Shown: positions 1 to 64,000 of the stretch, piece after piece
Layout of the letters: each line of letters begins with the position of its first letter
How positions within the stretch are numbered: the first letter of the stretch is position 1
From: an uncultured Candidatus Saccharibacteria bacterium
GTDB taxonomy: Bacteria > Patescibacteriota > Minisyncoccia > Phycocordibacterales > PALSA-1337
Assembly (NCBI GenBank): GCA_964495685.1
Contig: CAZBVQ010000001.1
Span: forward strand, 39,477 to 103,476
Direction: 5' to 3'
DNA length: 64,000 nucleotides
Notes under the pieces: model-generated
The model's database searches: none
What the model was told of the DNA's origin: nothing
Seen by the model: only the letters and a program-made list of their open reading frames with translations
Position numbers and translations under genes: made by a program

Positions 1-959
1 GACGCTTCAGTATTCGACTTCCGATTGGCGACATCGAAGTCCGTGTGTCTATATTGCCAGGTGCATACAATGAGTCTATTGTGATGCGTCTCCTCAACCC
101 CAAATCAATCGACGTTCCCCTCGAATCTCTAGGCATCAACAAGAAGCTCCTCGACATCCTACTCAAAGAAATCGATCGTCCCGACGGCATGATCCTCACC
201 ACTGGTCCGACCGGTTCTGGTAAGACAACGACACTCTACTCGTTCTTGAAAAAAATCCACGACCCGAAAATCAAAATCATCACCATCGAAGATCCGATCG
301 AGTATCACCTTCCTGGCATCATGCAGACCCAAGTCAACGACAAAGGCTACACCTTCGCCGAGGGCTTACGTGCAACCGTCCGCCAAGACCCCGACATCAT
401 CATGGTCGGTGAAATCCGCGACAATGAGACGGCCGATATCGCCATCAACTCTGCTCTGACTGGTCACCTGGTCTTCTCTACCCTACACACCAACGATGCC
501 GCCGGCACCTTCCCGCGCCTCATAGATCTCGGGGTCAACTCCAAGGTGCTCACCTCCGCCATCCGCGTAGCCATGGCACAACGTCTCGTACGCAAGCTCT
601 GTGATTCATGCAAGAAAGAAGTTGCCATTTCAGGTGCCGACCAGAAAGAGATCGAGGACGCTCTCGCTACCATCGAAGACAAGAGTATCGTACCTGTCGA
701 GCGCACCAAGATGTTCACCGCTGTCGGATGCGAAAAATGTAACAACACCGGTTTCAAGGGTCGTGTTGGTATCTATGAAGCTATTCTGTCTGACAAGAAG
801 ATCGAGGATGCTGTCGAGATGAACCCGAGCGAGCGTGAAATATGGATTGCCGCACAAGGTCAAGGAATATTGACCATGAAACAGGATGGGGTGCTCAAGA
901 TATTGGCGGGCATCACTTCCCTCGAGGAGCTCAAGCGTGTGATTTCGATTACTGATTAA
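1..959 (+). CDS. Type IV pilus/type II secretion ATPase, GspE/PilB family (5'-truncated at window edge)
   Basis: The frame is open from base 3 and the upstream translation contains DIEVRVSILPG. Walker A GPTGSGKTTT is present, along with the GspE signature and a C-terminal CxxC...CxxC zinc motif. Confidence 0.85.
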   Translation, partial: RFSIRLPIGDIEVRVSILPGAYNESIVMRLLNPKSIDVPLESLGINKKLLDILLKEIDRPDGMILTTGPTGSGKTTTLYSFLKKIHDPKIKIITIEDPIEYHLPGIMQTQVNDKGYTFAEGLRATVRQDPDIIMVGEIRDNETADIAINSALTGHLVFSTLHTNDAAGTFPRLIDLGVNSKVLTSAIRVAMAQRLVRKLCDSCKKEVAISGADQKEIEDALATIEDKSIVPVERTKMFTAVGCEKCNNTGFKGRVGIYEAILSDKKIEDAVEMNPSEREIWIAAQGQGILTMKQDGVLKILAGITSLEELKRVISITD

Positions 960-973
960 TACTTATTACTTCC

Positions 974-1297
974 ATGATCGCTCCAATGAACATTTCTGAG
1001 ACCATAAAGCACCTCCAGCAAGAATTACAGAAAGAGACCACCGAGCTACACGATGCGCAAGAAAAACTTCACCTTGCACAAGAAGATGCTCGTGCCAAGG
1101 GCATGGAAATACCCCTTCTTCAGAAGAAAATAGAGGAGGATCGACATCAAATATACGTTGACAATACTGATGCCGACAAATTGAAGCGTCACATCAACGA
1201 GGTGCAGCGAGAAAAACTACGCCATCAGGGTGAATTTACTGATTTACAAAATAAATTGCGTGCCGCCACCAAAGAACACGGCAAACTTTTTCGTTAA
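974..1297 (+). CDS. hypothetical coiled-coil protein
   Basis: 107-aa ORF, charged heptad-like sequence, immediately downstream of the pilus ATPase. Confidence 0.4.
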   Translation: MIAPMNISETIKHLQQELQKETTELHDAQEKLHLAQEDARAKGMEIPLLQKKIEEDRHQIYVDNTDADKLKRHINEVQREKLRHQGEFTDLQNKLRAATKEHGKLFR

Positions 1298-1617
1298 AAC
1301 AGAAAATAATCCCCAGCGTCAATTGCTTTTTGTACGGGGATAGCGGTAGTATGCGATCAGGAGATATATGTTCAAGCACGTAAATCTCTAAGCAATATCT
1401 CGGTGCGTGATGCACCAAGCGAGGTAGAGTCCCGAGGATAATTCCAGTACGCGACGCCGAAGCGTGGCAACCAAAATGTCCTTAGCACTATACCCAAACC
1501 TGGGAAGGCCATTGCTTAGAGGTTTGCGAGCTCGAACAATGAAAAACGCGACTCGGGAAGAGTTCGCATTCGAGTTATTGTATTGATAGACTGTACCTAT
1601 GGGCTTCCATAGGTTCG

Positions 1618-2655
1618 TTGGTATCCTATCACAACCTTATTAAAATGTCAACACCCCCACAAAACTCCCCTACCGAAGACAAAGATGTTGGTTTTCTCGA
1701 CCAAACCCTCCGTCCTGGACGGTGGGCTGAGTATATTGGGCAAAAAAACATCAAGGACAACCTGCATATTTTGCTTACGGCTGCCAAAGAACGCCAACAC
1801 CCACCTGAGCACATCCTTTTTTATGGACCCCCAGGCCTCGGCAAGACCACCTTGGCACATCTCATCGCCAAGGAAACAGGGGCTCAAATGAAGGTTACGT
1901 CTGGGCCCGCTATTCTCAAGGTGGGCGACCTGGCTTCTATTGTTACCAACTTGTCGGCTGGCGACATTCTGTTCATTGACGAAATACACCGTCTGAACAA
2001 AGCTATCGAGGAAGTACTCTATCCTGCCATGGAGTCAGGGACGCTCGATATTATCATAGGCAAAGGGCCATCGGCAAGAACTATCCAGCTCGACCTTCCC
2101 CCATTCACGCTCATAGCCGCCACGACGCGTATAGCTATGATTTCTTCACCTTTGCGTTCTCGTTTCTCTGGTGGTGTATTCAAGCTCGAGTTCTATACCA
2201 ACAAAGAGATCGCCGAGATCATCAAGCGCTCCGCCACCATTCTTGGCATCGACATACACGATGACGCTGTCACTGAGATCGCCGTACGTTCACGATTCAC
2301 CCCTCGTACCGCCAACTATCACCTCAAGAGGTGTCGAGATTATGCACAGATAAATAAGACGGTGCTTACAAAAGATATCGTCGAGAAGGCGCTCACCATG
2401 CTCGGTGTCGACGTCCTAGGTCTGACTTCTGCTGACCGTGAGATATTGAAGGTGATTATCGATAAGTTCGGTGGTGGACCTGTGGGCTTGAATACGATCG
2501 CCGCAGCTCTATCTGAAGAACAGGCGACTATTGAAGAGGTGTATGAGCCGTATTTGATTCAGCTCGGCCTCTTGGAGCGCACTCCTCGCGGTCGTATTGC
2601 CACAGACAAGGCGTATGCGCATTTGGACATGAAAGGGGTCGGAAAGCTGTTGTAA
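1618..2655 (+). CDS. ruvB: Holliday junction branch migration DNA helicase RuvB
   Basis: GPPGLGKTTLAHLIA Walker A, the RuvB-specific sensor and C-terminal winged-helix motifs. Start uses TTG at 1618 or an internal ATG about 27 nt downstream. Confidence 0.95.
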   Translation: MVSYHNLIKMSTPPQNSPTEDKDVGFLDQTLRPGRWAEYIGQKNIKDNLHILLTAAKERQHPPEHILFYGPPGLGKTTLAHLIAKETGAQMKVTSGPAILKVGDLASIVTNLSAGDILFIDEIHRLNKAIEEVLYPAMESGTLDIIIGKGPSARTIQLDLPPFTLIAATTRIAMISSPLRSRFSGGVFKLEFYTNKEIAEIIKRSATILGIDIHDDAVTEIAVRSRFTPRTANYHLKRCRDYAQINKTVLTKDIVEKALTMLGVDVLGLTSADREILKVIIDKFGGGPVGLNTIAAALSEEQATIEEVYEPYLIQLGLLERTPRGRIATDKAYAHLDMKGVGKLL

Positions 2656-2714
2656 GTGATAAATTCAAATAGAAAGTGTATAGTTAGTTTATATTTATTA
2701 ATCAAACCAATCCC

Positions 2715-3245
2715 ATGTCCGGTCACAACAAATATTCGAAAATAAAGCACGTCAAAGCGAAGAACGACGCCCAGAAGAGCAAGTCTTTCGGCAAACTCGT
2801 GCGCCTCATCACTGTTGAGGCCAAGAAAGCAAAAGGTGTCCTCACTTCGCCCGGCCTCGTCGCCGCCATCGAGAAGGCTCGTGGTGAAAATATGCCAAAT
2901 GACACCATCGATCGTGCCGTCAAGAAGGCGACCACCGACAATTCCGCCGACATGGAATCAATCATCTATGAATCATACGGCCCCGGTGGCGTAGCGATAC
3001 TCATCGAAGCCCTCACCGACAACCGCAACAAAGCGGCACAAGAGATCAAACACATTCTTTCAAAGAACGGCTTTGAGCTCGCCTCCCCTGGTAGTGCATC
3101 ATGGGCTTTCAAGAAAGAAGGTCATGCATGGAACCCCACATCGACCATGCCCCTAGAAGATGCGGATATTGAGCTGCTCTCAAAGTTGGTCGAGGAACTA
3201 GAAGAAAATGACGAGGTGCAGTCTGTGTACACGAACGCTGAATAA
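2715..3245 (+). CDS. yebC: YebC/PmpR family DNA-binding regulator (short form)
   Basis: N-terminus MSGHNKYSKIKHVKAKNDAQKSK is typical of YebC/TACO1. Classic ruvC-yebC-ruvB neighbourhood. Confidence 0.8.
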   Translation: MSGHNKYSKIKHVKAKNDAQKSKSFGKLVRLITVEAKKAKGVLTSPGLVAAIEKARGENMPNDTIDRAVKKATTDNSADMESIIYESYGPGGVAILIEALTDNRNKAAQEIKHILSKNGFELASPGSASWAFKKEGHAWNPTSTMPLEDADIELLSKLVEELEENDEVQSVYTNAE

Positions 3246-3250
3246 TATCT

Positions 3251-3559
3251 TTACTCCTCCCACCTGTCCCCGAACGGATTGATCTCCTCTCCATCCAAGC
3301 TCACCTCATCGGAGAGCTCGTCTTCTTCTGCGGAACCCAACAGGGGGTCTACTTCTGTTTTATCTTCAACTCCTACATCAGCTTCCGGCTCATCGATCTC
3401 GATCGGCTTCTTCACTTTACTAGGAATGACGTCGGTTTCCTTCTCTTCATGCTCGACCTCTTCTTCGACATGTTGCTCTTCTGTAGCCGGAGCAACCTTC
3501 TTCTTGGATTTTACTGTTTTGGGTGCAGTTTTCTTGGTGGCCGTTACCATGTTCGTCAA
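3251..3559 (-). CDS. hypothetical protein, Lys-rich N-terminus and highly acidic C-terminus
   Basis: 102-aa ORF with no recognisable domain. Compositionally biased (K-rich then E/D-rich). Confidence 0.4.
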   Translation of the reverse strand: MTNMVTATKKTAPKTVKSKKKVAPATEEQHVEEEVEHEEKETDVIPSKVKKPIEIDEPEADVGVEDKTEVDPLLGSAEEDELSDEVSLDGEEINPFGDRWEE

Positions 3560-3792
3560 TAATTAATTTCTATGCAGACAGTTGTAACAAAGATGTTGCC
3601 ATTTGGCAACAAACTTCCCCTGTGGACAACCCGCGAGCATGCGAGCGGAGCCGTCCTCGTATGAGGGCAACCCACGAGCATGTCCCCCCACAACACAATC
3701 TCCCCCTGACAAGCCGAAAATGTAGCCAGCGATCAGAGCTTTGAGGCTTGGAAGGGGTGAATTATGTTGTGGGGGTGCCTATTGATAATCCC

Positions 3793-4272
3793 CTATCGCA
3801 TACATGCGCTGTGAGTAATGGCCGCCGCAATCGCATCATACTCATCGTCGACTGTTTTCTTGATTGGCAACGACACAAGCAGTTTGACCATTTTGATCAT
3901 CCGCTCTTTGTCGCTCGTACCATCGCTTGTTATGGCGACTTTTATTTGCATCGGTGTATATTCATAGATAGCGACATTCCGCCTGATCGCTTCAGCAAGA
4001 ATGACGCCGCGTGCTTCCGCTACCCGCATAGCTGTTTTTTGGTTCTTGGTTATGAAAAGTGTCTCTATCGATAACGCCTCGGGCTTGAATTCATCCAACA
4101 CTCGACCAACCTCATTCGAAATGAGTCCGAATCGTTTGTAGATGCTATCTTTGGGCGAAGTTTGGAAACAGTTTGAATAGAGGACACACTCCTTACCTGG
4201 AGCAGTGCGCTCGATAACCGCTATACCGAGACGATCATATCCTGGGTCGATGCCGATAATACAGGTAGCCAT
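3793..4272 (-). CDS. ruvC: crossover junction endodeoxyribonuclease RuvC
   Basis: An MATCIIGIDPGYDRLGIAVIE-type N-terminus (catalytic Asp). Start trimmed to the internal ATG at 4272 to avoid overlap with the PBP1A start. Confidence 0.85.
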   Translation of the reverse strand: MATCIIGIDPGYDRLGIAVIERTAPGKECVLYSNCFQTSPKDSIYKRFGLISNEVGRVLDEFKPEALSIETLFITKNQKTAMRVAEARGVILAEAIRRNVAIYEYTPMQIKVAITSDGTSDKERMIKMVKLLVSLPIKKTVDDEYDAIAAAITHSACMR

Positions 4273-4323
4273 ATGTGCATTATATATGATATCGTCAGCC
4301 GATAATACGCTATAATAGAAGCC

Positions 4324-6852
4324 ATGTCGCACCATCGCAAAAAGCACCGACACGTCAAACGCCTCGTTGCACTCCTCTTTTCGCTCGGATTCATCTGTCT
4401 GGGTATTATTGCTTTGTGGGTCGCCACCCTCAAAATGCCCGACTTGACCTCATTCCAAAATCGCAAAGTCGTCGAATCTACCAAAATTTATGATCGTACT
4501 GGGGAAATACTTCTTTATGATACAGGCAAAGATGCCAAGCGCACCGCGGTAGCACTCGATCAGATTTCACCCCTCATACAGACGGCAACCATTGCCATAG
4601 AAGACTCTGATTTCTATACCAACATCGGCATTGAACCAAAATCAATCGCTCGCGCCATTCTTGCCAACCTTACTACAGGAGGATATGGCCAAGGTGCATC
4701 TACAATTACCCAGCAGGTAGTCAAAAACTCTCTTCTCACCACAGACAAAACCATAACCCGCAAAATCAAAGAATGGGTCATCGCCATCAAACTCACTCGC
4801 GTTATGCCCAAGAAAGACATCCTCGAGACGTATCTCAACGACACTTCATACGGCGGGACGATCTTCGGTGTCGAAGAGGCCAGTCGCGCATTCTTCGGCA
4901 AACCCGCCAAGGACGTATCTCTCGCCGAGGCGGCTTATCTCGCCGCAATCCCCCAGGCACCCACGTACTATTCACCTTACGGGACGCATCGTGAGGCACT
5001 CGACAATCGCCACAAACTGGTACTACAGCGCATGAAAGACCTGAACAAAATAACTTCATCAGAGTATGACGCCGCAGTCAAAGAAAAAGTTCAGTTCCTT
5101 TCGAAAAATGACTCTTCCATTCGTGCCCCCCATTTCGTTATGTACGTCAAAGATGCGTTGACGCAAAAATACGGTGAGGACGCCGTTTTGAGTGGTGGAT
5201 TGCGGGTTATTACCACTCTCGATTTCGGTATGCAACAAAAAGCCGAAGAGGTGATCACCACATTTGCCCCTTCACTCGAGAATAATTTCAATGCAAGTAA
5301 TACCGCCATGGTCGCCATCGACCCCAAAACTGGCGACATTCTCACCATGGTTGGTTCTCGAGATTATTTCAGCAACAAAATAGAAGGAAACTTCAATATC
5401 ACTCTCGCACGACGTCAGCCCGGCTCGACATTCAAGCCCTTCGTATATGCGACAGCATTCAAAAAAGGCTACACCCCCGAAACTGTCCTGTTTGATGTTC
5501 CCACACAGTTCTCACAATACTGTAACCCTGATGGTAAGCCGAAAAAAGAAACTGATGACCCAGAGAAGGTCTGCTACTCACCTGACGAATACGACCACGA
5601 ATTTCCTGGCCCTATGAGCATACGTGAAGCCCTAGCGCACTCCCGCAACATTCCCGCCGTCAAAACCCTATACCTGGCCGGCCTTCGAGACTCTCTGCAA
5701 ACCGCCGAAGACATGGGTATCACTGGCCTAGATGACCCAAATAGATATGGTCTCACCCTGGTTCTTGGTGGAGGTGAGGTGTCTCTTCTTGAGCTCACCA
5801 GCGCATATGGCGTCTTCGCACATGATGGTCTGCGCAATCCGTACCGATCAATCCTCCGTGTTGAAGATGGTCGTGGTACCGTTCTGGAAAGTGCCCCCCT
5901 TCCTTCCCCTGCACAAGCACTGCAACCTGAGATCGCTCGACAAATCACCAGCATTCTCTCTGACACCTCTGTGCGCATGGACAGTCTCAAGCCCATTGGC
6001 GACAGTATTGGCCGTCCCGTAGCAATCAAAACTGGTACCACCAACGATTATCGTGATGTGTGGGCAGTAGGATATACACCCAACTTAGTTGTTGGTGCTT
6101 GGGCTGGCAAGAACGACAACACCCCTATGCAGCACAATGTTGCGGGTCTTATAATCGCCCCCGTTTGGGGCGCCTTCATGTCTCAGGTCGCCCAGAGCTT
6201 CCCTCTAGAAAGTTTCCAGTCTCCTCCACCCCCACTCTCAGACAACAAACCTGTGCTTCGTGGTGTGTGGCAAGGTGGTGAATCATATTGGAAAGACAGT
6301 GTTTCTGGTAAGTTGGCGACGGAATATACCCCCGCAGAAACAAGAAAAGAGGTGGTGTTCAATAATGTTCACTCAATTCTTCACTGGGTAAACAAAGACG
6401 ACCCACGCGGTCCTGCCCCAACAGATCCGAAACGAGATTCTCAGTATGATTATTGGGAGTATGGGGTACGTACATGGTTCGACACCTACCAAAAAAACCA
6501 TTCTGAGTTCAAAGAGACATCTTCCATATCGATACCCACCCAAAGTGATGATGTACACGTACCAGGCAAGTTGCCTACTATTTCTTTTGCCTCACCTTCC
6601 GCAGGAACCAGTATAGGAACCCACGACAACTTGAACATACACCTTCAATTATCTGGTGCATATCCAGTGCAAAAAACCGAGGTGTATCTCAACGGTAAGT
6701 ATGTCCTTACCTCTGAGCGAGACCCTCTCAATATTTCATTCTTCCCTTCTGATGTCGGAGTCGTTTCAGAAAACAACACTCTGTCTGTGCGGGTATATGA
6801 CAGTGTATTCAATAAAGTAACCGCTTCGACCACATTCTCAGTGCGACAATAG
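4324..6852 (+). CDS. class A penicillin-binding protein 1A (transglycosylase + transpeptidase) with about 200-aa C-terminal extension
   Basis: N-terminal TM anchor; GT51 motifs (EDSDFY, QGASTITQQ); transpeptidase motifs SxxK (STFKPF), SxN and KTGT (KTGTTND). Confidence 0.9.
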   Translation: MSHHRKKHRHVKRLVALLFSLGFICLGIIALWVATLKMPDLTSFQNRKVVESTKIYDRTGEILLYDTGKDAKRTAVALDQISPLIQTATIAIEDSDFYTNIGIEPKSIARAILANLTTGGYGQGASTITQQVVKNSLLTTDKTITRKIKEWVIAIKLTRVMPKKDILETYLNDTSYGGTIFGVEEASRAFFGKPAKDVSLAEAAYLAAIPQAPTYYSPYGTHREALDNRHKLVLQRMKDLNKITSSEYDAAVKEKVQFLSKNDSSIRAPHFVMYVKDALTQKYGEDAVLSGGLRVITTLDFGMQQKAEEVITTFAPSLENNFNASNTAMVAIDPKTGDILTMVGSRDYFSNKIEGNFNITLARRQPGSTFKPFVYATAFKKGYTPETVLFDVPTQFSQYCNPDGKPKKETDDPEKVCYSPDEYDHEFPGPMSIREALAHSRNIPAVKTLYLAGLRDSLQTAEDMGITGLDDPNRYGLTLVLGGGEVSLLELTSAYGVFAHDGLRNPYRSILRVEDGRGTVLESAPLPSPAQALQPEIARQITSILSDTSVRMDSLKPIGDSIGRPVAIKTGTTNDYRDVWAVGYTPNLVVGAWAGKNDNTPMQHNVAGLIIAPVWGAFMSQVAQSFPLESFQSPPPPLSDNKPVLRGVWQGGESYWKDSVSGKLATEYTPAETRKEVVFNNVHSILHWVNKDDPRGPAPTDPKRDSQYDYWEYGVRTWFDTYQKNHSEFKETSSISIPTQSDDVHVPGKLPTISFASPSAGTSIGTHDNLNIHLQLSGAYPVQKTEVYLNGKYVLTSERDPLNISFFPSDVGVVSENNTLSVRVYDSVFNKVTASTTFSVRQ

Positions 6853-6978
6853 TTGTATGGGTATGTCCCTTCACACTATAATTCCTCCCTTCCAAGCCTC
6901 AAAGCGCTGATCGCTGGCTACATTTTCGGCTTGTCAGAGAGGAATTATAGTGTGAAGGGATGTGTTCTTACCACCCCA

Positions 6979-7230
6979 TCACTTAATATGTGTTATCACC
7001 ACGTTCTGTTGTTGTGTGTTAATGTCCCTCAAAATTAACGTTCTTTTGATGAATAGTTGTGACTTGAGTGCCGCTGGAACATTTCGCGTCACTATCTCTC
7101 CCGCTTTACGTTCGAACATCACTGTGGCCCCTGTGTGTTTCTCGATAACCTGTTGAATCAGTGCGTGCAAAAAGGCCTCCTGGCCGTGCTTATTTTGTAT
7201 CCGCTTGAAAAATTGTCCTATGTTGAGCAT
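6979..7230 (-). CDS. small DUF721/DciA-like protein (putative replicative helicase loader)
   Basis: 83-aa ORF 6 nt downstream of dnaN on the same strand. The pattern EKHTGATVMFERKAGEIVTRNVPAALKSQLFIKRTLILRDIN resembles the DUF721 consensus. Confidence 0.4.
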   Translation of the reverse strand: MLNIGQFFKRIQNKHGQEAFLHALIQQVIEKHTGATVMFERKAGEIVTRNVPAALKSQLFIKRTLILRDINTQQQNVVITHIK

Positions 7231-7235
7231 GGTCC

Positions 7236-8342
7236 TTACCTGTTCATTGGCATAACAAGATAGAGAAACGTCTGGTCTCCCGATACAGGCTTGATTATCA
7301 CCGGCCTATTGAGTCCGTTGAGTTGCAAACTGACACTGTCTGCGTGTATGGACTGAAACCCATCGATAAGGTATTTGTAATTGAAATTGATCTCCATTTT
7401 CTCACCAGTAAGTGCCGCATCAATATTGGTTTCATTCTCACCAATATCACTGTTTTTTGTTTGTATCTCGAACACTTTCCCTTTTGGGTCTATAGTGAGA
7501 TGAACTTGATTGAATTTGTCCGAAAAGATGTTGGATATTTTGAGCGCGTTCAGAATATCTTGCTTGAGCGCCACAACCTCAGTTGTGGCTGATTTGGGGA
7601 TGATCTGTCTATAGTCAGGAAACACTCCATCAATAACTCGGGATACGATGTACGTGTCTTCATTCTCGAACGTGATGAGGTTCTTATTTGAATTAACCGT
7701 AGCTGTATTTTGGAAGCTACCAAGTACCCGAATAATGTCTTGGGTGTTTTTGTACGGTATCAAAACGTCATGTAGTTTGTTTGTGCTTGCTGTTTTGATC
7801 TTTTTTTCTGCAAGGCGGAATGAGTCTGTGGCCACAAACGTCAGATATTCCCCGTCTTTGTATATATACACACTAGAAAGCTCTGGTTTGACGCTTGAGA
7901 TAGCGGCACTATAGAAGACCGCGGTAAGTCCCTGTATCAGGTCTTCTGGTGACATGGTGTATTTCTGACCATCTTGGATTTTTGGGATGCTTGGGAAATC
8001 TTCTGGGGGTACTGTTTTTATGACCCCTTTTGATTTTGTTGTTTTTATATGAAGATTCCCCGAAACAAGCTCAAGAATAACTGTTTGACTCTGTTCTTGC
8101 ACTTGAGACAAGAATGATGCCAGAGTTTGCGCGGGCACAGCGACAACGCCTTGAGCATCTGTTTTTGCAGGAATAGTAACCTCTACACCCACATCAAGGT
8201 TGGTCGCTTTGAGTGTAATAGTGTTTTTCCCCACTTCTATGAGGATACAAGCGAGAACTGGTAGTGTTTGGTGCTTACTCGCAACACGATCCACTAGGCC
8301 GACGGCATCTTTGAGTTTTTTGAGGTTGAGTTCGATCTTCAT
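7236..8342 (-). CDS. dnaN: DNA polymerase III beta sliding clamp
   Basis: 368 aa with a typical DnaN N-terminus (MKIELNLKKL...VLACILIEV). Adjacent to dnaA. Confidence 0.95.
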   Translation of the reverse strand: MKIELNLKKLKDAVGLVDRVASKHQTLPVLACILIEVGKNTITLKATNLDVGVEVTIPAKTDAQGVVAVPAQTLASFLSQVQEQSQTVILELVSGNLHIKTTKSKGVIKTVPPEDFPSIPKIQDGQKYTMSPEDLIQGLTAVFYSAAISSVKPELSSVYIYKDGEYLTFVATDSFRLAEKKIKTASTNKLHDVLIPYKNTQDIIRVLGSFQNTATVNSNKNLITFENEDTYIVSRVIDGVFPDYRQIIPKSATTEVVALKQDILNALKISNIFSDKFNQVHLTIDPKGKVFEIQTKNSDIGENETNIDAALTGEKMEINFNYKYLIDGFQSIHADSVSLQLNGLNRPVIIKPVSGDQTFLYLVMPMNR

Positions 8343-8572
8343 ATAAGATGTGTTTTTATTTGAATAAGCAAACCTATCATCATTAAGACTGTGGATATGT
8401 TGAAAACTTAATATATATCAACAAATCCAAAAGGTTTTATGAGAACCAACACACAGATTATATGGTAACAAGCAGGGACAACATTCTTTACTTATAACCT
8501 ATGTGTATAAAACAACAAGTTACCCACACACATATCAACGAAACCCACACGCTACCCACAGGATTATCCCCA
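8343..8572. promoter_or_regulatory. candidate oriC (dnaA-dnaN spacer), AT-rich with DnaA-box-like 9-mers
   Basis: Near-consensus boxes relative to TGTGGATAA/TTATCCACA: TGTGGATAT (8390-8398), TGTGTATAA (8502-8510), TTACCCACA (8520-8528), CTACCCACA and TTATCCCCA (8551-8573). Also AT-rich runs. Confidence 0.5.
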
Positions 8573-9940
8573 TTACAACATGGTGCGCACCTGAGCGATC
8601 TCTTGGGACAAGAGTTGATCGGTCTTCACTTCCTCTCGGACCTTCTCATACGAGTGGATAACGGTCGTATGGTCTCTACCACCCAACTTCTCCCCTATTG
8701 AAGGGAAAGATATACCGAAATCCTCCCGCAAGATATACATCACTACCTGACGAGGACGCACAACCTCCTTGCGACGGGTCTTGTTGTAAATACTGTCCTC
8801 ATCAATGTTGTAGAAGTCTGAAACAACCTTGACTACATCCTTTACGGACATCATTTTCTTTGGTTTCAGGTTGTTTTTGAGGATGTTACGGATCTCATTG
8901 AGGTTGAGCTCTCTGTTTTTGAGTTGTGTTTGGCAAGCAATAACATTGATAATACCCTCAATTTCACGGATATTGTCTTCTATAGAAGAAGCAATGTAAT
9001 CAGTCACCTCGTCCGACAAGGTGATATTGTGTGCACCACACTTGCTCCGCACGATCATAATACGAGATTCTTGGTCCGGCTCAGGTATGTCCACAATCAT
9101 ACCCATAGAGAAGCGGCCCCGGAGACGATCTTCAAGACCAGGAATGGTGTTGGGGTGCTTGTCACCAGAAAATACCAACTGACGTGAGGTGTCGTGGAAT
9201 GTATTAAAGAAGTGGAAGAGCTCCTCCTGAAACTTCTCCTTACTAGCAAAGAACTGCACATCATCCATGATAATAACGTCATATTTGCGATATTTGTCCT
9301 TGAAGGCCTGGACCCTACCCTCTTGGATAGCCGCGAAGAACTCTGAGCCGAAACGTTCAGATGTCAGATAGAACACCTTTTTGTCTGGGTGAAGCTTCTT
9401 GATTTGATTACCGACAGCTTGAATGATGTGGGTTTTGCCGCGGCCAGTTTGGCCATAGATGAAAAGGGGGTTGTATGATTGTCCGGGAGCTTTGACGACC
9501 ATCTGAGAAGCGGCATGGGCAAGTTCGTTGAAAGGGCCCACAATAAGGGTCTCGAATGTGTAGCGAGGATTGAGGTTGTCGTCTTTGTTCACATAGAAAT
9601 CTTGGAGTGGCATAGCGATTGTGGGTGCTGACACCTGTTCCTTGCGGGAGTGGCCGCCACCTTTGCCGTCTTCGCGGACAACAACGTATTCTAGAGCACG
9701 AACACGCTCATTCATCTGCCTCAAAATGCGCAAAATCGAGTTGTGGAACTTCTTCTGGAGCCATTCATGGGTGAAAGAGTTGGGCACTCCCAGATAGATG
9801 ACACCCTCATCCTCGCGGAGAATCTTGATATCTTTGAACCATGTAGAAAAGTTGGCTTGCGATACGGCACTTTCGATCTCGAGTAAAGCAGTTTGCCACA
9901 TTTTTCCGTGATCATTCATAGATAGTGAATTTAGTACCAC
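8573..9940 (-). CDS. dnaA: chromosomal replication initiator DnaA
   Basis: GQTGRGKTHIIQAVGN Walker A, the DnaA AAA+ box VII and a C-terminal DNA-binding domain. GTG start at 9940; an internal ATG is possible. Confidence 0.95.
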   Translation of the reverse strand: MVLNSLSMNDHGKMWQTALLEIESAVSQANFSTWFKDIKILREDEGVIYLGVPNSFTHEWLQKKFHNSILRILRQMNERVRALEYVVVREDGKGGGHSRKEQVSAPTIAMPLQDFYVNKDDNLNPRYTFETLIVGPFNELAHAASQMVVKAPGQSYNPLFIYGQTGRGKTHIIQAVGNQIKKLHPDKKVFYLTSERFGSEFFAAIQEGRVQAFKDKYRKYDVIIMDDVQFFASKEKFQEELFHFFNTFHDTSRQLVFSGDKHPNTIPGLEDRLRGRFSMGMIVDIPEPDQESRIMIVRSKCGAHNITLSDEVTDYIASSIEDNIREIEGIINVIACQTQLKNRELNLNEIRNILKNNLKPKKMMSVKDVVKVVSDFYNIDEDSIYNKTRRKEVVRPRQVVMYILREDFGISFPSIGEKLGGRDHTTVIHSYEKVREEVKTDQLLSQEIAQVRTML

Positions 9941-10010
9941 TAAGTATATACCTGTTTATAATTTTGCAAACTTGTGGAGGGTAAAAAAATATGTTGATAA
10001 GGTGGGGATA

Positions 10011-10126
10011 GGCCACCACAACACACAGGCACCACAATTCACCAGCAACAGAATGGTGTACGGAACATTTGTACACCACATCCTAACCTTGCTGGTGAAT
10101 TGTGGTGCCTGTGTGTTGTGGTGGCC
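10011..10126. repeat. perfect 38-bp inverted repeat (arms 10011-10048 and 10089-10126) with 40-nt spacer in the dnaA-rpmH intergenic region
   Basis: Left arm GGCCACCACAACACACAGGCACCACAATTCACCAGCAA; the right arm is its exact reverse complement. The spacer carries a nested GGTGTAC...GTACACC palindrome. It causes the mirrored ORF pair 9956..10162 / 9972..10178. Confidence 0.9.
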
Positions 10127-10183
10127 CCTAGAAAGTCGTAGGAACTTGATGAAAATCAACAAATATGTAATAGTATGATAACT

Positions 10184-10318
10184 ATGTCATTCACATACGC
10201 CCCCAAGAAACGAAAGCGAGCACGAACACATGGATTTCGTGTACGCATGAAGACGACCTCTGGTCGCAAGGCTCTTGCTCGTCGTCGTACCAAAGGACGC
10301 CGTCGCGTGGCTGTATAA
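10184..10318 (+). CDS. rpmH: 50S ribosomal protein L34
   Basis: Translates to [44 protein letters not shown]. Below the ORF-track length cutoff. Immediately upstream of rnpA. Confidence 0.9.
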
Positions 10319-10319
10319 T

Positions 10320-10655
10320 ATGTTGCCCCGTTCACAGAGACTCTCTGCTGAAGAACTCAACACAGTTATGGAAAAAGGAAGAGTTACCCACTCTTCCCTT
10401 TTTCTCATACGCTCACTTCCTGTAACAACAGGCACAAAAATAGCCGCAGTCGCCCCCCAGAAAATATTCAAAACAGCTGTTGCTCGTAGCAACACTCGTC
10501 GCCGGATATACAACAATCTTCCGAAAGGCGGTTTCGTTGGACAGAGATCGCAGCACATCGTTCTCGTTGCAAAACCAGCGATTATTGATGCTGACAGCAA
10601 AGCAATCCAAGAAGATACCAAGGCACTTTTTGTGAAAATAGGCATTCTGCGCTAG
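10320..10655 (+). CDS. rnpA: ribonuclease P protein component
   Basis: Basic 111-aa protein following rpmH in the conserved rpmH-rnpA-yidC order. Start set at the ATG at 10320, overlapping the rpmH stop. Confidence 0.85.
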   Translation: MLPRSQRLSAEELNTVMEKGRVTHSSLFLIRSLPVTTGTKIAAVAPQKIFKTAVARSNTRRRIYNNLPKGGFVGQRSQHIVLVAKPAIIDADSKAIQEDTKALFVKIGILR

Positions 10656-10658
10656 TAT

Positions 10659-11396
10659 GTGATGGTTATGTACACTACTTTTATATTCAAACCCCTTTAT
10701 AACGGTCTCGTTGGCATTCTTGATATTATTCCCTGGATCGATGTTGGTATTGCTGTCATTTTGTTTACTGTTATCGTTAAACTCATCCTCTTTCCCCTTT
10801 CGAAATCATCCCTCCTTACCCAGGTGCGCATGAAGCAGATCGAGCCAGAAGCCAACAAAATCAAAGCCGAATATGCCAATGACCGTCAGACGCAGACGCT
10901 CAAGGTTATGCAGCTCTACAAAGAGAAAGGCATCAAACCGTTCGCAGGTATACTGCTCTTGTTGATCCAGCTCCCTATTCTCCTCGCACTCATTTCAGTG
11001 TTCTATAAGATTATCCCTGCAATTCACCCAGAACTTCTCTATAGCTTTGTGTCGGTTCCTGATATATCCAACAAAATTTATTTCTTGGGATTAATAGATC
11101 TCACCAACAAAAGCATCATCCTTGCCCTTATTACTGGTGTGGCACAGTTTGTTCAATTACACTTCTCAATATCAGCTCGCCAAACGCAGGTCCCAGGAGG
11201 CCCTGGTATGGATATGGCAGCATCGATGACGAAACAGATGAAATATATCCTGCCAATCCTGGCATTCGCCTCAACCTACTGGCTTATTCCGGCGCAATTC
11301 CCCCAGGCCGCCTCGATTATCGCCATTTACTGGACAGTCAGTGCCCTATTCACTCTTGGGCAGGAGCTTTATATCCGGAAAAAATACGTAGGATAG
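10659..11396 (+). CDS. yidC: membrane protein insertase YidC (short monoderm-type)
   Basis: 245 aa, multi-TM, YidC/Oxa1 motifs. Synteny with rnpA. Confidence 0.85.
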   Translation: MMVMYTTFIFKPLYNGLVGILDIIPWIDVGIAVILFTVIVKLILFPLSKSSLLTQVRMKQIEPEANKIKAEYANDRQTQTLKVMQLYKEKGIKPFAGILLLLIQLPILLALISVFYKIIPAIHPELLYSFVSVPDISNKIYFLGLIDLTNKSIILALITGVAQFVQLHFSISARQTQVPGGPGMDMAASMTKQMKYILPILAFASTYWLIPAQFPQAASIIAIYWTVSALFTLGQELYIRKKYVG

Positions 11397-11403
11397 CTAT
11401 ATG

Positions 11404-11429
11404 AAAAAGGGGGCCACAGCCCCTTTTTG
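11404..11429. terminator. bidirectional intrinsic terminator hairpin (AAAAAGGGGGCCACAGCCCCTTTTTG)
   Basis: GC stem flanked by an A-run and a T-run between convergent yidC and the 11443..12756 gene. Confidence 0.55.
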
Positions 11430-11442
11430 TTGTTAGTACTTG

Positions 11443-12756
11443 TTACTTCAGATCATACGACCATAATGACAGGTCGTTTTTGTTCATGAAGAAGATGAAG
11501 TCGTCTCGATCATCGAGGCCGAGGTTGTAGGCGTCTATAACACGATCTGAAGCGTCTACGATCGAAGAAATCAAGTGTACCTCGTTGGTTGACGCGTTGA
11601 CCTGCCATAGTTTGTCAACGAAAGAGGTGTCGCCACGATACCAATCATCGGGATATGTTCCTGGAATAGGTTGTGATGGGACGGCACAATAGACCACGTC
11701 CTTGTAGGTATTACCCCAAGCACATTTGTCTGCAAGGGTGCGAATGACGGCATCAGTCCCCTTTCGCTTGGTCACATCATAAATACTCGAGACAACATTG
11801 TCAGAACTTCCTGCTGCCGAAATGAACACCTTCTTGGCATCAGTGCTGACTTTGGTGCTCAGTCCAGGCAAAGGTCCAAGAATTTTCTTCCACACACCGG
11901 TTTTGGTGTCAACGAAATAAAGATACCCACGTTCACTGGCGGCACCCTTGGTGGTGATGGCGATGGTCTGGTCTTCGGGCCACTCAGCATTGACTTGGGT
12001 GAGTGGTGTGACGAACAGCTGGGTCGGGGATGAACCGTCGAACTTGAATATATAGCCGACCCCCACACCTTTCTCTGATAGAAGCATAAATACACGGTCT
12101 TTTTTGGGCGATACCGCATATGTCAGGATCGTGCTCGGTAGATTCTTGCCGCGCAGTTCGTAAGGGGTCAAGGAAGTGAGCGCTACCTGGGGTGTCGAGG
12201 TGCTTGCCTTGGGCATGATACGTGCACGGAGTTCGGCCCATATGCCAGAAATGGTATTGGCATCAGATATGCCGAAGGCCATGAATGAGGTGAGGTTCTT
12301 GTTCCACAAACTCTCGTACATTTTGGGCACAACGGTATTGGATATAGTTGTAATGTCGAGCGTATTGCCGCGGGCTTCATATACATTACCGCGACCGCGG
12401 TCGAGCCAACGGACGACAGTGGTGCTACTGGCGATCGGAGTCTTGACAGTGCCTGTAGTGCTTGCGCCATATCCAGAGACTGGAGTGTTACTGAGAAGAC
12501 GCAAAGCGGGAATCTTGAGTTGGGTACCGGTGGCGGTGGATGCACGCGTTGTGGTGGCGGGCTGAGTCGATGTTGAAGTGGCGCTTGATCGTGGGCCTCC
12601 CCTATCGAAGGGCGAGAAACCTCCCTGGTCAGGCGTCTCGGTGACCGGGGTATCTATACTTGTTGTATCACGCAAGAAAAACTGCCAGTATGCCAAAGCG
12701 ACGATGATGACGATGACGATGAATGCTATGAAATAGTGGAGGGTTTTGCGAGTCAT
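11443..12756 (-). CDS. hypothetical membrane-anchored protein with Ser/Thr-rich linker (last gene of the T4SS-like operon)
   Basis: N-terminal TM helix, low-complexity STSTQPATTTRASTATGT linker, beta-rich C-terminal region. Confidence 0.5.
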   Translation of the reverse strand: MTRKTLHYFIAFIVIVIIVALAYWQFFLRDTTSIDTPVTETPDQGGFSPFDRGGPRSSATSTSTQPATTTRASTATGTQLKIPALRLLSNTPVSGYGASTTGTVKTPIASSTTVVRWLDRGRGNVYEARGNTLDITTISNTVVPKMYESLWNKNLTSFMAFGISDANTISGIWAELRARIMPKASTSTPQVALTSLTPYELRGKNLPSTILTYAVSPKKDRVFMLLSEKGVGVGYIFKFDGSSPTQLFVTPLTQVNAEWPEDQTIAITTKGAASERGYLYFVDTKTGVWKKILGPLPGLSTKVSTDAKKVFISAAGSSDNVVSSIYDVTKRKGTDAVIRTLADKCAWGNTYKDVVYCAVPSQPIPGTYPDDWYRGDTSFVDKLWQVNASTNEVHLISSIVDASDRVIDAYNLGLDDRDDFIFFMNKNDLSLWSYDLK

Positions 12757-12761
12757 TATAT

Positions 12762-14087
12762 TTACTGTATTTTCAAACTTTTTAGCTTCTGCCTAGCCTC
12801 AGTTGCTTTTTGCACTAATTGTTGGCATAGGGCAGGGTCACTAACACTGCTCGAGCAACCATTAACTACGGTATTAATTTGATTCTGTGCATACCCAACG
12901 GCCTCATTTAAAGTTCTCGCATTGCTTGACTGGTACCACCAAGCAACTGGCCCCCATAGATCTTTGTCATTAATGACCACTTGTGTTGCGTAGGCAACCT
13001 GAGTGTTTATTTGCTCGAGCTTGTTTGAGTAGTTTGTATAATCTTCCAAGGACTTTAATTGATTCGGAGCTGCTCCGATCGCTATAAGGGCAGCACGTCT
13101 TGTCTGATATTCACTATTCAAATCAGTACTTAGTTGTTCAGGGGTTTTGTTTGCTATTGATCCAGTAGAAGGGTCACTGTCCAAAACTCTTTGATTTATA
13201 GCGGCTTTTGCAACAACCAAGAGAGCATTTGCTTGCTCGTCTCTTATTGCCGCATCCTGTGCCAGTATTTGAGTGGCAATACTCCGAGCGTCCGATCCCA
13301 ACCCAGACGACCGATTTGCAAGGGCTAGGCAGGGGTCTTTATATGGGGCGCCGGAATTTTGTTGTAATAGTAAAGGATCACTGACAGATATATTCGCCGT
13401 CAACTGATCACACAAAGATTTTTTTCGTTCTTCTAGTGTTGAAACGATTTGTTGGGATTTTGCCAAATCTTGTTTGGCTGATTCAACGCTTGTATGAAAT
13501 TCCGACATTGTCTTTGTAAGTTGTCCAAAAAAAGTAGACGCCGACGATGAGACACAACGACTATCCGTTACGGATAGTTCACGATTACTCGCACAGCGTA
13601 TATCTATCGGCGTTACCAATGTGGTCGGTATTTGCACTAGTCGCGGGTCAATCGTCCGCAGTATCAAATATGAACACAGTATAAGAACGAGTCCATAAAC
13701 TGCATTCTTAAGCTTTTCGAGCCCAGCGCTCTTTTGGTTGTAAGAATCTGAACTCATATATTCGAAGCCGCCCCAGACAATCATAAACACGGCCAATACG
13801 GCCGCCAATGCAATAACCAAATTGAATGCATACTGAACATAATTCTCGAAATTAATAGACGTCATCTGGGTGTTACCTCCACAGGTGATGGCCGGAGTTA
13901 CAACTTCTCCCCTCTCGTTCTGTACGGCCGCACTTTCGATACAAGGCAGGGGTTCCAAAAGTGTATACTCAACTTGCTTCTCTTGGGCGAACACAAACGG
14001 TGTCGACATTATGAGTACACCGACGAATAATGCCGTACAGATGACACTGAGTAGCCAGATATATTTTTTATTGAAAGTGTATGTCAT
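12762..14087 (-). CDS. VirB2/TrbC-like pilin domain protein with about 300-aa C-terminal extension
   Basis: Signal peptide, then two hydrophobic helices separated by a short charged loop (YAFNLVIALAAVLAVFMIVWGGFEYMSS ... NAVYGLVLILCSYLIL), as in TrbC/VirB2 pilins. Long coiled C-terminal region. Confidence 0.4.
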   Translation of the reverse strand: MTYTFNKKYIWLLSVICTALFVGVLIMSTPFVFAQEKQVEYTLLEPLPCIESAAVQNERGEVVTPAITCGGNTQMTSINFENYVQYAFNLVIALAAVLAVFMIVWGGFEYMSSDSYNQKSAGLEKLKNAVYGLVLILCSYLILRTIDPRLVQIPTTLVTPIDIRCASNRELSVTDSRCVSSSASTFFGQLTKTMSEFHTSVESAKQDLAKSQQIVSTLEERKKSLCDQLTANISVSDPLLLQQNSGAPYKDPCLALANRSSGLGSDARSIATQILAQDAAIRDEQANALLVVAKAAINQRVLDSDPSTGSIANKTPEQLSTDLNSEYQTRRAALIAIGAAPNQLKSLEDYTNYSNKLEQINTQVAYATQVVINDKDLWGPVAWWYQSSNARTLNEAVGYAQNQINTVVNGCSSSVSDPALCQQLVQKATEARQKLKSLKIQ

Positions 14088-14089
14088 AT

Positions 14090-15100
14090 CTAAAACGTAG
14101 TTGCATTAGTTTCTTTTTGGTTTGAAAAAATAACCGAAAACCCAGAAGTTGCCCCTTGCAGTATACGTTCTGTGCTTCCGATATTCAGACGAACCTGAGA
14201 GGTTCCAGAAGATCCTTCGGGTGCACGGAGGATAACAGATTTTTTTGATGATAGAGTGTCCCTCTTGAGATTGTTTATACCCCAATTCCATTCGGTTTCA
14301 GGAGTGTCCACAGCATTAAAACCAAACGGAACACCAAAGACGGTCACCTCTTTTTGTTGACCCACGTATACAGTATTGGTGATTGAACGATTGAATAATG
14401 GACCATACGTGGCATCATCAACGTAAAATCCAATAGAAGGTGTACCACTTTGAACCGATGCATACGCTACGGCGGAGGCGCTGTTGTCGCGGGGCCAAAC
14501 AGTGACCGATATGTCGTAAGGTCGTGGGACAACGTCTCCTGCTATCAGTACATATTGTTTGCCGTACCCAGACTGATCCTCAATAACACGACCATTCTTT
14601 TTCCATTGGTATACAAGAGACGATGGATCATATTCTATCCCTGCTGAATTTGCCACGTGCGCTATAGCGGCAATTTTAATAGTGTTTTGGTATACAGGAG
14701 AGAGTTTGCCTCGGAAGAAAGGGGGCGTGTATCCATCAGTCTCAAATACTAGATCGACAAAACCAGACCCTAAGGTGAAGGAATTTTTTATGACTGTGCC
14801 GTCCGTATTGACCGCGGTGACCTCTATTGACATTTTTTTGCCTAGAATCGGAGCGATAACCTCGAGCGATGTAGCACCTGTCGCACTGCGCACCACCTTA
14901 CCATCAACAACCCAAGTAACCTTTGCGGCATTGATATCAATAGTGTAACTACGTGCGGTAATGGTGACCGTCTGTCCTGGTACAGGATTGTCTGTCGACG
15001 GGGATAGCTCGAGGCCGCCTGTCACTGATATTTGGGCGTGGGCGGACGAAAATACAAAGAAATAAGACAGGAATACAACTAGAAATAGGCGCGATTTCAT
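14090..15100 (-). CDS. hypothetical secreted beta-rich protein
   Basis: Signal peptide MKSRLFLVVFLSYFFVFSSAHAQ when started at the internal ATG at 15100. Repetitive beta-strand (Ig-like) sequence. Confidence 0.5.
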   Translation of the reverse strand: MKSRLFLVVFLSYFFVFSSAHAQISVTGGLELSPSTDNPVPGQTVTITARSYTIDINAAKVTWVVDGKVVRSATGATSLEVIAPILGKKMSIEVTAVNTDGTVIKNSFTLGSGFVDLVFETDGYTPPFFRGKLSPVYQNTIKIAAIAHVANSAGIEYDPSSLVYQWKKNGRVIEDQSGYGKQYVLIAGDVVPRPYDISVTVWPRDNSASAVAYASVQSGTPSIGFYVDDATYGPLFNRSITNTVYVGQQKEVTVFGVPFGFNAVDTPETEWNWGINNLKRDTLSSKKSVILRAPEGSSGTSQVRLNIGSTERILQGATSGFSVIFSNQKETNATTF

Positions 15101-15158
15101 TGTCCATATTTTACCACGGAGCCAGAACGTAGTCCTCGTGGTATTCGGGGATAAATAA

Positions 15159-15626
15159 CTATCCTTGAGCTGGTAGGCCCCCGTTAGGAGCGCGCACTCC
15201 CGCCCCTTCCCCACCATTCAAGGGTTCTCTGGGTCGGGGTTCTCGGCGCCCATTGAAGTTGAGCATGGTTTTTGCTGAGCCAATCTGTTTTCCTTGTGAT
15301 AGTGGCTTGATCACAGAAACACCAGCTTTGTCCTCAATTCGAGTGATGAGTATTATGGCTATTATCCCGGCAGTTACTTCGATAGGTAATTCCTGCACGA
15401 CGGGTATAAGTGATGCAACCCAAGAAATAGCCATGGCGGCCAACTTTCTACCATTGAACAGGCCCAGGCCCTTCGTCCAACCATATAGGGCGAAGAATAT
15501 CCAAAACAATGAGGCCGTAATATCCTTTGCAAAAGGGATCAATCCTATCAGGTCAGCAATAAATGCAAGGGCGATCAGTATGACTACCATTGCCGTCCCT
15601 ATTCTATATTTCGGCTTGTTCACCAT
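15159..15626 (-). CDS. hypothetical small polytopic membrane protein
   Basis: 155 aa, about 3 TM helices, Gly/Pro-rich C-terminus. Lies between the VirB4-like ATPase and the secreted protein. Confidence 0.5.
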   Translation of the reverse strand: MVNKPKYRIGTAMVVILIALAFIADLIGLIPFAKDITASLFWIFFALYGWTKGLGLFNGRKLAAMAISWVASLIPVVQELPIEVTAGIIAIILITRIEDKAGVSVIKPLSQGKQIGSAKTMLNFNGRREPRPREPLNGGEGAGVRAPNGGLPAQG

Positions 15627-15641
15627 GCCGTTAGTATACCA

Positions 15642-17456
15642 CTATCCCGCCTGTTCCAGCTGTTTCTTTGCATCCTTGATGGCCAGTACCTGTGCAGGAT
15701 TGGTGGTGATGATCTGGTCTTCTGTATATGACCCGACGACCTTGATAGCCACGTGTTTGAGCCCTACGAAGAATATGCCCTCCCCTACATCAGATTCGAG
15801 CAAGAGATACTTCTCCTCGTCGGTTAGGTTGAATGTTTTCTGGATATGGTCGATGACTGTCGGAGATTGTTTGAGCAAGATCTGGATGGATGAGTTGGTC
15901 ACGATAGGCATACCATACGGAGAATTCAAGAAGTCATCCACGTCTTGTGTGATAGTCGAGAGGCCCAAGAAATATTTGCGACCACGCTTGGCTAGGCCGA
16001 ACAAGAATGAGGCGGTGTCCTCTGACTTCATCATCCACCACGCCTCATCGATGACCAAGAGGCGACGCTTCAAATTCTTGCGAATAGCGTTCCATATATA
16101 GTGAGTGACGATATACATGGCCACTGGCTTGAGCTCATCCTCCATGTCGCGGAGGGAGAAAACCACGAATTTCTTATTGATATCGACATTCGAGGGACGA
16201 TTGATGAAGCCGGCCCAAGTACCCTTGGTATATTTGGACAGACGTTGGACCAGAGAGTCGCCGCCTTCCATTCCTGCCAATACCAGCTCGAAGTCTGAGA
16301 GCAGTGGTGGCTCTACGGTGCGGAAATCGGCCTCAGGTGTAATATCCTTGAGAGCGTATGTCTCACTGATAGCACGATCGATGATGGCGTCCTCTTCTTG
16401 GGTCAGGCCACCAAGCATGATGCGGAAGAGACCGACGAGGTTGATGATGTTGGAGCGGAGGACGTCAGCTGCAGACTCATCTTCACGGGGAATCGGTAAG
16501 TCGAACGGGTTGATATGGTGTTCGGAGTTGAGCGAGATGTTGAAGTACTTCCCTCCTGTGGCCTCAGCCATGTACTCATATTCTTTTTCGGGGTCAATGA
16601 CGATGACGTCAGTATCGAACATGAGGGTGCGTAGAATCTCGAGCTTGGTCGTATATGATTTACCAGCACCAGCAGTAGCGAAGGTGACGGAGTTGTAGTT
16701 TTCGAGGGAGAAACGATCGAACAAGACAAGTGATGAATTGTGGCGGTTGATACCGTACAGGATACCCTTGTCTGATGTAAGGTCGAATGATACGAATGGA
16801 AATAGTGATGAGAGTGGCGAGGAATTGAGCTTGGAATGGACAGTGAGCTGGTCGTCGGCAATGGGAATAACTGATTTGAAGCCTTGTTCCTGCTGGAATA
16901 GAGCCGGTTTGACGTACACGAGCTTGGATTCAAGAATGGATTTGATTTCGGATTCAAGCTTATCGAGCTCACCTTCTGAGTCGGCAAACAAAGTGATGTA
17001 CACACCTACGTCGAAGAGGTGTTCTTGTGCCTGCATCAATTGGTCACGGAGCTGTTCGAGGTCTTGGTATGCAGTATCCAGCGCTGGATCACGGACGAGG
17101 CCCTTGTCTTCCCTGCGCGAGATCTGACTCTGGACTTCAGCCACCTTCTTCTGGAAATGGCGCAGAATCTTTGCCGTATCTACTGGGTGGATGAATATTG
17201 ATATGTTAAAAATTTTGTCGAGGTTGATGATGGGGGCAAACCAGCTCTCATCAAGGAAGCGCGGGTATGAAATAACGAATAGAGTGCGCCCCACCTTCTC
17301 GCCAAGATTGAGATCCTTGGGACTTATTTTGAGAGCTGATGGTGAAATGACGTCTTTGAGCTCCAAAACACCGGCCTGATATATTTCTTCCGGCAGAATA
17401 GAAACGATCGGGGATCGCTCATCTTTCTTGCCGAATAAAGTGCTTAAGAATGACAT
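15642..17456 (-). CDS. VirB4/TrbE/CagE-family T4SS ATPase, C-terminal ATPase part
   Basis: Walker A TFATAGAGKSYTTK, Walker B LLVIDEAWWMM and VirB4 signature blocks. Starts 1 nt after the stop of the upstream ORF (TAAcATG). Confidence 0.85.
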   Translation of the reverse strand: MSFLSTLFGKKDERSPIVSILPEEIYQAGVLELKDVISPSALKISPKDLNLGEKVGRTLFVISYPRFLDESWFAPIINLDKIFNISIFIHPVDTAKILRHFQKKVAEVQSQISRREDKGLVRDPALDTAYQDLEQLRDQLMQAQEHLFDVGVYITLFADSEGELDKLESEIKSILESKLVYVKPALFQQEQGFKSVIPIADDQLTVHSKLNSSPLSSLFPFVSFDLTSDKGILYGINRHNSSLVLFDRFSLENYNSVTFATAGAGKSYTTKLEILRTLMFDTDVIVIDPEKEYEYMAEATGGKYFNISLNSEHHINPFDLPIPREDESAADVLRSNIINLVGLFRIMLGGLTQEEDAIIDRAISETYALKDITPEADFRTVEPPLLSDFELVLAGMEGGDSLVQRLSKYTKGTWAGFINRPSNVDINKKFVVFSLRDMEDELKPVAMYIVTHYIWNAIRKNLKRRLLVIDEAWWMMKSEDTASFLFGLAKRGRKYFLGLSTITQDVDDFLNSPYGMPIVTNSSIQILLKQSPTVIDHIQKTFNLTDEEKYLLLESDVGEGIFFVGLKHVAIKVVGSYTEDQIITTNPAQVLAIKDAKKQLEQAG

Positions 17457-17457
17457 G

Positions 17458-18096
17458 TTAGGTTATTTGGATGGGCTTCTCTGTCTCTCCAGGGTTGAAC
17501 AGTTTGTAGAACAATTCTACCACTTCTTCGGTGCCGAGCTCAGCGGCTCTAATGCCACAACGCACGAGACCTTGTTCGACTACTGCTACGCGCTGCTCGA
17601 GCTGGCTTCGATATTCCTGGAATTGGGCATCTGCTGTAGTATTTCCCGTCTTGGCGCTCTTGCTCGGAAGGATACTTGAGATGGGGTTTTTGCTAGCAGT
17701 TATGAGTGGCGGATCATATGGCACGACGACGAAGAAGCTCTTAGACATGATGTTGGTACTCTCGACGAATGTCTTAATGAACTCGATATATTCGCGGACC
17801 TGTATTTTCATAAGCTCAGTCGCCTGCTCTTTGTAGCGATCCTCGAGAAGTGCAATATAGGGGCGGATGTCGAGTTTCTTGGACTGTACGAATATCTGGA
17901 TCGAGAAATCGAGCGAATTCACGAAATTTTGGAACTGCATCAAGATAGAACTCTGCTCATCTTGTGATTTGAGGGCGAAGTTGAGGGATGACACGAGCAC
18001 GATGGCGCGCATACCACCATTTTTAAGGATGATGATTCCATCACGGATTTCCTGGATGGGGATGAAATCTTGGGTTGTTTTTGATGGGGCGGCCAT
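17458..18096 (-). CDS. VirB4-family N-terminal domain encoded as a separate ORF
   Basis: TQDFIPIQEIRDGIIILKNGGMRAIVLVSSLNFALKS matches the N-terminal domain of PrgJ/TcpF-type VirB4. 212 aa + 604 aa together make the usual ~800-aa VirB4. Confidence 0.6.
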   Translation of the reverse strand: MAAPSKTTQDFIPIQEIRDGIIILKNGGMRAIVLVSSLNFALKSQDEQSSILMQFQNFVNSLDFSIQIFVQSKKLDIRPYIALLEDRYKEQATELMKIQVREYIEFIKTFVESTNIMSKSFFVVVPYDPPLITASKNPISSILPSKSAKTGNTTADAQFQEYRSQLEQRVAVVEQGLVRCGIRAAELGTEEVVELFYKLFNPGETEKPIQIT

Positions 18097-18533
18097 TAGC
18101 GTTGATTTTTATTGGAATACATACTTTCCTTAATATCGAGACTCCAGCTCAGGTCTTTGAGTTTGCTGTCAGATATTTTGGGCACCATGATCGAGGCGTA
18201 GTTCCTGGCGTCCTTGACGGCAGTATCAGTGTTGCGCGGTCTGGGCTTCTCGACCTTCCTCCATATATAGAGTTTGTTGCCGAGGTAATACTTGAAAGCG
18301 GCCTCGACGGTGTTGACGAACGGTTGGCGTGGATTGATTTTGTAGAAAGCAAACGCGGCTGAAATGGCCATAATGAGGATGATGGGCACGATCGCCAAGG
18401 TGACACTGTTCAAGAATACGTAGACAATGAAAGAGAGACCTCCCCCACCGGCGAGGTAAATGAATTGTTTGAGTGTCAGCGGGCCGAATATCTTGTCTTC
18501 AACCTCAATAAATTGGGGAACTTGGAATCGCAT
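18096..18533 (-). CDS. PrgI/VirB3-like small membrane protein
   Basis: MRFQVPQFIEVEDKIFGPLTLKQFIYLAGG followed by two TM helices. Same pattern and position (just upstream of VirB4) as PrgI-family proteins. Confidence 0.55.
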   Translation of the reverse strand: MRFQVPQFIEVEDKIFGPLTLKQFIYLAGGGGLSFIVYVFLNSVTLAIVPIILIMAISAAFAFYKINPRQPFVNTVEAAFKYYLGNKLYIWRKVEKPRPRNTDTAVKDARNYASIMVPKISDSKLKDLSWSLDIKESMYSNKNQR

Positions 18534-18597
18534 CGTACTCTATTATATCCTATAGCGTCGAGTCCGGATATGTGGAAGGTGTCAGTGGGCCGTACGT

Positions 18598-19323
18598 CTA
18601 GAAGCTCTCTCTATAAGGATCTGGTGTTCCTGCGGGACGGGGTTTGGGCTGTTGGGCCGGTGTCGGACGTGTAGGAGATACGGTTTTGCTTGCTTGGCCC
18701 ACAGGATTGCTCAGCAGATAGTCCACCAGAGGTTCGACGTGACTCTCCTCTTGTTTGGGTTGGGCTGGCAACGTACGTGGCACAGGATTCGAACTATTAG
18801 TCGAGCTCGTAGGTAGATTTGCAGGAACCTGATCCGTAGGTGTAGGTGCGCTTGTCGGTGGATTCTCGAGTCCAGCCAGGATAGAGTTGCGGTCAGCTGG
18901 AGTGACCGGCTTGCGTTCTGGCTCGGTGGCGGGCTTGTCGATGGAGAAGCCGCCGACGCGTTCGAGGGAGGAGATGGCAGAGCTTGATTCTTCCTGGGTA
19001 TTTCTTATAGTTTCAGATTTGAGTAAGTTGCGGATAGGATCAAATATTACCTTGTTGATATCCTGACTGAGAGCCAACGTTATTTTCGAGGAAATACCCA
19101 GTCTTTGAGATACGTTTGTAACAAAGTCTGCAGAAGAGTGCAGATTAAGTAGAACAAGACCTATCTCATCCACGAGTTCACCTATTTGATCAATATGGAG
19201 GTTGTATTTCTCACTGAGAACTTCAATAGAATCTTGTATTTCAGGAGAGCTAATAGTAGCTTTCAGTTGTTCTGGAAGTTTGTCGAAAGCATCCTGTATT
19301 TCTTGTGCGTTATAAGGTCTCAT
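18598..19323 (-). CDS. hypothetical protein with Pro/Thr-rich C-terminal tail
   Basis: 241 aa, globular N-terminus, disordered PT-rich C-terminus. Start overlaps the stop of the VirB6-like gene. Confidence 0.45.
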   Translation of the reverse strand: MRPYNAQEIQDAFDKLPEQLKATISSPEIQDSIEVLSEKYNLHIDQIGELVDEIGLVLLNLHSSADFVTNVSQRLGISSKITLALSQDINKVIFDPIRNLLKSETIRNTQEESSSAISSLERVGGFSIDKPATEPERKPVTPADRNSILAGLENPPTSAPTPTDQVPANLPTSSTNSSNPVPRTLPAQPKQEESHVEPLVDYLLSNPVGQASKTVSPTRPTPAQQPKPRPAGTPDPYRESF

Positions 19324-21413
19324 TATTTTTTATCTTCTTTCTTTTCACCTCCACCTCCTCCGCCCACACTGTCTTTAATACCACCTACAAGCTTTTCTCG
19401 GTCTTCTTCCTTCTCCTTTTCTTTGTTTTTCTTCCTTATTTGTTCCTCTGTAGTTCTCCTATTGTCTTCATTTTGCGCACGTCGTTTTCGGAGATCTGCC
19501 ACATGTTTTTCAAGTCGATCTATATCCGCATCTGCCTGAGCTGTTGCTAGAGGGACAGAAGAAATCGTAGTTTTGGTGGCAGTGAGTTGCTTAATTTGAT
19601 CCTCGATCTCTTGAGCATATCCTGGACCTGCGATGGCGGTGTAACGACCAGACTTCTCTCTGAGTTCTCTAATTTGTTCATCTATAGTGTTTACCTGATC
19701 GTCTTTTTGTTTTTGTAGCTGTTCTGCTGTTTTTTGTGATTGCTCTTTGATCAAGCGTATTGAATTGAGCGAGACGTTGATATCGGCATCCAATTGACGT
19801 TCTCGGAACTTGGAAACGTCGACTACGGCCTTGAGGTCTTCTAAATCTTTATCCTTCTGTGCTTTATCTTTATATTTCTTTGCTACCTCGAGATTGGCAC
19901 GATCCTTCATCATTAAGGTAAAGACAGAAGACTTACCGAGGTTTTGAACCATGTTGTTCTGGTAACGCTTCCCACGCTCCTTGTCCGAATCAGTACCTAC
20001 TTGCTTGTGTAGTGCCTCTATATCCTTCTTGCGTTGCTTCAGCGTGCCGTCATAACTGCCATTCTTTTCACCAAAGCCTGACCCGCTAACTTTCGAAAGA
20101 CGTTTCGATATTGCGAGCCCCAAGTTTGGATTATTTGCATAGATTCGACGCATGGTTGCGGAATCGTTAAGTTTATTTGCCCCCGCTCCGAGCGTATTTC
20201 TTCCTGTAAAGCTACCCACCTTCTTCCATAATATATCCGCCCCCATCTTCTTGCCATCTAATAACCCACCCGTAACTGCGCCGAGTTTGATGGCGGCCAA
20301 TAAGGGGATATTGAGCATCACAATAATAAGCGCAGCATTGATGGCAAAGGAGATAAATTCGGTTGGTACGAGAGCATTTGTTTGCGCTCCTTTCCAGAGA
20401 CTTCCATAGGCCCCTGTATTGAATAAGTTGCTATTTGAAATAATACGAAGAGCGACATACATGAAGAGCAGGTATGCAGGCATAAAGATGAGCTGGTTTT
20501 TGAACACCTTCCACCACTCATCAGCATACTCTTTGAGTTGAGGAATAATGGCAGCCGCAAACCATATCGGAGAGAACGCCAGCAATATGAGTAGTAATAC
20601 GAGACGTATTACGAATGCAAGGGATGCAAACAAAAAGCTTAGTCCGGCTGTTATCATGATGACGACACCAGTGGTACCAATAAGAATTATACGGAAAGGG
20701 GTTGAAATTCCAGCTGAAGGGTCACTCATCCCTAGATTTTTTGAGTTGAAAGTTGTTTGAAGCTGGAGTGACTGCATGAATACAGCCGAAAGACCACCAT
20801 CACTAAACAGCGTGTTGACTATTTGTGGCAGGGTTCCTACCGAGGCCGCATCCCTACTATTTATTAGCTTGCCGATATCTGGTTGTCCAGGAGTTATGGC
20901 GTTATATAGCTGTAGAGAGACTATGTTTGAGGCATCGATACACAGCCCAGTTATGAAGAAACTAAAATTGATGAGCACACCAGCGACGACGATGTTCTTT
21001 ATGGTTTGGCCGAGTTTGGCATCTTTGCCCAGAATCATACGTATGGATGCATACATAAGTCCAAATATAATGAACATTCCCGAAATATCGCGGATTGCTT
21101 TCCATACGTCATATATTGCAGGGGTACTGTTGACGAAGTCTCTGATGTGCATCGTCAAGTTGATTGACACGTTCAAGAGTGTTCCGGTGAGTGCTACGAA
21201 CCATGAACTTACTGAGAGCACCACGTTCATGAATGAAGCCAAGATTTTCATCAAGAAATCCCACGCATTCGCAATTCCGAAGAGACTTTGTGCATGGGCG
21301 GAATGTGTTGTCAGTGCCAATACAGCCATCACCAATACGCCTATCGTCAGTAATTTGCCGGCGGTGCCGAATCGGTGGAGGTCTCTTATTTTTTGTATCA
21401 GTCTAGATGACAT
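19323..21413 (-). CDS. VirB6/TrbL-like polytopic membrane protein with charged coiled-coil C-terminal tail
   Basis: Signal sequence, at least 6 TM helices in the first ~400 aa, then a K/E-rich coiled coil ending in a GGGGGG-EKKEDKK tail. Size and topology fit VirB6/TrbL. Confidence 0.5.
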   Translation of the reverse strand: MSSRLIQKIRDLHRFGTAGKLLTIGVLVMAVLALTTHSAHAQSLFGIANAWDFLMKILASFMNVVLSVSSWFVALTGTLLNVSINLTMHIRDFVNSTPAIYDVWKAIRDISGMFIIFGLMYASIRMILGKDAKLGQTIKNIVVAGVLINFSFFITGLCIDASNIVSLQLYNAITPGQPDIGKLINSRDAASVGTLPQIVNTLFSDGGLSAVFMQSLQLQTTFNSKNLGMSDPSAGISTPFRIILIGTTGVVIMITAGLSFLFASLAFVIRLVLLLILLAFSPIWFAAAIIPQLKEYADEWWKVFKNQLIFMPAYLLFMYVALRIISNSNLFNTGAYGSLWKGAQTNALVPTEFISFAINAALIIVMLNIPLLAAIKLGAVTGGLLDGKKMGADILWKKVGSFTGRNTLGAGANKLNDSATMRRIYANNPNLGLAISKRLSKVSGSGFGEKNGSYDGTLKQRKKDIEALHKQVGTDSDKERGKRYQNNMVQNLGKSSVFTLMMKDRANLEVAKKYKDKAQKDKDLEDLKAVVDVSKFRERQLDADINVSLNSIRLIKEQSQKTAEQLQKQKDDQVNTIDEQIRELREKSGRYTAIAGPGYAQEIEDQIKQLTATKTTISSVPLATAQADADIDRLEKHVADLRKRRAQNEDNRRTTEEQIRKKNKEKEKEEDREKLVGGIKDSVGGGGGGEKKEDKK

Positions 21414-21419
21414 GTAGTA

Positions 21420-23192
21420 TTAGTGAATTCCTGAAAGTAACGGGTTCTGGAATCGGTGATACGGTAGTGCTCCGTCGAAGCCGATCTGATATGGCATGGC
21501 ATTACATATACCTTGGAACATATCGGCATCTTTGTTGAGCATTACGACCAAGGTGTCAGCAGTCTTCTTCCCTGCTCGCGCATCCTCTGAGCTCTCGATA
21601 CCAGCTTGTGCGCCACGGAGAGTCGCATCGATGGTCGTATCGACACGATTGAATCCTTGACTGATGTCGTTATCGGTTACGCCGCGTATCTGAGTGATAC
21701 TGGTAGATGCGGTCGCACGATACCCACCGAGTGCAGTGGCGACCGCATCTTTCTTGTACGTTGTAGATGCGATCTGGGGATCGATATTCTGCGCGAGTAC
21801 TTGATCAATGCTATAGACCAATCGTTCTGCATATGTGCGCTGGAATGAAGATATGTTGTGGTTCGCTAATATCTTGGTGGTGAAGCATGCGCGAGCGGTG
21901 GTGTATTTGGTACGAGTCGTGTTGAGTGATGCGAGCGTTTCGTCATAGGTTGTGATGTTGCTTTGTCCGAGGTTGATGATGGAGTTTGAGCTACTTAATG
22001 TTCGATCACGAGTCGATCGTGCGTCGAAGCTGTTCTGGTTGTAAGATTCTTCACTGAGTTGAGTCAGGTATGATTTCGAATTGCCGCCTGTACCAGAGCC
22101 GCGACCACTAAGTGCGGCGAGACCTTGAGTAAACATCTGGTTGACGAGCGCGCCAGTGATGGCGTCGATGCTATCACTGATTGTTTTGACCAATACGAGT
22201 TTATCAGTAGGAACATTGAGCTGGCGCTGGAGCGACCCGGCTATCATGGAGCCGGGAGTTTGTGTCTCACAGCTCTTGTAAGCTACCACCCCATTCTTTT
22301 TAACTTTCTTGATACTGGTAGCTTTGTTCAAATCAGTTTGACCCGTAACTACAGTGTGTTCACCAAACTCGTGAAGCTGCTGTTCTTGGGCGACACTTAG
22401 ACCAAGCTCACCACCATCAAACTGGCCACTTGTATAACCAGTGGTTACGTCAGTACATTTCTGCCATGACAAGAATCCTTGTCCCCTGTTGAGATCAGCA
22501 TTTACCGAGGCTTTCTTTTCGGCAATTTTACTTTGCAGGTCTAAGTCGGCCATAAGATATGCTCCAATAGGATTGTTTTGTGGTTCCGTCGAATAAGCAA
22601 CGAAGCCCCACCATCCTCCTTGTGAAAAATCACCATCTATGAAATTACCTAGAGCGACTCCGTCACGCGACCCACTCAATGTGATGCCACTATTTTGCCC
22701 CGCAGTATTTACAGCGTTACGGGTATTGTTGATGACCTTACCCAAAGTACAAGTATATCGTTTGTTATACGACGACATATCTACTTGATTTATTGCCAAG
22801 TTGAGTCGTATATCGAAACTGAACGGCGAACACAGCTGCGACAGTGCCCCAGTCTTGTCTATGAGCTCACCAGTAATTTGGTCGCCCACATCAAGGAAGA
22901 ACCCTTCGGGATTGGTTAGGAATGCTGGGCTACCCTCGAATCCTGTATTGATCCAATTGACCACACTTGCAGTCATGCGCTGGATCAACTGGTTGGCGAC
23001 CATGACGGCCAGTCTGTTGCCGACGAATTCTTTCCAGTTGTCCATGATGCAGTACACGTCGAAGAGTCCGCACGTAGTCGGAACGGCTAGTGCCTGAGCG
23101 CGCTTGGCCGGCAGGAACGAGAACGAAGATACGATCATCGTAGTGATGAGGAGGATGATCAGTGCGCCGCGTGAAAAAGTGTTCGATGTCAT
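21420..23192 (-). CDS. hypothetical large secreted protein
   Basis: Signal-anchor when started at the internal ATG at 23192 (MTSNTFSRGALIILLITTMIVSSFSF). About 590 aa, no recognisable catalytic motif. Confidence 0.5.
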   Translation of the reverse strand: MTSNTFSRGALIILLITTMIVSSFSFLPAKRAQALAVPTTCGLFDVYCIMDNWKEFVGNRLAVMVANQLIQRMTASVVNWINTGFEGSPAFLTNPEGFFLDVGDQITGELIDKTGALSQLCSPFSFDIRLNLAINQVDMSSYNKRYTCTLGKVINNTRNAVNTAGQNSGITLSGSRDGVALGNFIDGDFSQGGWWGFVAYSTEPQNNPIGAYLMADLDLQSKIAEKKASVNADLNRGQGFLSWQKCTDVTTGYTSGQFDGGELGLSVAQEQQLHEFGEHTVVTGQTDLNKATSIKKVKKNGVVAYKSCETQTPGSMIAGSLQRQLNVPTDKLVLVKTISDSIDAITGALVNQMFTQGLAALSGRGSGTGGNSKSYLTQLSEESYNQNSFDARSTRDRTLSSSNSIINLGQSNITTYDETLASLNTTRTKYTTARACFTTKILANHNISSFQRTYAERLVYSIDQVLAQNIDPQIASTTYKKDAVATALGGYRATASTSITQIRGVTDNDISQGFNRVDTTIDATLRGAQAGIESSEDARAGKKTADTLVVMLNKDADMFQGICNAMPYQIGFDGALPYHRFQNPLLSGIH

Positions 23193-23193
23193 A

Positions 23194-24072
23194 TTATTTG
23201 ACCATGCTAAAAATAATGGCAGGCTCGGTGGAACTGAACTCGAGCCCTTCTTGTGAAAATGCAAATTTCAGATCCAGCAACGCGTCTCTCATCTGGCCGA
23301 GGGATTTTTCGTAAACAGCCAATGCTGCAATGCTCTGGAGGGGGTCGCTAAAAACTTTGGTCATGCCACGTGACGCGAATGACATGGCGCTCATGCTGTT
23401 GACGAGATTGGTATGGAAGCCGGCAAGGGATTTGGGTACCTCTGTCGCAAGAGTGCTACTCAACATGCGGTCGTATGCAGCCGCGATCATCTCAACCTCT
23501 TTTATCTTGGACTGGTCCTCTTCGTCGAGCGCTTGCAATGCTACGGTAGCAGCATCGTGGGCGGGCATATTGGCAGAAAAAATAGTACCCACTGCGTTGG
23601 CGTATACCCTATCGCTCGATGCGCCACTGTTTTGGGAGATACGAATCTCGCGGACATCATATACTCGTGCTTGAGGGGCGGCATCGACAATGTTGGTTGT
23701 CGTCTGATCGACGAGAGCCTTGATTGCTTGAGGGTCTTCGTTCAAATTATTTTGTTTGAGGTACATATATTGTTCGAAGAATTTCTTGCCGAACTGGCCA
23801 GTCAGTGTCTCTGGTTCGGAGATGATGGTTTTTGCGGAAGAAGCACTGACTGCAATGGAGCTCGAACCAGTAGTGAGGAATTGTTTGCGCCAGTCACCTG
23901 ATTCAGGGACAACGGATCCACCAGAGATGACGGGAGATACGGTGCTGGTCTTTTTGGGGGTCATTCTCGAGAACAAAGAATTGCCGTACGCGGCATATCC
24001 AGCGACAGCAACTCCGACTATGCATACAATGAGGACGATGAGCGTCTGTTTGTGCCCACGGGATAGCGACAT
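23194..24072 (-). CDS. hypothetical membrane-anchored protein (first gene of operon)
   Basis: N-terminal TM helix. Stop abuts the next gene. Confidence 0.5.
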   Translation of the reverse strand: MSLSRGHKQTLIVLIVCIVGVAVAGYAAYGNSLFSRMTPKKTSTVSPVISGGSVVPESGDWRKQFLTTGSSSIAVSASSAKTIISEPETLTGQFGKKFFEQYMYLKQNNLNEDPQAIKALVDQTTTNIVDAAPQARVYDVREIRISQNSGASSDRVYANAVGTIFSANMPAHDAATVALQALDEEDQSKIKEVEMIAAAYDRMLSSTLATEVPKSLAGFHTNLVNSMSAMSFASRGMTKVFSDPLQSIAALAVYEKSLGQMRDALLDLKFAFSQEGLEFSSTEPAIIFSMVK

Positions 24073-24167
24073 ACGACATAATTATATAGTAATAACGCCG
24101 TAATTGCTGGATTTTCTGTGGACAATACGATATCGACTTGGTGCAAATCGTGATACCATAGAAGCAC

Positions 24168-24515
24168 ATGACAGAACTTCATCATATGCGTAAATATATA
24201 TTTATACTTTTTCTGTTGACATTCATATCGGCGCCCGTGGTTACTGCTCGTGCGGCGGTGCCTATCCCATTCGGAGGATTGGTGACTACGATGCAGCCAT
24301 GCGACGAAGGTTTGTTGGTCTATGTGCTCACGCCAGTAACAGGAGTCATCCCCTTCATGTGGCTCTGGGGAGAACTGCCCTTCCTCATGTACATCCCCCC
24401 GCATACAGGTCAAGAGTTGCTCGGGTATGCTGCTACGGTCCCAGTGGTCTGTACAATTGGGGGCTTCCCTTATGGAGCGGGCTTACCGATCATCATGCAC
24501 GGATCAAGTCTCTAG
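24168..24515 (+). CDS. small secreted hydrophobic protein, possible VirB2-like pilin
   Basis: Signal peptide (cleavage after ARA), then two hydrophobic segments; about 90 aa mature. Divergent from the T4SS-like operon. Confidence 0.3.
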   Translation: MTELHHMRKYIFILFLLTFISAPVVTARAAVPIPFGGLVTTMQPCDEGLLVYVLTPVTGVIPFMWLWGELPFLMYIPPHTGQELLGYAATVPVVCTIGGFPYGAGLPIIMHGSSL

Positions 24516-25309
24516 CATTCTGCGCCTATACTGAGCCATTTTTCTACAGGAATGTCCTCGGCCCGAATCTTGGAGTCGAGGGCATTTTGTGTCCAAATAT
24601 GGCTAATTTGCTGGGCGGGAAGCACTGACTCCAAGTTTCTAGCTGCAAATTTGCGTTTGTGTGCGAAGCCGGCCTTCAAAATAGTGAAAAACCTTGCAAT
24701 ATCGGCGTTTTTTGATGCGAAATGTTGACTTGATATGTTTTCTATTGCCAAAATCGCAGAATCAACAGAAGGTGGCGGGGTGAAAGCACCCGGAGGCACC
24801 GTCGATACCATTTTCGGGGTCCCGAACACCTTCACTGATACTGAAAGGACGCTTTCTTTGCCATCACGGGCCACAATACGATCAGCGACCTCTTTTTGGA
24901 CGAGGAGTACCATACGTTGTGGTCGAGGTCCGTGCTCGAGAAATTGTTCGAGAATGGCACCAGTAATGTAATACGGGATATTGGCGACGAGAAGGTAAGG
25001 ATCAAGCACCAAGAGGTTGGATGTTATGACATTCTGGTCCAATACATCTCCGGCGACAAGTTTTAGTTGTCCATTTTTGATTTCGTTGAAGAACGTCTGG
25101 TTCAACATATCGATTGCGCGAGCATCTTTTTCGATAGCGGTCACCCGTGCTCCTGTATCCAACAGTGTGCGTGTCAGAAATCCAGTGCCAGGACCAATTT
25201 CAAGCACCCGGTCCCCTTCTTGTATGTGGGCGGCCTCAATAATTTTCGCCAAGACGGTTGGTGAATTCAAGAAATGCTGGCCAAGAGATTTTTTTGCGAA
25301 TAATTTCAT
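24512..25309 (-). CDS. rsmA: 16S rRNA (adenine1518/1519-N6)-dimethyltransferase
   Basis: The LGQHFL motif and the SAM-binding motif LEIGPGTGFLT. Confidence 0.9.
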   Translation of the reverse strand: MKLFAKKSLGQHFLNSPTVLAKIIEAAHIQEGDRVLEIGPGTGFLTRTLLDTGARVTAIEKDARAIDMLNQTFFNEIKNGQLKLVAGDVLDQNVITSNLLVLDPYLLVANIPYYITGAILEQFLEHGPRPQRMVLLVQKEVADRIVARDGKESVLSVSVKVFGTPKMVSTVPPGAFTPPPSVDSAILAIENISSQHFASKNADIARFFTILKAGFAHKRKFAARNLESVLPAQQISHIWTQNALDSKIRAEDIPVEKWLSIGAEC

Positions 25310-25329
25310 GGGATAGGTATACCACGGAT

Positions 25330-27420
25330 TCAGAAATCTATGAACAGAGCTTTTGCACCCGACGGTTTTTCCGGTGGCGCTTGATCGTGTATGAGATCGG
25401 GACTGATGTCGCTCAGGAATTCCGAAGGTACATTGACTCGTTGCGCTCCGTAGACAGTGCGTATGATGGTGTGACTCAGGTGTACGTGTGTGCGTGCGCG
25501 GGTGAGTGCCACATAAAACAGGCGTCGCTCTTCTTCAGCTTCAGCAGGATCGATCCCGGCATCATCAATGTGTTTGAACGGAAACAAGTCTTGCTCCATT
25601 CCAGCGATGAACACGTGATCGAACTCGAGGCCTTTCGAGGCGTGCACGGTCATGAGCTTCACCGCGTCTTCATTTTTTTCCAAGTCATCCTGATCGCTGG
25701 CGAGCGCAGCGTTCTCGAGGAATTTTTCGATACCAGCGGTGGAGGAATCCGTCCCTTCACCCACGGTCGACTTGGCTCGTATCACGGAATCACGAGCCAA
25801 GTCGCCTTTTCTCGGCGTTGCCTCTGTTGGAAATCTGGAGTTGATGCCCCGCAACGCCTCCGAAGAGGGTTCAGAGACGGATTCCTCCACCGCTGGCACA
25901 TATTCATCATATTGTGCCGCTACAGATACGAGTTCACGCACGTTCATAAGACGCTCCTCATCTTCTGCGTCACCACTCATGAGCATGCGTTCGATACCTG
26001 TCTCTTGAATAACGAATTTGACCGCTTCAGAAGGTTTTTTTTCTGTCACTTCGGCACGAATATCGTCGAGTAATTTCCAGAAGCTATTCACTTTGGCCTG
26101 CATGGCCGCAGGCAGCAAATCTGGCCTTGCTGACATGATTTTTGCCACGGTGGCCTTGCCGATCCCACGTGCTGGAACGTTGATGATGCGCCCAATGTCA
26201 CCCCAGGAATCTTTGTTGAGAGCAGCACGAATGTAGGAGAGGATATCCTTGATTTCTTTGCGCTCGAAGAAGCGTACGCCGACAAGTTGGTACGGAATAT
26301 TTTTCTTGATGAATGCTTCTTCGATGGCTCGTGATTGGAAATTGGCACGATAGAGTACTGCGATGTTGCGAGCCGAAGTCCCCTGTTCGATCAGTGATCG
26401 TGCGGTATCGGCAATAGCGCGTGCTTCATCGAGCTCCGTATATGCCATGTTCATGTGGATTTTTTCACCATCGTGGTTGTCGGTATACAATGTCTTGTCT
26501 TTGCGCAACGTGTTCTTCTTGATGACATCATTCGCTGCAGCGAGAATAGTTTTTGTTGAACGGTAGTTTTGTTCGAGCGCGACGACAGTTGCGTCGGGAT
26601 AGTCTTTTTCGAAGTTCAAGATATTTTCGATAGTAGCACCGCGCCAGCTATAGATATTCTGGTCGGCATCACCAACAACACACAGGTTGCGATGCTTTTC
26701 GACAAGAAGTTTGGTCATTTCGTACTGGATACGATTGGTGTCCTGATACTCATCGACGTGCACGTGGCTCCATATGGTTTGGTATCGGCCGCGTACGGAT
26801 GCGTTCTGTTTGAGGAGTTGAACGGCTCTGAACAAGAGATCATCGAAGTCCAATCCTTTCTCTTGTGACAGGATTGTTTCGTATTTTTCCCACACAGCGG
26901 CGACCGTTTCTTGCATGTACTCTTGTGCTGCATCGAAATATTCCAGCCTACCGAATCCGTCACCTTTGGCGCGAGATATCATATTAAGGATAGTGCCAGG
27001 ATCGAATCGTTTGGGGTCGACCGAACATGACTCCATGGCCTGTTTGATCGCTCTCCTAGAATCAGATCGGTCAAATATAGTGAAATGTCGACTGAGTCCG
27101 AGTAACGAGGCATTTTCTCGGATAATATGGACACCAAGTGCATGAAAGGTGCTGACGAACGGTCGTTCATGCATCGAAATGGGTCGATTGATCGCTGCAT
27201 CCCCCGACAGAAGTGTCTCGACTCGTTCACGCATCTCTTTTGCCGCCTTGTTGGTGAATGTTATAGCTAGAATACGGTGAGGAGCTACACCTTTGTGGAT
27301 AAGGTTGAGGATGCGGTGTGTTATGACGCGGGTTTTGCCTGCGCCAGCGCCAGCGATGATGAGCAAAGGTCCTTCGGTGGTGTCGACAGCACGTTGTTGG
27401 GCGGGATTGAGTCCGGACAT
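25330..27420 (-). CDS. pcrA: ATP-dependent DNA helicase PcrA/UvrD
   Basis: LNPAQQRAV...IIAGAGAGKTRVITHRI Walker A and UvrD motifs throughout. 696 aa. Confidence 0.9.
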   Translation of the reverse strand: MSGLNPAQQRAVDTTEGPLLIIAGAGAGKTRVITHRILNLIHKGVAPHRILAITFTNKAAKEMRERVETLLSGDAAINRPISMHERPFVSTFHALGVHIIRENASLLGLSRHFTIFDRSDSRRAIKQAMESCSVDPKRFDPGTILNMISRAKGDGFGRLEYFDAAQEYMQETVAAVWEKYETILSQEKGLDFDDLLFRAVQLLKQNASVRGRYQTIWSHVHVDEYQDTNRIQYEMTKLLVEKHRNLCVVGDADQNIYSWRGATIENILNFEKDYPDATVVALEQNYRSTKTILAAANDVIKKNTLRKDKTLYTDNHDGEKIHMNMAYTELDEARAIADTARSLIEQGTSARNIAVLYRANFQSRAIEEAFIKKNIPYQLVGVRFFERKEIKDILSYIRAALNKDSWGDIGRIINVPARGIGKATVAKIMSARPDLLPAAMQAKVNSFWKLLDDIRAEVTEKKPSEAVKFVIQETGIERMLMSGDAEDEERLMNVRELVSVAAQYDEYVPAVEESVSEPSSEALRGINSRFPTEATPRKGDLARDSVIRAKSTVGEGTDSSTAGIEKFLENAALASDQDDLEKNEDAVKLMTVHASKGLEFDHVFIAGMEQDLFPFKHIDDAGIDPAEAEEERRLFYVALTRARTHVHLSHTIIRTVYGAQRVNVPSEFLSDISPDLIHDQAPPEKPSGAKALFIDF

Positions 27421-27665
27421 GAGAGGTAGTGTACCAGATTCCGGGCTTTGAAGATAATATTTTGCAACAAAAGTTGACAGACAGTCTATGTTTGTAGTTA
27501 TTCACATTATCGATTGACAATAGATTTTGAGCTGATACCCTTGGTAGGTACTCTGATTTAGGGGTACCTAGATGTGGCTTTGTTAAGCCATTTATTTATT
27601 GATAGACTCGACACAGAGCGATGGCGGGGATACTACGGATGAATTGCCAGATAGTAAAAAATGTT

Positions 27666-28751
27666 ATGCAGTTTTTCACGTCACACAGTCATACACCAAT
27701 GTCTTCGACCAAGCGCCTCATGACTTGGGCGGTTGCTTTCATTGTATTCATCGGACTCATATTTGCATACTCTGGGACCGCTCACGCCGGTCTTATTTCG
27801 TATATATTCGGCAGTAATGTCTCGGCTCAGACAAGTGCTGAGACGAATCGTGAAGCGCGTCGTGCCAATTCCCAGAATCTCGCATTACTCCAGGCGGCAA
27901 GCAATTTCGATCCCAATCCTGAGAAGGCCTCAGGGGTTTCCCCTATTGTCGGCAATGTTCTAGTTGCGGATATGGTTCTTTCTGAAGGTGCTGCGGATAC
28001 GACTAGTACGCAGATCAGTACATACGTTGTACGTGAGGGTGATACCATATCAGGCATTGCCAAAATGTTCAAAGTCTCGGTCAATACTATCCTGTGGGCG
28101 AATGATATCGGCAGGGCTTCGGCTTTGCGTCCAGGACAGACGCTGGTCATTTTGCCAGTGACGGGTATTAGTTACACAGTCAAGAAAGGCGATACGATCA
28201 AGAGTATTGCTCTCAAGTACAAAGCGGATGTTGATGAGATATTCCAATACAATGACTTGGATGCTAATGCGACTCTTGTGACAGGTCAGACAGTCATTAT
28301 TCCAGACGCTGAATTACGTGTGTCTGTACCTACCAAAGTGGTATTCAAAAATAATCCTGCACATGACACCAATGGCCCAGATTACAGTGGCTATTATGCT
28401 CAACCAGTCAGTACATACTTCTGCAGCCAGAATCTTCATGGCTACAATGGTGTCGATATGGCAGGTCCCCGCGGTACTCCTATCTATGCTGCGGCCGCAG
28501 GAACCGTGCTCGTGAGCGCAAGCAGTGGCTGGAATGGCGGATACGGAAACCTGATTATCATTTCTCATGACAATGGCACACAGACCGTATACGGCCATCT
28601 CTCCAAGAATACGGTGTCTGTCGGTCAACGTGTCGGACAAGGTCAGTCTATTGGTCTCATGGGCGCTACTGGCAAGGCTACAGGGTCGCATCTTCATTTC
28701 GAAATTCGTGGTGCACGCAATCCGTTCGTCACAGGATGCCCACGTTCATAG
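27666..28751 (+). CDS. LysM-domain M23 family metallopeptidase
   Basis: Two LysM-like repeats (DTISGIAK..., DTIKSIALKY...) and an M23 catalytic core (GVDMAG, SHDNGTQTVYGHL, GATGKATGSHLHFEIR). Start codon uncertain (27621-27699). Confidence 0.85.
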   Translation: MQFFTSHSHTPMSSTKRLMTWAVAFIVFIGLIFAYSGTAHAGLISYIFGSNVSAQTSAETNREARRANSQNLALLQAASNFDPNPEKASGVSPIVGNVLVADMVLSEGAADTTSTQISTYVVREGDTISGIAKMFKVSVNTILWANDIGRASALRPGQTLVILPVTGISYTVKKGDTIKSIALKYKADVDEIFQYNDLDANATLVTGQTVIIPDAELRVSVPTKVVFKNNPAHDTNGPDYSGYYAQPVSTYFCSQNLHGYNGVDMAGPRGTPIYAAAAGTVLVSASSGWNGGYGNLIIISHDNGTQTVYGHLSKNTVSVGQRVGQGQSIGLMGATGKATGSHLHFEIRGARNPFVTGCPRS

Positions 28752-30275
28752 GTCATAGAGGGATGAACGGTATTGGATAGCTTCTAGGATATCATCACTA
28801 TCAATGTGTTCTCTGCCGCACAGGTCAGTGATTGTTTGTGCCACTTTGATGATTCGATGGAAGGCCCGGCCTGATAGGCCGAGACGTTCTGCGGATGATC
28901 TCAATGTCGAGCGTGCACGGTCTGACATGTTAATACAGACATCTAGGTCACGTGCCCCCAGTTCACTATTGCAGGATCTTGATATGCCATGGGCCGCACA
29001 TCGTTGCGCTTGGCGCCGTCGAGCTTCGTGTACCCGTTCGCGTATTGCAGCTGACGTCTCGCTCACGTGGGTGATACTAGACAGTCGTGCATAATCTATC
29101 TTGGTTACGGGTATCCATATATCGATACGATCCATGATGGGCTGTGATAGGCGACGGCGATAATTCCTGATGATGTGTTCTGGGCAGGTACAGCCCGCGT
29201 CGCGCCCTAGGCCGCAGGGACAAGGATTCATCGAGCCGATGAGAATACACTGTGCAGGGAAGGTGACACTGCTATGCGCTCGTGAAATAGTGATCTCTCG
29301 ATCTTCGAGAGGTTGGCGCATGGCCTCGATGACATGGTGATCGAACTCGGGGAATTCATCCATGAACAAGACGCCTCGATGAGCGAGTGTTATTTCTCCT
29401 GGCCGTGGTGTATTGCCTCCACCTACAATCGAGGCATACGATGCAGTATGGTGTGGTGAACGGAGAGGTGGACGGCGAGCCAGTCCGTGTATGGGCATGT
29501 GTGCCGCTGAATGGATACTAGTCACCTCGATTGAGTGCTCATATGACAGATCAGGAAGTAGCGAGTGGAAACTTCGGGCAAGCATGGTTTTGCCAGTGCC
29601 TGGTGGTCCATACAAAATGCTGTTGTGGCCTCCGGCGGCGGCGATTTCCAAGCCACGTTTGGCGGTTTCGTTGCCACGTATGTGCGCGATGTCATGTTCT
29701 GTGGTCGGAGGAGGTGGCGTTTCATGTATATCGAGTCGGGCAGGTGTCAGGTGTGTCTGTCGCTGGAGATGGCTGATTATTTCACGGAGTGATGATATGC
29801 CGTACACAGTGATATCTCGCGCAAGGACGGCCTCGGCAATATTTTCTTGAGGTACGAATAATGCGGTGAACCCTTGTCGGGCGGCTTGGCATGCGATAGG
29901 TACCACGCCATTGATCTTGCGTATATGTCCGTCTAGGGAAAGTTCTCCGAGAAAGAGAGACCTCTCTGATTCGAAATCAATATCGCCACTTGCCTGTAGA
30001 TAGGCCAATGCCATGGCGACATCGAACGCGCTCCCCTCTTTGCGTACGTGGGCGGGCGCCAGTGAAATAACAACTTTCTGATTCTTCTGTTTCGGAGACG
30101 TATAGCCACTATTTTTTATTGCTGCTGATATACGATCTTTGGCTTCATCGACCGATCTGTCCCCGAGACCTACGATAGAAAATGCATGTAGTCCATGAGA
30201 TATGTCGACCTCGATGATGACTGGTTGCGAATGCAATCCAACAAGCTGGGCACTATATGTTTTTGCGATATTCAT
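28746..30275 (-). CDS. comM: YifB/ComM family Mg-chelatase-like AAA+ ATPase
   Basis: N-terminal Lon-like domain, Walker A GPPGTGKTMLA and a Mg-chelatase C-terminal domain. Start trimmed to the ATG at 30275. Confidence 0.85.
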   Translation of the reverse strand: MNIAKTYSAQLVGLHSQPVIIEVDISHGLHAFSIVGLGDRSVDEAKDRISAAIKNSGYTSPKQKNQKVVISLAPAHVRKEGSAFDVAMALAYLQASGDIDFESERSLFLGELSLDGHIRKINGVVPIACQAARQGFTALFVPQENIAEAVLARDITVYGISSLREIISHLQRQTHLTPARLDIHETPPPPTTEHDIAHIRGNETAKRGLEIAAAGGHNSILYGPPGTGKTMLARSFHSLLPDLSYEHSIEVTSIHSAAHMPIHGLARRPPLRSPHHTASYASIVGGGNTPRPGEITLAHRGVLFMDEFPEFDHHVIEAMRQPLEDREITISRAHSSVTFPAQCILIGSMNPCPCGLGRDAGCTCPEHIIRNYRRRLSQPIMDRIDIWIPVTKIDYARLSSITHVSETSAAIRERVHEARRRQAQRCAAHGISRSCNSELGARDLDVCINMSDRARSTLRSSAERLGLSGRAFHRIIKVAQTITDLCGREHIDSDDILEAIQYRSSLYDL

Positions 30276-30414
30276 GGAGGGCACTGTATCAGGGTCGTAT
30301 GAAGAAATAATGAAGAATCGATGAACATTCGCTGAAGATGTGTTCGCGTGGTCTAGTAATACACACAACCGCCTCGAGTGAGGCGGTTGTGTGTGCGGAT
30401 GAAATACGGTCGGG

Positions 30415-30777
30415 TTAGTGGGTATGTTTGATGGATGTGCGTGCCGAAGGGTTGGCCATCAGACGGTCTTCTTCGATGGGTGTGCCACATTTCTCGCAGA
30501 TGCCATATGTTCCTTTGGCTATACGATCAAGTGCAGCATTGACTTCGGATAACTGGGTGTCGAGCTGACTCACAATGCCAGTATTGTCCTCGAGTTCCTC
30601 GAGTTTGTCGGCTACCTCATTCTCGTCAGCCGAATCGATGTCCATGTCGCCACTGGTCGCTTCCCATGAACCTGGTGCCTCAGGATTGGGTCGGCCGATG
30701 CCAGCGAGCTGATGTTCGAGGTCAGTCTTTTCTGCCAGTAATTTGTTCTTGAATTGTTCGATGGTCTTCTTGTTCAT
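30415..30777 (-). CDS. DksA/TraR-family zinc-finger protein (single CxxC)
   Basis: Coiled-coil N-terminus plus a C-terminal CEKCGTPIEEDRL finger. Confidence 0.7.
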   Translation of the reverse strand: MNKKTIEQFKNKLLAEKTDLEHQLAGIGRPNPEAPGSWEATSGDMDIDSADENEVADKLEELEDNTGIVSQLDTQLSEVNAALDRIAKGTYGICEKCGTPIEEDRLMANPSARTSIKHTH

Positions 30778-30786
30778 GCCTCTATC

Positions 30787-32244
30787 TTATCGCACGAAGA
30801 CACGCTTTTCAAGTCTTGTTATGAGTTCTGAGAGAGTTGATTCGGTGCCAGTGATGACGAGGTGGGTGCTATCGACGAATGAATACACGAAAGCGACAGA
30901 TCCATCTTGAGTACGGAAGACGCGCACGTCCTTGTTCTTGATGATTCTGTCCTCGAATGAGCCACGGCGAGTGTTGTTCGAGGGCATAGCATATTCGGTC
31001 GATGTGGCGATGGTGGTCTGGGTACGCGTGCTTGTGGCGACGATTGTCGAGGTTGCCACAGTGGTCGATCCCGTAGGTGGTAGTACGTTGTTAATGTTGG
31101 CCAGCGGGTCGATCGATGTTGCTGATGCTGGCTCATTAGATACACCGGCCACAGGAGTGGTATAGAGGTAATACTTGAGATCATCGGCCATGACCCGCTC
31201 CCATTGCAGCATGCCTGCGAAGGTGTTCTGGAAGAAATCTGTCGTCAGCACCACGAACACATCTTTATTACCAGAAGCATCAGTATATATACCGAGCATC
31301 CATGGTAGCGCCAATGAACGCGTCAGTATATTGGGCACATTCAGGTCCAGACTTGTCAGTGCTTGAGGGCCACCGATCCGAGTTGCACTAGTATCAGTGG
31401 TGCGCATCATGAGTACAATATCGCGTATGGTGTTTGGCTCCTGGGGCCGATTGAGTTCGGCAGATACTATCGTATGCAAAGTGGCCGGATTCGGTTGTGC
31501 TAGTACGATCGTTCGCTGATCATCTGATGGGACGATGCTCGGTAGGGACGCCTGCTGGGGTGGGGGCGGGGTTACTGGTGCTAGAGCGCTCTGGCTGTAC
31601 AAATAATATGCACCGTATGCTCCTCCACCGAGCAGGAGCAACGAAACGAGAAGCAGGAGTATTTTTTTGAGTGCCGAATGATCGGTGACAGGGGTATTGC
31701 TGATAGTTGGACCAGAATTTTGGGGCGATTGTTTGGCCTGCTCTGCTAGGGCCATTGATGTTGAGGACACATGTCGATGGCTCATGGCTTCGGCGACATC
31801 CCCCTCGTATGTCCTGATGGGCTTGATTAGACTATTCGGCGTCGGGGATGGTTGAGCGGGTGTCGTAATCGTTGGATTAACTACGGGTGCTGGTGGAGTG
31901 GAGACTCGCGCGGCCTGAAGAGGCGATGAATACTGGATTCGATCGAGTGTCCCTCCTACTGCGCGTCCGATTTCTTCTTGCAATGAGAGCTTCGCCGGTC
32001 GTTCAGTGACTGATGGTGACGGAGGGGTCGGGGGTGCGATAACTGGCGTCGCTTCTGATGACGGTGCCATTTTTTGCACGGGGGTATCTACTGGCCGAGT
32101 GGGGGGTGCGACCGGAGGTCGAGTGGACGTGAATGGAGACGACTCGAATGAGCCGATGTTCTTGTCGAGGAGTTCATCAGGTATCGGTGGACGAGATGCT
32201 GCTGGGGTCGGAGGTTGAGGTGTTGTGAGATCTTCAGAATCCAT
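30787..32244 (-). CDS. hypothetical bitopic membrane protein with Pro-rich N-terminal region
   Basis: PPTP-rich N-terminal 200 aa, a single TM (ILLLLVSLLLLGGGAYGAYYLY), structured C-terminal domain. Confidence 0.5.
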   Translation of the reverse strand: MDSEDLTTPQPPTPAASRPPIPDELLDKNIGSFESSPFTSTRPPVAPPTRPVDTPVQKMAPSSEATPVIAPPTPPSPSVTERPAKLSLQEEIGRAVGGTLDRIQYSSPLQAARVSTPPAPVVNPTITTPAQPSPTPNSLIKPIRTYEGDVAEAMSHRHVSSTSMALAEQAKQSPQNSGPTISNTPVTDHSALKKILLLLVSLLLLGGGAYGAYYLYSQSALAPVTPPPPQQASLPSIVPSDDQRTIVLAQPNPATLHTIVSAELNRPQEPNTIRDIVLMMRTTDTSATRIGGPQALTSLDLNVPNILTRSLALPWMLGIYTDASGNKDVFVVLTTDFFQNTFAGMLQWERVMADDLKYYLYTTPVAGVSNEPASATSIDPLANINNVLPPTGSTTVATSTIVATSTRTQTTIATSTEYAMPSNNTRRGSFEDRIIKNKDVRVFRTQDGSVAFVYSFVDSTHLVITGTESTLSELITRLEKRVFVR

Positions 32245-32413
32245 TGCTCACATTATATCCTACTGTGCCCATTCGACAAAAAGGGTGCCGTAAAACACCC
32301 GTACCTACACATGCGCACGCGCTTCGATGAACAGATCTTGGCACTCACTTGGCGTACCACAACGTCACCTTCATTGAGGCACGTGCGCAGGTGTGGGTAC
32401 GGGTGTTTCCCTT

Positions 32414-34570
32414 CTAGTACCTCTTCTTGAATTCTTTGCGGTGGCCTGTGTGACCAGCCGGCTTGGGCATCTCCTCCTTCTTGGTGAAGAAGTCAGGGTT
32501 TGCTTGCTTGATCGAGAGGTTGATGCGGCCTTTGTCATCGATTTCTTTTACAACGACAGGCACCTTGTCGCCTTCTTTGATGTAGGTTTCGACTCGTTCG
32601 ACACGGAATGGTGCAATTTCTGAGACATGCACAAGACCTTCTGCATTTGGACCTATCTTCACAAAGGCGCCAAAGTCCATCATGCGCACCACTTCCCCAT
32701 CAAACTTTTCGCCGGGCATATATTCGCGGGTCATATTGAAGATGATTTCTTTTGCCTTGAGTGCCGTTTCATTTTTTCCTGTGATGAATATCGATCCATC
32801 ATCCTCGATAGTAATATCATCGACATGTGTTACATCGCGGATTTCGTTGATTGTTTTGCCGCCAGTACCGATGACGAGACCGATCTGGTCAGGTTTGATT
32901 TTCATGACAATAATCTCAGGGGCGTTCGGTGAAATCTTTGGTCGAGGTGCAGCAATCTCTTTTTGGATTACGTCGAGAATCTTGAAGCGTGCTGCTTTTG
33001 CTTTTTCAAATGCTTCAGCAAGTATCTTGAGTGGAATACCTCCGACTTTAACGTCCATTTGGACTGCAGTAATACCATCGCGCGTACCAGCTACCTTGAA
33101 GTCCATGTCACCATGGTGATCTTCTGGTCCTTGAATGTCGGTGAGCACCTTGTATTCCTTCTCATTTTTCATCATGAGACCTGAGGCGATGCCGGCGACA
33201 GGGGCCTTGATTGGAACTCCACCATCCATGAGCGCAAGTGTAGAGCCACACACTGATCCCATCGATGTTGAACCATTTGATGCCATAGCTTCTGAGACGA
33301 GACGGATAGTATAAGGAAATGCGTCCTTTGCAGGAATCACTGGAAGCAATGCTTTTTCTGCGAGTGCGCCGTGACCGATCATGCGGCGGTTGGTATTGCC
33401 CACACGTCCTGTCTCACCTGTCGAGAATGGAGGAAAGTTGTAGTGGTGCATGAAGCGTTTATTTTCTTGGACAATGAGTCCATCGACGACCTGTGCATCA
33501 CCGGGGCTTCCCAGCGTAAGGGCTGAGAGAATATGCGTACCTCCGCGATAGAAGATACCGGTACCATGAATGATTGGAGACACTCCGCCAGCTTTGGCGA
33601 AGAGAGGACGGACTTCGTCCATGCCGCGACCGTCTGCACGCTTGCCATTTTTGATAGCTTCTTCGTGAAGGAGTTCGTTGGTGGCCTCCTCGAATGCTTC
33701 CTGAGCCATTGCGGCGTTTCCTTCAGGGAATTTCTCAGCGAACAAGGTGGTCCAGATGCCATTGATCTCACTTATTCCCTCGTGGCCAGGCTTGCCGCTC
33801 ATGACATACTGAGCGAGCTTTGGAGCAATCTCAGCGTCGAAGAGCTCTTGTGTTCCTGGTGTCGCCTGAGGCAATGTGACCTCAGCCTTTTTCTTGCCGA
33901 TTTCTTTGATGATTTTCTCTTGCCAAGCTTGTACCTTTTCAATTTCAGCAGAAGCACGTGTGAGTGCTTCGTTGACGATGTCCTCGCCGACCTCCTTGCT
34001 GCCGACTTCGATCATGTTGATCATGCCATCCTTACCACAAGCGACCATTTCGAGCACGACGCCAGCTTCTTCGCGAGCAGCGAAATCAGGATTGATGAGC
34101 CAATTGCCATCTTTGCCAATACGTACCGCTGACACAGGTCCATTCCAAGGTATGTCTGATACTCCGAGTGCCAATGATGCAGCAATGACTGAAACTACAT
34201 CAGGATCATCTTGGTCGATTGAGAGCGTGGTGATAATAACTTGCACTTCGTTGCGAATCTTCTGGTTGAAGAGCGGTCTGATAGTGCGGTCGACGATGCG
34301 CCCTGAGAGGATAGCCTCTGTGGACGGACGTCCTTCCCTGCGCACGAATCGTGAGCCGAGGATCTTGCCTGTGGCATAGAAGCGCTCCTCGTAATCGACG
34401 GTGAGCGGGAAGAAATCCCCGTCCTTGAGTCCGCCCATAACAGCAGTGGCGAGTACTGTTGTATTTCCGTAACGCAACATGACTGAGCCATTTGCGTTCT
34501 CTGCGAGATCGTTGAATTCGGCGGTCAATGTTTTACCACCAAGCTCGATCGAGTATTCTTTTTTGTTCAT
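32414..34570 (-). CDS. pnp: polyribonucleotide nucleotidyltransferase (PNPase)
   Basis: Two RNase PH domains, then KH and S1 domains. 718 aa. Confidence 0.95.
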   Translation of the reverse strand: MNKKEYSIELGGKTLTAEFNDLAENANGSVMLRYGNTTVLATAVMGGLKDGDFFPLTVDYEERFYATGKILGSRFVRREGRPSTEAILSGRIVDRTIRPLFNQKIRNEVQVIITTLSIDQDDPDVVSVIAASLALGVSDIPWNGPVSAVRIGKDGNWLINPDFAAREEAGVVLEMVACGKDGMINMIEVGSKEVGEDIVNEALTRASAEIEKVQAWQEKIIKEIGKKKAEVTLPQATPGTQELFDAEIAPKLAQYVMSGKPGHEGISEINGIWTTLFAEKFPEGNAAMAQEAFEEATNELLHEEAIKNGKRADGRGMDEVRPLFAKAGGVSPIIHGTGIFYRGGTHILSALTLGSPGDAQVVDGLIVQENKRFMHHYNFPPFSTGETGRVGNTNRRMIGHGALAEKALLPVIPAKDAFPYTIRLVSEAMASNGSTSMGSVCGSTLALMDGGVPIKAPVAGIASGLMMKNEKEYKVLTDIQGPEDHHGDMDFKVAGTRDGITAVQMDVKVGGIPLKILAEAFEKAKAARFKILDVIQKEIAAPRPKISPNAPEIIVMKIKPDQIGLVIGTGGKTINEIRDVTHVDDITIEDDGSIFITGKNETALKAKEIIFNMTREYMPGEKFDGEVVRMMDFGAFVKIGPNAEGLVHVSEIAPFRVERVETYIKEGDKVPVVVKEIDDKGRINLSIKQANPDFFTKKEEMPKPAGHTGHRKEFKKRY

Positions 34571-34751
34571 AGTTCGTATTCGTCCCCAGATTTCAGCCTT
34601 GAATGAATCTTGTGATTCAAGCCTGCCTATCTAGGGACGTAATTAATGGGTAATAAGGAACTGATATGCAATGTAACACGAAGGATATTGATTTGACAAA
34701 TACATTAATACAGTGTACTATTAACTCGAACCCCGAACCCTGAAAGGACAT

Positions 34752-35261
34752 ATGTTAAACAAAGTCGAAATGGAACAATTGTTCCAGCGTCTGAGAAAAG
34801 AGGACCATGACCTGAGGACTGAAATAGATCCTGGGCGTGATATTGCTGAGGATGATGAGATAGAGCGCCAGGCACAGATCCAGCTTGGTAGGAAAATTGC
34901 CAGCGACTACGCCAGCCGTGATCAGCTCGACATTATTGCGGCCAGATATGATTTGGATCCGGATTTGTTCGCTCGTGCTGATATCATGGACTTTTTTCTG
35001 CTTGAGCAAGGGTGGATGCTGACTGCGAGTATGCGTGACTTGGAGGAGTATGAAGCGGCACAGAATCGGTCGTTCGATGAGATGGTCAGAGATGAGGAGT
35101 ACAAATTACAGAATGAGCGTCATCAGCAGCGTTTTGCCGAACTCATGGCCATCCACAAAAATGTGAGAAAAGTACTTGAGATTCTTGGGGAAGAAAGGGA
35201 AAGTCGTCGGCAACAGATGGCAAAGCCGGCACAAACAATACAACTGACCCAACCAAGGTAA
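34752..35261 (+). CDS. hypothetical acidic coiled-coil protein
   Basis: 169-aa ORF followed by a terminator hairpin; no recognisable domain. Confidence 0.45.
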   Translation: MLNKVEMEQLFQRLRKEDHDLRTEIDPGRDIAEDDEIERQAQIQLGRKIASDYASRDQLDIIAARYDLDPDLFARADIMDFFLLEQGWMLTASMRDLEEYEAAQNRSFDEMVRDEEYKLQNERHQQRFAELMAIHKNVRKVLEILGEERESRRQQMAKPAQTIQLTQPR

Positions 35262-35278
35262 GTTGATGATCATCACTG

Positions 35279-35310
35279 ACGGCCGAGGAGTCACCTTGGC
35301 CGTTTTTTTA
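35279..35310 (+). terminator. intrinsic terminator (GGCCGAGGAGTCACCTTGGCC + T7)
   Basis: GC-rich hairpin followed by a T-run, right after the 34752..35261 stop. Confidence 0.5.
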
Positions 35311-35311
35311 T

Positions 35312-35833
35312 TTACCTCTTCCCTGCACCTCGTAGAAGGTACTTGTTTGGAGCTGTATCAAGATCTGTAAAATGATCCGCAGCTTCAATAAGCTTCGCTG
35401 ATGTGGATTTGCCGAATGAAACAACCTCAACTTGGCAGCCTTGGTTCATCTGGAGATATTCGACGAGTGGACAGAAGTCCCCATCCCCTGTTACGAGGAC
35501 GACAGTGTCGAGTTTTGGTGCCATTTTGACAGCATCGATTGCCATACCCACGTCCCAGTCAGCCTTCTTTGCTCCCGAACTGAATACTTGGAGGTCTTTG
35601 ACCTTGGTTTCAATACCGACCTTAGTAAGTGCGTCGAAAAACCCTGTTTCTTCACCAGATTCGGTGGCGATAACATAGGCTACGGCGCGTACGAGCTTGC
35701 GGTCCTCGAGTGCTTCTTTGACGATTGCGCCAAAATTGACCTTCGAATGGTACAGGTTGCGGCCGCTATGATAGAGATTTTGCGCATCGATGAAAATACC
35801 GACGCGTTGTTCTTTGTGTTTTATGATAGACAT
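35312..35833 (-). CDS. NYN-domain (LabA-like) protein
   Basis: The VGIFIDAQNLY motif near the N-terminus and a TGDGDF motif typical of the NYN/LabA fold. Confidence 0.7.
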   Translation of the reverse strand: MSIIKHKEQRVGIFIDAQNLYHSGRNLYHSKVNFGAIVKEALEDRKLVRAVAYVIATESGEETGFFDALTKVGIETKVKDLQVFSSGAKKADWDVGMAIDAVKMAPKLDTVVLVTGDGDFCPLVEYLQMNQGCQVEVVSFGKSTSAKLIEAADHFTDLDTAPNKYLLRGAGKR

Positions 35834-35839
35834 ATGTAA

Positions 35840-36139
35840 TTAAAAGTACTTAACGATTCCGAGTTGAATAATGTATGAAAGTAGCTCTATAACAATCAGA
35901 AACAGAAAGGAACCTAATATTGAGTATTTCTGTATTTTTATAAGAGTTATAAATGCGATGATGATACCCGCAACGTATCCCGGTATCCCATAGAATGGTG
36001 TAAATGATACCAATCCAAGAAGTATTGAAACAAGTATTGTTCGACCAAACCAACCCTCTTCATTTTGATGAAGAAGTGCGAAAATTATAAACGTAGTTGC
36101 ACAAACGATGAGTGCCGGTTCAATTACATCCAAAGTCAT
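35840..36139 (-). CDS. small hypothetical membrane protein
   Basis: 99 aa, 3 predicted TM helices, AT-rich codon usage. Confidence 0.4.
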   Translation of the reverse strand: MTLDVIEPALIVCATTFIIFALLHQNEEGWFGRTILVSILLGLVSFTPFYGIPGYVAGIIIAFITLIKIQKYSILGSFLFLIVIELLSYIIQLGIVKYF

Positions 36140-36158
36140 GGATGTCTATAAGTATACC

Positions 36159-36434
36159 TTATTTCTTGAGATCCAACTTCTTGATGATAGTTGAATAACG
36201 GCGAGGATGGTTCTTCTTGAGGTACGAGAGATGGTTCTGACGATCTGCGACCATACCGAGGAGACCACGACGTGAGTGGTTGTCTTTCTTGTGTTTCTTG
36301 AGGTGGTCGGTCAATTCGGTAATCCTCTTGGAGAGCAATGCAACCTGAACCTCGGCAGAACCGGTGTCCTTGTCGTGGACTGCTGTTTCCTTGATGATTT
36401 TGGTCTTTTGTCGTGTGGTTAACATGATTGGCAT
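36159..36434 (-). CDS. rpsO: 30S ribosomal protein S15
   Basis: TGSAEVQVALLSKRITELTDHLKKHKKDNHSRRGLL is the S15 signature. Confidence 0.9.
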   Translation of the reverse strand: MPIMLTTRQKTKIIKETAVHDKDTGSAEVQVALLSKRITELTDHLKKHKKDNHSRRGLLGMVADRQNHLSYLKKNHPRRYSTIIKKLDLKK

Positions 36435-36501
36435 ATCATAGCATGAATAAGGACGGGGCGCAAGACTCTCAAAAACACCTCAAAGACGTTATACTTTACG
36501 C

Positions 36502-37458
36502 ATGTCGCACAATATTCGTGACCTCAAACAGCAATTTCTAGAATACGTCGAGATCGAGAAGGGTCGTTCGGTCAAGACGGTACGCAACTACGACTTTTTT
36601 ATCAGCAAATTCCTCACGTATGGCAAAATAAAGACCGCCGAAGACATTACAGCGGGTGTCGTCCGAGAATTTCGTCTCTGGCTCAATCGTCAGCCAGGAT
36701 GGAAAAGCAAGAATGAGGCTCGTACACTCAAGAAAAACACCCAAAATTACCACCTGATTGCCCTACGCTCATTCCTCAAGTTCCTTGCCAAACGCGGCAT
36801 CAAGTCTCTCTCCCCTGACATGATCGAGCTCGCCAAAGTCGGCCATAGACAGATTGATGTTATCACCCACGACGAGCTTCGACGCCTCATGAATGCCCCT
36901 GATGACGGTTCGCTCACTGCCTTGCGAGACAAAGCCATTCTTGAGCTACTCTTCTCCACTGGTCTACGTGTTGCCGAGCTCTGTTCCCTTTCGCGAGACA
37001 TTGACCTCACTGCCGAAGAATTCACGGTCCGTGGCAAGGGCGACAAAGTGCGTCTGGTATTCCTGTCCCCCGAGGCGCGAACGGCTGTGAAGAGATATCT
37101 TGATGCCAGGAAAGACATGGGAGATGCCCTATTCGTGGAAATAAGTGAGCGTGCCCTCAAGGCCAGCTCTTCTGGCAAGAAAAAAGACGGCAAAGACGCA
37201 GGCGATACTCCCCTGACGACCAGGTCTGTACAGCGGATCATCAAGAAATACGCAATCAAAGCCGGTATTCCCAAGCGTGTCACTCCTCATATGATCAGAC
37301 ACTGCTTCGCTACCGATCTTCTCAGTAATGGTGCAGATATACGCTCGGTGCAGATGTTGCTTGGTCATGCAGATATTAGTACTACTCAGATATATACTCA
37401 CGTGACCGATTCCCAGCTCAAGCAGGTGTACAAACAATTTCACGGGAAGAAGAGATAG
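36502..37458 (+). CDS. tyrosine site-specific recombinase, XerC/XerD family
   Basis: N-terminal SAM-like core-binding domain. C-terminal catalytic motifs (R...HxxR...Y: HMIRHCFATDLL, LLGHADISTTQIYTHV). Confidence 0.85.
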   Translation: MSHNIRDLKQQFLEYVEIEKGRSVKTVRNYDFFISKFLTYGKIKTAEDITAGVVREFRLWLNRQPGWKSKNEARTLKKNTQNYHLIALRSFLKFLAKRGIKSLSPDMIELAKVGHRQIDVITHDELRRLMNAPDDGSLTALRDKAILELLFSTGLRVAELCSLSRDIDLTAEEFTVRGKGDKVRLVFLSPEARTAVKRYLDARKDMGDALFVEISERALKASSSGKKKDGKDAGDTPLTTRSVQRIIKKYAIKAGIPKRVTPHMIRHCFATDLLSNGADIRSVQMLLGHADISTTQIYTHVTDSQLKQVYKQFHGKKR

Positions 37459-37473
37459 TGCTACACTTTCCGC

Positions 37474-38265
37474 ATGCGGATTATTTCTTGGAATGTAAAT
37501 GGCATTCGTGCGGTCCTCAAGAAGGACAATTTTCTGCCTTTCATTGAGAAATACGATCCAGACATTCTCTGTCTCCAAGAAACAAAGGCTCAGCAAGGCC
37601 AGGCGGAGGTTGATTTGCCTGAATATGAAGAATATTGGAACTCGGCCGTCAAAAAAGGGTATTCTGGTACTGCTATTTTCACCAAAGTGAAGCCGATTTC
37701 GGTCATAAACGGTATTCCTGATTCGATTTGTGAAAAATTTGGCCTTGTCGCTGATGAATATGGCGATCCTCGTACAGAGGGGCGCGTTATTGCGGCGGAA
37801 TTCGATACTTTTTATGTGGTAACCGTTTATACACCCAATGCCAAGGAAGATTTGAGCCGTATTCCCCTTCGACACAAGCAGTGGGACCCAGCGTTCCTCG
37901 CTTATTGCAAAGAGCTCGAGAAGAACAAGCCAGTCATATTCTGTGGCGACTTGAATGTCGCGCACACTCCTGACGATCTGGCTCGTCCCAAGGAAAATGA
38001 GGGCCTCAAAGGGTTCACCAAGGAAGAACGTGAAGGTTTTGATAATATGCTTGCCGGCGGCTTCCTTGATTCATTCAGACTTTTCCATAAGGGCAACGGT
38101 TTTTATACCTGGTGGTCACACTGGGCCAATGCACGTGAACGCAATGTTGGCTGGAGAATTGACTACGTTCTTGTCTCGAAAATATTGAAAAGTAAGGTCA
38201 AAAAGGCCGCAATTCTCGATGAGGTCATGGGATCAGACCACTGTCCGGTGATGATTGAGATATAG
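37474..38265 (+). CDS. xth: exodeoxyribonuclease III
   Basis: MRIISWNVNGIRA N-terminus, then CLQETK and a C-terminal SDHCPV motif (EEP fold). Confidence 0.9.
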   Translation: MRIISWNVNGIRAVLKKDNFLPFIEKYDPDILCLQETKAQQGQAEVDLPEYEEYWNSAVKKGYSGTAIFTKVKPISVINGIPDSICEKFGLVADEYGDPRTEGRVIAAEFDTFYVVTVYTPNAKEDLSRIPLRHKQWDPAFLAYCKELEKNKPVIFCGDLNVAHTPDDLARPKENEGLKGFTKEEREGFDNMLAGGFLDSFRLFHKGNGFYTWWSHWANARERNVGWRIDYVLVSKILKSKVKKAAILDEVMGSDHCPVMIEI

Positions 38266-38289
38266 TCTAGGCCCGGCCTAGACTCGACA

Positions 38290-38316
38290 TTACCCAAAAT
38301 TGTTGGGTAATTTTAC
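38290..38316 (+). terminator. intrinsic terminator (TTACCCAAAATTGTTGGGTAA + TTTT)
   Basis: Perfect 8-bp stem followed by a T-run just after xth. It is preceded by a second GC-rich palindrome, GTCTAGGCCCGGCCTAGAC. Confidence 0.45.
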
Positions 38317-38399
38317 TATGGTGTTGAGCTCTATAAATACAAAAAAGTTGAATTTGGGCAAAACCCACCTTCGCTCCCTCCTCTGCTGAAGCTACGGCG

Positions 38400-38890
38400 G
38401 GCAAGAAAGATTCGGCAGGCAAAAGAAAAGCCGCATCGTTGCGACCTCTAGAAAGGTGAAATCGCATTGATGCGGCACGAACTAGAGGAGCGACGAAGAG
38501 AAAGAGCTTGTGGGTCTAACTGACCCGTTCAGACCTTATCGGTCTGGTGCGTCCAAATGGTTCCTAAGTTAACGGTGTGCACTGTGATCTAAAAGATGAG
38601 TGCTTTCCCGAAGGAAGCGTAGTTGTGTTTGAGAACAAGTACACCGCCATATGACTTAGCAGCTAAAGGTCGCAGAAAAGTTCTTCGTACTCCTATGAGT
38701 GTGAAGCCTACCCTGCTTTTTGAAAGAACCAACTGTTTGTTTGGATCGCAGAAAAATAGTACCGAACCGCGAGCACTATCTCATATATCAAGATTGTGCA
38801 ATTATTTTTTTCCGTACTATTTTTCTGCGATCACCTCGGACAACAAACTGAATCTGGAGTTATTATATGTCCTTTAAAAATGTCTGTAAA
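38400..38890. other. long structured noncoding region, candidate unassigned ncRNA
   Basis: No credible ORF. Many local hairpins (CCTCTAG...CTAGAGG enclosing CGCAT..ATGCG; GGGTC..GACCC; CAGACC..GGTCTG; GCTTTCC-CGAA-GGAAGC). Adjacent to cca and tRNAs. Confidence 0.25.
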
Positions 38891-38904
38891 GGACATCGCT
38901 GTGG

Positions 38905-38983
38905 ATAACCCGCGAACGAAGTGAGCGGAGCAATACCCTCCAATGGGTATAACCCGCGAACGAAGTGAGCGGAGCAATACCCT
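38905..38983. repeat. tandem direct repeat, 2 x 35 nt (ATAACCCGCGAACGAAGTGAGCGGAGCAATACCCT), period 44 nt
   Basis: Exact copies at 38905-38939 and 38949-38983. The first is preceded by a perfect DnaA-box TGTGGATAA (38900-38908). Related copy at 3621-3651. Confidence 0.9.
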
Positions 38984-39026
38984 GTATAGGTATAGCTAAA
39001 AGACATTTCAAAATCTCCTCGAGAAA

Positions 39027-40520
39027 TTACGAAACGTGATGTCTTTTTCGTATCTCGGTGAGATTTTTTTCTTCGGCCTCGTGTTTTTTCTCTTTGCCTT
39101 TTTCTGCGAGCGCTTTCAGTTCTTTTTCTGGTAGAGAAATTAATTCGAGAGTACGTTTCTCCAGATATTCAGAAGTGTTGAGCTTCGGATCCTCAAGGAC
39201 TTCTTCCATAAGCGCGTTCAATACAAGCCCGACCTTGGGTCCAGCGGGTACACTCGCGATATCCATGATCTTCTTACCATCAATATTGAGCATGGTCACG
39301 GAAACAGGATCACGAAGCGCTTCCTCAACCATTGATTTGTATTTACGAAGACGATAAGGGTCTGCCTTCGGCCTCCCTGTACCTATACGGTCACAGATGC
39401 GGACATTCATGAGGTCCCAAATGTTATCTTTGCCTACATTAACAATCATCCTCCTTACGGCTGACAGGGTTATCGTGCCTGTATCTGAGAAAAACATGTG
39501 CCAACGTACCAATTTGGTTACTTTGTCGATTGTTGCACGTGAAAACTTCAATCTCTCCAGTATCTTACGTGTTTCACGTGAACCAATTACCTCGTGACCA
39601 TAGAATGTCGGCTGCCCTGTTTCACGTGAAAGACGCTTAGTTTGGGGCTTGGAAATATCATGAAACAGTGCAGACAGCCTTATTTCTAGGCCCCATTTCT
39701 GGTCTGCGGCATGTTGCAGACTCCTCAGGAGGTGTTCCCAGACCGTGAAAGCGTGAGCCTGATTCTGGGCGACGTCTATTCCCTGCTCAAGTTCTGGTAT
39801 GAAATGTTGCAGTAGAGCCGTTTCATGGAGAAGTTCGATACCTTTCATAGGATCAGGTGACATTAGTATCTTCGAGAATTCGTCACGAATTCTTTCATGT
39901 GAAACATCCTTTATCGCCGAATTAAGAGTTTTGATAGCTCCCAGAGTCCCCTGCTCTATGGTGAAACCAAGTTCTACGGCAAAACGAACAGCGCGGATCA
40001 TACGTAGAGCATCTTCATTGAAGCGATCCTGAGGATTTCCAACTGTCCGTATAGTTTTGTCCTTTATATCGACAAAACCGCCGTAAAGGTCGATTATGTC
40101 CTTTATGGCCCCTTTCGAAAGGGACACGGCAATAGCGTTCACGGTGAAATCGCGACGCTTGAGATCGTCCTCTATCTTGCTGCTGAATTGAACTTTGTCC
40201 GGGTGGCGGCGATCGGAGTACCCTGTTTCGAGTCGGTACGGAGTCACCTCAACATTCCTGAGAGAAATGTCCTCGGTAGTCTCATCTATCACAACCACAG
40301 TGCCATATACATTTTCGTATACCGTCTTGGAAAATAGTTCCTGAATGTCTTCAGGGTGCGCATTGGTGGTCACGTCCCAATCCTTCGGAATGCGTCCGAG
40401 GAATAGATCCCTGACACAACCGCCTACCAAATACGCCTCAAAACCGCCCTTTTCTAGGGTTTCGACGATGCGGATTATTTCCGCCGGAATAGGACTACTT
40501 TTTACGGCTTTCGTGGTCAT
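39027..40520 (-). CDS. cca: CCA-adding tRNA nucleotidyltransferase / poly(A) polymerase family with HD domain
   Basis: GGCVRDLFLGRIPKDWD head-domain motif and an HD phosphohydrolase region. 497 aa. Confidence 0.85.
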   Translation of the reverse strand: MTTKAVKSSPIPAEIIRIVETLEKGGFEAYLVGGCVRDLFLGRIPKDWDVTTNAHPEDIQELFSKTVYENVYGTVVVIDETTEDISLRNVEVTPYRLETGYSDRRHPDKVQFSSKIEDDLKRRDFTVNAIAVSLSKGAIKDIIDLYGGFVDIKDKTIRTVGNPQDRFNEDALRMIRAVRFAVELGFTIEQGTLGAIKTLNSAIKDVSHERIRDEFSKILMSPDPMKGIELLHETALLQHFIPELEQGIDVAQNQAHAFTVWEHLLRSLQHAADQKWGLEIRLSALFHDISKPQTKRLSRETGQPTFYGHEVIGSRETRKILERLKFSRATIDKVTKLVRWHMFFSDTGTITLSAVRRMIVNVGKDNIWDLMNVRICDRIGTGRPKADPYRLRKYKSMVEEALRDPVSVTMLNIDGKKIMDIASVPAGPKVGLVLNALMEEVLEDPKLNTSEYLEKRTLELISLPEKELKALAEKGKEKKHEAEEKNLTEIRKRHHVS

Positions 40521-40581
40521 TATGTGGCTTATTCTAGTACAATTTGGGCTTTTTTACTATCTGCGTTAGTATGTAACCAAT

Positions 40582-40655
40582 GCGCCCGTGGTGAAATGGA
40601 TATCATACCGGTCTTCGGAACCGTTGTTGGGGGTTCGAATCCCTCCGGGCGCACC
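40582..40655 (+). tRNA. tRNA-Arg (anticodon UCG; anticodon assignment tentative), CCA encoded
   Basis: 7-bp acceptor stem GCGCCCG/CGGGCGC, T-arm GGGGG-TTCGAAT-CCCTC, anticodon loop CTTCGGA, 3' CCA present. Confidence 0.75.
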
Positions 40656-40829
40656 ACTTCGCGATTCTTCGAATCGCTTCGTAGTGCGGAGCACCAAACT
40701 TTTGCATTTTATTAAATTTGCGCTATACTTCTTTCACGTAATTGCGCCGAATTGGTGGGCTTGCCCGCCAAAACTCGGGGCGAAGCGTAGAGCGAAGGTC
40801 CTCCTTCGCCAGAGGTTACAGAGGGCAAC

Positions 40830-40900
40830 GCGGGTATAGTTTAGTGGTAGAATGCGTCCTTGCCAAGGACGAGATGGGAGTTCGATTCTCCCTACCCGCA
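40830..40900 (+). tRNA. tRNA-Gly (anticodon GCC), CCA not encoded
   Basis: Acceptor GCGGGTA/TACCCGC, anticodon stem-loop CGTCC-TTGCCAA-GGACG, T-arm GGGAG-TTCGATT-CTCCC. Confidence 0.85.
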
Positions 40901-41221
40901 CAGAAATTCCCCTTCATAAAAATAAATAGTCGCCGAATAGGCGTATTTGTGCTACGTGCACCTGAAATAACTGTCTTATTAACACTTTTCCCCTGTCTTT
41001 TTATCCAAAAACATAAAATATGGCTTAAAACCGTAGAGCTAACAGACAAACTGTGGATAAGTCTGTGAGTAACGGGCATAAAAGACACAAAAAATGGCTT
41101 ATTTTCGTAGAAATGGCCTAAAATCATGTTCTTTTGGGGTTACCGATCCGATAAAGCTATATTTGTAGCCATATATTAACGCACTGGTTTTAAAAGTCAG
41201 GACAAATATGTTGTCATAATT

Positions 41222-41243
41222 AAATGTTTCACAAGAAACATTT
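41222..41243. promoter_or_regulatory. palindromic operator-like site AAATGTTTC-ACAA-GAAACATTT upstream of the yraN-like gene
   Basis: Perfect 9-bp inverted repeat 23 nt upstream of the start at 41266, followed by a CACGTG palindrome. Confidence 0.35.
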
Positions 41244-41265
41244 CACGTGAAGCATTCTATAAACC

Positions 41266-41643
41266 ATGAATACTAAGTACTTAGGTAATGTGGGAGAAGA
41301 TATCGCCTGCAAGTTTCTTGAGAGGCGCGGTTTTGTCGTAGTTGCCCGTAATTATCAACGTAAATGGGGTGAAATAGATATTATTGCTCGGGAAGGGCAG
41401 GTCTTTCACTTCTGTGAGGTCAAATCAATGAAGGCGTCGCACGCCTCTCGTGATAGGGGACATCGTCCGGAAGATAATGTTCACAGGCATAAGACACAGA
41501 GAATACGACGAATGATCGAAACGTATTTGTCTGATATCGGACAGGGGATAGACGCACCATTTGAGTTTCATGTGCTCTCAGTCTACATAAATATGCAGAC
41601 ACGCTGCTCGCAAGTGTACTGGCTTAGAAACATCATTATCTGA
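41266..41643 (+). CDS. YraN/UPF0102 family endonuclease-like protein
   Basis: GEDIACKFLERRGFVVVARNYQRKWGEIDIIAREGQVFHFCEVKS matches the YraN N-terminal pattern. Confidence 0.7.
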   Translation: MNTKYLGNVGEDIACKFLERRGFVVVARNYQRKWGEIDIIAREGQVFHFCEVKSMKASHASRDRGHRPEDNVHRHKTQRIRRMIETYLSDIGQGIDAPFEFHVLSVYINMQTRCSQVYWLRNIII

Positions 41644-41692
41644 TAGGTGAGGTAGACCTTTCTGGTATACACGTGCTAGTATGAGCCAATCG

Positions 41693-41765
41693 CGGAGCGT
41701 GGTGTAACGGCTAACATGCCTGTTTTGGGAACAGGTGACTCCGGGTTCGAATCCCGGCGCTCCGA
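41693..41765 (+). tRNA. tRNA-Pro (anticodon UGG)
   Basis: C1:G72 first pair characteristic of bacterial tRNA-Pro; anticodon stem-loop CCTGT-TTTGGGA-ACAGG; T-arm CCGGG-TTCGAAT-CCCGG. Confidence 0.8.
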
Positions 41766-41854
41766 CTGACATTATATAACCACTAGCAATGTGCTCGCAG
41801 GTAGCGAGTTTTGAGTCGCGGGCGAATCCCGACGGCATGCTATAATTTACCGCA

Positions 41855-42298
41855 ATGATAAAAAGAATTTTTGTATTTTTCGATAAACTTGAAGATCGTA
41901 TCCGAGGTCATTTGAGTCGTTTTCCTATTCTCTACACGATCATCGGCGGTATTGCCATTGTATTGTTTTGGCGTGGCGTGTGGCACACGGCAGACATATT
42001 GCAGGCGAAGGGAGGTTGGCTGGGATTTATTTTTTATGAGCCAGTGAATCTGCTTTTGGTTTTGGCTGTCTTGCTCGCTACTGGTCTGTTCGTTTCATAT
42101 TTTATTGGCGATACGATTCTTATTAGTGGTTTGCGTAAAGAGAAAAAAATACACGAAAAGACTGAACGTGAGATCAGGGATGAAGAGGCAACGCTCAACG
42201 ATATAAAGAAGGTCGTGAAGGAGCTCAAAAATGAAGTTGATGAAATCCGTGATACGGTCAAAGAAGATCACAAGATTCATCACGGAGAGGGGAAGTAA
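41855..42298 (+). CDS. hypothetical membrane protein with charged coiled-coil C-terminus
   Basis: Two or three TM helices, then a K/E-rich helix. Confidence 0.45.
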   Translation: MIKRIFVFFDKLEDRIRGHLSRFPILYTIIGGIAIVLFWRGVWHTADILQAKGGWLGFIFYEPVNLLLVLAVLLATGLFVSYFIGDTILISGLRKEKKIHEKTEREIRDEEATLNDIKKVVKELKNEVDEIRDTVKEDHKIHHGEGK

Positions 42299-42317
42299 GT
42301 TTCTGGACATACTATAG

Positions 42318-43016
42318 TTGAACAGATATACTTTGTTCGATATGTATTCTAGGAATTATAAAAATAAAGCCATATCGCTTCGCGAACAGGGGTACTCTCT
42401 TGGATATATTGCCGAGAAGCTTGATGTTGCAAAAAGTACGCTAAGTGTATGGCTAAAGAGCGTTACATTTTTTCCGAATGAAATAACAAGGAACTCCGTA
42501 GCTCATGGTCAAAAACAGGCAGTTGCGACAAAACGTTCTGACAAAGCCATTTCTCTTGCCCGCGCGTATAAATACGCACAAGAATCAGTTGGCGTCTTGT
42601 CAAAAAGAGATAGGTTTCTCGTTGGAATTGGGATTTATATCGGGGAAGGTGGTAGGGCCTTTAATAGTACTAGAATAGCAAATTCTGATCCGCGTACCAT
42701 TGGGTTTTGCCTGTCGTGGCTCAAAGAATGTTTTGGTTTGATGAATAAAAATATTCGTATTAGAGTTCATATATACCCTGACAATAATGAGAAAAGAGTC
42801 TTAACATATTGGATGAAAGAACTTGGTTTGGGGAAGAAATCATTTTATCCCTGTTTTATTGATAGGAGAGTCGGTAAGAGATCGAAAAAAGTGAATGTAT
42901 TACCGTACGGGACTGCCCATATGAGTGTGGTCAGCAATGGTAACAAAGATTTTGGTGTCTTGTTACATCGTAAAATCCTTGCTACGATTGACCGTATTCT
43001 CACTATGCGGGGTTAG
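42318..43016 (+). CDS. HTH-domain protein with possible LAGLIDADG-like endonuclease fold
   Basis: N-terminal HTH (GYSLGYIAEKLDVAKSTLSVWLK). Central FLVGIGIYIGEGG weakly resembles a LAGLIDADG motif. The last 10 nt overlap the 5' end of tRNA-Gly(UCC). Confidence 0.4.
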   Translation: MNRYTLFDMYSRNYKNKAISLREQGYSLGYIAEKLDVAKSTLSVWLKSVTFFPNEITRNSVAHGQKQAVATKRSDKAISLARAYKYAQESVGVLSKRDRFLVGIGIYIGEGGRAFNSTRIANSDPRTIGFCLSWLKECFGLMNKNIRIRVHIYPDNNEKRVLTYWMKELGLGKKSFYPCFIDRRVGKRSKKVNVLPYGTAHMSVVSNGNKDFGVLLHRKILATIDRILTMRG

Positions 43017-43077
43017 TTTAACGGTAAAATTTCTGTTTTCCAAACAGAAGTCGCGGGTTCGACTCCCGCACCCCGCA
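43007..43077 (+). tRNA. tRNA-Gly (anticodon UCC), CCA not encoded
   Basis: Acceptor GCGGGGT/ACCCCGC, anticodon stem-loop TCTGT-TTTCCAA-ACAGA, T-arm GCGGG-TTCGACT-CCCGC. Confidence 0.8.
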
Positions 43078-43145
43078 CAACCAAGGCCGATGCGGATGGC
43101 TCAACAAGCGCGCTATTTCAGTCCGACACTCGGATCCGTCAAAAA

Positions 43146-43670
43146 ATGAAAAAAGAAGTATATAAAGATAGAAAATACGAGATCGTTTCATACGACCCTG
43201 AGTGGCCGAGACGATTTGAATTGTACGCTGACAAAGTCAGGAAAATCTTTGGTCCTGAAGTTCAAATAGAACACATTGGCAGCACTTCTGTGCCCGGCAT
43301 GTCTGGAAAACCATGTATTGATGTTCTCGTTGTGGTTGATATGAAAATCGTTGAGTCTCACACTCAAGAACTCTTAGCTGCTGGATTCGTTGATGCTGGT
43401 GAGTTTGTAATGAAAGGATCACACCTCTTTCGAGTTATGAATGGTCATGAGCCTATTGTTAACATTCATTTCTTTCCTCCTGGTCACTCGCATGTAGTTC
43501 AAATGATTGCAGTTAGGGACTTTCTTCGCTCGCATCCAGAGGAAGTCACTACGTACTCAAAAATTAAGGATGAATTATTCGTGAAATTTGCAGATGATTA
43601 TTCGGCTTATAGAGAAAATAAGGATAAGTATATGCATGAGCTTATTAAAAGGGCACTAGCTAAATCCTGA
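43146..43670 (+). CDS. GrpB/UPF0157 family nucleotidyltransferase-fold protein
   Basis: IEHIGSTSVPGMSGKPCIDVLVVV matches the GrpB signature. Confidence 0.7.
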   Translation: MKKEVYKDRKYEIVSYDPEWPRRFELYADKVRKIFGPEVQIEHIGSTSVPGMSGKPCIDVLVVVDMKIVESHTQELLAAGFVDAGEFVMKGSHLFRVMNGHEPIVNIHFFPPGHSHVVQMIAVRDFLRSHPEEVTTYSKIKDELFVKFADDYSAYRENKDKYMHELIKRALAKS

Positions 43671-43680
43671 TATAAAAAGA

Positions 43681-43900
43681 AACACCCCGAAGCCGAAGCT
43701 AAGGGGTGGAGCACTTTAATAACGTCATTGCTCGGGACCTGTCTACTGACGCAATGGAACCATGTGGTTCCGCCAACCGGTGAACAATGCATCGGGTGGT
43801 ACCTATCCCGATGGGACTGGAGTCATCATTCCCTTTGGCCAATCCGTCCTTGGGGAACTATCGCTGTCAAACAGTTAGGGTGCCGCGAACCGCAATCCCC
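43681..43900. other. GC-rich structured noncoding segment (candidate ncRNA or recombinase attachment region)
   Basis: GC content well above neighbours. No ORF. Terminal GGGG...CCCC complementarity. Internal hairpins GGAACC-ATGT-GGTTCC and CATCGGG-N10-CCCGATG. Sits between grpB and the 3' end of the serine recombinase. Confidence 0.25.
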
Positions 43901-44030
43901 AACCAAATCAATGTACTTTATTACTATACAAGTATAGCATGCCCATAAAATTTGTCAAGCAAAATTTCATTTTGTCCAGTATTATATAAATAATATGGCT
44001 CTGTTAGGCCATAAATGATAAGAATTAATA

Positions 44031-45386
44031 TTAATTGGTAATCGTGGATTTTTCTGAACATACATTTTCTAGTAGATTCAGTTTTTTATCCTTTAGAATT
44101 AGCCTACTCTTGATACACGACAACACCTCTCGTTTCTCTGTGAGCGTCCCATGCTGAAGTATGTACTTCGCAAAGGTCTTTATGTTGATGTCGTGTTGGT
44201 TCTTGATCTGGGGCAACTTTTTTTTGAGCACTCCAGTTTGGAATAGGGCATAGCGTGCCACTTCTTTCTCGAGTTTTTGCCTCAGTTCACTTTTGTCGAG
44301 GCTCATGCTGTCTATTATCTTCAGTGTCTCATCGATCAGTATCTGTTCGCTCACTTGATCATTATTACAATCGAGGTTTCGCAATTTTGTACATCGATAG
44401 AATACGTACGCTTTTACGCTTCCGTCTTTCAGTTCTTTAACCTTTTCTTCAGCTGTCACACCGGATTTGCAATAACCGCATTCAAGCATCCGAGTAAAGG
44501 CGAATTCTCGACCGTAAGCCTTTTTCTTTTCACCTAGAATTTTATCTTGCACGATATCGAATAGATCCTTCGTAATAATTGGTTCATGCTTACCTTGATA
44601 CCATTCTCCGCTTCCTCTTGGGTATTCAAATACGCCGTAATAGAAAGGCATTCTCAAAAGCCGGTAGATATTTCCGAGAGCTAAAGCCTTTCCGGTTCTC
44701 GTTGTGAAGCCGGAATCTTTGAGCCATCTGTAAATTTGTCTGCCAGACTGATTTTCATTCGCCACTTTCTCAAACATCTTCTTAATAATTGGTGCTCGAA
44801 TCGGATCTACGATGACTTGGCACTTTTCGTCCTTGTTTTTACTGTTCAGATAGCCAGTTAAGGCTAAGGAAGGTTTCAATCCCATCGCAGCCCTGGCTCT
44901 CAAGCCACGTCTTACGTTGATTACCTTGTTGTCGTTCTCGAGTTTTGCCTGACTTCCTAGGATCATCAGCAAGAACTTCTCATTTGGATTGTTCGTGAAT
45001 TTTTGACCGCCATAGGTTCTGATTTCTTTGAGCAACCCTTGATCCATGAGATCAACTATTTTGCCTAAGTCACCAGCATTTCGACTTATTCGATCCGGTG
45101 CCCATGTCAGAATGCCATCGAATCTACTTTTCTTTATATCCTCGATTATTTCGTTGAAGACCGGACGTTGCCCAGCTTCTTTGGCTGAATGAGACTCGCG
45201 TTTTGTAATAACGATCTCAAGATTTTCGGTAACCGCCATTTTTTGCATTTCAACTATCTGGGAATCGATAGAGAGCACCTGCCGATCCTCCTGCTCGGTG
45301 CTTTTACGAGCATACAAGCAGTATCTAACCTTTACTGGGCTTGATGGTTTGGCCGGAAGCCCGACTGGCCTTTGGGTAGTTTCCAT
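44031..45386 (-). CDS. large serine recombinase (resolvase/integrase family)
   Basis: N-terminal resolvase catalytic domain (YCLYARKSTEQEDRQVLSIDSQ with the nucleophile Ser), recombinase domain, Cys-containing zinc-ribbon region (CGYC...C..C) and coiled-coil C-terminus. 451 aa. Confidence 0.85.
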   Translation of the reverse strand: METTQRPVGLPAKPSSPVKVRYCLYARKSTEQEDRQVLSIDSQIVEMQKMAVTENLEIVITKRESHSAKEAGQRPVFNEIIEDIKKSRFDGILTWAPDRISRNAGDLGKIVDLMDQGLLKEIRTYGGQKFTNNPNEKFLLMILGSQAKLENDNKVINVRRGLRARAAMGLKPSLALTGYLNSKNKDEKCQVIVDPIRAPIIKKMFEKVANENQSGRQIYRWLKDSGFTTRTGKALALGNIYRLLRMPFYYGVFEYPRGSGEWYQGKHEPIITKDLFDIVQDKILGEKKKAYGREFAFTRMLECGYCKSGVTAEEKVKELKDGSVKAYVFYRCTKLRNLDCNNDQVSEQILIDETLKIIDSMSLDKSELRQKLEKEVARYALFQTGVLKKKLPQIKNQHDINIKTFAKYILQHGTLTEKREVLSCIKSRLILKDKKLNLLENVCSEKSTITN

Positions 45387-45535
45387 ACCTCAAGGAATGA
45401 CAGAACCCATCCGATGAGTCTAGGATCCGTCGGAGTTGATAAATTGTAGGTAACTCTCCTCGAGAATTATGCAGAAATGATGAAATATGCTTATACTTAT
45501 AGTATTAATCGTCAAAAATTAATCTTTTTAATAAC

Positions 45536-46648
45536 ATGAAGAAAACAATCTGGTGGATAGTCGGCATCGTTGTTGCAATCCTTATAATTATTGCCATTTC
45601 TCGTGGGTCATCGACTACAAGTTCAGGTCCCATTAAGATAGGTTTTATTGGACCTTTGACTGGCGATACTTCTTCGCTCGGCCAAGCTAGCAAGTCGGCT
45701 GTTGAGATTGCGATTGATGAGCTAAATCAATCAGGTGGGGTTAATGGTCGCCAGCTTCAGGTTATTTATGAAGACGGCAAATGTTTGGCAGCTTCTGGTT
45801 TAAGTGCAGGACAAAAACTCATCAGTTATGACAAGGTAACTGCTATTATTGGCGGGCTTTGCACTTCGGAGACAGCCTCTTTTGTAAAAATTGCTAGTGA
45901 TGCAAAAGTCCCTGTGATCTCATATTGTTCGTCTGCACCGTCTTTGAGCCAATCAGGTCCATATTTCTTTAGGACTTATCCTTCAGATTCATACCAAGGC
46001 AAATTTGCAGCAGAGTACGCATACAACACTCTTGGCGCGAGAAATGTTGCCGTTCTTTACCATATATCTGACTGGGGAACTGGCATCAAAGATGTGTTCA
46101 CAAAAAGATTCACCGAACTCGGTGGGAAAATTGTTGATGTGGAGGGAACCCTTCAGGAATCGCGTGACTATAAAACTCAGCTAACGAAAGTAAAGGCTGC
46201 CAATCCTGATTATATCTACATGCCAATGTATATTGAGGGTTCATTGATTGCAGTACAACAGGCGCAGGATCTTGGAATAAAGACAAAACTTCTCGGTACG
46301 GATACATGGAGTGATCCTAAGTTTGTTAGCGCAGTGAATAAAAATGCGGATATCTTATATGCTGGTTCCACGGGAAATTCTGATGAAGCGTTCCAAAATA
46401 AGTATATAGCCAAGACCGGTGAGAAACAGGTTCCTATATGTGCTCCTCAGGCTTATGATGCTGTGACGGCGTTAGCTTCTGCAATGAAAGAGGTTGGTAC
46501 CGATGCTACTAAGCTTCCTGATGCGATTCGCAGCCAGAATTTCCAAGGTGTAACAGGTCAAGTATCTTTTGATGCTAATGGAGACATCACTCATGTTGGT
46601 TATGTAGTGAAAAGAGTTAAGGATGGGCAAGTAATTCAGATACAGTAG
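45536..46648 (+). CDS. ABC transporter substrate-binding protein, LivJ/Peripla_BP_6 family, paralog 1 (N-terminal TM anchor)
   Basis: TM helix, then IKIGFIGPLTGDTSSLGQ and a type I periplasmic-binding fold. Confidence 0.8.
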   Translation: MKKTIWWIVGIVVAILIIIAISRGSSTTSSGPIKIGFIGPLTGDTSSLGQASKSAVEIAIDELNQSGGVNGRQLQVIYEDGKCLAASGLSAGQKLISYDKVTAIIGGLCTSETASFVKIASDAKVPVISYCSSAPSLSQSGPYFFRTYPSDSYQGKFAAEYAYNTLGARNVAVLYHISDWGTGIKDVFTKRFTELGGKIVDVEGTLQESRDYKTQLTKVKAANPDYIYMPMYIEGSLIAVQQAQDLGIKTKLLGTDTWSDPKFVSAVNKNADILYAGSTGNSDEAFQNKYIAKTGEKQVPICAPQAYDAVTALASAMKEVGTDATKLPDAIRSQNFQGVTGQVSFDANGDITHVGYVVKRVKDGQVIQIQ

Positions 46649-46651
46649 CAA

Positions 46652-47443
46652 TTACACCTTCGCCTGCTTCCAGGCAATCTCAAAAATCATCCTCATCATT
46701 CCGTGAATAGTGTCGTCCTCGATGATGATACCGATGACATTGTCTTTGGTTAGTTTTGTTATGGAGACTTTGTTTTGTCCGTAAATGGTCAGTTCTGCTT
46801 CATAAGGGAAGTCTTCTTTGGGCACAAAGCGCATAATTGGCCATAGATCTTTGCGGATCCCCGAAAAAACATCCTTGTCGTATACTCTATCTTCTGCCGT
46901 ATCAGGAAGAATCCCGCGGGTCGTGATACCCAGCCGTTCTTTACCTTTGATAAAATCGCGAAGATCGCGCTTTGGCATATAATCCTTGAATAATTTTGCA
47001 TTAGAAAATGCAAGCATCTCATATTTCTTTGGCTCGGATATCATATCGACACAAATTTTCTTGACAGCATCTGGACCTTCGAAAAATCGTATCTTTGGCG
47101 CTTTGTCGAAAGCAGAAAATATTTTGCGCAATTCAGGCACGATCTTTTCTATGTTTTCGAGTTGGTCTTCGGCCATACGTATTCTAGTCTTGCCGTAGTG
47201 AACGAGTTTCTCAGGGCTCTCGGGTTGGTAGAAGACTTTATTTCTCTTCTTAATCTCATTAGCCAGTCCTTTAACTGAAAGCTCAAGAAGTATCCTATAG
47301 GTCGTGCTTCTTTTGATTCTTGCATGATCAGCTATTTTGGATGGAAAGCCTCCACCAAGTTCCAAGAGGGCACTGTATACGGCGGCCTCCTTGTCGGTTA
47401 ATCCGCTCCTACCCAATACCGTACTTAAAGTTGTGTTGTTCAT
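46652..47443 (-). CDS. TrmB-family transcriptional regulator, paralog 1
   Basis: N-terminal wHTH (LGRSGLTDKEAAVYSALLELGGGFPSKIADHARIKRSTTYRILLELSVKGL). About 264 aa from the internal ATG at 47443. Confidence 0.7.
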   Translation of the reverse strand: MNNTTLSTVLGRSGLTDKEAAVYSALLELGGGFPSKIADHARIKRSTTYRILLELSVKGLANEIKKRNKVFYQPESPEKLVHYGKTRIRMAEDQLENIEKIVPELRKIFSAFDKAPKIRFFEGPDAVKKICVDMISEPKKYEMLAFSNAKLFKDYMPKRDLRDFIKGKERLGITTRGILPDTAEDRVYDKDVFSGIRKDLWPIMRFVPKEDFPYEAELTIYGQNKVSITKLTKDNVIGIIIEDDTIHGMMRMIFEIAWKQAKV

Positions 47444-47611
47444 GCGTTTAGCATACAGGAAACAGTGAAATTTGTCCATCCGAACGGACAGAATTGAATG
47501 AGTGATAAATACGTGCCTATATTTAGCCATTTTCCAAGATACCACATTTACAACGCGACACAAGCATTGCGTAATATACTATAATTTTGGCATTAGTAAT
47601 TAATAAAAATT

Positions 47612-48709
47612 ATGAACAAAAAATTAATTTGGATCATTGTCGGGGTCATAGTGTTAGTTGCAGTAGTCTTGGGCGTCACATTATCTGGTGGCTCCAAGCA
47701 ACCGGCAGAGAGGCAGACTGTTAAGATCGGCCTTGCATTGCCTCTAACAGGAGGTGCTGCGTTCCTTGGGGAATCGGCTAGAAACGCTGCGCAAATGGCG
47801 CTAGCTGACGCTGGTCAGACTAAGTACGATTATTCATTGGACATCGAAGACGATGCTTTCAATCCAGCAAAGACTGCGACTGTTGTAAGCAAATTCGTGA
47901 ACATAGATAAAGTGTCCGCAATTGTCACGTTTGGATCAGCGACAAGTAATGCCGCCGCTCCTATAAACGAAAATGCCGAAGTACCTAGATTTGGACTTGC
48001 TTCAGATCCCACGTCCGCTGTTGGTGATTACAACTTTATTCACTGGACGCCTCCTTTCAAAGAGGGACAGTTATCAGTTGAAGAGATGGTAAAGAGAGGA
48101 TACAAAACGATTTCTATCGTTGATACCAATCACTCTGGGACGCTCGCAGTCACAAAACCGGTTAGGGAAGCATTGGCAAATACAAATATAAAGATATTAT
48201 CGGATGATCTTACCAATGTTGGTGATAAGGATTTCAGAACGATAGTCACGAAAATCAAAGCCTTAAAGCCCGATATCGTTCTCGTGGAAATGTTTTCGCC
48301 TGAGATCGAGATCTTCGCAAAACAAATGAAAGAGCTTGGTGTGAAAACGCCGATGACTAGCGTCGAGACATTCGAATGGAGTAACGATCCGTCGTTATTC
48401 GAAGGAATGTGGTTTATTTCCGACGTTAGGGTTGATCAGAGTTTCTCTGACAAATATAAGGCAAGATTTGGTGATACTCCGAAGCCTGGAGCAACTTATG
48501 TCTACGATCTTGTATCTCTATTCATTCGAACTCAGGAACAATCAAATAGTAAACTGACTCCCACAGAGATGAGGGATGCGATCATAAAGACCGGGTATGA
48601 TGATTCACCAATCTTCGGAAAAATCGCGATTGATAAAGATGGATTCTTCATTACTGAGGCCTCTGTAAAGATGATAAAGGACGGCAAGGCGGTGCTGATT
48701 CCAAACTAA
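47612..48709 (+). CDS. ABC transporter substrate-binding protein, LivJ/Peripla_BP_6 family, paralog 2
   Basis: TM anchor plus VKIGLALPLTGGAAFLGE. 365 aa. Confidence 0.8.
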   Translation: MNKKLIWIIVGVIVLVAVVLGVTLSGGSKQPAERQTVKIGLALPLTGGAAFLGESARNAAQMALADAGQTKYDYSLDIEDDAFNPAKTATVVSKFVNIDKVSAIVTFGSATSNAAAPINENAEVPRFGLASDPTSAVGDYNFIHWTPPFKEGQLSVEEMVKRGYKTISIVDTNHSGTLAVTKPVREALANTNIKILSDDLTNVGDKDFRTIVTKIKALKPDIVLVEMFSPEIEIFAKQMKELGVKTPMTSVETFEWSNDPSLFEGMWFISDVRVDQSFSDKYKARFGDTPKPGATYVYDLVSLFIRTQEQSNSKLTPTEMRDAIIKTGYDDSPIFGKIAIDKDGFFITEASVKMIKDGKAVLIPN

Positions 48710-48726
48710 ATCGTTACTTACTTCAA

Positions 48727-48758
48727 ACAAAAATCGCTCTACAGAGAGCGATTTTTGT
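48727..48758 (+). terminator. intrinsic terminator (AAAAATCGCTCT-ACAG-AGAGCGATTTTTGTTG)
   Basis: Perfect stem with a flanking T-run after SBP paralog 2. Confidence 0.55.
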
Positions 48759-48773
48759 TGTAAACTGATACTC

Positions 48774-49640
48774 GTGGATATACTTCCTCAACTCATTCTG
48801 AATAGCATTATTGCCGGAGCGATCTACGCCATGATCGCTCTTGGTTTTAATCTCATTTATGGCACAGCGAAATTCTTTGACCTTGGCTACGGTGCTCTCA
48901 CAGCTGTTGGGGGATACTCAGTGTTCTACTTCTACAAGACGCTCGGCTTGAATATTTACGTATCGATCATTCTCGGCATGCTCATTGCTGGCATTGTCGG
49001 CTTTCTAGTCTATCGTCTGGTGTACTCGCCGCTTCGAGCCAAGAAATCTTCTGGCATGGTCCTCTTGGTCGCAGCTCTCGGAGTTCTAACTGCCATTCAA
49101 GCTATCATCGCTATTCTTTTCACGAGCCAATTTCAGACCCTTTCACAAAGCGCAGGTTCGGAGAGCGTATTCAATGTATTCGGGGGAGTGATTACGCAAA
49201 CTCAACTGATTACTCTGATTCTCGGTCTCCTCATTATGGTGGGCATAGGTCTTGTTTTCCGTTTCACATTATTCGGTAAGGCCATCAAAGCAATCGGCGA
49301 TGACGAAGAGGTTTCACAGATCGTTGGTATCAATACAAACAAGATAATTGGCTGGGTTTTCTTCATTGGTTCAGCCATTGGAGGACTGGCCGGCATTCTG
49401 ATTGGCTTTGATACGGGCATCGAGCCGACGATGGGGCTATCACTGCTTCTCAAAGGAGTCATCGCTTCGATCATCGGTGGGATCGGTAATGTTTATGGAG
49501 GAGTAATAGGGGCGTTCTTACTCGCATTCATCGAAAACTTCGGGATCTGGCAGATTTCAGGGGAATGGAAGGATGCTATCGCCTTCGCTGTGCTGATTTT
49601 ATTCTTGTTGTTCAGACCACAAGGTATTTTAAGAAGATAA
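48774..49640 (+). CDS. livH: branched-chain amino acid ABC transporter permease, LivH type
   Basis: 288 aa, 8-9 TM helices, BPD_transp_2 family pattern. Confidence 0.8.
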   Translation: MDILPQLILNSIIAGAIYAMIALGFNLIYGTAKFFDLGYGALTAVGGYSVFYFYKTLGLNIYVSIILGMLIAGIVGFLVYRLVYSPLRAKKSSGMVLLVAALGVLTAIQAIIAILFTSQFQTLSQSAGSESVFNVFGGVITQTQLITLILGLLIMVGIGLVFRFTLFGKAIKAIGDDEEVSQIVGINTNKIIGWVFFIGSAIGGLAGILIGFDTGIEPTMGLSLLLKGVIASIIGGIGNVYGGVIGAFLLAFIENFGIWQISGEWKDAIAFAVLILFLLFRPQGILRR

Positions 49641-49641
49641 T

Positions 49642-50508
49642 ATGGAATATTTAATTCACTTAGCAATTCTAATTTCAATCTATGCCATCCTAGGTCTCTC
49701 TTTGAACTTGGTTGTGGGTTTCACTGGATTACTTTCAGTAACACAAGCTGCGTTTTACGGCATTGGCGCATATGTCACAGCGATATTGCTAACAAGCTTG
49801 GGAATGAATTTCTTCCTAGCTTTAATAATTGGAATGGCAATAACTGGTGTTTGCAGTCTTTTGATCGGCTTTGTTCTTTCTAAATTTAAAGATGACTACT
49901 ACGCACTTGGCTCATTCGGCTTTAACGTAATTATTTATAGTATTTTCCTAAATTGGCAATCACTTACACGTGGTCCGCTCGGTATTCCCGGCATTTCAAG
50001 ACCTTCACTATTTGGATTCACTTTCTCTGATAACTTATCTTTTCTAATTTTATCAGTAGTCTTCTTGCTGTTGGTTTTCGGAGTCTGCCATTTCATTGCC
50101 AAGTCTTCATTCGGCCGAGTTTTGAAAGCGATTAGAGAGGATGAAGAAGCGATTTCTGTATTTGGATACCACACACTATGGTACAAGCTTGCGATTTTTG
50201 TGATTGGGGCGATGTTGGCCTCGATTGCAGGATCACTATTTGCTTCATATATAACTTTCATTGACCCATCCAGCTTCAGTCTCACGGAATCAATCTTTAT
50301 TTTGGCCATAATAATTCTCGGTGGTCTTGCTAGTAACAAGGGTTCAGTCTGGGGAGCAGTGTTTCTAATCCTCCTGCCGGAAATTTTACGCTTCGTTGGT
50401 TTTCCAGATGATATTGCAGCGCAAATGAGGCAGGTGGTTTATGGAGTGATACTAATTCTACTTATGCTTTACCGCCCTCAAGGCCTCGTCGGGGAGTACA
50501 GATTGTAA
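49642..50508 (+). CDS. livM: branched-chain amino acid ABC transporter permease, LivM type
   Basis: 288 aa polytopic; immediately follows livH. Confidence 0.8.
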   Translation: MEYLIHLAILISIYAILGLSLNLVVGFTGLLSVTQAAFYGIGAYVTAILLTSLGMNFFLALIIGMAITGVCSLLIGFVLSKFKDDYYALGSFGFNVIIYSIFLNWQSLTRGPLGIPGISRPSLFGFTFSDNLSFLILSVVFLLLVFGVCHFIAKSSFGRVLKAIREDEEAISVFGYHTLWYKLAIFVIGAMLASIAGSLFASYITFIDPSSFSLTESIFILAIIILGGLASNKGSVWGAVFLILLPEILRFVGFPDDIAAQMRQVVYGVILILLMLYRPQGLVGEYRL

Positions 50509-50518
50509 AGTCTGCGGA

Positions 50519-51607
50519 TTAGATTTTGAAGTCTCCGTTTTCATACGTAGCCATCTTCCACTCAGGAACACGGAGACCCATTCCAAGCTCGTCAAAAGCT
50601 ATTGGTCCAGTTGCGCCATCTCCCTTGAACTTCTCGATATTATTTAACCAACGACTCTTGTCTGGGTTATATGTTTCAGCCATGACCAAATATGCATCGT
50701 AACCATAACCTGCAAGCTCGCTTGGGTCAGAATTGAAGCGCTTTTTATATTTGTTTGTAAAATCAGCTGATACTTCAGAGGCTGAATACATGGCAGTACT
50801 GCCGTTCAGTATGCGGTTCATAGAAGAGCCAAGGGTGGTTTGGTAATCTGTGAAGGAAAACTGAAGGTTTAAGTCGAAGTACAAATGAGGCGCATGGTAT
50901 CCGAGCTGGTCCATTCGCGTGAGAATCTGTCCTCCAACTTTTCCATCTACAAACATAACAAGTCCCTGCGAGTTTAGCTCTTTGATTTTCAGGGCTACCG
51001 GATTGAAATCTCGCTCTGTCATCGGCACGCGCACGATGGATACCGTCCCGTTAAATTTCTTTTCAAAATCTGAAAGGAACTTCTCGTAGGCTTTTATCTG
51101 TTGCATCACGACCGTCACAGTCTTAACGCCCTGCGTATTAGCAGAATCACCAAGCATGCCTACTGCGGTCTGATCGGGGAAGATCTGCACAATATTGTCC
51201 TTATCTATTTCACTTTCAGCCCCGAGTTGTAGAACTGGAATATCTTTTTTCTGAACATCCGACTTGATAACGTCGATTGTTGGAGACGAAAGATTTATCA
51301 AAGCGTCAATTTTATCGATAGACACTTCCTTTTGATATGCCGATAATCCTTTCTTAGAATCATAACCGTCATCTTCCGCTATCAGATCCATTTTTGGAGC
51401 AGAAGGATTTTTTGATTCGAATTCTTCTTTTGCAAGGATGGCACCATTCAAGAACCCCTGACCAAGGTTATCATTTCCGACTGTTAATCCAGTTAACGGT
51501 GAAATCAAACCAATACGTACGTTCTGGTGTGAAATCCTATTTTCATAAACGATAAAGATAATAACAAGCGCAATGATTGCTAAAACAGCGTACAATATTT
51601 TTTGCAT
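50519..51607 (-). CDS. ABC transporter substrate-binding protein, LivJ/Peripla_BP_6 family, paralog 3
   Basis: When started at the ATG at 51607: TM anchor MQKILYAVLAIIALVIIFIVY, then VRIGLISPLTGL. The longer upstream reading frame is probably not translated. Confidence 0.7.
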   Translation of the reverse strand: MQKILYAVLAIIALVIIFIVYENRISHQNVRIGLISPLTGLTVGNDNLGQGFLNGAILAKEEFESKNPSAPKMDLIAEDDGYDSKKGLSAYQKEVSIDKIDALINLSSPTIDVIKSDVQKKDIPVLQLGAESEIDKDNIVQIFPDQTAVGMLGDSANTQGVKTVTVVMQQIKAYEKFLSDFEKKFNGTVSIVRVPMTERDFNPVALKIKELNSQGLVMFVDGKVGGQILTRMDQLGYHAPHLYFDLNLQFSFTDYQTTLGSSMNRILNGSTAMYSASEVSADFTNKYKKRFNSDPSELAGYGYDAYLVMAETYNPDKSRWLNNIEKFKGDGATGPIAFDELGMGLRVPEWKMATYENGDFKI

Positions 51608-51757
51608 AATATGATCATAATACTGCGCGGTCACAAATGTGTCAAATAAATGAACAATCCTTGCAATAATATAACCCGACGCTAAGCCAGATTTAAGGTA
51701 ATTTGTACAATTTGTCAGAATTATTGACAAAAGCCCTATCTCTGATATGTTTGTGAC

Positions 51758-52498
51758 ATGGATCAAATCAGTAGCTCTCTGAATAATATTGGGCTTTCGG
51801 ACAAGGAGTCCAAGATATATGTCACACTTCTCAAGCTGGGGGAAGCTACTGTGGCAGAAATTTCCACGGAAGCTGGTATAAAGAGGCCAACAGCTTACAT
51901 AATTCTTGATGAATTGAGGAAAAAGGGGATAGCGCTGAAAATACCTCATCCTAAAAAGATTGTATATCAGGCAAAACCGCCTAACGAGCTTTTTGAACGC
52001 GCTAAGGAAAACTTAAACGAATTTCAGCGATTATTGCCGAAAATTAATGCCATTTCTGTCCAAAAAAAATCTATTAAGACCCTATATTTTGAAGGCTTTC
52101 AGGGTGTAAAAGATGCATTATTTTACAGAATGAACGAATTGAAAGGTGAAACTGTCTCGGGTTTTTGGGCAAAAAACAGTGGCATTGAGAAGGATGTATT
52201 TGGTCTTCTTGATAAATGGGGAAAGCAATATTTGAAAAATAATATAACTATCGCGGGTATAACTCCTGATCACGAATCAATTCGTGATCTACGATTAAAG
52301 TATCCGGAGGAATATAAGAAAATTGTGCCCGTCTCAGAAGCAGAATATTCCTCAGATATTTCCATTGATGTGGTTAAGGATTTTGTGAGGATAATTGATC
52401 CACATAGTTTGAAAGCTATAATCATAGAAAACGATCGTGTTGCGCGTGCATTAAAACAGATATTTACAATTGTTGAGAAGAAATACGGTATCTCATGA
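51758..52498 (+). CDS. TrmB-family transcriptional regulator, paralog 2
   Basis: wHTH: IGLSDKESKIYVTLLKLGEATVAEISTEAGIKRPTAYIILDELRKKGIA. Confidence 0.7.
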   Translation: MDQISSSLNNIGLSDKESKIYVTLLKLGEATVAEISTEAGIKRPTAYIILDELRKKGIALKIPHPKKIVYQAKPPNELFERAKENLNEFQRLLPKINAISVQKKSIKTLYFEGFQGVKDALFYRMNELKGETVSGFWAKNSGIEKDVFGLLDKWGKQYLKNNITIAGITPDHESIRDLRLKYPEEYKKIVPVSEAEYSSDISIDVVKDFVRIIDPHSLKAIIIENDRVARALKQIFTIVEKKYGIS

Positions 52499-52562
52499 GT
52501 ATTTTCAGTACCATTTACTTATAGTTTACTTTGATGCTAGGCTATTTTCGGCTGAAAGGATT

Positions 52563-52796
52563 ATGAATATGAGTGAAACTGATTATAAAGCTCTATATGA
52601 GCAGGAGAAACATCTCCGAGAGGAGGCTGAACGTAAGTTCAACGAATTAAAGGAGCGCGTTAGGCCTTTAATCGAGTCGATCGATAAGATGTCAGAACCG
52701 GCTCGCCGGATCGAGGAAGTGATGCAAGAATTCGCTAAGCTTCAAAAAGCCGAATCCCAGTATCATTCCGGTCCGGAGGATCCGGCCGGTGACTAG
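52563..52796 (+). CDS. small hypothetical coiled-coil protein
   Basis: 77-aa charged helical ORF from the internal ATG. Ends at the shared terminator element. Confidence 0.25.
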   Translation: MNMSETDYKALYEQEKHLREEAERKFNELKERVRPLIESIDKMSEPARRIEEVMQEFAKLQKAESQYHSGPEDPAGD

Positions 52797-52815
52797 GCTC
52801 TGATAAGTAGAATTC

Positions 52816-52850
52816 AAAAGGCTCGGTTCAATCCCGGGCCTTTGTCATTT
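52816..52850. terminator. 35-nt bidirectional terminator element, copy 1 (AAAAGGCTCGGTTCAATCCCGGGCCTTTGTCATTT)
   Basis: 10-bp GC-rich stem with an A-run and a T-run. Overlaps the 3' end of TrmB paralog 3. Identical copy at 55299-55333. Confidence 0.6.
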
Positions 52851-53619
52851 TTGAAATACTAGATAACTGGTGTGCCAAGTCTTTGTTCTTCCACATAAAG
52901 TTAAATATTTCTCGAATGGTCTTTGCCAGATCGGCGTTCTCGATAATCACCATCTGATTGTTTCGGTTAAGAACAAGACGGACAATATTTGAGAAAGTGT
53001 CGATTGAAACAGCTGACGAATATATCGAATATGGAAGAATGTGAGTTATTCGCTTCTGAGACGTATCCGTTTTTCTGAAACTCACAAGAGATGGATGGTC
53101 GGGCACAAAAGCTCTAAGTGTTATGTTGTTATTTGCGGTAAATTCATTATATTCCTCACAAATTTGAAGCAGTTTCGCTGACATATCTTTCGCTTCTGCA
53201 TAAAAACCGACTATTTCCTTTCCAAATGCTTCCTCGATTCGATAATGCAAGGCCTCTTTGAATGCTTTTAAGCCTTCGAAATGCATCACATTCATTTTCT
53301 CAGGCGTTTTTATACTCCCGATGGATTTGAGTGACGGCAGAAGCTTCTTCGCTTCATCCATGCGATGCTCGGCATCCTGAAAAAGTATCTCTGGGGCAAC
53401 TGGTTTGTATATCCGTTTTGAAGCACGAGGAATTCTGTGCGCTGCACCTTTCTCGATGAGCTCGTCCAAGATCACATATGTCGTCGGTTTCTTCAGTCCA
53501 GATTGCTCAGATATGGCATAAGCTGAACCCTTTCCTAGTTTTAGGAGCGCTAAATACACTTGTGCCTGCTTGTCAGTGAATCCTATGTTGGTTAGCCCAG
53601 AAACTAATGTTGTATCCAT
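52828..53619 (-). CDS. TrmB-family transcriptional regulator, paralog 3
   Basis: wHTH: IGFTDKQAQVYLALLKLGKGSAYAISEQSGLKKPTTYVILDELIEKGA. Confidence 0.7.
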   Translation of the reverse strand: MDTTLVSGLTNIGFTDKQAQVYLALLKLGKGSAYAISEQSGLKKPTTYVILDELIEKGAAHRIPRASKRIYKPVAPEILFQDAEHRMDEAKKLLPSLKSIGSIKTPEKMNVMHFEGLKAFKEALHYRIEEAFGKEIVGFYAEAKDMSAKLLQICEEYNEFTANNNITLRAFVPDHPSLVSFRKTDTSQKRITHILPYSIYSSAVSIDTFSNIVRLVLNRNNQMVIIENADLAKTIREIFNFMWKNKDLAHQLSSISKMTKARD

Positions 53620-53820
53620 GCTTGCATACTACGCGGCAGTCCAAATATAGTCAATAATTTTGATGACATTAAATGGACAAAATCATTTGTACATTGAAAA
53701 ACATAGGTATATTAACGAATTTTAATGTTCAAAATTTATAATACAGATTTGCCGTTCGTAAAAAATCAAGTTATGCTTATTACCATTACTTTTTATAGAG
53801 TCCCAAAAGGGATCATTATT

Positions 53821-54909
53821 ATGAATAAAAAATATACATGGGCAATAATCATCGTGGTCATTATTGCAATAATCGGTGTCTACTTGCTTGGCACCAAGAA
53901 TCACACACAGACTAAAGGTTTCAATGTGGGGCTTATTAGCATTCTTTCGGGCGAATATGCCGCTGTCGGCGAAAACTTTAGAAATGGCGCGGTACTCGCG
54001 GAAGAACAATACAACGCCGCCCATCCGGACGCGCCTATCAAAATGACTATTGAAGATGATGGTTTTTCTGGTGGAAAAGCAGTGAGCGCGTACCAGAAAT
54101 TAGTTAACGTCGATAAGATCGATGCTCTCATTAATGTTTCAACCGCTTCAATCGATGCTATATATGATTCTGTGACGAAACTCGGGATTCCTGTCGCTCA
54201 AGGCGGTGAACAAGGCCGTGTGCCCACTGATGATAATGTCTTTGGAATATATCCTGACAGTATCGCTTCAGAAAGAGACTACGGAGTCTATATGCGTAAC
54301 AAAGGAATAACTCAAATGACTTTGGTCTATACGAAAATAGATGCCATGATCCGTTTTGTGGATGCATTTAAGGAAGGATTTCAGGGCAAGACGACTGATA
54401 TCGTCATAGATTCTGCCGAAACTGATTTTCGAACCCATGCTCTTAAGGCCACATCAGGCAATCCGAACGCTATTGGCATATTTATGTTTCCACAACAAGG
54501 TGCTCAGTTCATGAAAGAGTATCTTAGGCTCGCTAAAAACAAGCCGACGATCTTCTTCGATACGAATTTTGTCTCCGGTTATACAGACTATCAGCGAATC
54601 ATGGGAGATCTTACGGTTCTTGATGGCAGTATTGTTGGCGGAATGAAGCTTGAAGATACACAGGCTTTCAAGGATGCTTACAAGGCACGGTATGGCACGG
54701 ATGCCCCATTCTTGTCAGATATTGGTTACGATTCGTTCAATCTTCTCGTGAAGACATATTCACCAGATAAGGCGACGTGGGTTGCTAACATGAAGAATGC
54801 TGATTTTCAGGGGGTTAGTGGTGAAATAAAGTTTGGCCCTACGGGAAATCGATTGCCCGAAACTAAGATGATGATCATTCAGGGAGGGAGGATGGTGGAT
54901 TTGAAGTAA
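53821..54909 (+). CDS. ABC transporter substrate-binding protein, LivJ/Peripla_BP_6 family, paralog 4
   Basis: From the ATG at 53821: TM anchor MNKKYTWAIIIVVIIAIIGVYLL, then FNVGLISILSGEYAAVGE. Confidence 0.75.
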   Translation: MNKKYTWAIIIVVIIAIIGVYLLGTKNHTQTKGFNVGLISILSGEYAAVGENFRNGAVLAEEQYNAAHPDAPIKMTIEDDGFSGGKAVSAYQKLVNVDKIDALINVSTASIDAIYDSVTKLGIPVAQGGEQGRVPTDDNVFGIYPDSIASERDYGVYMRNKGITQMTLVYTKIDAMIRFVDAFKEGFQGKTTDIVIDSAETDFRTHALKATSGNPNAIGIFMFPQQGAQFMKEYLRLAKNKPTIFFDTNFVSGYTDYQRIMGDLTVLDGSIVGGMKLEDTQAFKDAYKARYGTDAPFLSDIGYDSFNLLVKTYSPDKATWVANMKNADFQGVSGEIKFGPTGNRLPETKMMIIQGGRMVDLK

Positions 54910-54972
54910 TCAAATTACGACACAACTACTTGACTTTAGCAAGTAGAGCTGCTATACTACTGGCAGCTCTTT

Positions 54973-55296
54973 ATGAATACAACCATGCTCCTTTGGCTCA
55001 TTGTAGCCGTTCTTATCATGTGGGGTGGCCGCTGGGTCTGGATCGCTTTCAGACTTTGGTGGATTACGTCCAAAGGCGGAGAAATGCAGTATAGGTTCAA
55101 GCTGACGCGGATTCACTATGTGATCGCGTTTCAGTCTTGGCTCTATATCAGGCGTCTCCGATTTGGTTCCTTCTGCCACAAGATTCGACTGTGGTGGTGG
55201 GAGTACTGGATCACTCGTGGATTCAAGGTGAAATACCCCTCGTACAATCCGCCAGCCAGTCCGCACGCCAAGCACCTCGAGAAGGATATTCGCTAA
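54973..55296 (+). CDS. possible small Trp-rich membrane protein (GC-rich ORF)
   Basis: One clear TM helix. Conflicts with the antisense ORF 54952..55314; local GC content is higher than the flanks. Confidence 0.2.
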   Translation: MNTTMLLWLIVAVLIMWGGRWVWIAFRLWWITSKGGEMQYRFKLTRIHYVIAFQSWLYIRRLRFGSFCHKIRLWWWEYWITRGFKVKYPSYNPPASPHAKHLEKDIR

Positions 55297-55298
55297 CA

Positions 55299-55333
55299 AA
55301 AAGGCTCGGTTCAATCCCGGGCCTTTGTCATTT
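55299..55333. terminator. 35-nt bidirectional terminator element, copy 2
   Basis: Identical to 52816-52850. Overlaps the 3' end of TrmB paralog 4 in a different reading frame. Confidence 0.6.
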
Positions 55334-56164
55334 CTTGAGATTTACTTTTTCAATCAGATTTCTCATCATAAGGTTGTGGTCGATCTTTTTGCTTCCTTGC
55401 TTTACGTATTCAAACATCTCGCGTAAGAGATCAGTCGTTCGTTTGTTTGTAATCTCTATTGCAATCTTCTCGTACCAGTTAATGATCATGCTTGTTTTCT
55501 TGAAGATCCAAATTTCCGCACTCATGTCGAAGCGATTATCAGGAAAAACAGAATAGTCTGACATTCTACCCTCGAGACTTTTGACCTGTTCGAGGTGATT
55601 CTTCGGATCCGTGATTATTTCCTTGTAGTAGGAATCATAGGCTCCTTCGTTCAATATTCCATCAATGATTATCTTGTTTTTGATCACCGCCTGGTTAAAT
55701 TCAATGAGTTGTTTCTTGGTGGTCACGCGGAGCAGTTCATTAAATGATTCGTGGTGTTGGATTGCTTTTACACGATCTCCCCTTACCTCTGTTGCAATGC
55801 GACTGAAAGCGGGGATGATTTCTTTTGGCCCCACATGGATGATGAACTCATCCTCTTTGGATGTTTTTACGCGAACACCTTTTCTTTCAAGATTTTCGAG
55901 TTGTAGGCGGTCGATTATTCTTTGCAGATTCTTTGAGAGTTCCGTTGTGGATATAGCTCTGTATATAAAGCGCTTTCCAACTCGTTCTTGTTGCACAAGT
56001 CCACGTTTAACAAGATTCTTAAGATTATAGGAAACACTTGTCCTTAAAATCTTTGAATCAGCCGCTATATTCTGAAGACTCTTAGGTGATTCAAGCGTAA
56101 AAAGGATCGTTTTTTCAATGGGGCTTAACCCTAAGAGGCTGGCCGAATTAAGGCTCAAATTCAT
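55328..56164 (-). CDS. TrmB-family transcriptional regulator, paralog 4
   Basis: wHTH: LGLSPIEKTILFTLESPKSLQNIAADSKILRTSVSYNLKNLVKRGLV. Confidence 0.65.
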   Translation of the reverse strand: MNLSLNSASLLGLSPIEKTILFTLESPKSLQNIAADSKILRTSVSYNLKNLVKRGLVQQERVGKRFIYRAISTTELSKNLQRIIDRLQLENLERKGVRVKTSKEDEFIIHVGPKEIIPAFSRIATEVRGDRVKAIQHHESFNELLRVTTKKQLIEFNQAVIKNKIIIDGILNEGAYDSYYKEIITDPKNHLEQVKSLEGRMSDYSVFPDNRFDMSAEIWIFKKTSMIINWYEKIAIEITNKRTTDLLREMFEYVKQGSKKIDHNLMMRNLIEKVNLKK

Positions 56165-56316
56165 GCATCAAGTATAAATTGGACAAAAAATTTGTCAATT
56201 AGTTTTGTATTTTACGTTGTGAATCAAAGGCAAATAGGGAACACACTATTTTTCTATGCACTCTGTTGACATATTGATATAATGCATGGGTAATTATTAT
56301 TAATTTTATATTTACC

Positions 56317-57423
56317 ATGAATAAGAAAACAATATGGCTCATAGGAAGCGCAATTGTCATTATCGTCGCGATCGTGCTAGTACGCGGTTTTAGCGGAAAT
56401 GATTCAAGTTCCATTAAATTGGGACTCATGCTGCCTTTAACTGGCGACTACGCTGCAGCTGGCCAAAATATGCAAAAAGGCATGACTGTAGCTCTTGAAC
56501 AGTATGAAAAGGATCATCCGAATGTGCATGTCACCACAGTCGTCGAGGATGATGCATATGATGCTACAAAGGGTGTAACTGCTTATAAAAAGTTAGTCGA
56601 TCTGGACAAAGTCGATGCAATTCTTATGTTATCGACACCGGTCATTGATGCAATCCATGAAGACGTCGTGAAAAGGGGCATTCCGGTCATTCAGCTCGGC
56701 GTTCAAACAGTCGGTGTTGGGGATGATAATATCATCCAGTTCAGTCCGGCGGCTGACGCGCCAATTGGATTTCTAGCGAAGTATTTGGCGAACTCATCAG
56801 GATTTTATTCCAAGAAAGTGGCAGTGATCTACGATAATTCCGCAGCGCAATTGAGCTTCTACAAGATCTTCGAGCAGAATTATACACACGAATTCACGCC
56901 TCTAATTGTGAACGGAAAGGATGTGTTTCGAAGTTATGCCACCAAGATTGCTAACGAAGGCTACGGTGCCGTCGTGGTTATCGAATCGCCACAGAACGGT
57001 GCGCTGTTCACAAAAGAATTACTAACGGTGGACAAGACCTTGCCGACGATTGCCTACGATGCACAGCTTCAAACTGGATTTGCAGACTATGGCCGCATAC
57101 TTGGTGATACTAACAAGATAAACGGAGCAATATCTATGTGGTTCAAGTCAGGAAAGATGGACGAGCTCACCAAATTGTATCAAGCCAAATACGGAGAAAC
57201 TCCCGGCTTTTTGGTAGACTTCTCGTACGACATGATTAATACAGCATTGGCTACCTATGACAAAGACCAGGCAAAGTGGGTAAGTAACCTCAAGAAGTAT
57301 CAAGATCCAAATGGCGCTTCCGGATCAATATCATTTGATAGCAATGGCGTGCGATTACAGCCCATGGTGATCACGCAAGTGCAGAGTGGAAAGCTTGTAC
57401 CAGTAGATGATGTGAAACTGTAA
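56317..57423 (+). CDS. ABC transporter substrate-binding protein, LivJ/Peripla_BP_6 family, paralog 5
   Basis: TM anchor plus IKLGLMLPLTGDYAAAGQ. Confidence 0.8.
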   Translation: MNKKTIWLIGSAIVIIVAIVLVRGFSGNDSSSIKLGLMLPLTGDYAAAGQNMQKGMTVALEQYEKDHPNVHVTTVVEDDAYDATKGVTAYKKLVDLDKVDAILMLSTPVIDAIHEDVVKRGIPVIQLGVQTVGVGDDNIIQFSPAADAPIGFLAKYLANSSGFYSKKVAVIYDNSAAQLSFYKIFEQNYTHEFTPLIVNGKDVFRSYATKIANEGYGAVVVIESPQNGALFTKELLTVDKTLPTIAYDAQLQTGFADYGRILGDTNKINGAISMWFKSGKMDELTKLYQAKYGETPGFLVDFSYDMINTALATYDKDQAKWVSNLKKYQDPNGASGSISFDSNGVRLQPMVITQVQSGKLVPVDDVKL

Positions 57424-57540
57424 TTCGGATTTGATTCTCAAGAAAATACCGTGCCTTGTGGGTACGGTATTTTCATTGTAAGATGAATATCATAATGGTG
57501 TAACACTGGGTTAAATTAACAATTTCTTAAATATAACTTC

Positions 57541-58614
57541 ATGAATTCATCTACAAAATGGTATTGGATAGTAGGAATATTAGTAGTAATTATTGCCATA
57601 CTCGCAATTGTTATCCCGAAAAATAAAACAACAAGCGAGTCTTCAAATTATGTTGTTGGAGCTATTTTGCCCATGACTGGTCCAGCCGCTCTATGGGGAG
57701 AGACTTTTAAAAATGGTATGGAATTAGCATTAAGAAATCATCCTGAATTGCAGGTTATTTTTCAGGATAGTAAATCGACGGCACAAGATGGCATCTCCGC
57801 ATTTAATGTCTTAAAAGATAGAGATGTTAATCTGATGGTATCTGAATTGTCTCTTGTCTCGGTCCCACTAGCCAAGGTAGCTCTGGATCAAAAGGTTCCA
57901 CTATTTGTTTCTCTTGTGGCTACGAATCATCAGAATATTGTGAATGATTTTACAACAAGATACTACACCGATCCGACCAATTATGCTCTACCTGCATTTA
58001 CAGATCCAATTTCTCCTCTAATAAGCGCAAAGAAAATAGCTTTGCTGTACAGGAATGATGAATTAGGAGTATCAGTCAAAGACAAGATCAATGAACTCAG
58101 TAAGAATAATGATAAACAAATCGTTGCTCAGGAATCGTTTATGCCTAATGAAAAGGACTACAGAACTGTTTTGACGAAAATAAAGAATTCAGATTTACAG
58201 GTGTTCATCTTTGTGGTTGCGAATCCGATTGAAGCTACTGGTATTGTCAAAACAGCGAGCGAATTGGGTTTGAAAATACCCATGATAGAATCGTCTGCAG
58301 TTTTTGCTGACCTCGATACCCGCAAGCAGGTTCAAGGAATACCGTTTTATTCTTCCTCATACGACTTTTCCTTGCCTGATAAGGCGATTGAGTTCAAAAA
58401 GCAATATTCTGAGAAATTTGGTAAGGAGCCAAACTTTAGTTCAGCCTTTGGTTACGATATCGTGAATCTTATTGGAGCATGTGTAAAAAAGAACGTAGAC
58501 ATAAAAGCATGTTTATCAACAGTTAACGAATTTGATGGTGTAGCGGGAGTTGCTACACAAACTGCACCAAGTGATTTTGTCGTAAAACTGCATCTGGAAA
58601 AAGTAAATTTTTGA
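57541..58614 (+). CDS. ABC transporter substrate-binding protein, LivJ/Peripla_BP_6 family, paralog 6 (most divergent)
   Basis: TM anchor plus YVVGAILPMTGPAALWGE. Lower-GC, AT-rich codon usage. Confidence 0.7.
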   Translation: MNSSTKWYWIVGILVVIIAILAIVIPKNKTTSESSNYVVGAILPMTGPAALWGETFKNGMELALRNHPELQVIFQDSKSTAQDGISAFNVLKDRDVNLMVSELSLVSVPLAKVALDQKVPLFVSLVATNHQNIVNDFTTRYYTDPTNYALPAFTDPISPLISAKKIALLYRNDELGVSVKDKINELSKNNDKQIVAQESFMPNEKDYRTVLTKIKNSDLQVFIFVVANPIEATGIVKTASELGLKIPMIESSAVFADLDTRKQVQGIPFYSSSYDFSLPDKAIEFKKQYSEKFGKEPNFSSAFGYDIVNLIGACVKKNVDIKACLSTVNEFDGVAGVATQTAPSDFVVKLHLEKVNF

Positions 58615-58681
58615 ATTCAGTATAAACTCATTACAAAAGCAGCCGCCAGATTTATCTGACGGCTGTTTGCGTAAGATTGCC

Positions 58682-59449
58682 CTAGCTCGAAGTCGTATTG
58701 GGTACGACCCCGATTAGATGAAGTGCTGCCGCTAACTTTACTGATCGGTCGCTATCGCTGCGGCAGCCCATGAGACTAAAGAACTTTTCGGGGTCGATGC
58801 CTTTCTGTGCCAACCCCTTTTCGAGGGGGCGTGTTTTTCTTTCGAAATACGCTTGGTGCATCGCATTCTCTCCCGAGAAACTGATCAGCTTTTCGACGAT
58901 ACGAATGTCCTGATCATTGCCCAGCTGCTTATACAGCTTCTGAAGATGTGACTTCAGCGAAGGGAGTCGTGTCTGTACCATCTTGAGTACATAGTAATTT
59001 GTGATGGCTTCATTCAAGATCTCGCGATCTACGAATCTGCCAACGACATTACCGTTCTCGAGTCTGGCAGCCGCTGTTGCGATGCCAGTCTCGATAATCA
59101 AGATGCCGTTTTTGCCATCGTCAGGTTCCTTGATGACCTTCGTATGAGAGATGGCATGTGTGACTTCGTGAGCGAGTGTCCAGAGTGTTGCCATAAAAGA
59201 GTCACCTGGTTTATGGAACTGTTCCGCGATCAGGGAGATGACGCCTGCGAAACGGGGAGTGAGGAGGATGCAGCGATTCAATGGGTCGTAAGCTGCCTCG
59301 AGCTCGCCTTCCTGTTCTGAGGCAGTCAGTGCATACTCTACCGTCTTTGCACCAATGGAATGAATCCTATGGGCATAGTCGGAGAACGCTTCCTTCACAT
59401 GCAGAATTACTTCCCGCATGAAAGTGCTGATTTTTTCTTGGTCTGTCAT
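58682..59449 (-). CDS. hypothetical HExxH-motif protein (putative zinc metallopeptidase)
   Basis: HEVTH motif inside a predicted helical region. GC content clearly higher than neighbours. Confidence 0.45.
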   Translation of the reverse strand: MTDQEKISTFMREVILHVKEAFSDYAHRIHSIGAKTVEYALTASEQEGELEAAYDPLNRCILLTPRFAGVISLIAEQFHKPGDSFMATLWTLAHEVTHAISHTKVIKEPDDGKNGILIIETGIATAAARLENGNVVGRFVDREILNEAITNYYVLKMVQTRLPSLKSHLQKLYKQLGNDQDIRIVEKLISFSGENAMHQAYFERKTRPLEKGLAQKGIDPEKFFSLMGCRSDSDRSVKLAAALHLIGVVPNTTSS

Positions 59450-59556
59450 AAGTCGGTATTTGGTTGATCGAATTTCAAAGTACTACCTATATTATATCAC
59501 AAATCCTTGACAAATACAAGGGTAGATGCTAAAATATGGCTAAAGCACATTGATTT

Positions 59557-60357
59557 ATGAACATTAACGTTTACGCTCACAAATCGGGGCCATTGAGCAG
59601 GGCCTTTTTACAGGTTGTCGGCCTTACCGACCACAAGCTGGTTGAAGTTGCCGATCAAAAGGCGGCTGACGTCATCTTGCTCACGGGGTCGGAAGATCTC
59701 CGCGCCCTCTACAACGACAAACAACTGTTCTGTGTTCTTCAGACGGAGCGGCGTCCGCTCACGGCGAAGCAACCCGAGAACGTTTGCCTGTTGGACACAC
59801 TGAAGCTCATGGAGGGTGACAGTGGTATCCCGAAGCTTCTTGAGATGATCGACAAGCGCATCGCAGATCAGGCCAAGAAGCCGGCGACTGAAGAGGCACT
59901 TCCGACATTTTCGGATCTTGTCAAATTCAAGAGCCACTACTCGGTTTTGGTCATCGACGATACGGAGAGAAATCTCCGAATCGCCGAGGCTGTCCTCAAG
60001 GGACACTCGGTTACGATCGCAAGTGGTCTGCAGGAGGCGATGAAAGCTGTGGGTCAGAAGCATTTCGACGTGGTCCTTACGGACATGGAGATGCGACCGG
60101 ACAAACAGTACTCAGCGCTGAACCTCGATCACTACGGTGTCACTGAAACCGTGCCACTCGGGTTCGCAGTCGTCCTCGAGATGACTGAACGTGGCATGCC
60201 GGTAGCCGTCGTTACAGATGGCAACCATCACGCCGGGTGGGTGTCGGCAATGTTCGATCACATCCAACGAGCCAATGTTAACGGGCAGAAAGTTCTGTTC
60301 TTTAATAACATCGGCAAGCGGTGGGATACGGCGCTCAAGAGCCTGATGGAGCCTTAG
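59557..60357 (+). CDS. receiver (REC) domain protein with unknown N-terminal domain
   Basis: The C-terminal half has a CheY-like pattern: VLVIDD...DVVLTDMEMRP (phospho-acceptor Asp) ...K. GC-rich relative to flanks. Confidence 0.55.
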   Translation: MNINVYAHKSGPLSRAFLQVVGLTDHKLVEVADQKAADVILLTGSEDLRALYNDKQLFCVLQTERRPLTAKQPENVCLLDTLKLMEGDSGIPKLLEMIDKRIADQAKKPATEEALPTFSDLVKFKSHYSVLVIDDTERNLRIAEAVLKGHSVTIASGLQEAMKAVGQKHFDVVLTDMEMRPDKQYSALNLDHYGVTETVPLGFAVVLEMTERGMPVAVVTDGNHHAGWVSAMFDHIQRANVNGQKVLFFNNIGKRWDTALKSLMEP

Positions 60358-60415
60358 CTCCTCAATTTCTTGAGACACGCACGCAGTTTGCTTCGGCTAG
60401 CTGCGTGTTTTTGCT

Positions 60416-61537
60416 TTATATTTGTGAAGCCTTTCCGCTCTGAATGACGAACAATGAGTATCGGGCATTTGTTCGATCATTTTTCTGATCGAAGCTGATG
60501 TTGCCACTTACACCATCGTAGTTGGCTTGAGCGAGGTAGTTTTTTACTCCCGAAGCTGTTTGATTTGTCTTAAGAGCATTAGCTAACAACTGGATGGCAT
60601 CGTATTCGGCTGCACAGATGTTTATCTGAGGGCAATCTGTTCCATATTTCGATTTGTATTCAGCGAGTATCTTATTGAACTCTGGAGTTGCTTGGAATAC
60701 GTAGTCGCCTCCCACAGCACCTTCAAGTAAGGCCGAGTGCTTTGTGAGTAGCGCTGAAGCCTTGAGAATATTGTCATTTATGAACATATGCTTCGGTTTG
60801 AACCCGAGTTGTTCCATTTGGGTAAGAACTGTTTCACCACTCGGCACAGTTTGAACGCTTACAAAAACGACATCGGGATTTGTGGCTTGCAGTTTGGTGA
60901 GTTGAGTTCTGACATCTGTAGCTCCGGAAGCGAATGATTCGCTTGTGACGGTTATATCTGTATTAGCGAGATCTTTTGTGAGAGAGATTTGAAGTCCTTT
61001 TGCATAATCCGTTTCTTCATAGATCACTGCAATCTTTTTGTATCCTTGTGCAATTGCGCGATCAGCCAAAAGTTTCGCCTCTTGTCCGTCTGATGCCCAG
61101 TTTCTGAAGAAGTTGGGTGAAATTGCTGTGAGTTTGTCAGCGCTTGTCACTGTTCCGAGCAAGACTGCATCGTTCTGAGCTAAGTTAGGTGCCATAGCGG
61201 CGACTGTTCCGCTGCATGCAACAGTTGTAAGTACATGGATTCCATCAGTACTGACCAATTTTTGGAAAGCTGATGCGGCTGTCTTTGGATCACATTTATG
61301 ATCTTCAGATACCAGCTCGAGTTTCTTGCCGTTAATTCCGCCTGCAGCATTTATATCGTCGACGGCGATAATAGCAGTATTATGAGCAGGCTCGCCATAG
61401 GAAGCGAGGCCTCCAGTAAGAGGGTACATGCCACCGATCTTGATCGTGTCGCTCTGCTTCGAGAATTGAGCAGCTACTATTACAAGAACTATTACTACGA
61501 TTACTAAAATGGCCCCGAGGGTGTATTTATTTTTCAT
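60416..61537 (-). CDS. ABC transporter substrate-binding protein, LivJ/Peripla_BP_6 family, paralog 7
   Basis: TM anchor plus IKIGGMYPLTGGLASYGE. Confidence 0.8.
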   Translation of the reverse strand: MKNKYTLGAILVIVVIVLVIVAAQFSKQSDTIKIGGMYPLTGGLASYGEPAHNTAIIAVDDINAAGGINGKKLELVSEDHKCDPKTAASAFQKLVSTDGIHVLTTVACSGTVAAMAPNLAQNDAVLLGTVTSADKLTAISPNFFRNWASDGQEAKLLADRAIAQGYKKIAVIYEETDYAKGLQISLTKDLANTDITVTSESFASGATDVRTQLTKLQATNPDVVFVSVQTVPSGETVLTQMEQLGFKPKHMFINDNILKASALLTKHSALLEGAVGGDYVFQATPEFNKILAEYKSKYGTDCPQINICAAEYDAIQLLANALKTNQTASGVKNYLAQANYDGVSGNISFDQKNDRTNARYSLFVIQSGKASQI

Positions 61538-61676
61538 GTTATTAATGAATTAATTCTATACCATATATTTTACGCTCATTCAATAGTTTGTCAAATGTGT
61601 TGACGAATGTTAAGAAAAGAACTATAATAGCTATATAAATTGGCATAATATTGTTGTCGAGAAATAGGACAAAATC

Positions 61677-62420
61677 ATGAAAACAGTCGAATTTGCAGAA
61701 ATATTGAAGGATTTCGGGCTCGATATTAACGAGTCGAAAGTCTATATTGCCATGCTTTCTCTTGGTCCGTCCAAGGTTTTACGTATTGCCAAAGAAGCAG
61801 AAATCAAAAGAACTAGTGTTTATGCCGTGATCGAAGGTCTTCGACAGAAAGGTCTTGTAGAAATTCAGGTGAAAGGACTGAAAAAACTATATGCAGCAGC
61901 TAGTCCCGAGCAACTTGAAAGCATGATAGAACTCAAAAGACAGAAGTTCCGTGATATTTTACCGGAACTAAAAGCATTGGATACATTTAAAGGAAAAGAG
62001 AGCTTTATTAAATATTATGAGGGGCTCAATGGTGTTAAATCTGTTTACGATAGAATTCTGGACGATTTGAAACCAGGCGATGATTACATGATTGTTTCCA
62101 ATATGGAGCAATTCCTTGATATGGATCGAGAATATTTTGCGGATTTCATAAAACGCCGTGCCGCATACAACTTGAAGGTGAGGACTCTCATTCTTGATTC
62201 ACCTAGTGCGCGTCACTATAAGGAGCATGAGAAGAGTACAAATCAATCGATTAAATTTTTACCAAGTGACACGAAATTGAGCGCCAATTTAGTGATAACA
62301 ACGCACCGTGTGGTCATTACTCAGACTGTTAAGCCGATCATGTCCATTGTGATAGAGAATAAAAATATAGTTGAGATCCAAAAGGAGCAATTTGATATAG
62401 TGTGGGACTCGATAAAGTAA
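61677..62420 (+). CDS. TrmB-family transcriptional regulator, paralog 5
   Basis: wHTH: FGLDINESKVYIAMLSLGPSKVLRIAKEAEIKRTSVYAVIEGLRQKGLVE. Confidence 0.7.
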   Translation: MKTVEFAEILKDFGLDINESKVYIAMLSLGPSKVLRIAKEAEIKRTSVYAVIEGLRQKGLVEIQVKGLKKLYAAASPEQLESMIELKRQKFRDILPELKALDTFKGKESFIKYYEGLNGVKSVYDRILDDLKPGDDYMIVSNMEQFLDMDREYFADFIKRRAAYNLKVRTLILDSPSARHYKEHEKSTNQSIKFLPSDTKLSANLVITTHRVVITQTVKPIMSIVIENKNIVEIQKEQFDIVWDSIK

Positions 62421-62439
62421 GCTTTCTTAAACGGCGAAA

Positions 62440-63207
62440 TTGAGGCATAATTTACTTATGCTTCAGCTTTCGACTAAATCCATTGTTAAACACTTCGATG
62501 GTGTTTATGCTGTCAATAAGCTCTCGCTCAATTTTGAGTCTGGAAAAATAACTGGAATCATCGGTCCAAACGGATCAGGCAAATCCACGCTCGTAAATTT
62601 GCTCACCGGCCTCATTCCGTTCGACAAAGGTGAGGTTTTAGTAAGTGGCGAGACTTTAACCAAAGTTCATCCTCACCAAGTACCGTTTTATGGCGTTACG
62701 CGCACGTTTCAGGATGTGAGATTATTCGAGCAGATGCCCGTTATCGATAATATTCTTGTCGTTCTAACACAACGAAGCATTTGGTCATCTTTGTTTGAAA
62801 GACACAATAAGTTTCACATAGAAAAAGCGGAAGCAGTGCTCAAAAAAGTGGGTCTATGGGAAAAACGTAACGAACTTGCCAAGAACTTGTCTTACGGTCA
62901 ACGCAAACTATTAGAAATCGCTCGCGTCTGTGCCATGAGTCATAGTGGAACAGCTGATTTGGAAGTTATTTTATTCGATGAACCTTTCGCTGGTCTATTT
63001 CCAGAAATGATCAAGATAGTTTCATCCGTAATGCAGGAATTACGATCGCAAGGTAAGGCAGTTATCCTCATAGAACATAATATGGAGCTGATCCGAGGCC
63101 TTTCTGATTATCTCTATGTTCTGGATTCGGGGGAACTTTTGGCTGAAGGGAAGCCTGACGAGGTATTAGCTAGAAAAGATGTAATTGAAGCGTATTTGGG
63201 AGAATAA
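62440..63207 (+). CDS. livG: branched-chain amino acid ABC transporter ATP-binding protein, LivG type
   Basis: Walker A GPNGSGKST, ABC signature LSYGQRKLLEIAR, Walker B ILFDEP. Confidence 0.85.
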   Translation: MRHNLLMLQLSTKSIVKHFDGVYAVNKLSLNFESGKITGIIGPNGSGKSTLVNLLTGLIPFDKGEVLVSGETLTKVHPHQVPFYGVTRTFQDVRLFEQMPVIDNILVVLTQRSIWSSLFERHNKFHIEKAEAVLKKVGLWEKRNELAKNLSYGQRKLLEIARVCAMSHSGTADLEVILFDEPFAGLFPEMIKIVSSVMQELRSQGKAVILIEHNMELIRGLSDYLYVLDSGELLAEGKPDEVLARKDVIEAYLGE

Positions 63208-63208
63208 T

Positions 63209-63928
63209 ATGAAGGAAATTTTATTAAAACTTGAGGACATTCATGTTCACTACGGAGGAGTGAAAGCTCTTGATGGTGCTTCTGTGGCCGTAGATGAAGG
63301 AGAGATTGTCGCTCTCATGGGTCCTAACGGTGCTGGTAAATCGACGATTCTCAAAACGATATTTGGCCTAGCGGCCTTCGAATCTGGCAAGGTCTATTGG
63401 GAAGGACAGGCGTTTACTCCTGTTTCCCACGAAGTAGTGAAGCGAGGTATTTCATTTGTGCCACAAGGACGCAGGGTTTTTAGGCATCTAACCGTCTTGG
63501 AAAATCTTGAGATTGGAGGATTCGGTCTGTCACGAAATGAACGAGAGGAAAGGATAAACAACGTACTCGAGCTATTTCCTGCGTTAAAAGGCAAATTAAA
63601 GGCAAAATCAGGCACGTTATCGGGTGGTCAGCAGCAGATGTTAGCTATTGCCAGAGGCCTCATGACTGATCCGAAGGTTCTACTTTTGGATGAACCGTCA
63701 CTAGGCTTGGCTCCTAAGATCGTTAAGGAAGTTTTTGCCAAGATTAAAGAAATAAATGAGCGACGCAGGACGGCAGTTATAGTTGTTGAGCATAATATAA
63801 AATCACTGGTTGAGATCTCGAATCGAGTGTACGTACTTGATAAGGGGAAGATAGTTGCGCATGGCGATCCTAAGACCTTGATTTCCTCTGAAATCATGGA
63901 AAAAGTATTTCTAGGTAAGCTCTCTTAG
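63209..63928 (+). CDS. livF: branched-chain amino acid ABC transporter ATP-binding protein, LivF type
   Basis: Walker A GPNGAGKST, signature LSGGQQQMLAIAR, Walker B LLLDEP. Start set at the ATG at 63209 right after the livG stop. Confidence 0.85.
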   Translation: MKEILLKLEDIHVHYGGVKALDGASVAVDEGEIVALMGPNGAGKSTILKTIFGLAAFESGKVYWEGQAFTPVSHEVVKRGISFVPQGRRVFRHLTVLENLEIGGFGLSRNEREERINNVLELFPALKGKLKAKSGTLSGGQQQMLAIARGLMTDPKVLLLDEPSLGLAPKIVKEVFAKIKEINERRRTAVIVVEHNIKSLVEISNRVYVLDKGKIVAHGDPKTLISSEIMEKVFLGKLS

Positions 63929-64000
63929 CTGTTGGTAACTCTACTTTGCAATATCTCCGATTCAAGCTAAGGTACCGACCAGAGCTCATTTTTGTGTTAA

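What the first reader, a model, noticed from the sequence alone, without database searches (positions are those of the whole stretch)
38900..38983. Dispersed repeat family starting with a perfect DnaA box (TGTGGAYAACCCGCGARC...GAGCGGAGC): tandem pair at 38.9 kb and a related copy at 3.62 kb
Two exact 35-nt copies (38905-38939, 38949-38983) sit downstream of cca. The first is preceded by a perfect TGTGGATAA.

A related copy, TGTGGACAACCCGCGAGCATGCGAGCGGAGC, lies at 3621-3651 in the ruvC/yebC intergenic region, with a degenerate second unit (GCAACCCACGAGCATG at 3667-3683). Another perfect TGTGGATAA occurs at 41052-41060.

This looks like a small intergenic repeat family (REP-like or protein-binding), possibly DnaA-titrating or otherwise regulatory. 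It is not a CRISPR: there are only two units with a 9-nt gap.
Basis: seen in the sequence. Interest (0 to 1): 0.5.

Follow-up and report, generated by a model that had tools for sequence, protein, structure and literature searches.

The report
Mobile hairpin repeat beside DnaA boxes
The repeats are copies of a 41-44-base, two-hairpin mobile DNA element found in many ultra-small (Patescibacteria/CPR) bacterial genomes; here it sits next to two older, conserved DnaA-box motifs, and in other species the same element lies in-frame inside essential genes.

Summary
There is an exact tandem pair at 38907-38996, a related copy at 3628-3668, and a truncated unit at 3669-3682.

It is not a local duplication. 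The core AACCCGCGARC-N3-6-GAGCGGAGC occurs in 67 eight-kb tiles from about 23 Patescibacteria MAGs, often as head-to-tail pairs exactly 42 nt apart. Each unit folds into two hairpins. H1 is conserved in sequence. H2 is conserved only in structure, with 5 of its 6 pairs covarying.

In Azambacteria and other MAGs the units lie in-frame inside conserved genes such as ComM, RarA, ArgRS and an Mfd-like gene. Orthologues lack them by exact 14-codon multiples, as with Rickettsia palindromic elements.

The 'perfect DnaA box' is not part of the repeat. Relatives without the element keep TGTGGATAA(C/T) at both orthologous sites, upstream of minus-strand promoters. The element was inserted on the promoter-distal side of a pre-existing box.

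The left flank resembles the element's own 3' end. This suggests site-specific insertion, and re-insertion at the regenerated target would explain the tandems. An IS200/IS605-like enzyme is inferred, but none was found.

DnaA titration is not supported. I found no published description of this REP/RPE-like family in CPR, so I rate it a new member of a known kind.

The parts
38900..38909 (.). TGTGGATAAC: DnaA-box-like decamer (GTTATCCACA on the minus strand). It is a pre-existing flank and the apparent insertion target of locus A. Its last 3 nt overlap the AAC with which unit A1 is conventionally started.
   Evidence: The box is present at the same position in L079, L093/L104, L103 and L101, and as TGGGGATAAC in L092; five of these contigs (four lineages) have no element. 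It lies about 10 nt upstream of the -35 of a minus-strand promoter-like site.
38907..38950 (+). Unit A1 (44 nt). H1 is CCGC(38910-13)-GA-AC-GAA-GT-GA-GCGG(38925-28). H2 is ATACCC(38933-38)-TCCAAT-GGGTAT(38945-50).
   Evidence: 49.9 bits, E = 8e-15; two-hairpin DNA fold, z = -2.5.
38951..38996 (+). Unit A2. Its core is identical to A1. H2 is ATACC-CTGTATA-GGTAT, and the unit ends ...TAGC instead of ...TAAC.
   Evidence: (23.7 bits, E = 4e-06).
3621..3630 (.). TGTGGACAAC: DnaA-box-like decamer with one mismatch. It is the pre-existing flank and apparent target of locus B.
   Evidence: Five relatives without the element carry TGTGGATAAT or TGGGGATAAC at the aligned position.
3628..3668 (+). Unit B1 (41 nt). 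H1 is CCGC-GA-GC-AT-GC-GA-GCGG. H2 is GTCCTC-GTAT-GAGGGC.
   Evidence: (66.1 bits, E = 3e-20).
3669..3682 (+). Truncated unit B2 (AACCCACGAGCATG). Only the 5' half of H1 remains.

Best explanation
The repeats are copies of a small, non-autonomous mobile DNA element, similar in kind to REP and RPE elements, that is specific to Patescibacteria (CPR).

The unit is 41-44 nt and has two hairpins:
- H1 (CCGC-GA-RC-loop-GY-GA-GCGG) is conserved in sequence and is presumably the recognition module.
- H2 is a 6-bp stem, usually with a GTAT loop. Its sequence varies between subfamilies but stays paired.
- The unit ends in ...AA(C).

The element inserts immediately 3' of a short sequence that resembles its own 3' end. 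For the abundant family this is ...GACGGCAA. For the subfamily in this window it is ...TGTGGAYAA, which is a DnaA box. Each insertion recreates the preferred target at its 3' end, so a second insertion there would give head-to-tail tandems.

In this genome both arrays lie in neutral DNA, between the end of an upstream gene (cca, ruvC) and a conserved DnaA box. That box sits upstream of a minus-strand promoter, for a candidate ~430-nt ncRNA at locus A and a 102-aa ORF at locus B. Both insertions are on the promoter-distal side of the box.

In other lineages the 42-nt (14-codon) unit has invaded coding sequences and is read through.

Shown: family membership, the two-hairpin structure, the insertion polymorphism, the pre-existing box, and in-frame genic copies.

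Inferred: the enzyme. It is most likely a single-strand-DNA, HUH/Y1-type or otherwise site-specific activity acting in trans, as for IS200/IS605 and REP/RAYT. The re-insertion origin of tandems is also inferred.
For: Distribution. The core pattern hits 84 eight-kb tiles. Of these, 67 come from Patescibacteria MAGs such as Azam-, Taylor-, Vogel-, Giovannoni-, Zambryski-, Lipton- and Staskawiczbacteria and Paceibacterota. Many hits are pairs exactly 42 nt apart. The 17 non-CPR hits lack H2 and match my own rough estimate of the number of chance matches.

Structure. On 61 distinct units, 88.9% of cells pair against 81.4% in shuffles. Eight of 12 pairs change on both sides, and 0 of 500 shuffles reach the observed covariation. 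Slid controls pair only 20-49% of cells. RNAalifold independently finds both helices.

Insertion polymorphism.
- Locus A: the window has 2 units and L079 has 1. L092, which is about 94% identical to L079 in cca, has none, nor do L093/L104, L103 and L101. All keep the same flanks and all keep TGTGGATAAC (TGGGGATAAC in L092).
- Locus B: five relatives with RuvC 77-87% identical lack the element but keep the box.

Target mimicry. In first or single copies the flank is GGC at -3..-1 in 55-71 of 73, with weaker ATGAC further upstream. The left flank matches that copy's own H2 3' arm better than permuted pairings do: 306 against 274.5 +/- 4.5. Six distinct loci of the window's subfamily all have CTGTGGAY at the left flank.

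Genic copies. Alignments with orthologues show exact 14-aa or multiple insertions. Among 39 genic arrays, none lies in the one frame that carries a stop; for the 31 sense-oriented arrays, 3.8 were expected from GGCAA availability.
Against: No transposase or other dedicated enzyme was found. An approximate IS200 TnpA probe found nothing in about 0.7 Mb of flanking DNA. One hit in viral contigs lacks H2 and is a chance match.

The two hairpins are unlike each other, whereas IS200/IS605 ends resemble one another. No guide tetranucleotide could be identified.

A direct repeat of up to 7 nt (GGATAAC in L079) is also compatible with a target-site duplication, or with microhomology-mediated events.

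Folding energy shows no strand asymmetry.

Only three copies are seen in this 64-kb window, so activity in this genome is not shown.

Copies used in the statistics are not phylogenetically independent.
Confidence: 0.75

Rival explanations
1. The repeats are a DnaA-binding or DnaA-titrating regulatory repeat, with the DnaA box as the functional head of each repeat.
For: A perfect TGTGGATAA abuts the first unit at 38900, and a one-mismatch box at 3621. The box is conserved in relatives and its extended form GTTATCCACAG matches strong E. coli boxes; the E. coli comparison is from my own knowledge. The genome encodes DnaA.
Against: The box is present in relatives that have no repeat, at both loci. 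Second units lack it. The abundant family has ATGACGGC at that position. There is one box per locus, whereas the clustered boxes are in the dnaA-dnaN spacer. One-mismatch boxes are not enriched in the window: 23 against 16.4 +/- 3.9.
Confidence: 0.05
2. The unit is a structured cis-acting RNA motif, such as a transcript stabiliser, terminator or protein-binding site, kept because it functions in RNA.
For: There are two hairpins with compensatory changes. The commonest pair at one H2 position is U-G (41 of 61). H1 has possible tandem G-A pairs. REPs are known to act as RNA elements (PMC3733652).
Against: In the window both arrays are antisense to the flanking genes and lie beyond the cca terminator-like hairpin. 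Copies occur in both orientations and in four reading frames inside unrelated genes. Close relatives differ in presence or absence. There is no Rfam match and no strand asymmetry in folding.
Confidence: 0.1
3. The pattern is explained by local duplication or replication slippage only, with a chance similarity between the two window loci.
For: There are only two loci in 64 kb, and both are tandem.
Against: The same 42-nt unit is found in about 23 other genomes. The two window loci share the core but differ in H1 loop and H2 arms, as separate subfamily members do.
Confidence: 0.01
4. The genic copies are intervening sequences removed after transcription (mini-introns) or skipped by ribosome hopping between the GGC codons at each end. 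The intergenic copies in the window would then be the same element in a neutral place.
For: GGC flanks both ends of the unit. The unit is strongly structured. The byp elements of yeast mitochondria provide a precedent for hopping (own knowledge).
Against: All genic units are 42 nt or 108 nt, both multiples of 3. None lies in the stop-containing frame, against 3.8 expected. There is no stop after the putative take-off codon. Antisense genic copies also keep open frames.
Confidence: 0.05

Closest known systems
REP / BIME / REPIN elements mobilised by RAYT (TnpA-REP) Y1 transposases
   Same: Both are short, hairpin-forming, high-copy, non-coding repeats, mostly intergenic and downstream of genes. 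Within-genome copies are nearly identical. REPs are occasionally intragenic (PMC3733652, PMC6006769).
   Different: REPs are single palindromes with a GTAG/GTGG or CGTC tag at the foot. They typically occur as inverted dimers, and head-to-tail dimers are described as negligible (PMC3733652). Here the unit has two unlike hairpins and no conserved tag, arrays are strictly head-to-tail with a 42-nt period, and no RAYT was seen.
Rickettsia palindromic elements (RPE; Ogata et al. 2000, cited in PMC3733652)
   Same: Both are selfish palindromic repeats inserted in-frame in unrelated, apparently functional protein genes, and also found in intergenic DNA. No transposase is known for either.
   Different: RPEs are longer and restricted to Rickettsia; RPE-1 is about 100-150 bp (own knowledge). 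I did not compare sequences. The CPR unit is 42 nt, forms tandems, and shows a defined target that mimics its own 3' end.
IS200/IS605 ends and their miniature derivatives (PATEs)
   Same: Both are asymmetric elements without terminal inverted repeats and with subterminal hairpins. IS200/IS605 elements insert 3' of a short specific target, and the target and the right end are read by the same mechanism (PMC6006769). This resembles the flank/3'-end mimicry seen here.
   Different: The target appears longer here, about 5-10 nt. H1 and H2 are not similar to each other. No guide tetranucleotide was identified and no TnpA was found. Bias toward the lagging strand was not testable.
Mycobacterial interspersed repetitive units (MIRU; own knowledge)
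   Same: Both are 40-100-nt units in direct tandem arrays between genes of small intergenic regions, with lengths compatible with reading frames.
   Different: MIRUs are minisatellites within operons and are not known to have two covarying hairpins or to be inserted inside conserved ORFs.
DnaA-box clusters (oriC, datA, DARS)
   Same: The window loci carry a perfect or near-perfect 9-mer box.
   Different: There is a single box per locus, it predates the repeat, and the repeat units themselves carry no box.

Membership tests
REP/REPIN (RAYT-associated) | Single imperfect palindrome with a conserved GTAG/GTGG (or CGTC) tetranucleotide at the hairpin foot | tested here: not met
   The unit has two different hairpins. 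No conserved tag is present: CGTC occurs inside the H2 stem of the main family only and is replaced by GGTC, AGTC, CCTC or ACCC in other subfamilies.
REP/REPIN (RAYT-associated) | Predominantly inverted (head-to-head or tail-to-tail) dimers | tested here: not met
   All 12 or more pairs are head-to-tail with a 42-nt period. In the window the periods are 44 and 41 nt.
REP/REPIN (RAYT-associated) | A RAYT (Y1 HUH) gene in the genome, usually flanked by REPs | tested here: inconclusive
   tblastn with an approximate IS200 TnpA sequence written from memory found nothing at E < 1 in about 0.7 Mb of loci plus the window. Whole genomes were not available.
Rickettsia palindromic elements (RPE-like selfish DNA in genes) | In-frame insertion into unrelated conserved ORFs, absent from orthologues | tested here: met
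   ComM, RarA-like, ArgRS, an Mfd-like gene and others carry 14-aa or multiple inserts that orthologues lack. No array uses the stop-containing frame. This is met in other MAGs; the window copies are intergenic.
Rickettsia palindromic elements (RPE-like selfish DNA in genes) | Sequence or length relationship to RPE families | not tested
   No RPE sequences were available. Sizes differ: 42 nt against about 100-150 nt for RPE-1 (own knowledge).
MITE | Terminal inverted repeats and a fixed-length target-site duplication | tested here: not met
   The ends (AACCCGCG... and ...GACGGCAA) are not inverted repeats. The flanking direct repeat varies from about 3 to 7 nt.
IS200/IS605-type (PATE-like) element | No TIRs; subterminal hairpins; insertion 3' of a specific short target that is related to the right-end cleavage site | tested here: inconclusive
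   There are hairpins near both ends. Empty and filled sites place the insertion directly 3' of ...ATAA(C). The flank resembles the element's own 3' end. However, the same data also fit a short target-site duplication.
IS200/IS605-type (PATE-like) element | Orientation bias relative to replication (lagging-strand template) | not testable with these tools
   Only 8-kb tiles of MAG contigs were available. The two window loci lie on opposite sides of the GC-skew minimum but in the same orientation, and n = 2.
CRISPR array | Three or more repeats separated by unique spacers of similar length | tested here: not met
   Units abut directly with no spacers.
DnaA-titration or oriC-type box cluster | Several DnaA boxes clustered within a few hundred nt | tested here: not met
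   There is one box at each locus. The cluster is at 8390-8653, next to dnaA and dnaN.
Any Rfam family | Covariance-model match | tested here: not met
   Nothing beyond tRNAs at gathering score. Nothing credible at E <= 10 around either locus.

The most novel reading that the evidence does not exclude
The element's target may be specified by its own variable H2 arm and 3' end. Subfamilies with different H2 sequences would then home to different sites: GACGGCAA inside genes, TGTGGATAA DnaA boxes between genes. This would be a re-programmable, sequence-matched insertion mechanism run by an as yet unidentified single-strand-DNA enzyme of CPR bacteria, with one subfamily using DnaA boxes as safe havens.
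Probability: 0.2. Interest if true: 0.75.

Novelty: new member of a known kind. Interest (0 to 1): 0.55.

Why it matters
CPR/Patescibacteria genomes are regarded as extremely streamlined. A 42-nt selfish element present at roughly one array per 6-8 kb in the best-sampled contig, and tolerated inside genes such as an Mfd-like gene, ComM, RarA and ArgRS, runs against that expectation.

It gives a second, phylogenetically remote example of the Rickettsia-type 'selfish DNA in protein-coding genes' phenomenon.

The clean empty and filled sites and the target mimicry make the insertion mechanism directly testable. The adjacency to conserved DnaA boxes also points to probable DnaA-regulated promoters in these organisms.

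Practically, the repeat breaks short-read assemblies: three Logan contigs end inside it. It also inflates predicted proteins by 14-aa blocks.

Tried and rejected
- Rfam, at gathering score and at E <= 10, on both loci and on orthologous contigs: nothing beyond tRNAs and one sub-threshold Hammerhead_3 match in L093.
- Viral contigs: one hit, which lacks H2 and is a chance match.
- CRISPR: rejected because there are no spacers.
- Integron attC: rejected by inspection. There is no R''/R' (RYYYAAC/GTTRRRY) pair.
- Self-cleaving ribozymes and group II domain V: considered from memory. No conserved cores are present and there is no Rfam hit.
- IS200-like transposase in the flanks: none found, using an approximate probe.
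- Peptide search with three tandem NPRTQRAEQSSYDG units: only 110 candidates and one significant protein. In-gene copies therefore appear confined to a few MAGs, or the short query is too weak.
- Strand asymmetry of folding: not significant, -12.16 against -11.81 kcal/mol, p = 0.14.
- Literature searches on CPR with repeat, palindromic-element, MITE and RAYT terms, and on literal sequence strings: nothing relevant.
- 'AACCGCGAGCAC' at 38763-38774 as a relic copy: rejected. A 9-mer match is expected about 0.5 times by chance and it is not conserved in L079.

Full report
**1. Observation**

- At 38.9 kb two units share 35 identical bases. They extend to 40 nt at 95% identity with a 44-nt period.
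- The first unit is preceded by TGTGGATAA at 38900-38908.
- At 3.6 kb there is TGTGGACAACCCGCGAGCATGCGAGCGGAGC. A truncated second unit follows 41 nt later.

This is more than chance. The 24-nt core has no match in shuffled sequence. A covariance model built later from the family (R1) finds only these copies in the 64 kb, at E = 3e-20, 8e-15 and 4e-06; the next best hit has E = 1.2.

The window is 100% identical to a 521,699-bp ENA metagenome contig. Its gene content is typical of a small CPR genome: ruvB, yebC, ruvC, a PBP, xerC-like, xth, cca and tRNAs. Its closest named relative among the fetched loci is a 'Candidatus Paceibacterota' MAG, with CCA 79.7% identical.

**2. It is a family, and a widespread one**

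I scanned one genome per species with AACCCGCGARC-N3-6-GAGCGGAGC. This returned 84 eight-kb tiles.
- 67 tiles come from about 23 Patescibacteria MAGs produced by independent studies. These include Azambacteria JACQDT01 (19 tiles), CAYIVQ01 (23 tiles), Taylor-, Vogel-, Giovannoni-, Zambryski-, Lipton- and Staskawiczbacteria, and Paceibacterota.
- The other 17 tiles are GC-rich non-CPR genomes in which the downstream hairpin is missing. That is about the number my own rough estimate gives for chance matches.
- Pairs of hits are exactly 42 nt apart in every case.

Lining up all copies gives the unit: [GGC]AACCCGCGAAC-N5-GAGCGGAGC-A-GTCGTC-GTAT-GACGGC[AA].

A 108-nt variant carries an extra 66-nt hairpin module between the two halves.

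IMG/VR viral contigs hold only one match, which lacks H2 and is a chance match. Rfam has nothing. Full-text searches found no description of the element.

**3. Structure**

I tested a two-hairpin model on 61 distinct units (alignment A2).
- 88.9% of cells pair, against 81.4 +/- 0.5% in shuffles.
- Eight of 12 pairs show changes on both sides.
- The covariation score is 0.239 against 0.115, reached by 0 of 500 shuffles.
- Sliding the partners by 1-3 columns drops pairing to 20-49%.
- RNAalifold finds the outer pairs of both helices on its own.

H2 is conserved only as a structure. Examples are GTCGTC/GACGGC, GTCACC/GATGGC, ATGGTC/GACCAT, ATCCTC/GAGGAT, and in the window ATACCC/GGGTAT and GTCCTC/GAGGGC.

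H1 is conserved in sequence, with rare compensatory changes: C-G to U-A at two positions, and A-U or G-C at the R-Y pair.

The window units fold in the same way as single-stranded DNA. There is no significant difference in stability between the two strands. I therefore cannot say from folding alone which strand, or whether DNA or RNA, is the relevant form.

**4. In other genomes the unit sits inside genes**

Many copies lie within long ORFs. Alignment with orthologues, including window proteins, shows clean insertions.
- A ComM-like protein of Azambacteria has ...DS[NPRTQRAEQSPYDG]VS..., where the window orthologue has a gap.
- A RarA-like ATPase has GEG[NPRTERAEQSSYDG]KPLR.
- A membrane protein carries two units.
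- ArgRS carries two antisense units.
- One reading frame with an Mfd-like sequence (assigned by inspection) carries four copies.

Among 39 arrays with at least 60 open codons on both sides, the frames used were +0 (24), +1 (7), -0 (3) and -1 (5). None used the only frame that contains a stop.

The target pentamer GGCAA occurs in host ORFs at 440:237:95 across the three sense frames. This explains the order +0 > +1. It predicts 3.8 insertions in the stop frame, against 0 observed (p about 0.02).

The 31:8 excess of sense orientation is not explained by target availability (772 sense against 658 antisense).

The units therefore appear to be translated through, as in Rickettsia RPEs (PMC3733652 and references therein). 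A peptide search found few such proteins, so the genic invasion seems limited to a few lineages.

**5. The DnaA box is the neighbour, not the head, of the repeat**

I searched metagenomes for the 19-nt flank just left of the 38.9-kb pair. This returned 14 contigs; five of them are orthologous to locus A and syntenic with cca.

All lineages keep ...AAATGTCTGTAAAGGACAT-(2-3 nt)-TGTGGATAAC; L092 has TGGGGATAAC. They differ in what follows:

| Contig | Units after the box |
|---|---|
| Window | 2 |
| L079 | 1, with a different H1 loop and different H2 arms |
| L092 (about 94% identical to L079 in cca) | 0 |
| L093/L104 | 0 |
| L103 | 0 |
| L101 | 0 |

In the contigs without units, the sequence continues directly into the DNA downstream of cca.

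In L079 the insert is 41 nt and is bounded by the direct repeat GGATAAC.

The window lineage is about equally distant (CCA about 80% identical) from L079/L092, L093 and L103. Two independent insertions at the same site are therefore more parsimonious than one gain and several precise losses.

I repeated the test at the second locus. Five relatives found through RuvC (77-87% identical) have the same ruvC-small ORF-yebC synteny. Each has a conserved TGTGGATAAT or TGGGGATAAC at the aligned position, and none has the element. One of them, L107, has CCGCGAAC directly after the box, which may be a relic.

In both window loci the box lies upstream of a minus-strand promoter-like region, and the element is on the far side of the box.

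The genome has dnaA and dnaN at 7.2-9.9 kb. Degenerate boxes cluster in the spacer between them, and the GC-skew minimum is nearby. That spacer, not the repeat, is where boxes cluster.

**6. Target choice and mechanism**

For first or single copies of the main family, the three bases before AAC are GGC in 55-71 of 73 cases. A weaker ATGAC lies further upstream. The flank therefore resembles the element's own 3' end, ATGACGGC.

Copy by copy, the 6-nt left flank matches that copy's own H2 3' arm more often than permuted pairings do: 306 against 274.5 +/- 4.5 of 468 positions. A caveat is that the copies are not independent.

Six different loci of the window's subfamily, in six genomes, all start after CTGTGGAY. 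Their 3' ends read ...ATAAC or ...GCAAC.

The simplest reading has three steps:
- An activity recognises the conserved H1 module.
- It joins the element 3' of a site that looks like the element's right end.
- Each insertion recreates that site, so re-insertion would give head-to-tail tandems of fixed period.

This logic parallels IS200/IS605 and REP/RAYT. In those systems a Y1 HUH enzyme binds subterminal hairpins and reads both the target and the right end through base interactions (PMC6006769).

The limits of this inference:
- No such enzyme was found.
- The two hairpins are unlike each other.
- A short target-site duplication cannot be excluded.
- The enzyme step is therefore inference only.

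**7. Comparison and verdict**

The element behaves like REP and RPE elements but fails the defining tests of REP/REPIN:
- It has no GTAG or CGTC tag.
- Its dimers are head-to-tail, not inverted.
- No RAYT was seen.

It also fails the tests for MITEs, which require terminal inverted repeats.

It shares the in-frame genic habit of RPEs. It is compatible with, but not shown to be, an IS200/IS605-type miniature.

I rate it a new member of the known kind 'short structured non-autonomous repeats'. I found no prior description of it for CPR.

- The 'REP-like family' reading is supported.
- The reading that the family 'starts with a DnaA box' or is 'DnaA-titrating' is not supported.
- The box itself is real, conserved, and probably a regulatory DnaA site of the adjacent promoters.

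Noticed in passing
window 38420-38860, minus strand: Candidate ~430-nt structured ncRNA between xth and the repeat pair. It has a promoter-like TTTACA-17-TATAAT at 38890..38862 embedded in a 10-bp hairpin, and a terminator-like hairpin plus T run at 38449..38426. It is conserved in five related contigs. RNAalifold on 5 sequences gives 78 pairs, 19 of them with compensatory changes. No Rfam family matches. A perfect DnaA box sits about 10 nt upstream of its -35.
   Followed up: partly
window 7236-9940 and 8343-8572: dnaN (7236-8342, minus strand) and dnaA (8573-9940, minus strand) were identified by Pfam. Their spacer holds four one-mismatch DnaA boxes, with a fifth at 8653 just inside dnaA. 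The cumulative GC-skew minimum is at about 10-12 kb. This is the probable oriC.
   Followed up: partly
window 3251-3559 (minus strand) and 3570-3620: A small 102-aa acidic ORF with no Pfam match. It is conserved in position (95-99 aa) between ruvC and yebC in relatives. Its upstream region is highly conserved and contains the hairpin TGTTGCCATTTGGCAACA and the DnaA-like box.
   Followed up: partly
window 3685-3775: A 36-nt imperfect inverted repeat, 78% complementary with arms 19 nt apart, lies just after the ruvC stop and next to the truncated unit. It is absent from the five relatives, so it is a second lineage-specific insertion at this spot.
   Followed up: no
window 52816-52850 and 55299-55333: An exact 35-nt direct repeat, AAAAGGCTCGGTTCAATCCCGGGCCTTTGTCATTT, with copies 2,483 nt apart. 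It looks like the T-arm and 3' end of a tRNA, so these may be att sites bracketing a small integrated element. Three DnaA-like boxes lie nearby at 52369-52404.
   Followed up: no
L019:4513-4632, L049:6768-6887, L076, L089, L041, L012, L074; also L066:255-300: A 108-nt long form of the element carries a 66-nt hairpin module (CACGACTCGG...CTGTTTGTAACCAATCGC...ACAAACAGGGAGC) inserted after GGAGC and itself ending in GGGAGC. This shows the same 'target resembles own 3' end' pattern. Part of the module also occurs next to inverted units in L066.
   Followed up: partly
L107 (CAYYQM010000024.1), ruvC-small ORF spacer: GGGGATAA-CCGCGAAC-ATAATTT: the first 8 nt of the element directly follow the box, in a contig that otherwise lacks the element. 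This may be a deletion relic.
   Followed up: no
L003-L005 (Logan contigs): Three independent short-read contigs carrying the identical cca gene all end at window position 38954, inside the second unit. The repeat appears to break de Bruijn-graph assemblies.
   Followed up: no
L093:8024-8099: A sub-threshold Hammerhead_3 match (34.8 bits against a gathering score of 48.5, E = 5e-4) in a related Paceibacteria contig.
   Followed up: no

What the first reader, a model, noticed from the sequence alone, without database searches (positions are those of the whole stretch)
42318..45386. Possible integration junction: an ORF overlapping the 5' end of tRNA-Gly(UCC), then grpB and a large serine recombinase
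The HTH protein gene (42318-43016) ends 10 nt inside tRNA-Gly(UCC), and its central region weakly resembles a LAGLIDADG motif. Downstream lie grpB, the GC-rich segment and a 451-aa large serine recombinase whose 5' end faces the binding-protein/TrmB array.

Together with the XerC/D-like gene at 36.5 kb, four tRNAs and two structured noncoding stretches, the 36-45 kb interval looks like a recombination hotspot marking the boundary between core genome and accessory island.
Basis: partly seen in the sequence, partly recalled or inferred. Interest (0 to 1): 0.5.

Follow-up and report, generated by a model that had tools for sequence, protein, structure and literature searches.

The report
Serine-recombinase island docked at tRNA-Gly
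A glycine tRNA gene of an uncultured candidate-phyla-radiation bacterium is occupied on both sides: a 30-kb mobile island with a large serine recombinase sits exactly at its 3' end, although such enzymes were thought to avoid tRNA genes, and a homing-endonuclease-like gene is pressed against its 5' end.

Summary
The junction is real, but it lies at the 3' end of tRNA-Gly(UCC), not the 5' end.

A strain variant (L004/L006), 100% identical upstream, joins window 43084 directly to DNA 30,025 bp further on. The island is bounded by a 10-bp direct repeat, GCACAACCAA. It runs from 43085 past the window end and carries GrpB, a candidate ~245-nt RNA, the only recombinase (a 451-aa large serine recombinase, LSR), transporter/TrmB cassettes and restriction-modification genes.

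In 21 of 22 loci, relatives of this LSR have a convergent tRNA within 3.5 kb. A conserved 25-nt arm follows that tRNA and no other. Six elements, at four tRNA species, have both ends mapped. At least 13 tRNA species are used in all.

The ORF at 42342-43016 has an HTH plus a LAGLIDADG domain. In 79 of 79 unselected homologue loci, tRNA-Gly(UCC) follows immediately. The overlap is therefore a family trait, not a scar.

The Xer gene and the other tRNAs are conserved core genome.

Verdict: a new variant of known kinds. No activity was demonstrated, and the ~245-nt RNA is unassigned.

The parts
42304..42332 (+). Sigma-70-like promoter (TGGACA-17-TATACT) ending 9 nt before ATG 42342. It likely drives a leaderless or short-leader HTH-LAGLIDADG mRNA together with the tRNA.
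   Evidence: 10 of 12 matches. The same -10 box and spacing occur in L007 and L047-L050, and -10-like boxes lie 7-25 nt upstream of the ATG in most homologue loci. A consensus match only.
42342..43016 (+). HTH-LAGLIDADG gene (224 aa): N-terminal transposase/resolvase-type HTH plus one LAGLIDADG domain with an invariant GxxxxxGEG. The stop codon lies inside the tRNA.
43007..43078 (+). tRNA-Gly(UCC), intact, with no encoded CCA. Its last bases are part of the recombination core.
43075..43084 (+). attL core GCACAACCAA. This is the left copy of the 10-bp direct repeat bounding the island. The right copy lies outside the window, at window-frame 73100-73109 (L131 19892-19901).
   Evidence: L004/L006 carry one copy joining the two flanks at 100% identity. 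L005 diverges after 43079.
43079..43103 (+). Island-side att arm (P'): AACCAAGGCCGATGCGGATGGCTCA, the member here of a motif that follows only LSR-associated tRNAs.
   Evidence: 17 motif hits, all at the LSR-convergent tRNA; none at the other ~38 tRNAs; 0 of 78 unselected tRNA-Gly(UCC) loci.
43085..64000 (.). In-window part of the 30,025-bp integrative island, which continues to window-frame 73109. G+C is 0.42-0.43 against 0.475 for the core.
   Evidence: Gene content.
43146..43670 (+). GrpB-family gene, cargo next to attL. It is retained beside the tRNA in decayed islands of relatives.
43672..43925 (-). Candidate ~245-nt structured RNA with its own promoter (TTGACA-16-TATACT, 43958-43931, 11 of 12 matches, extended TG) and an intrinsic terminator (43699-43684 plus a T run). 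It belongs to no Rfam family.
   Evidence: searches (z -2.1; no Rfam hit), 77/78/85. It is conserved in L130 at higher identity than grpB. One hairpin there, CATCGGG/CCCGATG against CACTGTG/CCCAGTG, shows two compensatory pair changes.
43994..44013 (-). Terminator-like hairpin just after the recombinase stop codon.
   Evidence: Conserved in L127.
44031..45386 (-). Large serine recombinase (451 aa), the only recombinase in the island. The catalytic YARKS and DRISR motifs are intact.
   Evidence: CcrB-like, 114 bits; phrog_95 integrase, 1e-61; aligned to solved LSR catalytic domains.
45396..45454 (-). Conserved block upstream of the recombinase ATG (AGTTAYCAAC..CTAGACTCC..GGGTTGCGTCATC). It contains a P'-like half-site and is probably a promoter/operator, not the island end.
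   Evidence: Conserved in 18 loci. The end-of-element reading was rejected.
45536..63928 (.). Island cargo: alternating Peripla_BP_6 binding-protein and TrmB regulator genes, two LivHM-type permeases and two ABC ATPases.
36502..37458 (+). Xer-type tyrosine recombinase. Conserved core gene, not part of the island.
   Evidence: XerA-type model passes its cutoff; same neighbours, S15 and ExoIII, in L007-L011.

Best explanation
tRNA-Gly(UCC) at 43007-43078 is the chromosomal attachment site of a 30,025-bp integrative island, spanning 43085 to window-frame 73109.

The island's only recombinase is the large serine recombinase (LSR) at 44031-45386. It belongs to a clade from candidate-phyla-radiation (CPR) bacteria whose elements sit at the 3' ends of tRNA genes.

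Proposed mechanism:
- An LSR dimer binds an element site of the form TCCG-N3-CG-N4-TGG / 7-nt spacer / CCA-N4-CG-N3-CGGA.
- A second dimer binds a chromosomal site whose left half is the T-arm and acceptor 3' strand of the tRNA gene.
- Strand exchange occurs at a dinucleotide at or next to the discriminator base, within GCACA (43075-43079).
- The mature tRNA sequence stays intact. Only its trailer and terminator are displaced to the far end of the island.

Integration gives attL (tRNA plus the P' arm, 43079-43103) and attR (GTCCGAGACGTTAGTGGG plus GCACAACCAA). Excision regenerates the empty site seen in strains L004/L006.

Separately, the gene at 42342-43016 is an HTH-LAGLIDADG protein whose family always sits between a promoter and the 5' end of tRNA-Gly(UCC). 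It is most likely a free-standing homing-endonuclease-type selfish gene. It would be transcribed with the tRNA and released from it by RNase P.

Shown: island limits, direct repeat, empty site, conserved arms, the tRNA association, and the fold and linkage of the LAGLIDADG gene.

Inferred: that the LSR catalyses the event, the exact crossover position, T-loop recognition, endonuclease activity and co-transcription.
For: Empty site and island ends:
- L004/L006, two independent assemblies, equal window 41737-43084 and L131 19892-20720 at 100% identity, with a 10-nt overlap.
- The occupied form appears in three independent assemblies.
- No other integrase is present among the island genes.

The LSR:
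- It has the Resolvase and Recombinase domains and aligned catalytic motifs.

Association with tRNAs:
- 21 of 22 LSR loci have a convergent tRNA within 3.5 kb of the stop codon. The background probability is 0.145, giving a binomial P of 5e-17.
- The 25-nt motif follows exactly and only that tRNA.
- It is absent from 78 unselected tRNA-Gly(UCC) loci.
- More distant LSRs (57-60% identity, plus one partial match) have different tRNA-adjacent motifs.

Far ends:
- Six elements have a mapped far end reading CGTCCGAGAC-N6-7-GGG-GCAC.
- This arm is an inverted repeat of P', with 12 of 16 bases matching in L025/L015.
- It is followed by displaced tRNA terminators in L028 and L045.

Target range and transfer:
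- Closely related LSRs sit at different tRNAs.
- A 97.6% identical element occurs in genomes that are otherwise 71% identical.
- Synteny with relatives stops at this tRNA.

LAGLIDADG gene:
- Fold and linkage.
- The stop codon lies 33 nt or less from the tRNA, or overlaps it, in 78 of 79 loci.
- The gene is present in the window, L007 and L032, and absent at the same locus in L024, L030, L127 and L130.
Against: Against the LSR mechanism:
- No excised circle (attP junction) was found.
- No recombination directionality factor was identified.
- The zinc-ribbon domain scores below Pfam's cutoff in this protein.
- In the window the two island arms match at only 9 of 16 framework positions.
- The tRNA-side half-site does not show the same framework.
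- A 10-bp repeat could in principle support recombinase-independent deletion.
- Relatives L127 and L130 keep the arm, GrpB and the RNA without the LSR. The element can therefore persist as a fixed remnant.
- L026 has no tRNA in its 2.06 kb of downstream sequence.

Against the homing-endonuclease reading:
- No Pfam LAGLIDADG model is hit.
- No cleavage site is known.
- The gene is vertically syntenic between the window and L007.
Confidence: 0.75

Rival explanations
1. The island is real, but the LSR does not move it. The 30-kb difference between strains arose by recombinase-independent deletion or replacement at the 10-bp repeat, or through an unrecognised enzyme. The LSR would be a resolvase, an invertase or a decaying passenger.
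For: No circular form or RDF was found. LSR-less remnants persist in L127 and L130. A third allele, L005, has yet another sequence after the tRNA.
Against: The same two arm sequences and the GCAC(A) core recur at both ends of six independent elements at four different tRNAs. The arms change together with the LSR clade. The LSR is the only recombinase in every element. The junction falls at the same nucleotide relative to the tRNA end in at least 17 loci. Chance deletion does not predict this.
Confidence: 0.1
2. The mobile unit is only the 2.4-kb segment from about 43085 to 45454 (GrpB, RNA, LSR). The conserved block upstream of the LSR would be its far end, and the transporter/TrmB array would be ordinary chromosome.
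For: The block at 45396-45454 is conserved in 18 loci and contains a P'-like half-site in inverted orientation. Minimal elements elsewhere have the LSR only 77-190 nt from the tRNA.
Against: The empty allele L004/L006 joins 43084 to window-frame 73100, not to about 45455. Mapped far ends in other loci lie 0.6-6 kb upstream of the LSR and carry a different, shared arm. The block shared by L030 and L032 extends 900 nt beyond the upstream motif.
Confidence: 0.04
3. The HTH-LAGLIDADG protein is a domesticated DNA- or RNA-binding factor, like WhiA or an intron maturase. It would regulate or assist expression of tRNA-Gly(UCC) rather than act as a mobile endonuclease.
Against: The metal-binding Glu of the motif (E102) and the flanking glycines are invariant in 50 sequences, unlike in WhiA. 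The gene is missing at the same locus in four of seven related genomes that keep the tRNA, so it is dispensable. Distant homologues sit beside other tRNAs.
Confidence: 0.35
4. The ORF/tRNA overlap is itself the scar of an integration event at the 5' end of the tRNA.
For: There is a 10-nt overlap, and the ORF has a transposase-type HTH.
Against: The same arrangement, with the same 10-nt overlap in 13 loci, recurs in 79 of 79 homologue loci. Sequence upstream of the tRNA is identical in all strain variants.
Confidence: 0.02

Closest known systems
Large serine integrases of phages and integrative elements (phiC31, Bxb1, A118, TP901-1; CcrB of SCCmec)
   Same: Resolvase, Recombinase and zinc-ribbon architecture. 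The catalytic Ser/Arg motifs are present. The integrase gene lies near one end of the element. The att sites have a short identical core flanked by imperfect inverted-repeat arms, and no long direct repeats.
   Different: Best NCBIfam score is 114 bits to CcrB, against a cutoff of 900, so this is a separate clade. The target is the 3' end of tRNA genes, and at least 13 different tRNA species are used by enzymes 70-78% identical. Known LSRs mostly target protein-coding genes. Mageeney et al. 2020 (PMC7192596) state that S-Int use of t(m)RNA genes 'has not been reported previously' and predict only 14 cases among 297.
Tycheposons and tRNA-proximal flexible islands of Prochlorococcus (Hackl et al., bioRxiv 10.1101/2020.12.28.424599)
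   Same: Cargo-carrying elements integrate at the tRNA end of a variable island. Nutrient-uptake cargo is carried, strain heterogeneity is greatest next to the tRNA, and degenerate remnants and tandem units occur. A minority of those elements (27 of 937) carry an LSR.
   Different: [quoted passage not shown] Here the recombinase is a serine enzyme, the repeat is 4-10 bp, and the host is a CPR bacterium.
Tyrosine-integrase genomic islands in tRNA/tmRNA genes (Islander/TIGER class)
   Same: A tRNA gene is used as attB with its function preserved. Presence and absence vary among strains.
   Different: The enzyme family and chemistry differ. The crossover is at the very end of the gene rather than in the anticodon or T loop, and no tRNA fragment is duplicated in the window.
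LAGLIDADG homing endonucleases (I-DmoI, I-CreI, I-CeuI) and the LAGLIDADG-derived regulator WhiA
   Same: The domain has the alpha-beta-beta-alpha-beta-beta-alpha fold. The motif helix ends in a conserved acidic residue, as in the enzymes. There is an added HTH domain, as in WhiA.
   Different: It is not in an intron or intein. It has a single domain with an N-terminal HTH. It stands free in the 5' leader position of one specific tRNA gene. No Pfam LAGLIDADG model detects it. From my own knowledge, the free-standing GIY-YIG endonuclease SegB in the phage T4 tRNA region is a loose analogue.

Membership tests
Large serine recombinase / serine integrase | N-terminal resolvase catalytic domain with the nucleophilic Ser and conserved Arg residues | tested here: met
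   PF00239, E 1.9e-20. YARKS and DRISR align with the catalytic motifs of solved LSR domains 3guv, 3g13 and 3bvp.
Large serine recombinase / serine integrase | Recombinase domain (PF07508) following the catalytic domain | tested here: met
   E 8.2e-17, 61.8 bits, above the 21.1 cutoff.
Large serine recombinase / serine integrase | Zinc beta-ribbon domain | tested here: inconclusive
   18.2 bits against a cutoff of 25.3. CxxC...C...C is visible in the sequence. Many 70-78% identical homologues carry a precomputed PF13408 hit.
Large serine recombinase / serine integrase | att sites with a short common core flanked by imperfect inverted-repeat half-sites | tested here: met
   A 10-bp core in the window and 4-6 bp elsewhere. 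The framework TCCG-N3-CG-N4-TGG appears on both arms.
Large serine recombinase / serine integrase | Catalysis of attP x attB recombination | not testable with these tools
   Needs a biochemical or in vivo assay.
Integrative genetic element (genomic island) | Presence/absence between close strains with precise junctions and a regenerated empty site | tested here: met
   L004/L006 against the window and L131, at 100% identity on both flanks.
Tycheposon | Membership of the tRNA-associated tyrosine recombinase clade | tested here: not met
   The island's only recombinase is a serine enzyme. Tycheposons with an LSR are a minority of that class.
Chromosomal Xer recombinase (gene at 36502-37458) | Conserved position and neighbours in relatives, plus a Xer-type profile match | tested here: met
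   The XerA-type model scores 234 bits, above the 220 cutoff. The same S15/ExoIII neighbours occur in L007-L011.
LAGLIDADG homing endonuclease | LAGLIDADG fold | tested here: met
LAGLIDADG homing endonuclease | Conserved acidic residue at the end of the motif helix | tested here: met
   E102 is invariant in 50 sequences and aligns with E117 of I-DmoI.
LAGLIDADG homing endonuclease | Match to a curated LAGLIDADG family model | tested here: not met
   No Pfam, NCBIfam or PHROG LAGLIDADG model appears at E <= 0.1; only HTH models do.
LAGLIDADG homing endonuclease | Site-specific DNA cleavage and homing | not testable with these tools
   Only indirect evidence: sporadic presence at one locus, with 3 relatives carrying the gene and 4 lacking it.
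Any Rfam RNA family (segment 43672-43925) | Covariance-model match | tested here: not met
   No hit at the gathering threshold, none at E <= 1, and only a 15.6-bit snoRNA chance match at E <= 10.

The most novel reading that the evidence does not exclude
This CPR clade of large serine recombinases may read the invariant architecture of tRNA genes rather than one gene's sequence. The cue would be the T-loop GGTTCGAWTCC at a fixed distance from the discriminator. Near-identical enzymes could then dock islands at many different tRNAs without damaging them. That would make them generalist tRNA-end integrases, a target logic not described for serine integrases. In the same locus, a LAGLIDADG endonuclease gene may live inside the 5' leader of pre-tRNA-Gly(UCC) and rely on RNase P to be separated from the tRNA.
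Probability: 0.3. Interest if true: 0.75.

Novelty: new variant of a known kind. Interest (0 to 1): 0.62.

Why it matters
Serine integrases are major genome-engineering tools, and their natural targets are thought to be mainly protein-coding genes. tRNA targeting has been regarded as a hallmark of tyrosine integrases.

This clade has readable att arms, mapped ends and at least 13 tRNA targets. It would show that serine enzymes can exploit tRNA ends. It also offers a natural series of closely related enzymes with different, highly conserved targets.

For CPR bacteria, which have tiny genomes and few recognised mobile elements, the result identifies a concrete route by which transporter and defence genes are exchanged.

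The strict pairing of a LAGLIDADG gene with one tRNA is a new genomic association that can be tested directly.

Tried and rejected
- Second copy of the tRNA 3' end in the window, as attR for a tyrosine-type island: none found.
- Terminal direct or inverted repeats within 42950-45600, and an inverted copy of the left end in 43-64 kb: nothing above chance.
- The conserved block upstream of the LSR as the element end: rejected by the L004 junction.
- GrpB and the G+C-rich segment as shared LSR cargo: absent from other LSR loci. They are conserved only in the decayed islands L127-L130.
- G+C-rich segment as a known RNA: no Rfam match in three searches.
- Covariation evidence for that RNA: only three sequences are available, and the L127 alignment is doubtful. 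RNAalifold's covariation term is -0.53.
- Exact-match scan of JGI metagenomes for the tRNA 3' end: 0 hits.
- IMG/VR scans: no LSR relatives, and no attP junction.
- 27 viral hits to the P' motif: all are KADAEA-type coding coincidences in high-G+C DNA.
- Alternative contexts of the first island binding-protein gene: none.
- tRNA-like remnant in the LSR upstream block: alignments are weak and inconsistent.
- Remnant of the LSR 3' end in L127: only a gapped nucleotide similarity, with no significant tblastn hit.
Full report
**What is there**

The window comes from an uncultured candidate-phyla-radiation (CPR) bacterium related to Candidatus Taylorbacteria. Identical contigs of 490-700 kb exist in public assemblies.

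All features of the finding are at the stated coordinates:
- An ORF at 42318/42342-43016, whose stop codon lies 10 nt inside tRNA-Gly(UCC) at 43007-43078.
- GrpB at 43146-43670 (Pfam E 8e-40).
- A G+C-richer gene-free stretch at 43681-43930.
- A 451-aa large serine recombinase (LSR) on the minus strand at 44031-45386. It has Resolvase (1.9e-20), Recombinase (8.2e-17) and a sub-threshold zinc-ribbon match.
- Intact catalytic YARKS and DRISR motifs in that recombinase.

**Core versus accessory**

Taylorbacteria relatives L007-L011 carry an HTH protein 64% identical to the window's. They share this gene order: PNPase, NYN, S15, Xer, ExoIII, CCA-adding enzyme, tRNA-Arg, tRNA-Gly(GCC), UPF0102, tRNA-Pro, a 147-aa gene, the HTH gene and tRNA-Gly(UCC). 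Nucleotide similarity stops about 20 nt after that tRNA.

The Xer gene (best models XerD/XerC/XerA), the other tRNAs and the HTH gene are therefore core. The 36-43 kb interval is not a recombination hotspot.

**The island and its ends**

Three short contigs from other samples are identical to the window upstream of the tRNA. L004 and L006 diverge after 43084, and L005 after 43079.

Walking along the window's own genome (L131) showed that L004 1339-2167 equals L131 19892-20720 at 100% identity. L004/L006 therefore join window 43084 to window-frame 73100.

The sequence GCACAACCAA occurs once in L004. In the window genome it occurs at both junctions: 43075-43084 and window-frame 73100-73109. The island is 30,025 bp with G+C 0.43, against 0.475 for the core.

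The four att sites read as follows:
- attL: ...GGGTTCGACTCCCGCACCCC|GCACAACCAA|GGCCGATGCGGATGGCTC
- attR: ...CACAGTCCGAGACGTTAGTGGG|GCACAACCAA|TACGCATGTTAATG
- attB: as found in L004
- attP: follows by inference from the other three

The island carries these genes:
- GrpB
- the G+C-rich RNA candidate
- the LSR
- a long series of Peripla_BP_6/TrmB cassettes with LivHM-type permeases and ABC ATPases
- a Type ISP restriction-modification enzyme
- two N6/N4 methyltransferases, one fused to ParB_N
- an ImmA/XRE pair at the far end

It has no other recombinase. L005 is a third allele. It shares only GCACA and then has a TrmB gene.

**The recombinase clade**

More than 100 protein clusters at 70-78% identity exist, all from CPR/Paceibacteria assemblies. 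They lie in unrelated gene neighbourhoods.

With the LSR on the plus strand, the first downstream tRNA is on the minus strand in all 22 loci that have a downstream tRNA. It lies within 3.5 kb in 21 of them (range 77 nt to 6.1 kb). Thirteen tRNA species are involved. The binomial P is 5e-17 against the tRNA density of the same loci. L026 has no tRNA in its 2.06 kb of available downstream sequence.

A 25-nt motif, A[AT]YCAAGGYCGAYGCGGAGGCCTCA, begins directly after the discriminator-plus-one position of exactly that tRNA:
- 17 hits, all at the LSR-associated tRNA.
- None at the other ~38 tRNAs in the same loci.
- None in 78 tRNA-Gly(UCC) loci collected without reference to the LSR.

More distant LSRs (57-60% identity, plus one partial match) have a different tRNA-adjacent motif, and a second LSR subfamily has a third.

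Six elements have a recognisable far end, CGTCCGAGAC-N6-7-GGG-GCAC(A). This end has three properties:
- It repeats the last 4-6 nt of the tRNA junction.
- It is an inverted repeat of the tRNA-side arm. Both fit TCCG-N3-CG-N4-TGG around a 7-nt spacer centred on the discriminator.
- In L028 and L045 it is followed by what looks like the displaced tRNA terminator.

Element sizes are 2.6-9.4 kb elsewhere and 30 kb here. Very similar LSRs sit at different tRNAs:
- Arg-TCT and Arg-GCG
- Arg-TCT and Val-GAC
- Arg-TCT, Glu-CTC and Lys-TTT

The Gly-associated enzymes form a clade with their own arm variant. L030 and L032 share a 97.6% identical element in genomes otherwise about 71% identical.

**Decay**

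Relatives L127-L130 have tRNA-Gly(UCC), the arm, GrpB and part of the RNA region at 79-84% nucleotide identity. These are followed by HU, RNase Y and ClpP, with no LSR. The arm is intact in L130 and degenerate in L127.

L130 runs from the middle of the RNA region into a C-terminal fragment of a binding-protein gene (tblastn 3e-18). This is a deletion within a formerly larger island.

L007 keeps a degenerate arm and a far-end-like arm about 500 bp apart.

These cases fit the accretion-and-decay picture proposed for tRNA-proximal islands in Prochlorococcus.

**The G+C-rich segment**

The minus strand has three signals:
- A near-consensus promoter: TTGACA, 16 nt with TG, then TATACT, at 43958-43931 (11 of 12 matches).
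- An intrinsic terminator at 43699-43684 followed by a T run.
- A separate terminator-like hairpin for the LSR at 44013-43994.

Together these define a unit of about 245 nt. It folds modestly better than shuffled sequence (z -2.1). It has no Rfam match in three searches.

It is well conserved in L130, where one hairpin shows two compensatory pair changes (read from alignment A2). With three sequences the evidence for structure remains thin. Its function is unknown.

**The HTH-LAGLIDADG gene**

The family has more than 149 clusters and more than 476 confirmed metagenome stretches. It has no curated family beyond HTH models.

Eighty loci were retrieved through protein patterns only. In 79 of the 79 with room, tRNA-Gly(UCC) follows on the same strand. 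The stop codon overlaps the tRNA or lies 33 nt or less from it in 78 of those 79. The same 10-nt overlap occurs in 13.

A promoter-like site ends 9 nt before the ATG, and similar -10 boxes occur in homologue loci. The gene is absent from the same locus in L024, L030, L127 and L130. Distant homologues lie beside tRNA-Lys(CTT) and tRNA-Val(TAC).

The most likely reading is a free-standing homing-endonuclease-type gene in the leader position of the tRNA. A WhiA-like regulatory role is a serious rival.

**Comparison with what is known**

The LSR is a member of the large serine recombinase superfamily but of no named equivalog. Its CcrB score is 114 bits against a cutoff of 900.

Mageeney et al. 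2020 found t(m)RNA use by 44.5% of tyrosine integrases. For serine integrases they found only 14 of 297 predicted cases, called this previously unreported, and said it needs proof.

Hackl et al. found an LSR in 27 of 937 tRNA-island elements.

I found no report of an LSR clade dedicated to tRNA ends, or of a LAGLIDADG gene tied to tRNA-Gly(UCC). The one paper on Patescibacteria tRNA introns does not mention it. The library searched is incomplete, so this is not proof of novelty.

**Limits**

No activity was measured. No circular form was found. The exact crossover and the recognition of the tRNA half-site are inferences. Most comparison sequences are metagenome assemblies.

Noticed in passing
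window 38266-39026: A 761-nt gene-free stretch between the ExoIII-like and CCA-adding enzyme genes. Positions 38481-38910 are 75% identical to a relative (L007 6094-6513), about as conserved as the neighbouring genes. There is no credible Rfam match even at E <= 10. It may be an unclassified RNA or regulatory region.
   Followed up: partly
window 45536-63928: About ten alternating Peripla_BP_6 binding-protein and TrmB-regulator genes, with LivHM-type permeases and two ABC ATPases, all inside the island. The island-free allele L004 also has TrmB/binding-protein cassettes after the tRNA, so this cassette type accumulates at this locus.
   Followed up: partly
L015 11756-14284; L025 1148-1237; L037, L040, L044 tRNA trailers: Other serine-recombinase subfamilies have their own tRNA-adjacent motifs. 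TTGACAGSTAGCACGAGATG follows tRNA-Glu(TTC) and tRNA-Ser(TGA). GACCGAGNCGC follows tRNAs next to the more distant (57-60% identical) LSRs. Use of tRNA ends may be widespread among CPR serine recombinases.
   Followed up: no
L014 6358-14457: An 8-kb element at tRNA-Arg(TCT). It has an iteron-like repeat region (AATGGCA, GTAACATT, ATGAGACA) between its far end and the LSR, Fic and AEP primase-helicase cargo, and an internal second copy of the arm next to a degenerate tRNA 3' fragment. This suggests tandem units and possibly autonomous replication.
   Followed up: partly
L030 2202-4682 and L032 348-2828: A 2.5-kb block (G+C-rich noncoding DNA, an EamA-like gene and the LSR, up to the tRNA) is 97.6% identical between two genomes that are about 71% identical elsewhere. 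An IS1595-like transposase gene abuts it in L030.
   Followed up: partly
L037 13049-13672; L045 10622-11203: Distant homologues (24-26% identity) of the HTH-LAGLIDADG protein lie next to tRNA-Lys(CTT) and tRNA-Val(TAC). Subfamilies may each be tied to a different tRNA gene.
   Followed up: no
L131 10835-19480 (window-frame about 64043-72688, beyond the window): The right part of the island carries a Type ISP restriction-modification enzyme, two N6/N4 DNA methyltransferases (one fused to a ParB_N domain) and an ImmA-type peptidase/XRE repressor pair next to attR.
   Followed up: no
L005 1054-1815: A third allele in the same strain population. It is identical to the window up to 43079 (GCACA), then a TrmB-type gene on the minus strand ends right at the tRNA. 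Neither the island nor the L004 flank is present.
   Followed up: partly
L023 8503-8576 and 13354-13426: Two tRNA-Arg(TCT) genes in inverted orientation bracket the LSR element in this genome. Only the convergent one carries the arm motif.
   Followed up: no
window 43121-43141: A second half-site-like sequence (AGTCCGACACTCGGATCCGTC), resembling the far-end arm GTCCGAGAC, lies about 20 nt inside the island from the P' arm. It is conserved in L130 and in L030/L032. It may be an accessory binding site.
   Followed up: no

What the first reader, a model, noticed from the sequence alone, without database searches (positions are those of the whole stretch)
43681..43900. GC-rich, ORF-free structured segment between grpB and the serine recombinase
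About 220 nt has markedly higher GC than the flanks, with terminal GGGG/CCCC complementarity and several perfect local stems (GGAACC-AUGU-GGUUCC and CAUCGGG-N10-CCCGAUG). In an AT-rich genome such islands are usually structural RNAs.

Alternatively it could be the attachment or crossover region used by the adjacent large serine recombinase, or a remnant of foreign DNA.
Basis: seen in the sequence. Interest (0 to 1): 0.5.

Follow-up and report, generated by a model that had tools for sequence, protein, structure and literature searches.

The report
Unclassified pseudoknotted small RNA gene
The GC-rich stretch is a self-contained gene for a roughly 250-base folded non-coding RNA on the minus strand, conserved in a few related candidate-phyla bacteria and matching no described RNA family; it is not the recombinase's attachment site, and its function is unknown.

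Summary

The segment is the body of a minus-strand transcription unit:
- a near-consensus sigma-70 promoter (TTGACA, 16 nt, TG-TATACT) at 43958-43931;
- an inferred start near 43924;
- an intrinsic terminator at 43708-43672.

I found homologues in six other distinct sequences from Patescibacteria metagenomes. None of them has the recombinase in the DNA held. They keep the promoter (except one 5'-truncated copy) and the terminator. They also keep a multi-helix fold that includes an H-type pseudoknot.
- 90.5% of pair cells are paired, against 34-47% for slid controls.
- 18 pairs show compensatory changes, against 2-6 in the controls.

No reading frame is conserved. There is no Rfam or ARAGORN match and no similar DNA in phages, plasmids or viral contigs.

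The family has a short form (this window) and a long form with an extra, nearly invariant 5' domain of about 215 nt.

It is not an att site. Recombinase-associated conserved sequences lie elsewhere, at 43079-43101 and about 45400-45450.

Function is unknown. My best guess is a trans-acting, protein-binding structured RNA. The RNA family appears undescribed.

The parts
43931..43958 (-). Sigma-70-type promoter: -35 TTGACA (43958-43953), 16-nt spacer, extended -10 TG-n-TATACT (-10 hexamer 43936-43931)
   Evidence: Matches 11 of 12 consensus positions and has the TG extension. The same promoter sits at the homologous position in L040, L068 and L059. It aligns across 6 of the 7 family members.
43905..43924 (-). 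Inferred transcription start (about 43924) and short 5' leader ending in the conserved AUUUGGUUG
   Evidence: The start is inferred from the promoter geometry and is not measured. The leader sequence is conserved with L068.
43873..43904 (-). P1 helix (GGUUGGGG, 43904-43897, pairing with CCCUAACU, 43880-43873) enclosing the small hairpin P1a (43894-43892 with 43883-43881)
   Evidence: RNAalifold predicts it. Five of 10 pairs show changes on both sides and 90.5% of cells are paired.
43864..43874 (-). P2 hairpin CUGU-loop-ACAG, followed by the invariant junction CGAUAG (43863-43858)
   Evidence: The stem is invariant. The loop varies in sequence and in length, 3-5 nt. The stem therefore has no covariation evidence.
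43814..43858 (-). H-type pseudoknot. P3 is GUUCCCC (43858-43852) with (A)GGGAAU (43834-43828). P4 is GGAUUGG (43845-43839) with CCAGUCC (43820-43814).
   Evidence: P4: 4 of 6 core pairs show double compensatory changes, for example GAUUGG/CCAGUC in the window against GGGUUA/UAACCC in L043, and 95% of cells are paired. P3: 2 pairs show double changes and 94% of cells are paired. G-U pairs in P3 and P4 fit only the minus strand.
43790..43813 (-).
   Evidence: Four of 7 pairs show double changes and 92% of cells are paired.
43756..43771 (-).
   Evidence: Other members carry different perfect hairpins in this region: GGGAGUC/GACUCCC in L069 and GGAAUC/GAUUCC in L059. The alignment is not reliable here, so pairs were not counted.
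43709..43738 (-). 3' domain. P6' is GUC (43738-36) with GAC (43726-24). It crosses P7, which is GAGCA (43733-29) with UGCUC (43713-09). The conserved loop AAUGACG lies between them. This may be a second pseudoknot.
   Evidence: From a manual helix table. P7 changes to GAGUA/UGCUU, GAAC/GUUC and AUGA/UCAU in other members. P6' changes to GAU/GUC in L068. Support is weaker than for the 5' domain (helix 7: 82% paired in the MAFFT register).
43672..43708 (-). Intrinsic terminator: CACCCC-UUAGCUUCGGCUUC-GGGGUG (43708-43683) followed by UUUCUUUUUAU
   Evidence: Terminator scan. It is conserved in all 7 members with two double changes. The U-run lies only on the minus strand.
43997..44014 (-). Hairpin ATGGCCTAACAGAGCCAT upstream of the RNA promoter. 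It probably ends the recombinase transcript. It marks the last base of homology with the recombinase-less relatives.
   Evidence: Terminator-like site. Nucleotide homology with L040, L043 and L069 runs to about 44013 and then stops, 17 nt before the recombinase stop codon at 44031.

Best explanation
Positions about 43924 to 43675 on the minus strand are a stand-alone gene for a structured non-coding RNA of about 250 nt. The finding's coordinates cover its body.

Shown:
- It has its own strong sigma-70-type promoter and its own Rho-independent terminator.
- It folds into a conserved core: P1/P1a, P2, an H-type pseudoknot P3xP4, and P5. Variable hairpins follow, then a 3' domain (P6'/P7) that presents the conserved loop AAUGACG, then the terminator.
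- It belongs to a small family seen so far in seven distinct sequences from Patescibacteria (Paceibacteria-like) assemblies.
- The family has a short architecture (this window, L068) and a long one with an extra 5' domain of about 215 nt. One further copy (L046) has lost its 5' end.
- It matches no Rfam family.

Inferred:
- The RNA acts in trans as a folded, probably protein-bound RNA (an RNP scaffold or a sequestering RNA). I do not think it is a cis-regulator or a plain antisense RNA.
- Reasons: it has no consistent downstream gene; its core junctions are invariant while its peripheral hairpins vary freely; and its promoter is near consensus.

It sits in a recombination-prone spot next to a tRNA cluster and a large serine recombinase, but it is not that enzyme's recombination site.
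For: Transcription unit. The promoter matches 11 of 12 positions with a TG extension, and a terminator lies on the same strand. The same promoter is at the homologous place in L040, L068 and L059 (alignment).

Homologues. nhmmer E-values run from 1e-10 to 1e-55 in loci fetched through grpB relatives. Three more came from a metagenome motif scan. No recombinase is detectable in any of these loci.

Structure.
- 48 proposed pairs; 90.5% of cells are paired, against 34-47% when partners are slid by 1-3 columns.
- 18 pairs have changes on both sides, against 2-6 in the slid controls.
- 0 of 500 shuffles reach the observed values.
- RNAalifold independently finds P1, P3, P5 and the terminator.

Strand. 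There are 28 G-U cells on the minus strand. Only 10 would be G-U on the plus strand. The U-run and the promoter agree with the minus strand.

Not coding.
- The only shared peptide-like frame is broken by a 2-nt loop insertion in L040 and by a 1-nt indel in L069.
- The 'codon' that forms the P2 loop changes at all three positions.

Selection. The RNA is 84% identical to L046 (90% over the 218 nt that BLAST aligns), while the adjacent grpB is only 75% identical.

Not a known family.
- No Rfam hit at the gathering threshold or at E<=10, even on 271 nt alone, or for the long form.
- ARAGORN finds no tmRNA.
Against: - There is no expression data.
- Only seven distinct sequences were found, from related organisms, so the covariation statistics rest on few independent events.
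- The tool's own caveat applies: related sequences can beat the shuffles without any structure. The slid-partner control is the stronger one here.
- The minimum-free-energy z-score on the minus strand is not significant (-0.95). The plus strand folds better in silico (-2.67).
- The proposed pairs also score 85% on the opposite strand.
- P2 has no covariation. The support for P6'/P7 comes from a manual register.
- The functional statement (trans-acting, protein-binding) is inference only.
- In L059 and L068 a co-oriented gene starts 23-47 nt after the terminator, so a cis role in some genomes is not excluded.
Confidence: 0.8

Rival explanations
1. The segment is the attachment or crossover site (attL, attR or attP) used by the adjacent large serine recombinase.
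For: It lies about 120 bp from the 3' end of the recombinase gene. Synteny with relatives breaks on that side. The RNA's 5' leader (TTTGGTTG) shares a 7-mer with the conserved end motif CCTTGGTTG. That motif abuts tRNA genes in other recombinase loci at a similar distance from the stop codon, 78-190 bp.
Against: - The segment and its promoter are conserved in six loci with no recombinase in the DNA held.
- None of the 24 recombinase loci contains it, by blastn, nhmmer or covariance model.
- Its substitutions are compensatory within helices, which is not expected of a protein-binding DNA site.
- The sequences conserved across the recombinase family are elsewhere: next to tRNA-Gly at 43079-43101 and upstream of the recombinase start at about 45400-45450.
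- Homology with recombinase-less relatives continues through the segment up to 44013.
Confidence: 0.03
2. It is a degraded or frameshifted protein-coding remnant, or it encodes a small protein.
For: Mechanical ORFs of 38-69 aa overlap it. A peptide-like string (GLE[ST]SFPLANPS[LF]GNYRC) recurs in + strand translations of five members.
Against: - That string only reflects the nearly invariant nucleotides of the RNA core.
- The frame is broken by a stop and a 2-nt insertion in L040 and shifted by a 1-nt indel in L069.
- The P2-loop 'codon' reads Q, L, N, R or H.
- The minus-strand frames are full of stops.
- Variation is concentrated in helix-compensating positions.
Confidence: 0.03
3. It is a cis-acting element: a riboswitch-like leader, or a 3' antisense or UTR element that controls grpB.
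For: It is directly adjacent to grpB in five of seven members and shares a two-way hairpin with the end of grpB. In L059 and L068 a co-oriented gene follows the terminator within 23-47 nt. Pseudoknotted cores are typical of aptamers (general knowledge).
Against: - In five members the next gene downstream is convergent, so there is nothing to regulate in cis.
- The two co-oriented downstream genes are unrelated to each other; from their sequences they look like an isochorismatase-like and a HAD-like hydrolase, a reading I did not test.
- The transcript stops before the grpB coding region, so there is no antisense overlap.
- More distant grpB genes (58-62% identity) have no such element.
- The terminator is always intact and I saw no obvious competing anti-terminator.
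Confidence: 0.07
4. It is a highly divergent member of a known housekeeping RNA class (RNase P RNA, 6S, SRP RNA, tmRNA, or an intron-containing tRNA) that Rfam models fail to recognise in this lineage.
For: It is a stand-alone, strongly promoted gene near tRNA genes in a small genome, as such RNAs often are. Patescibacteria are known to hide RNA genes from standard tools, for example tRNA genes split by group I introns (PMC13011429, abstract seen). From memory, L043 carries AAGAUGAAUGACG, which resembles a conserved RNase P stretch.
Against: - No Rfam match at E<=10 with lax filters, for either the short or the long form.
- ARAGORN is negative.
- The 5' and 3' ends do not pair. That is unlike the closing stems of RNase P (P1), 6S and SRP RNA (general knowledge of those folds).
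- I saw no tRNA-like exons and no order of helices like a group I P3-P7 core in the sequence.
- I could not check whether the same genome already has canonical rnpB, ffs, ssrA or ssrS genes.
Confidence: 0.07

Closest known systems
Orphan structured bacterial ncRNAs found by comparative genomics (for example raiA motif RNA and OLE RNA; named from general knowledge)
   Same: It is a stand-alone gene, not a leader. It is GC-rich relative to its surroundings. It has several helices backed by covariation, including a pseudoknot. Its junction nucleotides are invariant and its peripheral stems vary. Its function is not evident from gene context.
   Different: There is no sequence or structure match to any of them in Rfam 15. 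Its known range is far narrower: seven sequences from one Patescibacteria lineage. It comes in two modular sizes. It lies in a tRNA-linked recombination hot spot.
Classical sigma-70-promoted, Rho-independently terminated bacterial sRNA genes
   Same: It has a near-consensus promoter, a discrete length of about 250 nt, a GC-rich terminal hairpin with a U-run, and a conserved single-stranded stretch (AAUGACG) just upstream of the terminator that could act as a seed.
   Different: It is much more structured than typical base-pairing sRNAs: a pseudoknotted core of about 110 nt. No target or chaperone is known. Nothing about targets was tested.
tRNA and tmRNA genes as integration targets of genomic islands
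   Same: It is a small structured-RNA gene lying directly beside an integrase-type gene. In relatives the same recombinase family sits beside tRNA 3' ends.
   Different: The recombinase flanks the promoter (5') side of this RNA gene, not its 3' end. The RNA gene is intact in relatives without the recombinase. The family-wide recombinase end motif lies at tRNA-Gly (43079-43101), not at the RNA.

Membership tests
Any Rfam 15 family (RNase P, 6S, SRP, tmRNA, group I/II introns, riboswitches, T-box, OLE, raiA, ROOL/GOLLD, HEARO and others) | Score against the family covariance model at or near its gathering threshold | tested here: not met
   No hit at the gathering threshold in the 64 kb. At E<=10 the only hit inside the segment is a meaningless 21-nt SNORD52 match at 15.6 bits. 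No hit at all for the long form in L040.
tmRNA | tRNA-like acceptor/T-arm domain plus a tag-peptide reading frame | tested here: not met
   ARAGORN reports only four tRNAs in the window and only tRNAs in the homologous loci.
Independent bacterial sRNA gene | Own promoter and own intrinsic terminator on the same strand, conserved with the RNA body | tested here: met
   for the promoter. for the terminator.
Independent bacterial sRNA gene | A discrete transcript detected experimentally | not testable with these tools
Structured (fold-constrained) RNA | Helices maintained by compensatory substitutions beyond control expectations | tested here: met
   18 pairs with double changes against 2-6 in slid controls, and 90.5% paired against 34-47%. 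Caveat: only 7 related sequences.
H-type pseudoknot | Two crossing helices, each supported by covariation | tested here: met
   P3 (columns 61-67 with 88-94) and P4 (columns 78-83 with 102-107) cross. P4 has 4 of 6 pairs with double changes. P3 has 2.
Large-serine-recombinase att site | Occurs with the recombinase and is conserved among loci that carry related recombinases | tested here: not met
   Absent from 24 recombinase loci. Present in six loci with no recombinase in the DNA held.
Large-serine-recombinase att site | Site of strand exchange (a central dinucleotide flanked by imperfect inverted half-sites) | not testable with these tools
   This needs recombination assays or empty-site and occupied-site pairs from the same strain.
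Riboswitch or cis-regulatory leader | Lies upstream of, and co-oriented with, a functionally consistent set of genes | tested here: not met
   The downstream gene is convergent grpB in 5 of 7 members. In L059 and L068 it is one of two unrelated co-oriented genes, which I read without testing as isochorismatase-like and HAD-like.
Protein-coding gene or pseudogene | A conserved reading frame with mostly synonymous variation | tested here: not met
   Six-frame translations of all 7 members.

The most novel reading that the evidence does not exclude
This is a previously undescribed family of pseudoknotted non-coding RNA specific to Patescibacteria. It exists in a core-only form of about 250 nt and a two-domain form of about 460 nt. 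It travels, sometimes together with the GrpB nucleotidyltransferase gene, as exchangeable cargo at tRNA-linked serine-recombinase hot spots. It would then be a new RNP component or ribozyme of these reduced-genome bacteria, and its spread would be tied to a compact recombinase element that targets tRNA flanks.
Probability: 0.3. Interest if true: 0.7.

Novelty: new variant of a known kind. Interest (0 to 1): 0.5.

Why it matters
Candidate-phyla-radiation bacteria have tiny genomes and very few recognised non-coding RNAs beyond the universal ones. A strongly promoted RNA held in shape by covariation, with a pseudoknot and a modular second domain, is a concrete new object for structural and functional RNA work in these bacteria: probing, partner pull-downs, cryo-EM.

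Its position also matters for annotation. It lies between a tRNA cluster and a widespread serine recombinase that sits beside many different tRNA genes. Genome annotators may otherwise mistake such RNA genes for att sites or for 'foreign' DNA. The region is a useful entry point for studying how mobile DNA reshuffles these genomes.

If the family stays small and lineage-restricted, it is a modest addition to the catalogue of orphan RNAs.

Tried and rejected
1. Rfam, three ways: whole window at gathering thresholds, 1.4 kb at E<=10, and 271 nt at E<=10. Also the long form in L040. Nothing relevant.
2. ARAGORN for tmRNA or tRNA-like genes. Nothing in the segment.
3. blastn 'distant' against phage and plasmid collections. 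Only chance 26-34-nt matches, or none.
4. Four viral-contig motif scans. The hits were chance matches with no nhmmer support.
5. Linkage to the recombinase. 24 recombinase loci were searched by blastn, nhmmer and a covariance model. No copy was found.
6. Obligate linkage to grpB. It holds only for close grpB relatives plus L069. grpB genes at 58-62% identity have other neighbours and no RNA.
7. A displaced 5' domain or a second copy in the window, which would indicate integration into the RNA gene. None was found.
8. A second-end motif (TCTAACCAnCAGCGT, seen in L002 and L003) in the window. None was found.
9. A remnant of the recombinase gene in recombinase-less relatives. None is significant.
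10. C/D-box or K-turn reading of GGGAAUGAUGA. Rejected because UGAUGA is not conserved in the family.
11. T-box reading of GGGUGGUACC on the + strand. Rejected because it lies in the variable P5 loop and there is no Rfam T-box hit.
12. Five literature searches for a described Patescibacteria RNA of this kind or for this recombinase element. Nothing relevant came up, beyond a paper on group I introns in Patescibacteria tRNA genes.

Full report
**1. Observation**

The segment 43681-43900 is 55% GC. Its 220-nt flanks are 36% and 28% GC. Only 4% of all 220-nt windows in the 64 kb are as GC-rich. The window overall is 45.8% GC, so the contrast is local and the genome is not strongly AT-rich.

- GGAACC-AUGU-GGUUCC at 43756-43771;
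- CAUCGGG-N10-CCCGAUG at 43790-43813.

The ORF at 43146-43670 (+) is GrpB (Pfam E = 8e-40). The ORF at 44031-45386 (-) has Resolvase and Recombinase domains. It is distantly CcrB/XisF-like.

**2. It is a transcription unit on the minus strand**

The consensus scan found two signals on the minus strand:
- a promoter TTGACA, 16 nt, TG-TATACT at 43958-43931, matching 11 of 12 positions;
- a GC-rich hairpin, CACCCC...GGGGUG at 43708-43683, followed by UUUCUUUUU.

On the plus strand the hairpin has no U-run after it. Together these define an RNA of about 250 nt running from about 43924 to about 43675.

**3. Relatives**

The recombinase route found no copy of the segment. Homologues of the recombinase (57-76% identity) were fetched from 24 Patescibacteria MAG loci. 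None contains the segment by blastn, nhmmer or covariance model.

The grpB route succeeded. The exact GrpB protein occurs on contigs identical to the window. GrpB relatives at 77-88% identity lie in loci that share part of the window's left-hand synteny: all keep tRNA-Gly(tcc) then GrpB, and L040 keeps the whole run from PolyA_pol through the tRNA array and UPF0102. In L040 and L046 the genes that follow are HU, RNase Y and ClpP, with no recombinase. In all of these loci the segment is present directly after grpB, with nhmmer E-values from 1e-55 to 1e-10.

I then scanned metagenome contigs with an 18-base motif taken from the conserved core. Three more true members came back, L069, L059 and L068. 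L059 and L068 have no grpB next to the RNA.

That makes seven distinct sequences. A covariance model of the core (R1) finds exactly these and nothing else in 388 kb of related loci.

**4. Structure**

The seven sequences align well over the first 110 nt or so and over the last 60 nt or so. RNAalifold recovers P1, P3, P5 and the terminator. By inspection I added P2, a crossing helix P4 and a 3' helix P7.

On alignment A3 the full 48-pair model scores as follows:

| Measure | Model | Partners slid 1-3 columns |
|---|---|---|
| Cells paired | 90.5% | 34-47% |
| Pairs with changes on both sides | 18 | 2-6 |
| Shuffles (of 500) reaching the observed value: % paired, double changes, covariation score | 0 | - |
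| Shuffles (of 500) reaching the observed number of further pair types | 43 | - |

The clearest case is P4. It reads GAUUGG/CCAGUC in the window and GGGUUA/UAACCC in L043, which is four doubly compensated pairs. P4 crosses P3 (UUCCC/GGGAA), so the two form an H-type pseudoknot.

A manual helix table suggests a second crossing pair near the 3' end, P6' and P7, around the conserved loop AAUGACG. This part is less secure.

Strand. The model contains 28 G-U cells on the minus strand. Only 10 cells would be G-U on the plus strand. That agrees with the promoter and the terminator.

Energy alone does not show the structure. The z-score is -0.95 on the minus strand and -2.67 on the plus strand.

Each run pairs locally, one in the terminator and one in P1.

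**5. Not coding**

Six-frame translations of all members show one recurring peptide-like string on the plus strand. It coincides with the invariant RNA core. The frame is interrupted by a stop and a 2-nt loop insertion in L040 and by a 1-nt indel in L069. The triplet that forms the P2 loop reads Q, L, N, R or H.

**6. Two architectures**

I aligned the upstream regions. In L043, L040, L069 and L059 the same promoter lies about 225 nt further upstream. An additional, almost invariant domain of about 215 nt sits between the promoter and the core.

In the window and in L068 the promoter is joined almost directly to the core. L046 has lost the promoter and the 5' strand of P1.

The extra domain has no Rfam match and does not occur anywhere in the window. 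Its few substitutions are mostly non-synonymous in the one long frame I read by eye. They include one compensated pair, GAGAC/GUCUC changing to UAGAC/GUCUA. It is therefore RNA, not protein.

**7. Relation to the recombinase**

Nucleotide homology between the window and the recombinase-less relatives runs from grpB through the RNA and its promoter, as far as the hairpin at 43997-44014. It stops 17 nt before the recombinase stop codon. HU, RNase Y and ClpP are not in the window.

The recombinase family has its own conserved flanking sequences:
- a motif (A/G)GGCCTCCGCRTCnnCCTTGGTTG that directly abuts the 3' end of whichever tRNA gene is downstream;
- a block of about 70 nt just upstream of the start codon.

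In the window these lie at 43079-43101, next to tRNA-Gly(tcc), and at about 45400-45450. They therefore bracket grpB, the RNA and the recombinase.

L002, L008 and L010 share the window's left-hand synteny. They have the recombinase beside the same tRNA-Gly, but without grpB or the RNA.

The tRNA-side motif is also present in the recombinase-less L043 and L046.

The phylogenies of grpB and the RNA disagree:

| Comparison | grpB nt identity | RNA nt identity |
|---|---|---|
| Window vs L040 | 88% | 63% |
| Window vs L046 | 75% | 84% |

My inference is that this tRNA-Gly flank is a recombination hot spot, and that grpB and the RNA gene behave as exchangeable cargo there. I did not resolve the history. 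Either way, the GC-rich segment itself is not the crossover site.

**8. What it is and how it probably works**

Shown:
- It is a conserved RNA gene with its own promoter and terminator.
- Its fold is constrained by covariation and includes a pseudoknot.

Inferred:
- It acts in trans, most likely as a protein-bound structured RNA.
- Reasons: no consistent downstream gene (convergent grpB in five members, unrelated co-oriented genes in two); invariant junctions (CAGCGAUAG, AAUGACG) with freely varying peripheral hairpins; a near-consensus promoter.

A cis-regulatory role, a ribozyme, or a very divergent housekeeping RNA cannot be excluded with these tools.

**9. Comparison with known families**

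No Rfam 15 family matches. ARAGORN is negative. There is no similar DNA in the phage, plasmid or viral-contig collections. Literature searches found no description of it.

In kind it resembles the orphan structured ncRNAs found by comparative genomics. It is a new family of that general kind, and function is unassigned.

**10. Verdict**

The att-site and pseudogene alternatives are rejected.
- Confidence that this is a genuine structured ncRNA gene: about 0.8.
- Confidence in any specific function: low.
- Interest: moderate (0.5). It is a credible new RNA family in an under-explored phylum. It has an unusual two-form architecture and sits in a mobile-DNA context. So far it is narrow in range and has no functional handle.

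Noticed in passing
window 44031-45386 (-), 43079-43101 and about 45400-45450; loci L001-L023: The serine recombinase belongs to a family present at 57-76% identity in more than 20 Patescibacteria MAGs. It is nearly always convergent with a tRNA gene, and the tRNA differs between loci (Gly, Arg, Met, Glu, Leu, Lys, Gln, Ser). A conserved motif of about 23 nt (..GGCCTCCGCRTCnnCCTTGGTTG) abuts the tRNA 3' end. A conserved block of about 70 nt precedes every recombinase start. This looks like a compact serine-recombinase element that targets tRNA flanks. I found no description of it in my literature searches.
   Followed up: partly
L023 5724-5956 and 8389-8621; L002 4294-4422 and 6205-6333; L001 4503-4576 and 9354-9426: Some recombinase loci carry long direct repeats of the element end: 233 nt at 93% identity in L023 and 129 nt at 87% in L002. 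The repeats bracket the recombinase and/or one to two cargo ORFs, as if elements or cassettes had accumulated in tandem. L001 has two inverted copies of tRNA-Arg(tct), one on either side of the recombinase.
   Followed up: partly
window 43079-43145; L043 about 2732-2800; L046 about 804-870: The recombinase-type end motif (CAACCAAGGCCGATGCGGATGGC..) follows tRNA-Gly(tcc) even in relatives that have no recombinase nearby. The other three tRNA genes of the window lack it. It may be a relic of an earlier integration.
   Followed up: partly
L040 5787-6003 (-); L043 3585-3802 (-); L069 3741-3957 (+); L059 932-1149 (+): The long form of the RNA has an extra 5' domain of about 215 nt that is almost invariant between genomes whose core domains differ by about 30%. 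It contains GGCUUAAACGAAAGCGUAAC. From memory this resembles the L11/GTPase-centre region of 23S rRNA. That is an untested lead, and there is no Rfam hit.
   Followed up: partly
window 43146-43916 compared with L040, L043 and L046: Adjacent genes have discordant relationships. The window's grpB is closest to L040 and L043 (87-88% nt identity). Its RNA is closest to L046 (84%) and only 63% identical to L040 and L043. PolyA_pol is closer to L002, L008 and L010 (70-73% aa) than to L040 (64%). The locus looks mosaic.
   Followed up: partly
window 42318-43016 (+): A 232-aa ORF with no Pfam match lies between tRNA-Pro and tRNA-Gly and overlaps the first bases of tRNA-Gly. It has an HTH-like N-terminus and a LAGLIDADG-like 'LVGIGIYIGEGG' stretch. 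It is present in L010 (52% identity) but absent from the otherwise syntenic L008. It may be a free-standing gene of the homing-endonuclease type.
   Followed up: no
L046 1600-1640 and upstream: The L046 copy of the RNA is 90% identical to the window over the 218 nt that BLAST aligns. It lacks the promoter and the 5' strand of P1, which are replaced by unrelated AT-rich sequence. It is probably a recently truncated, inactive copy.
   Followed up: no
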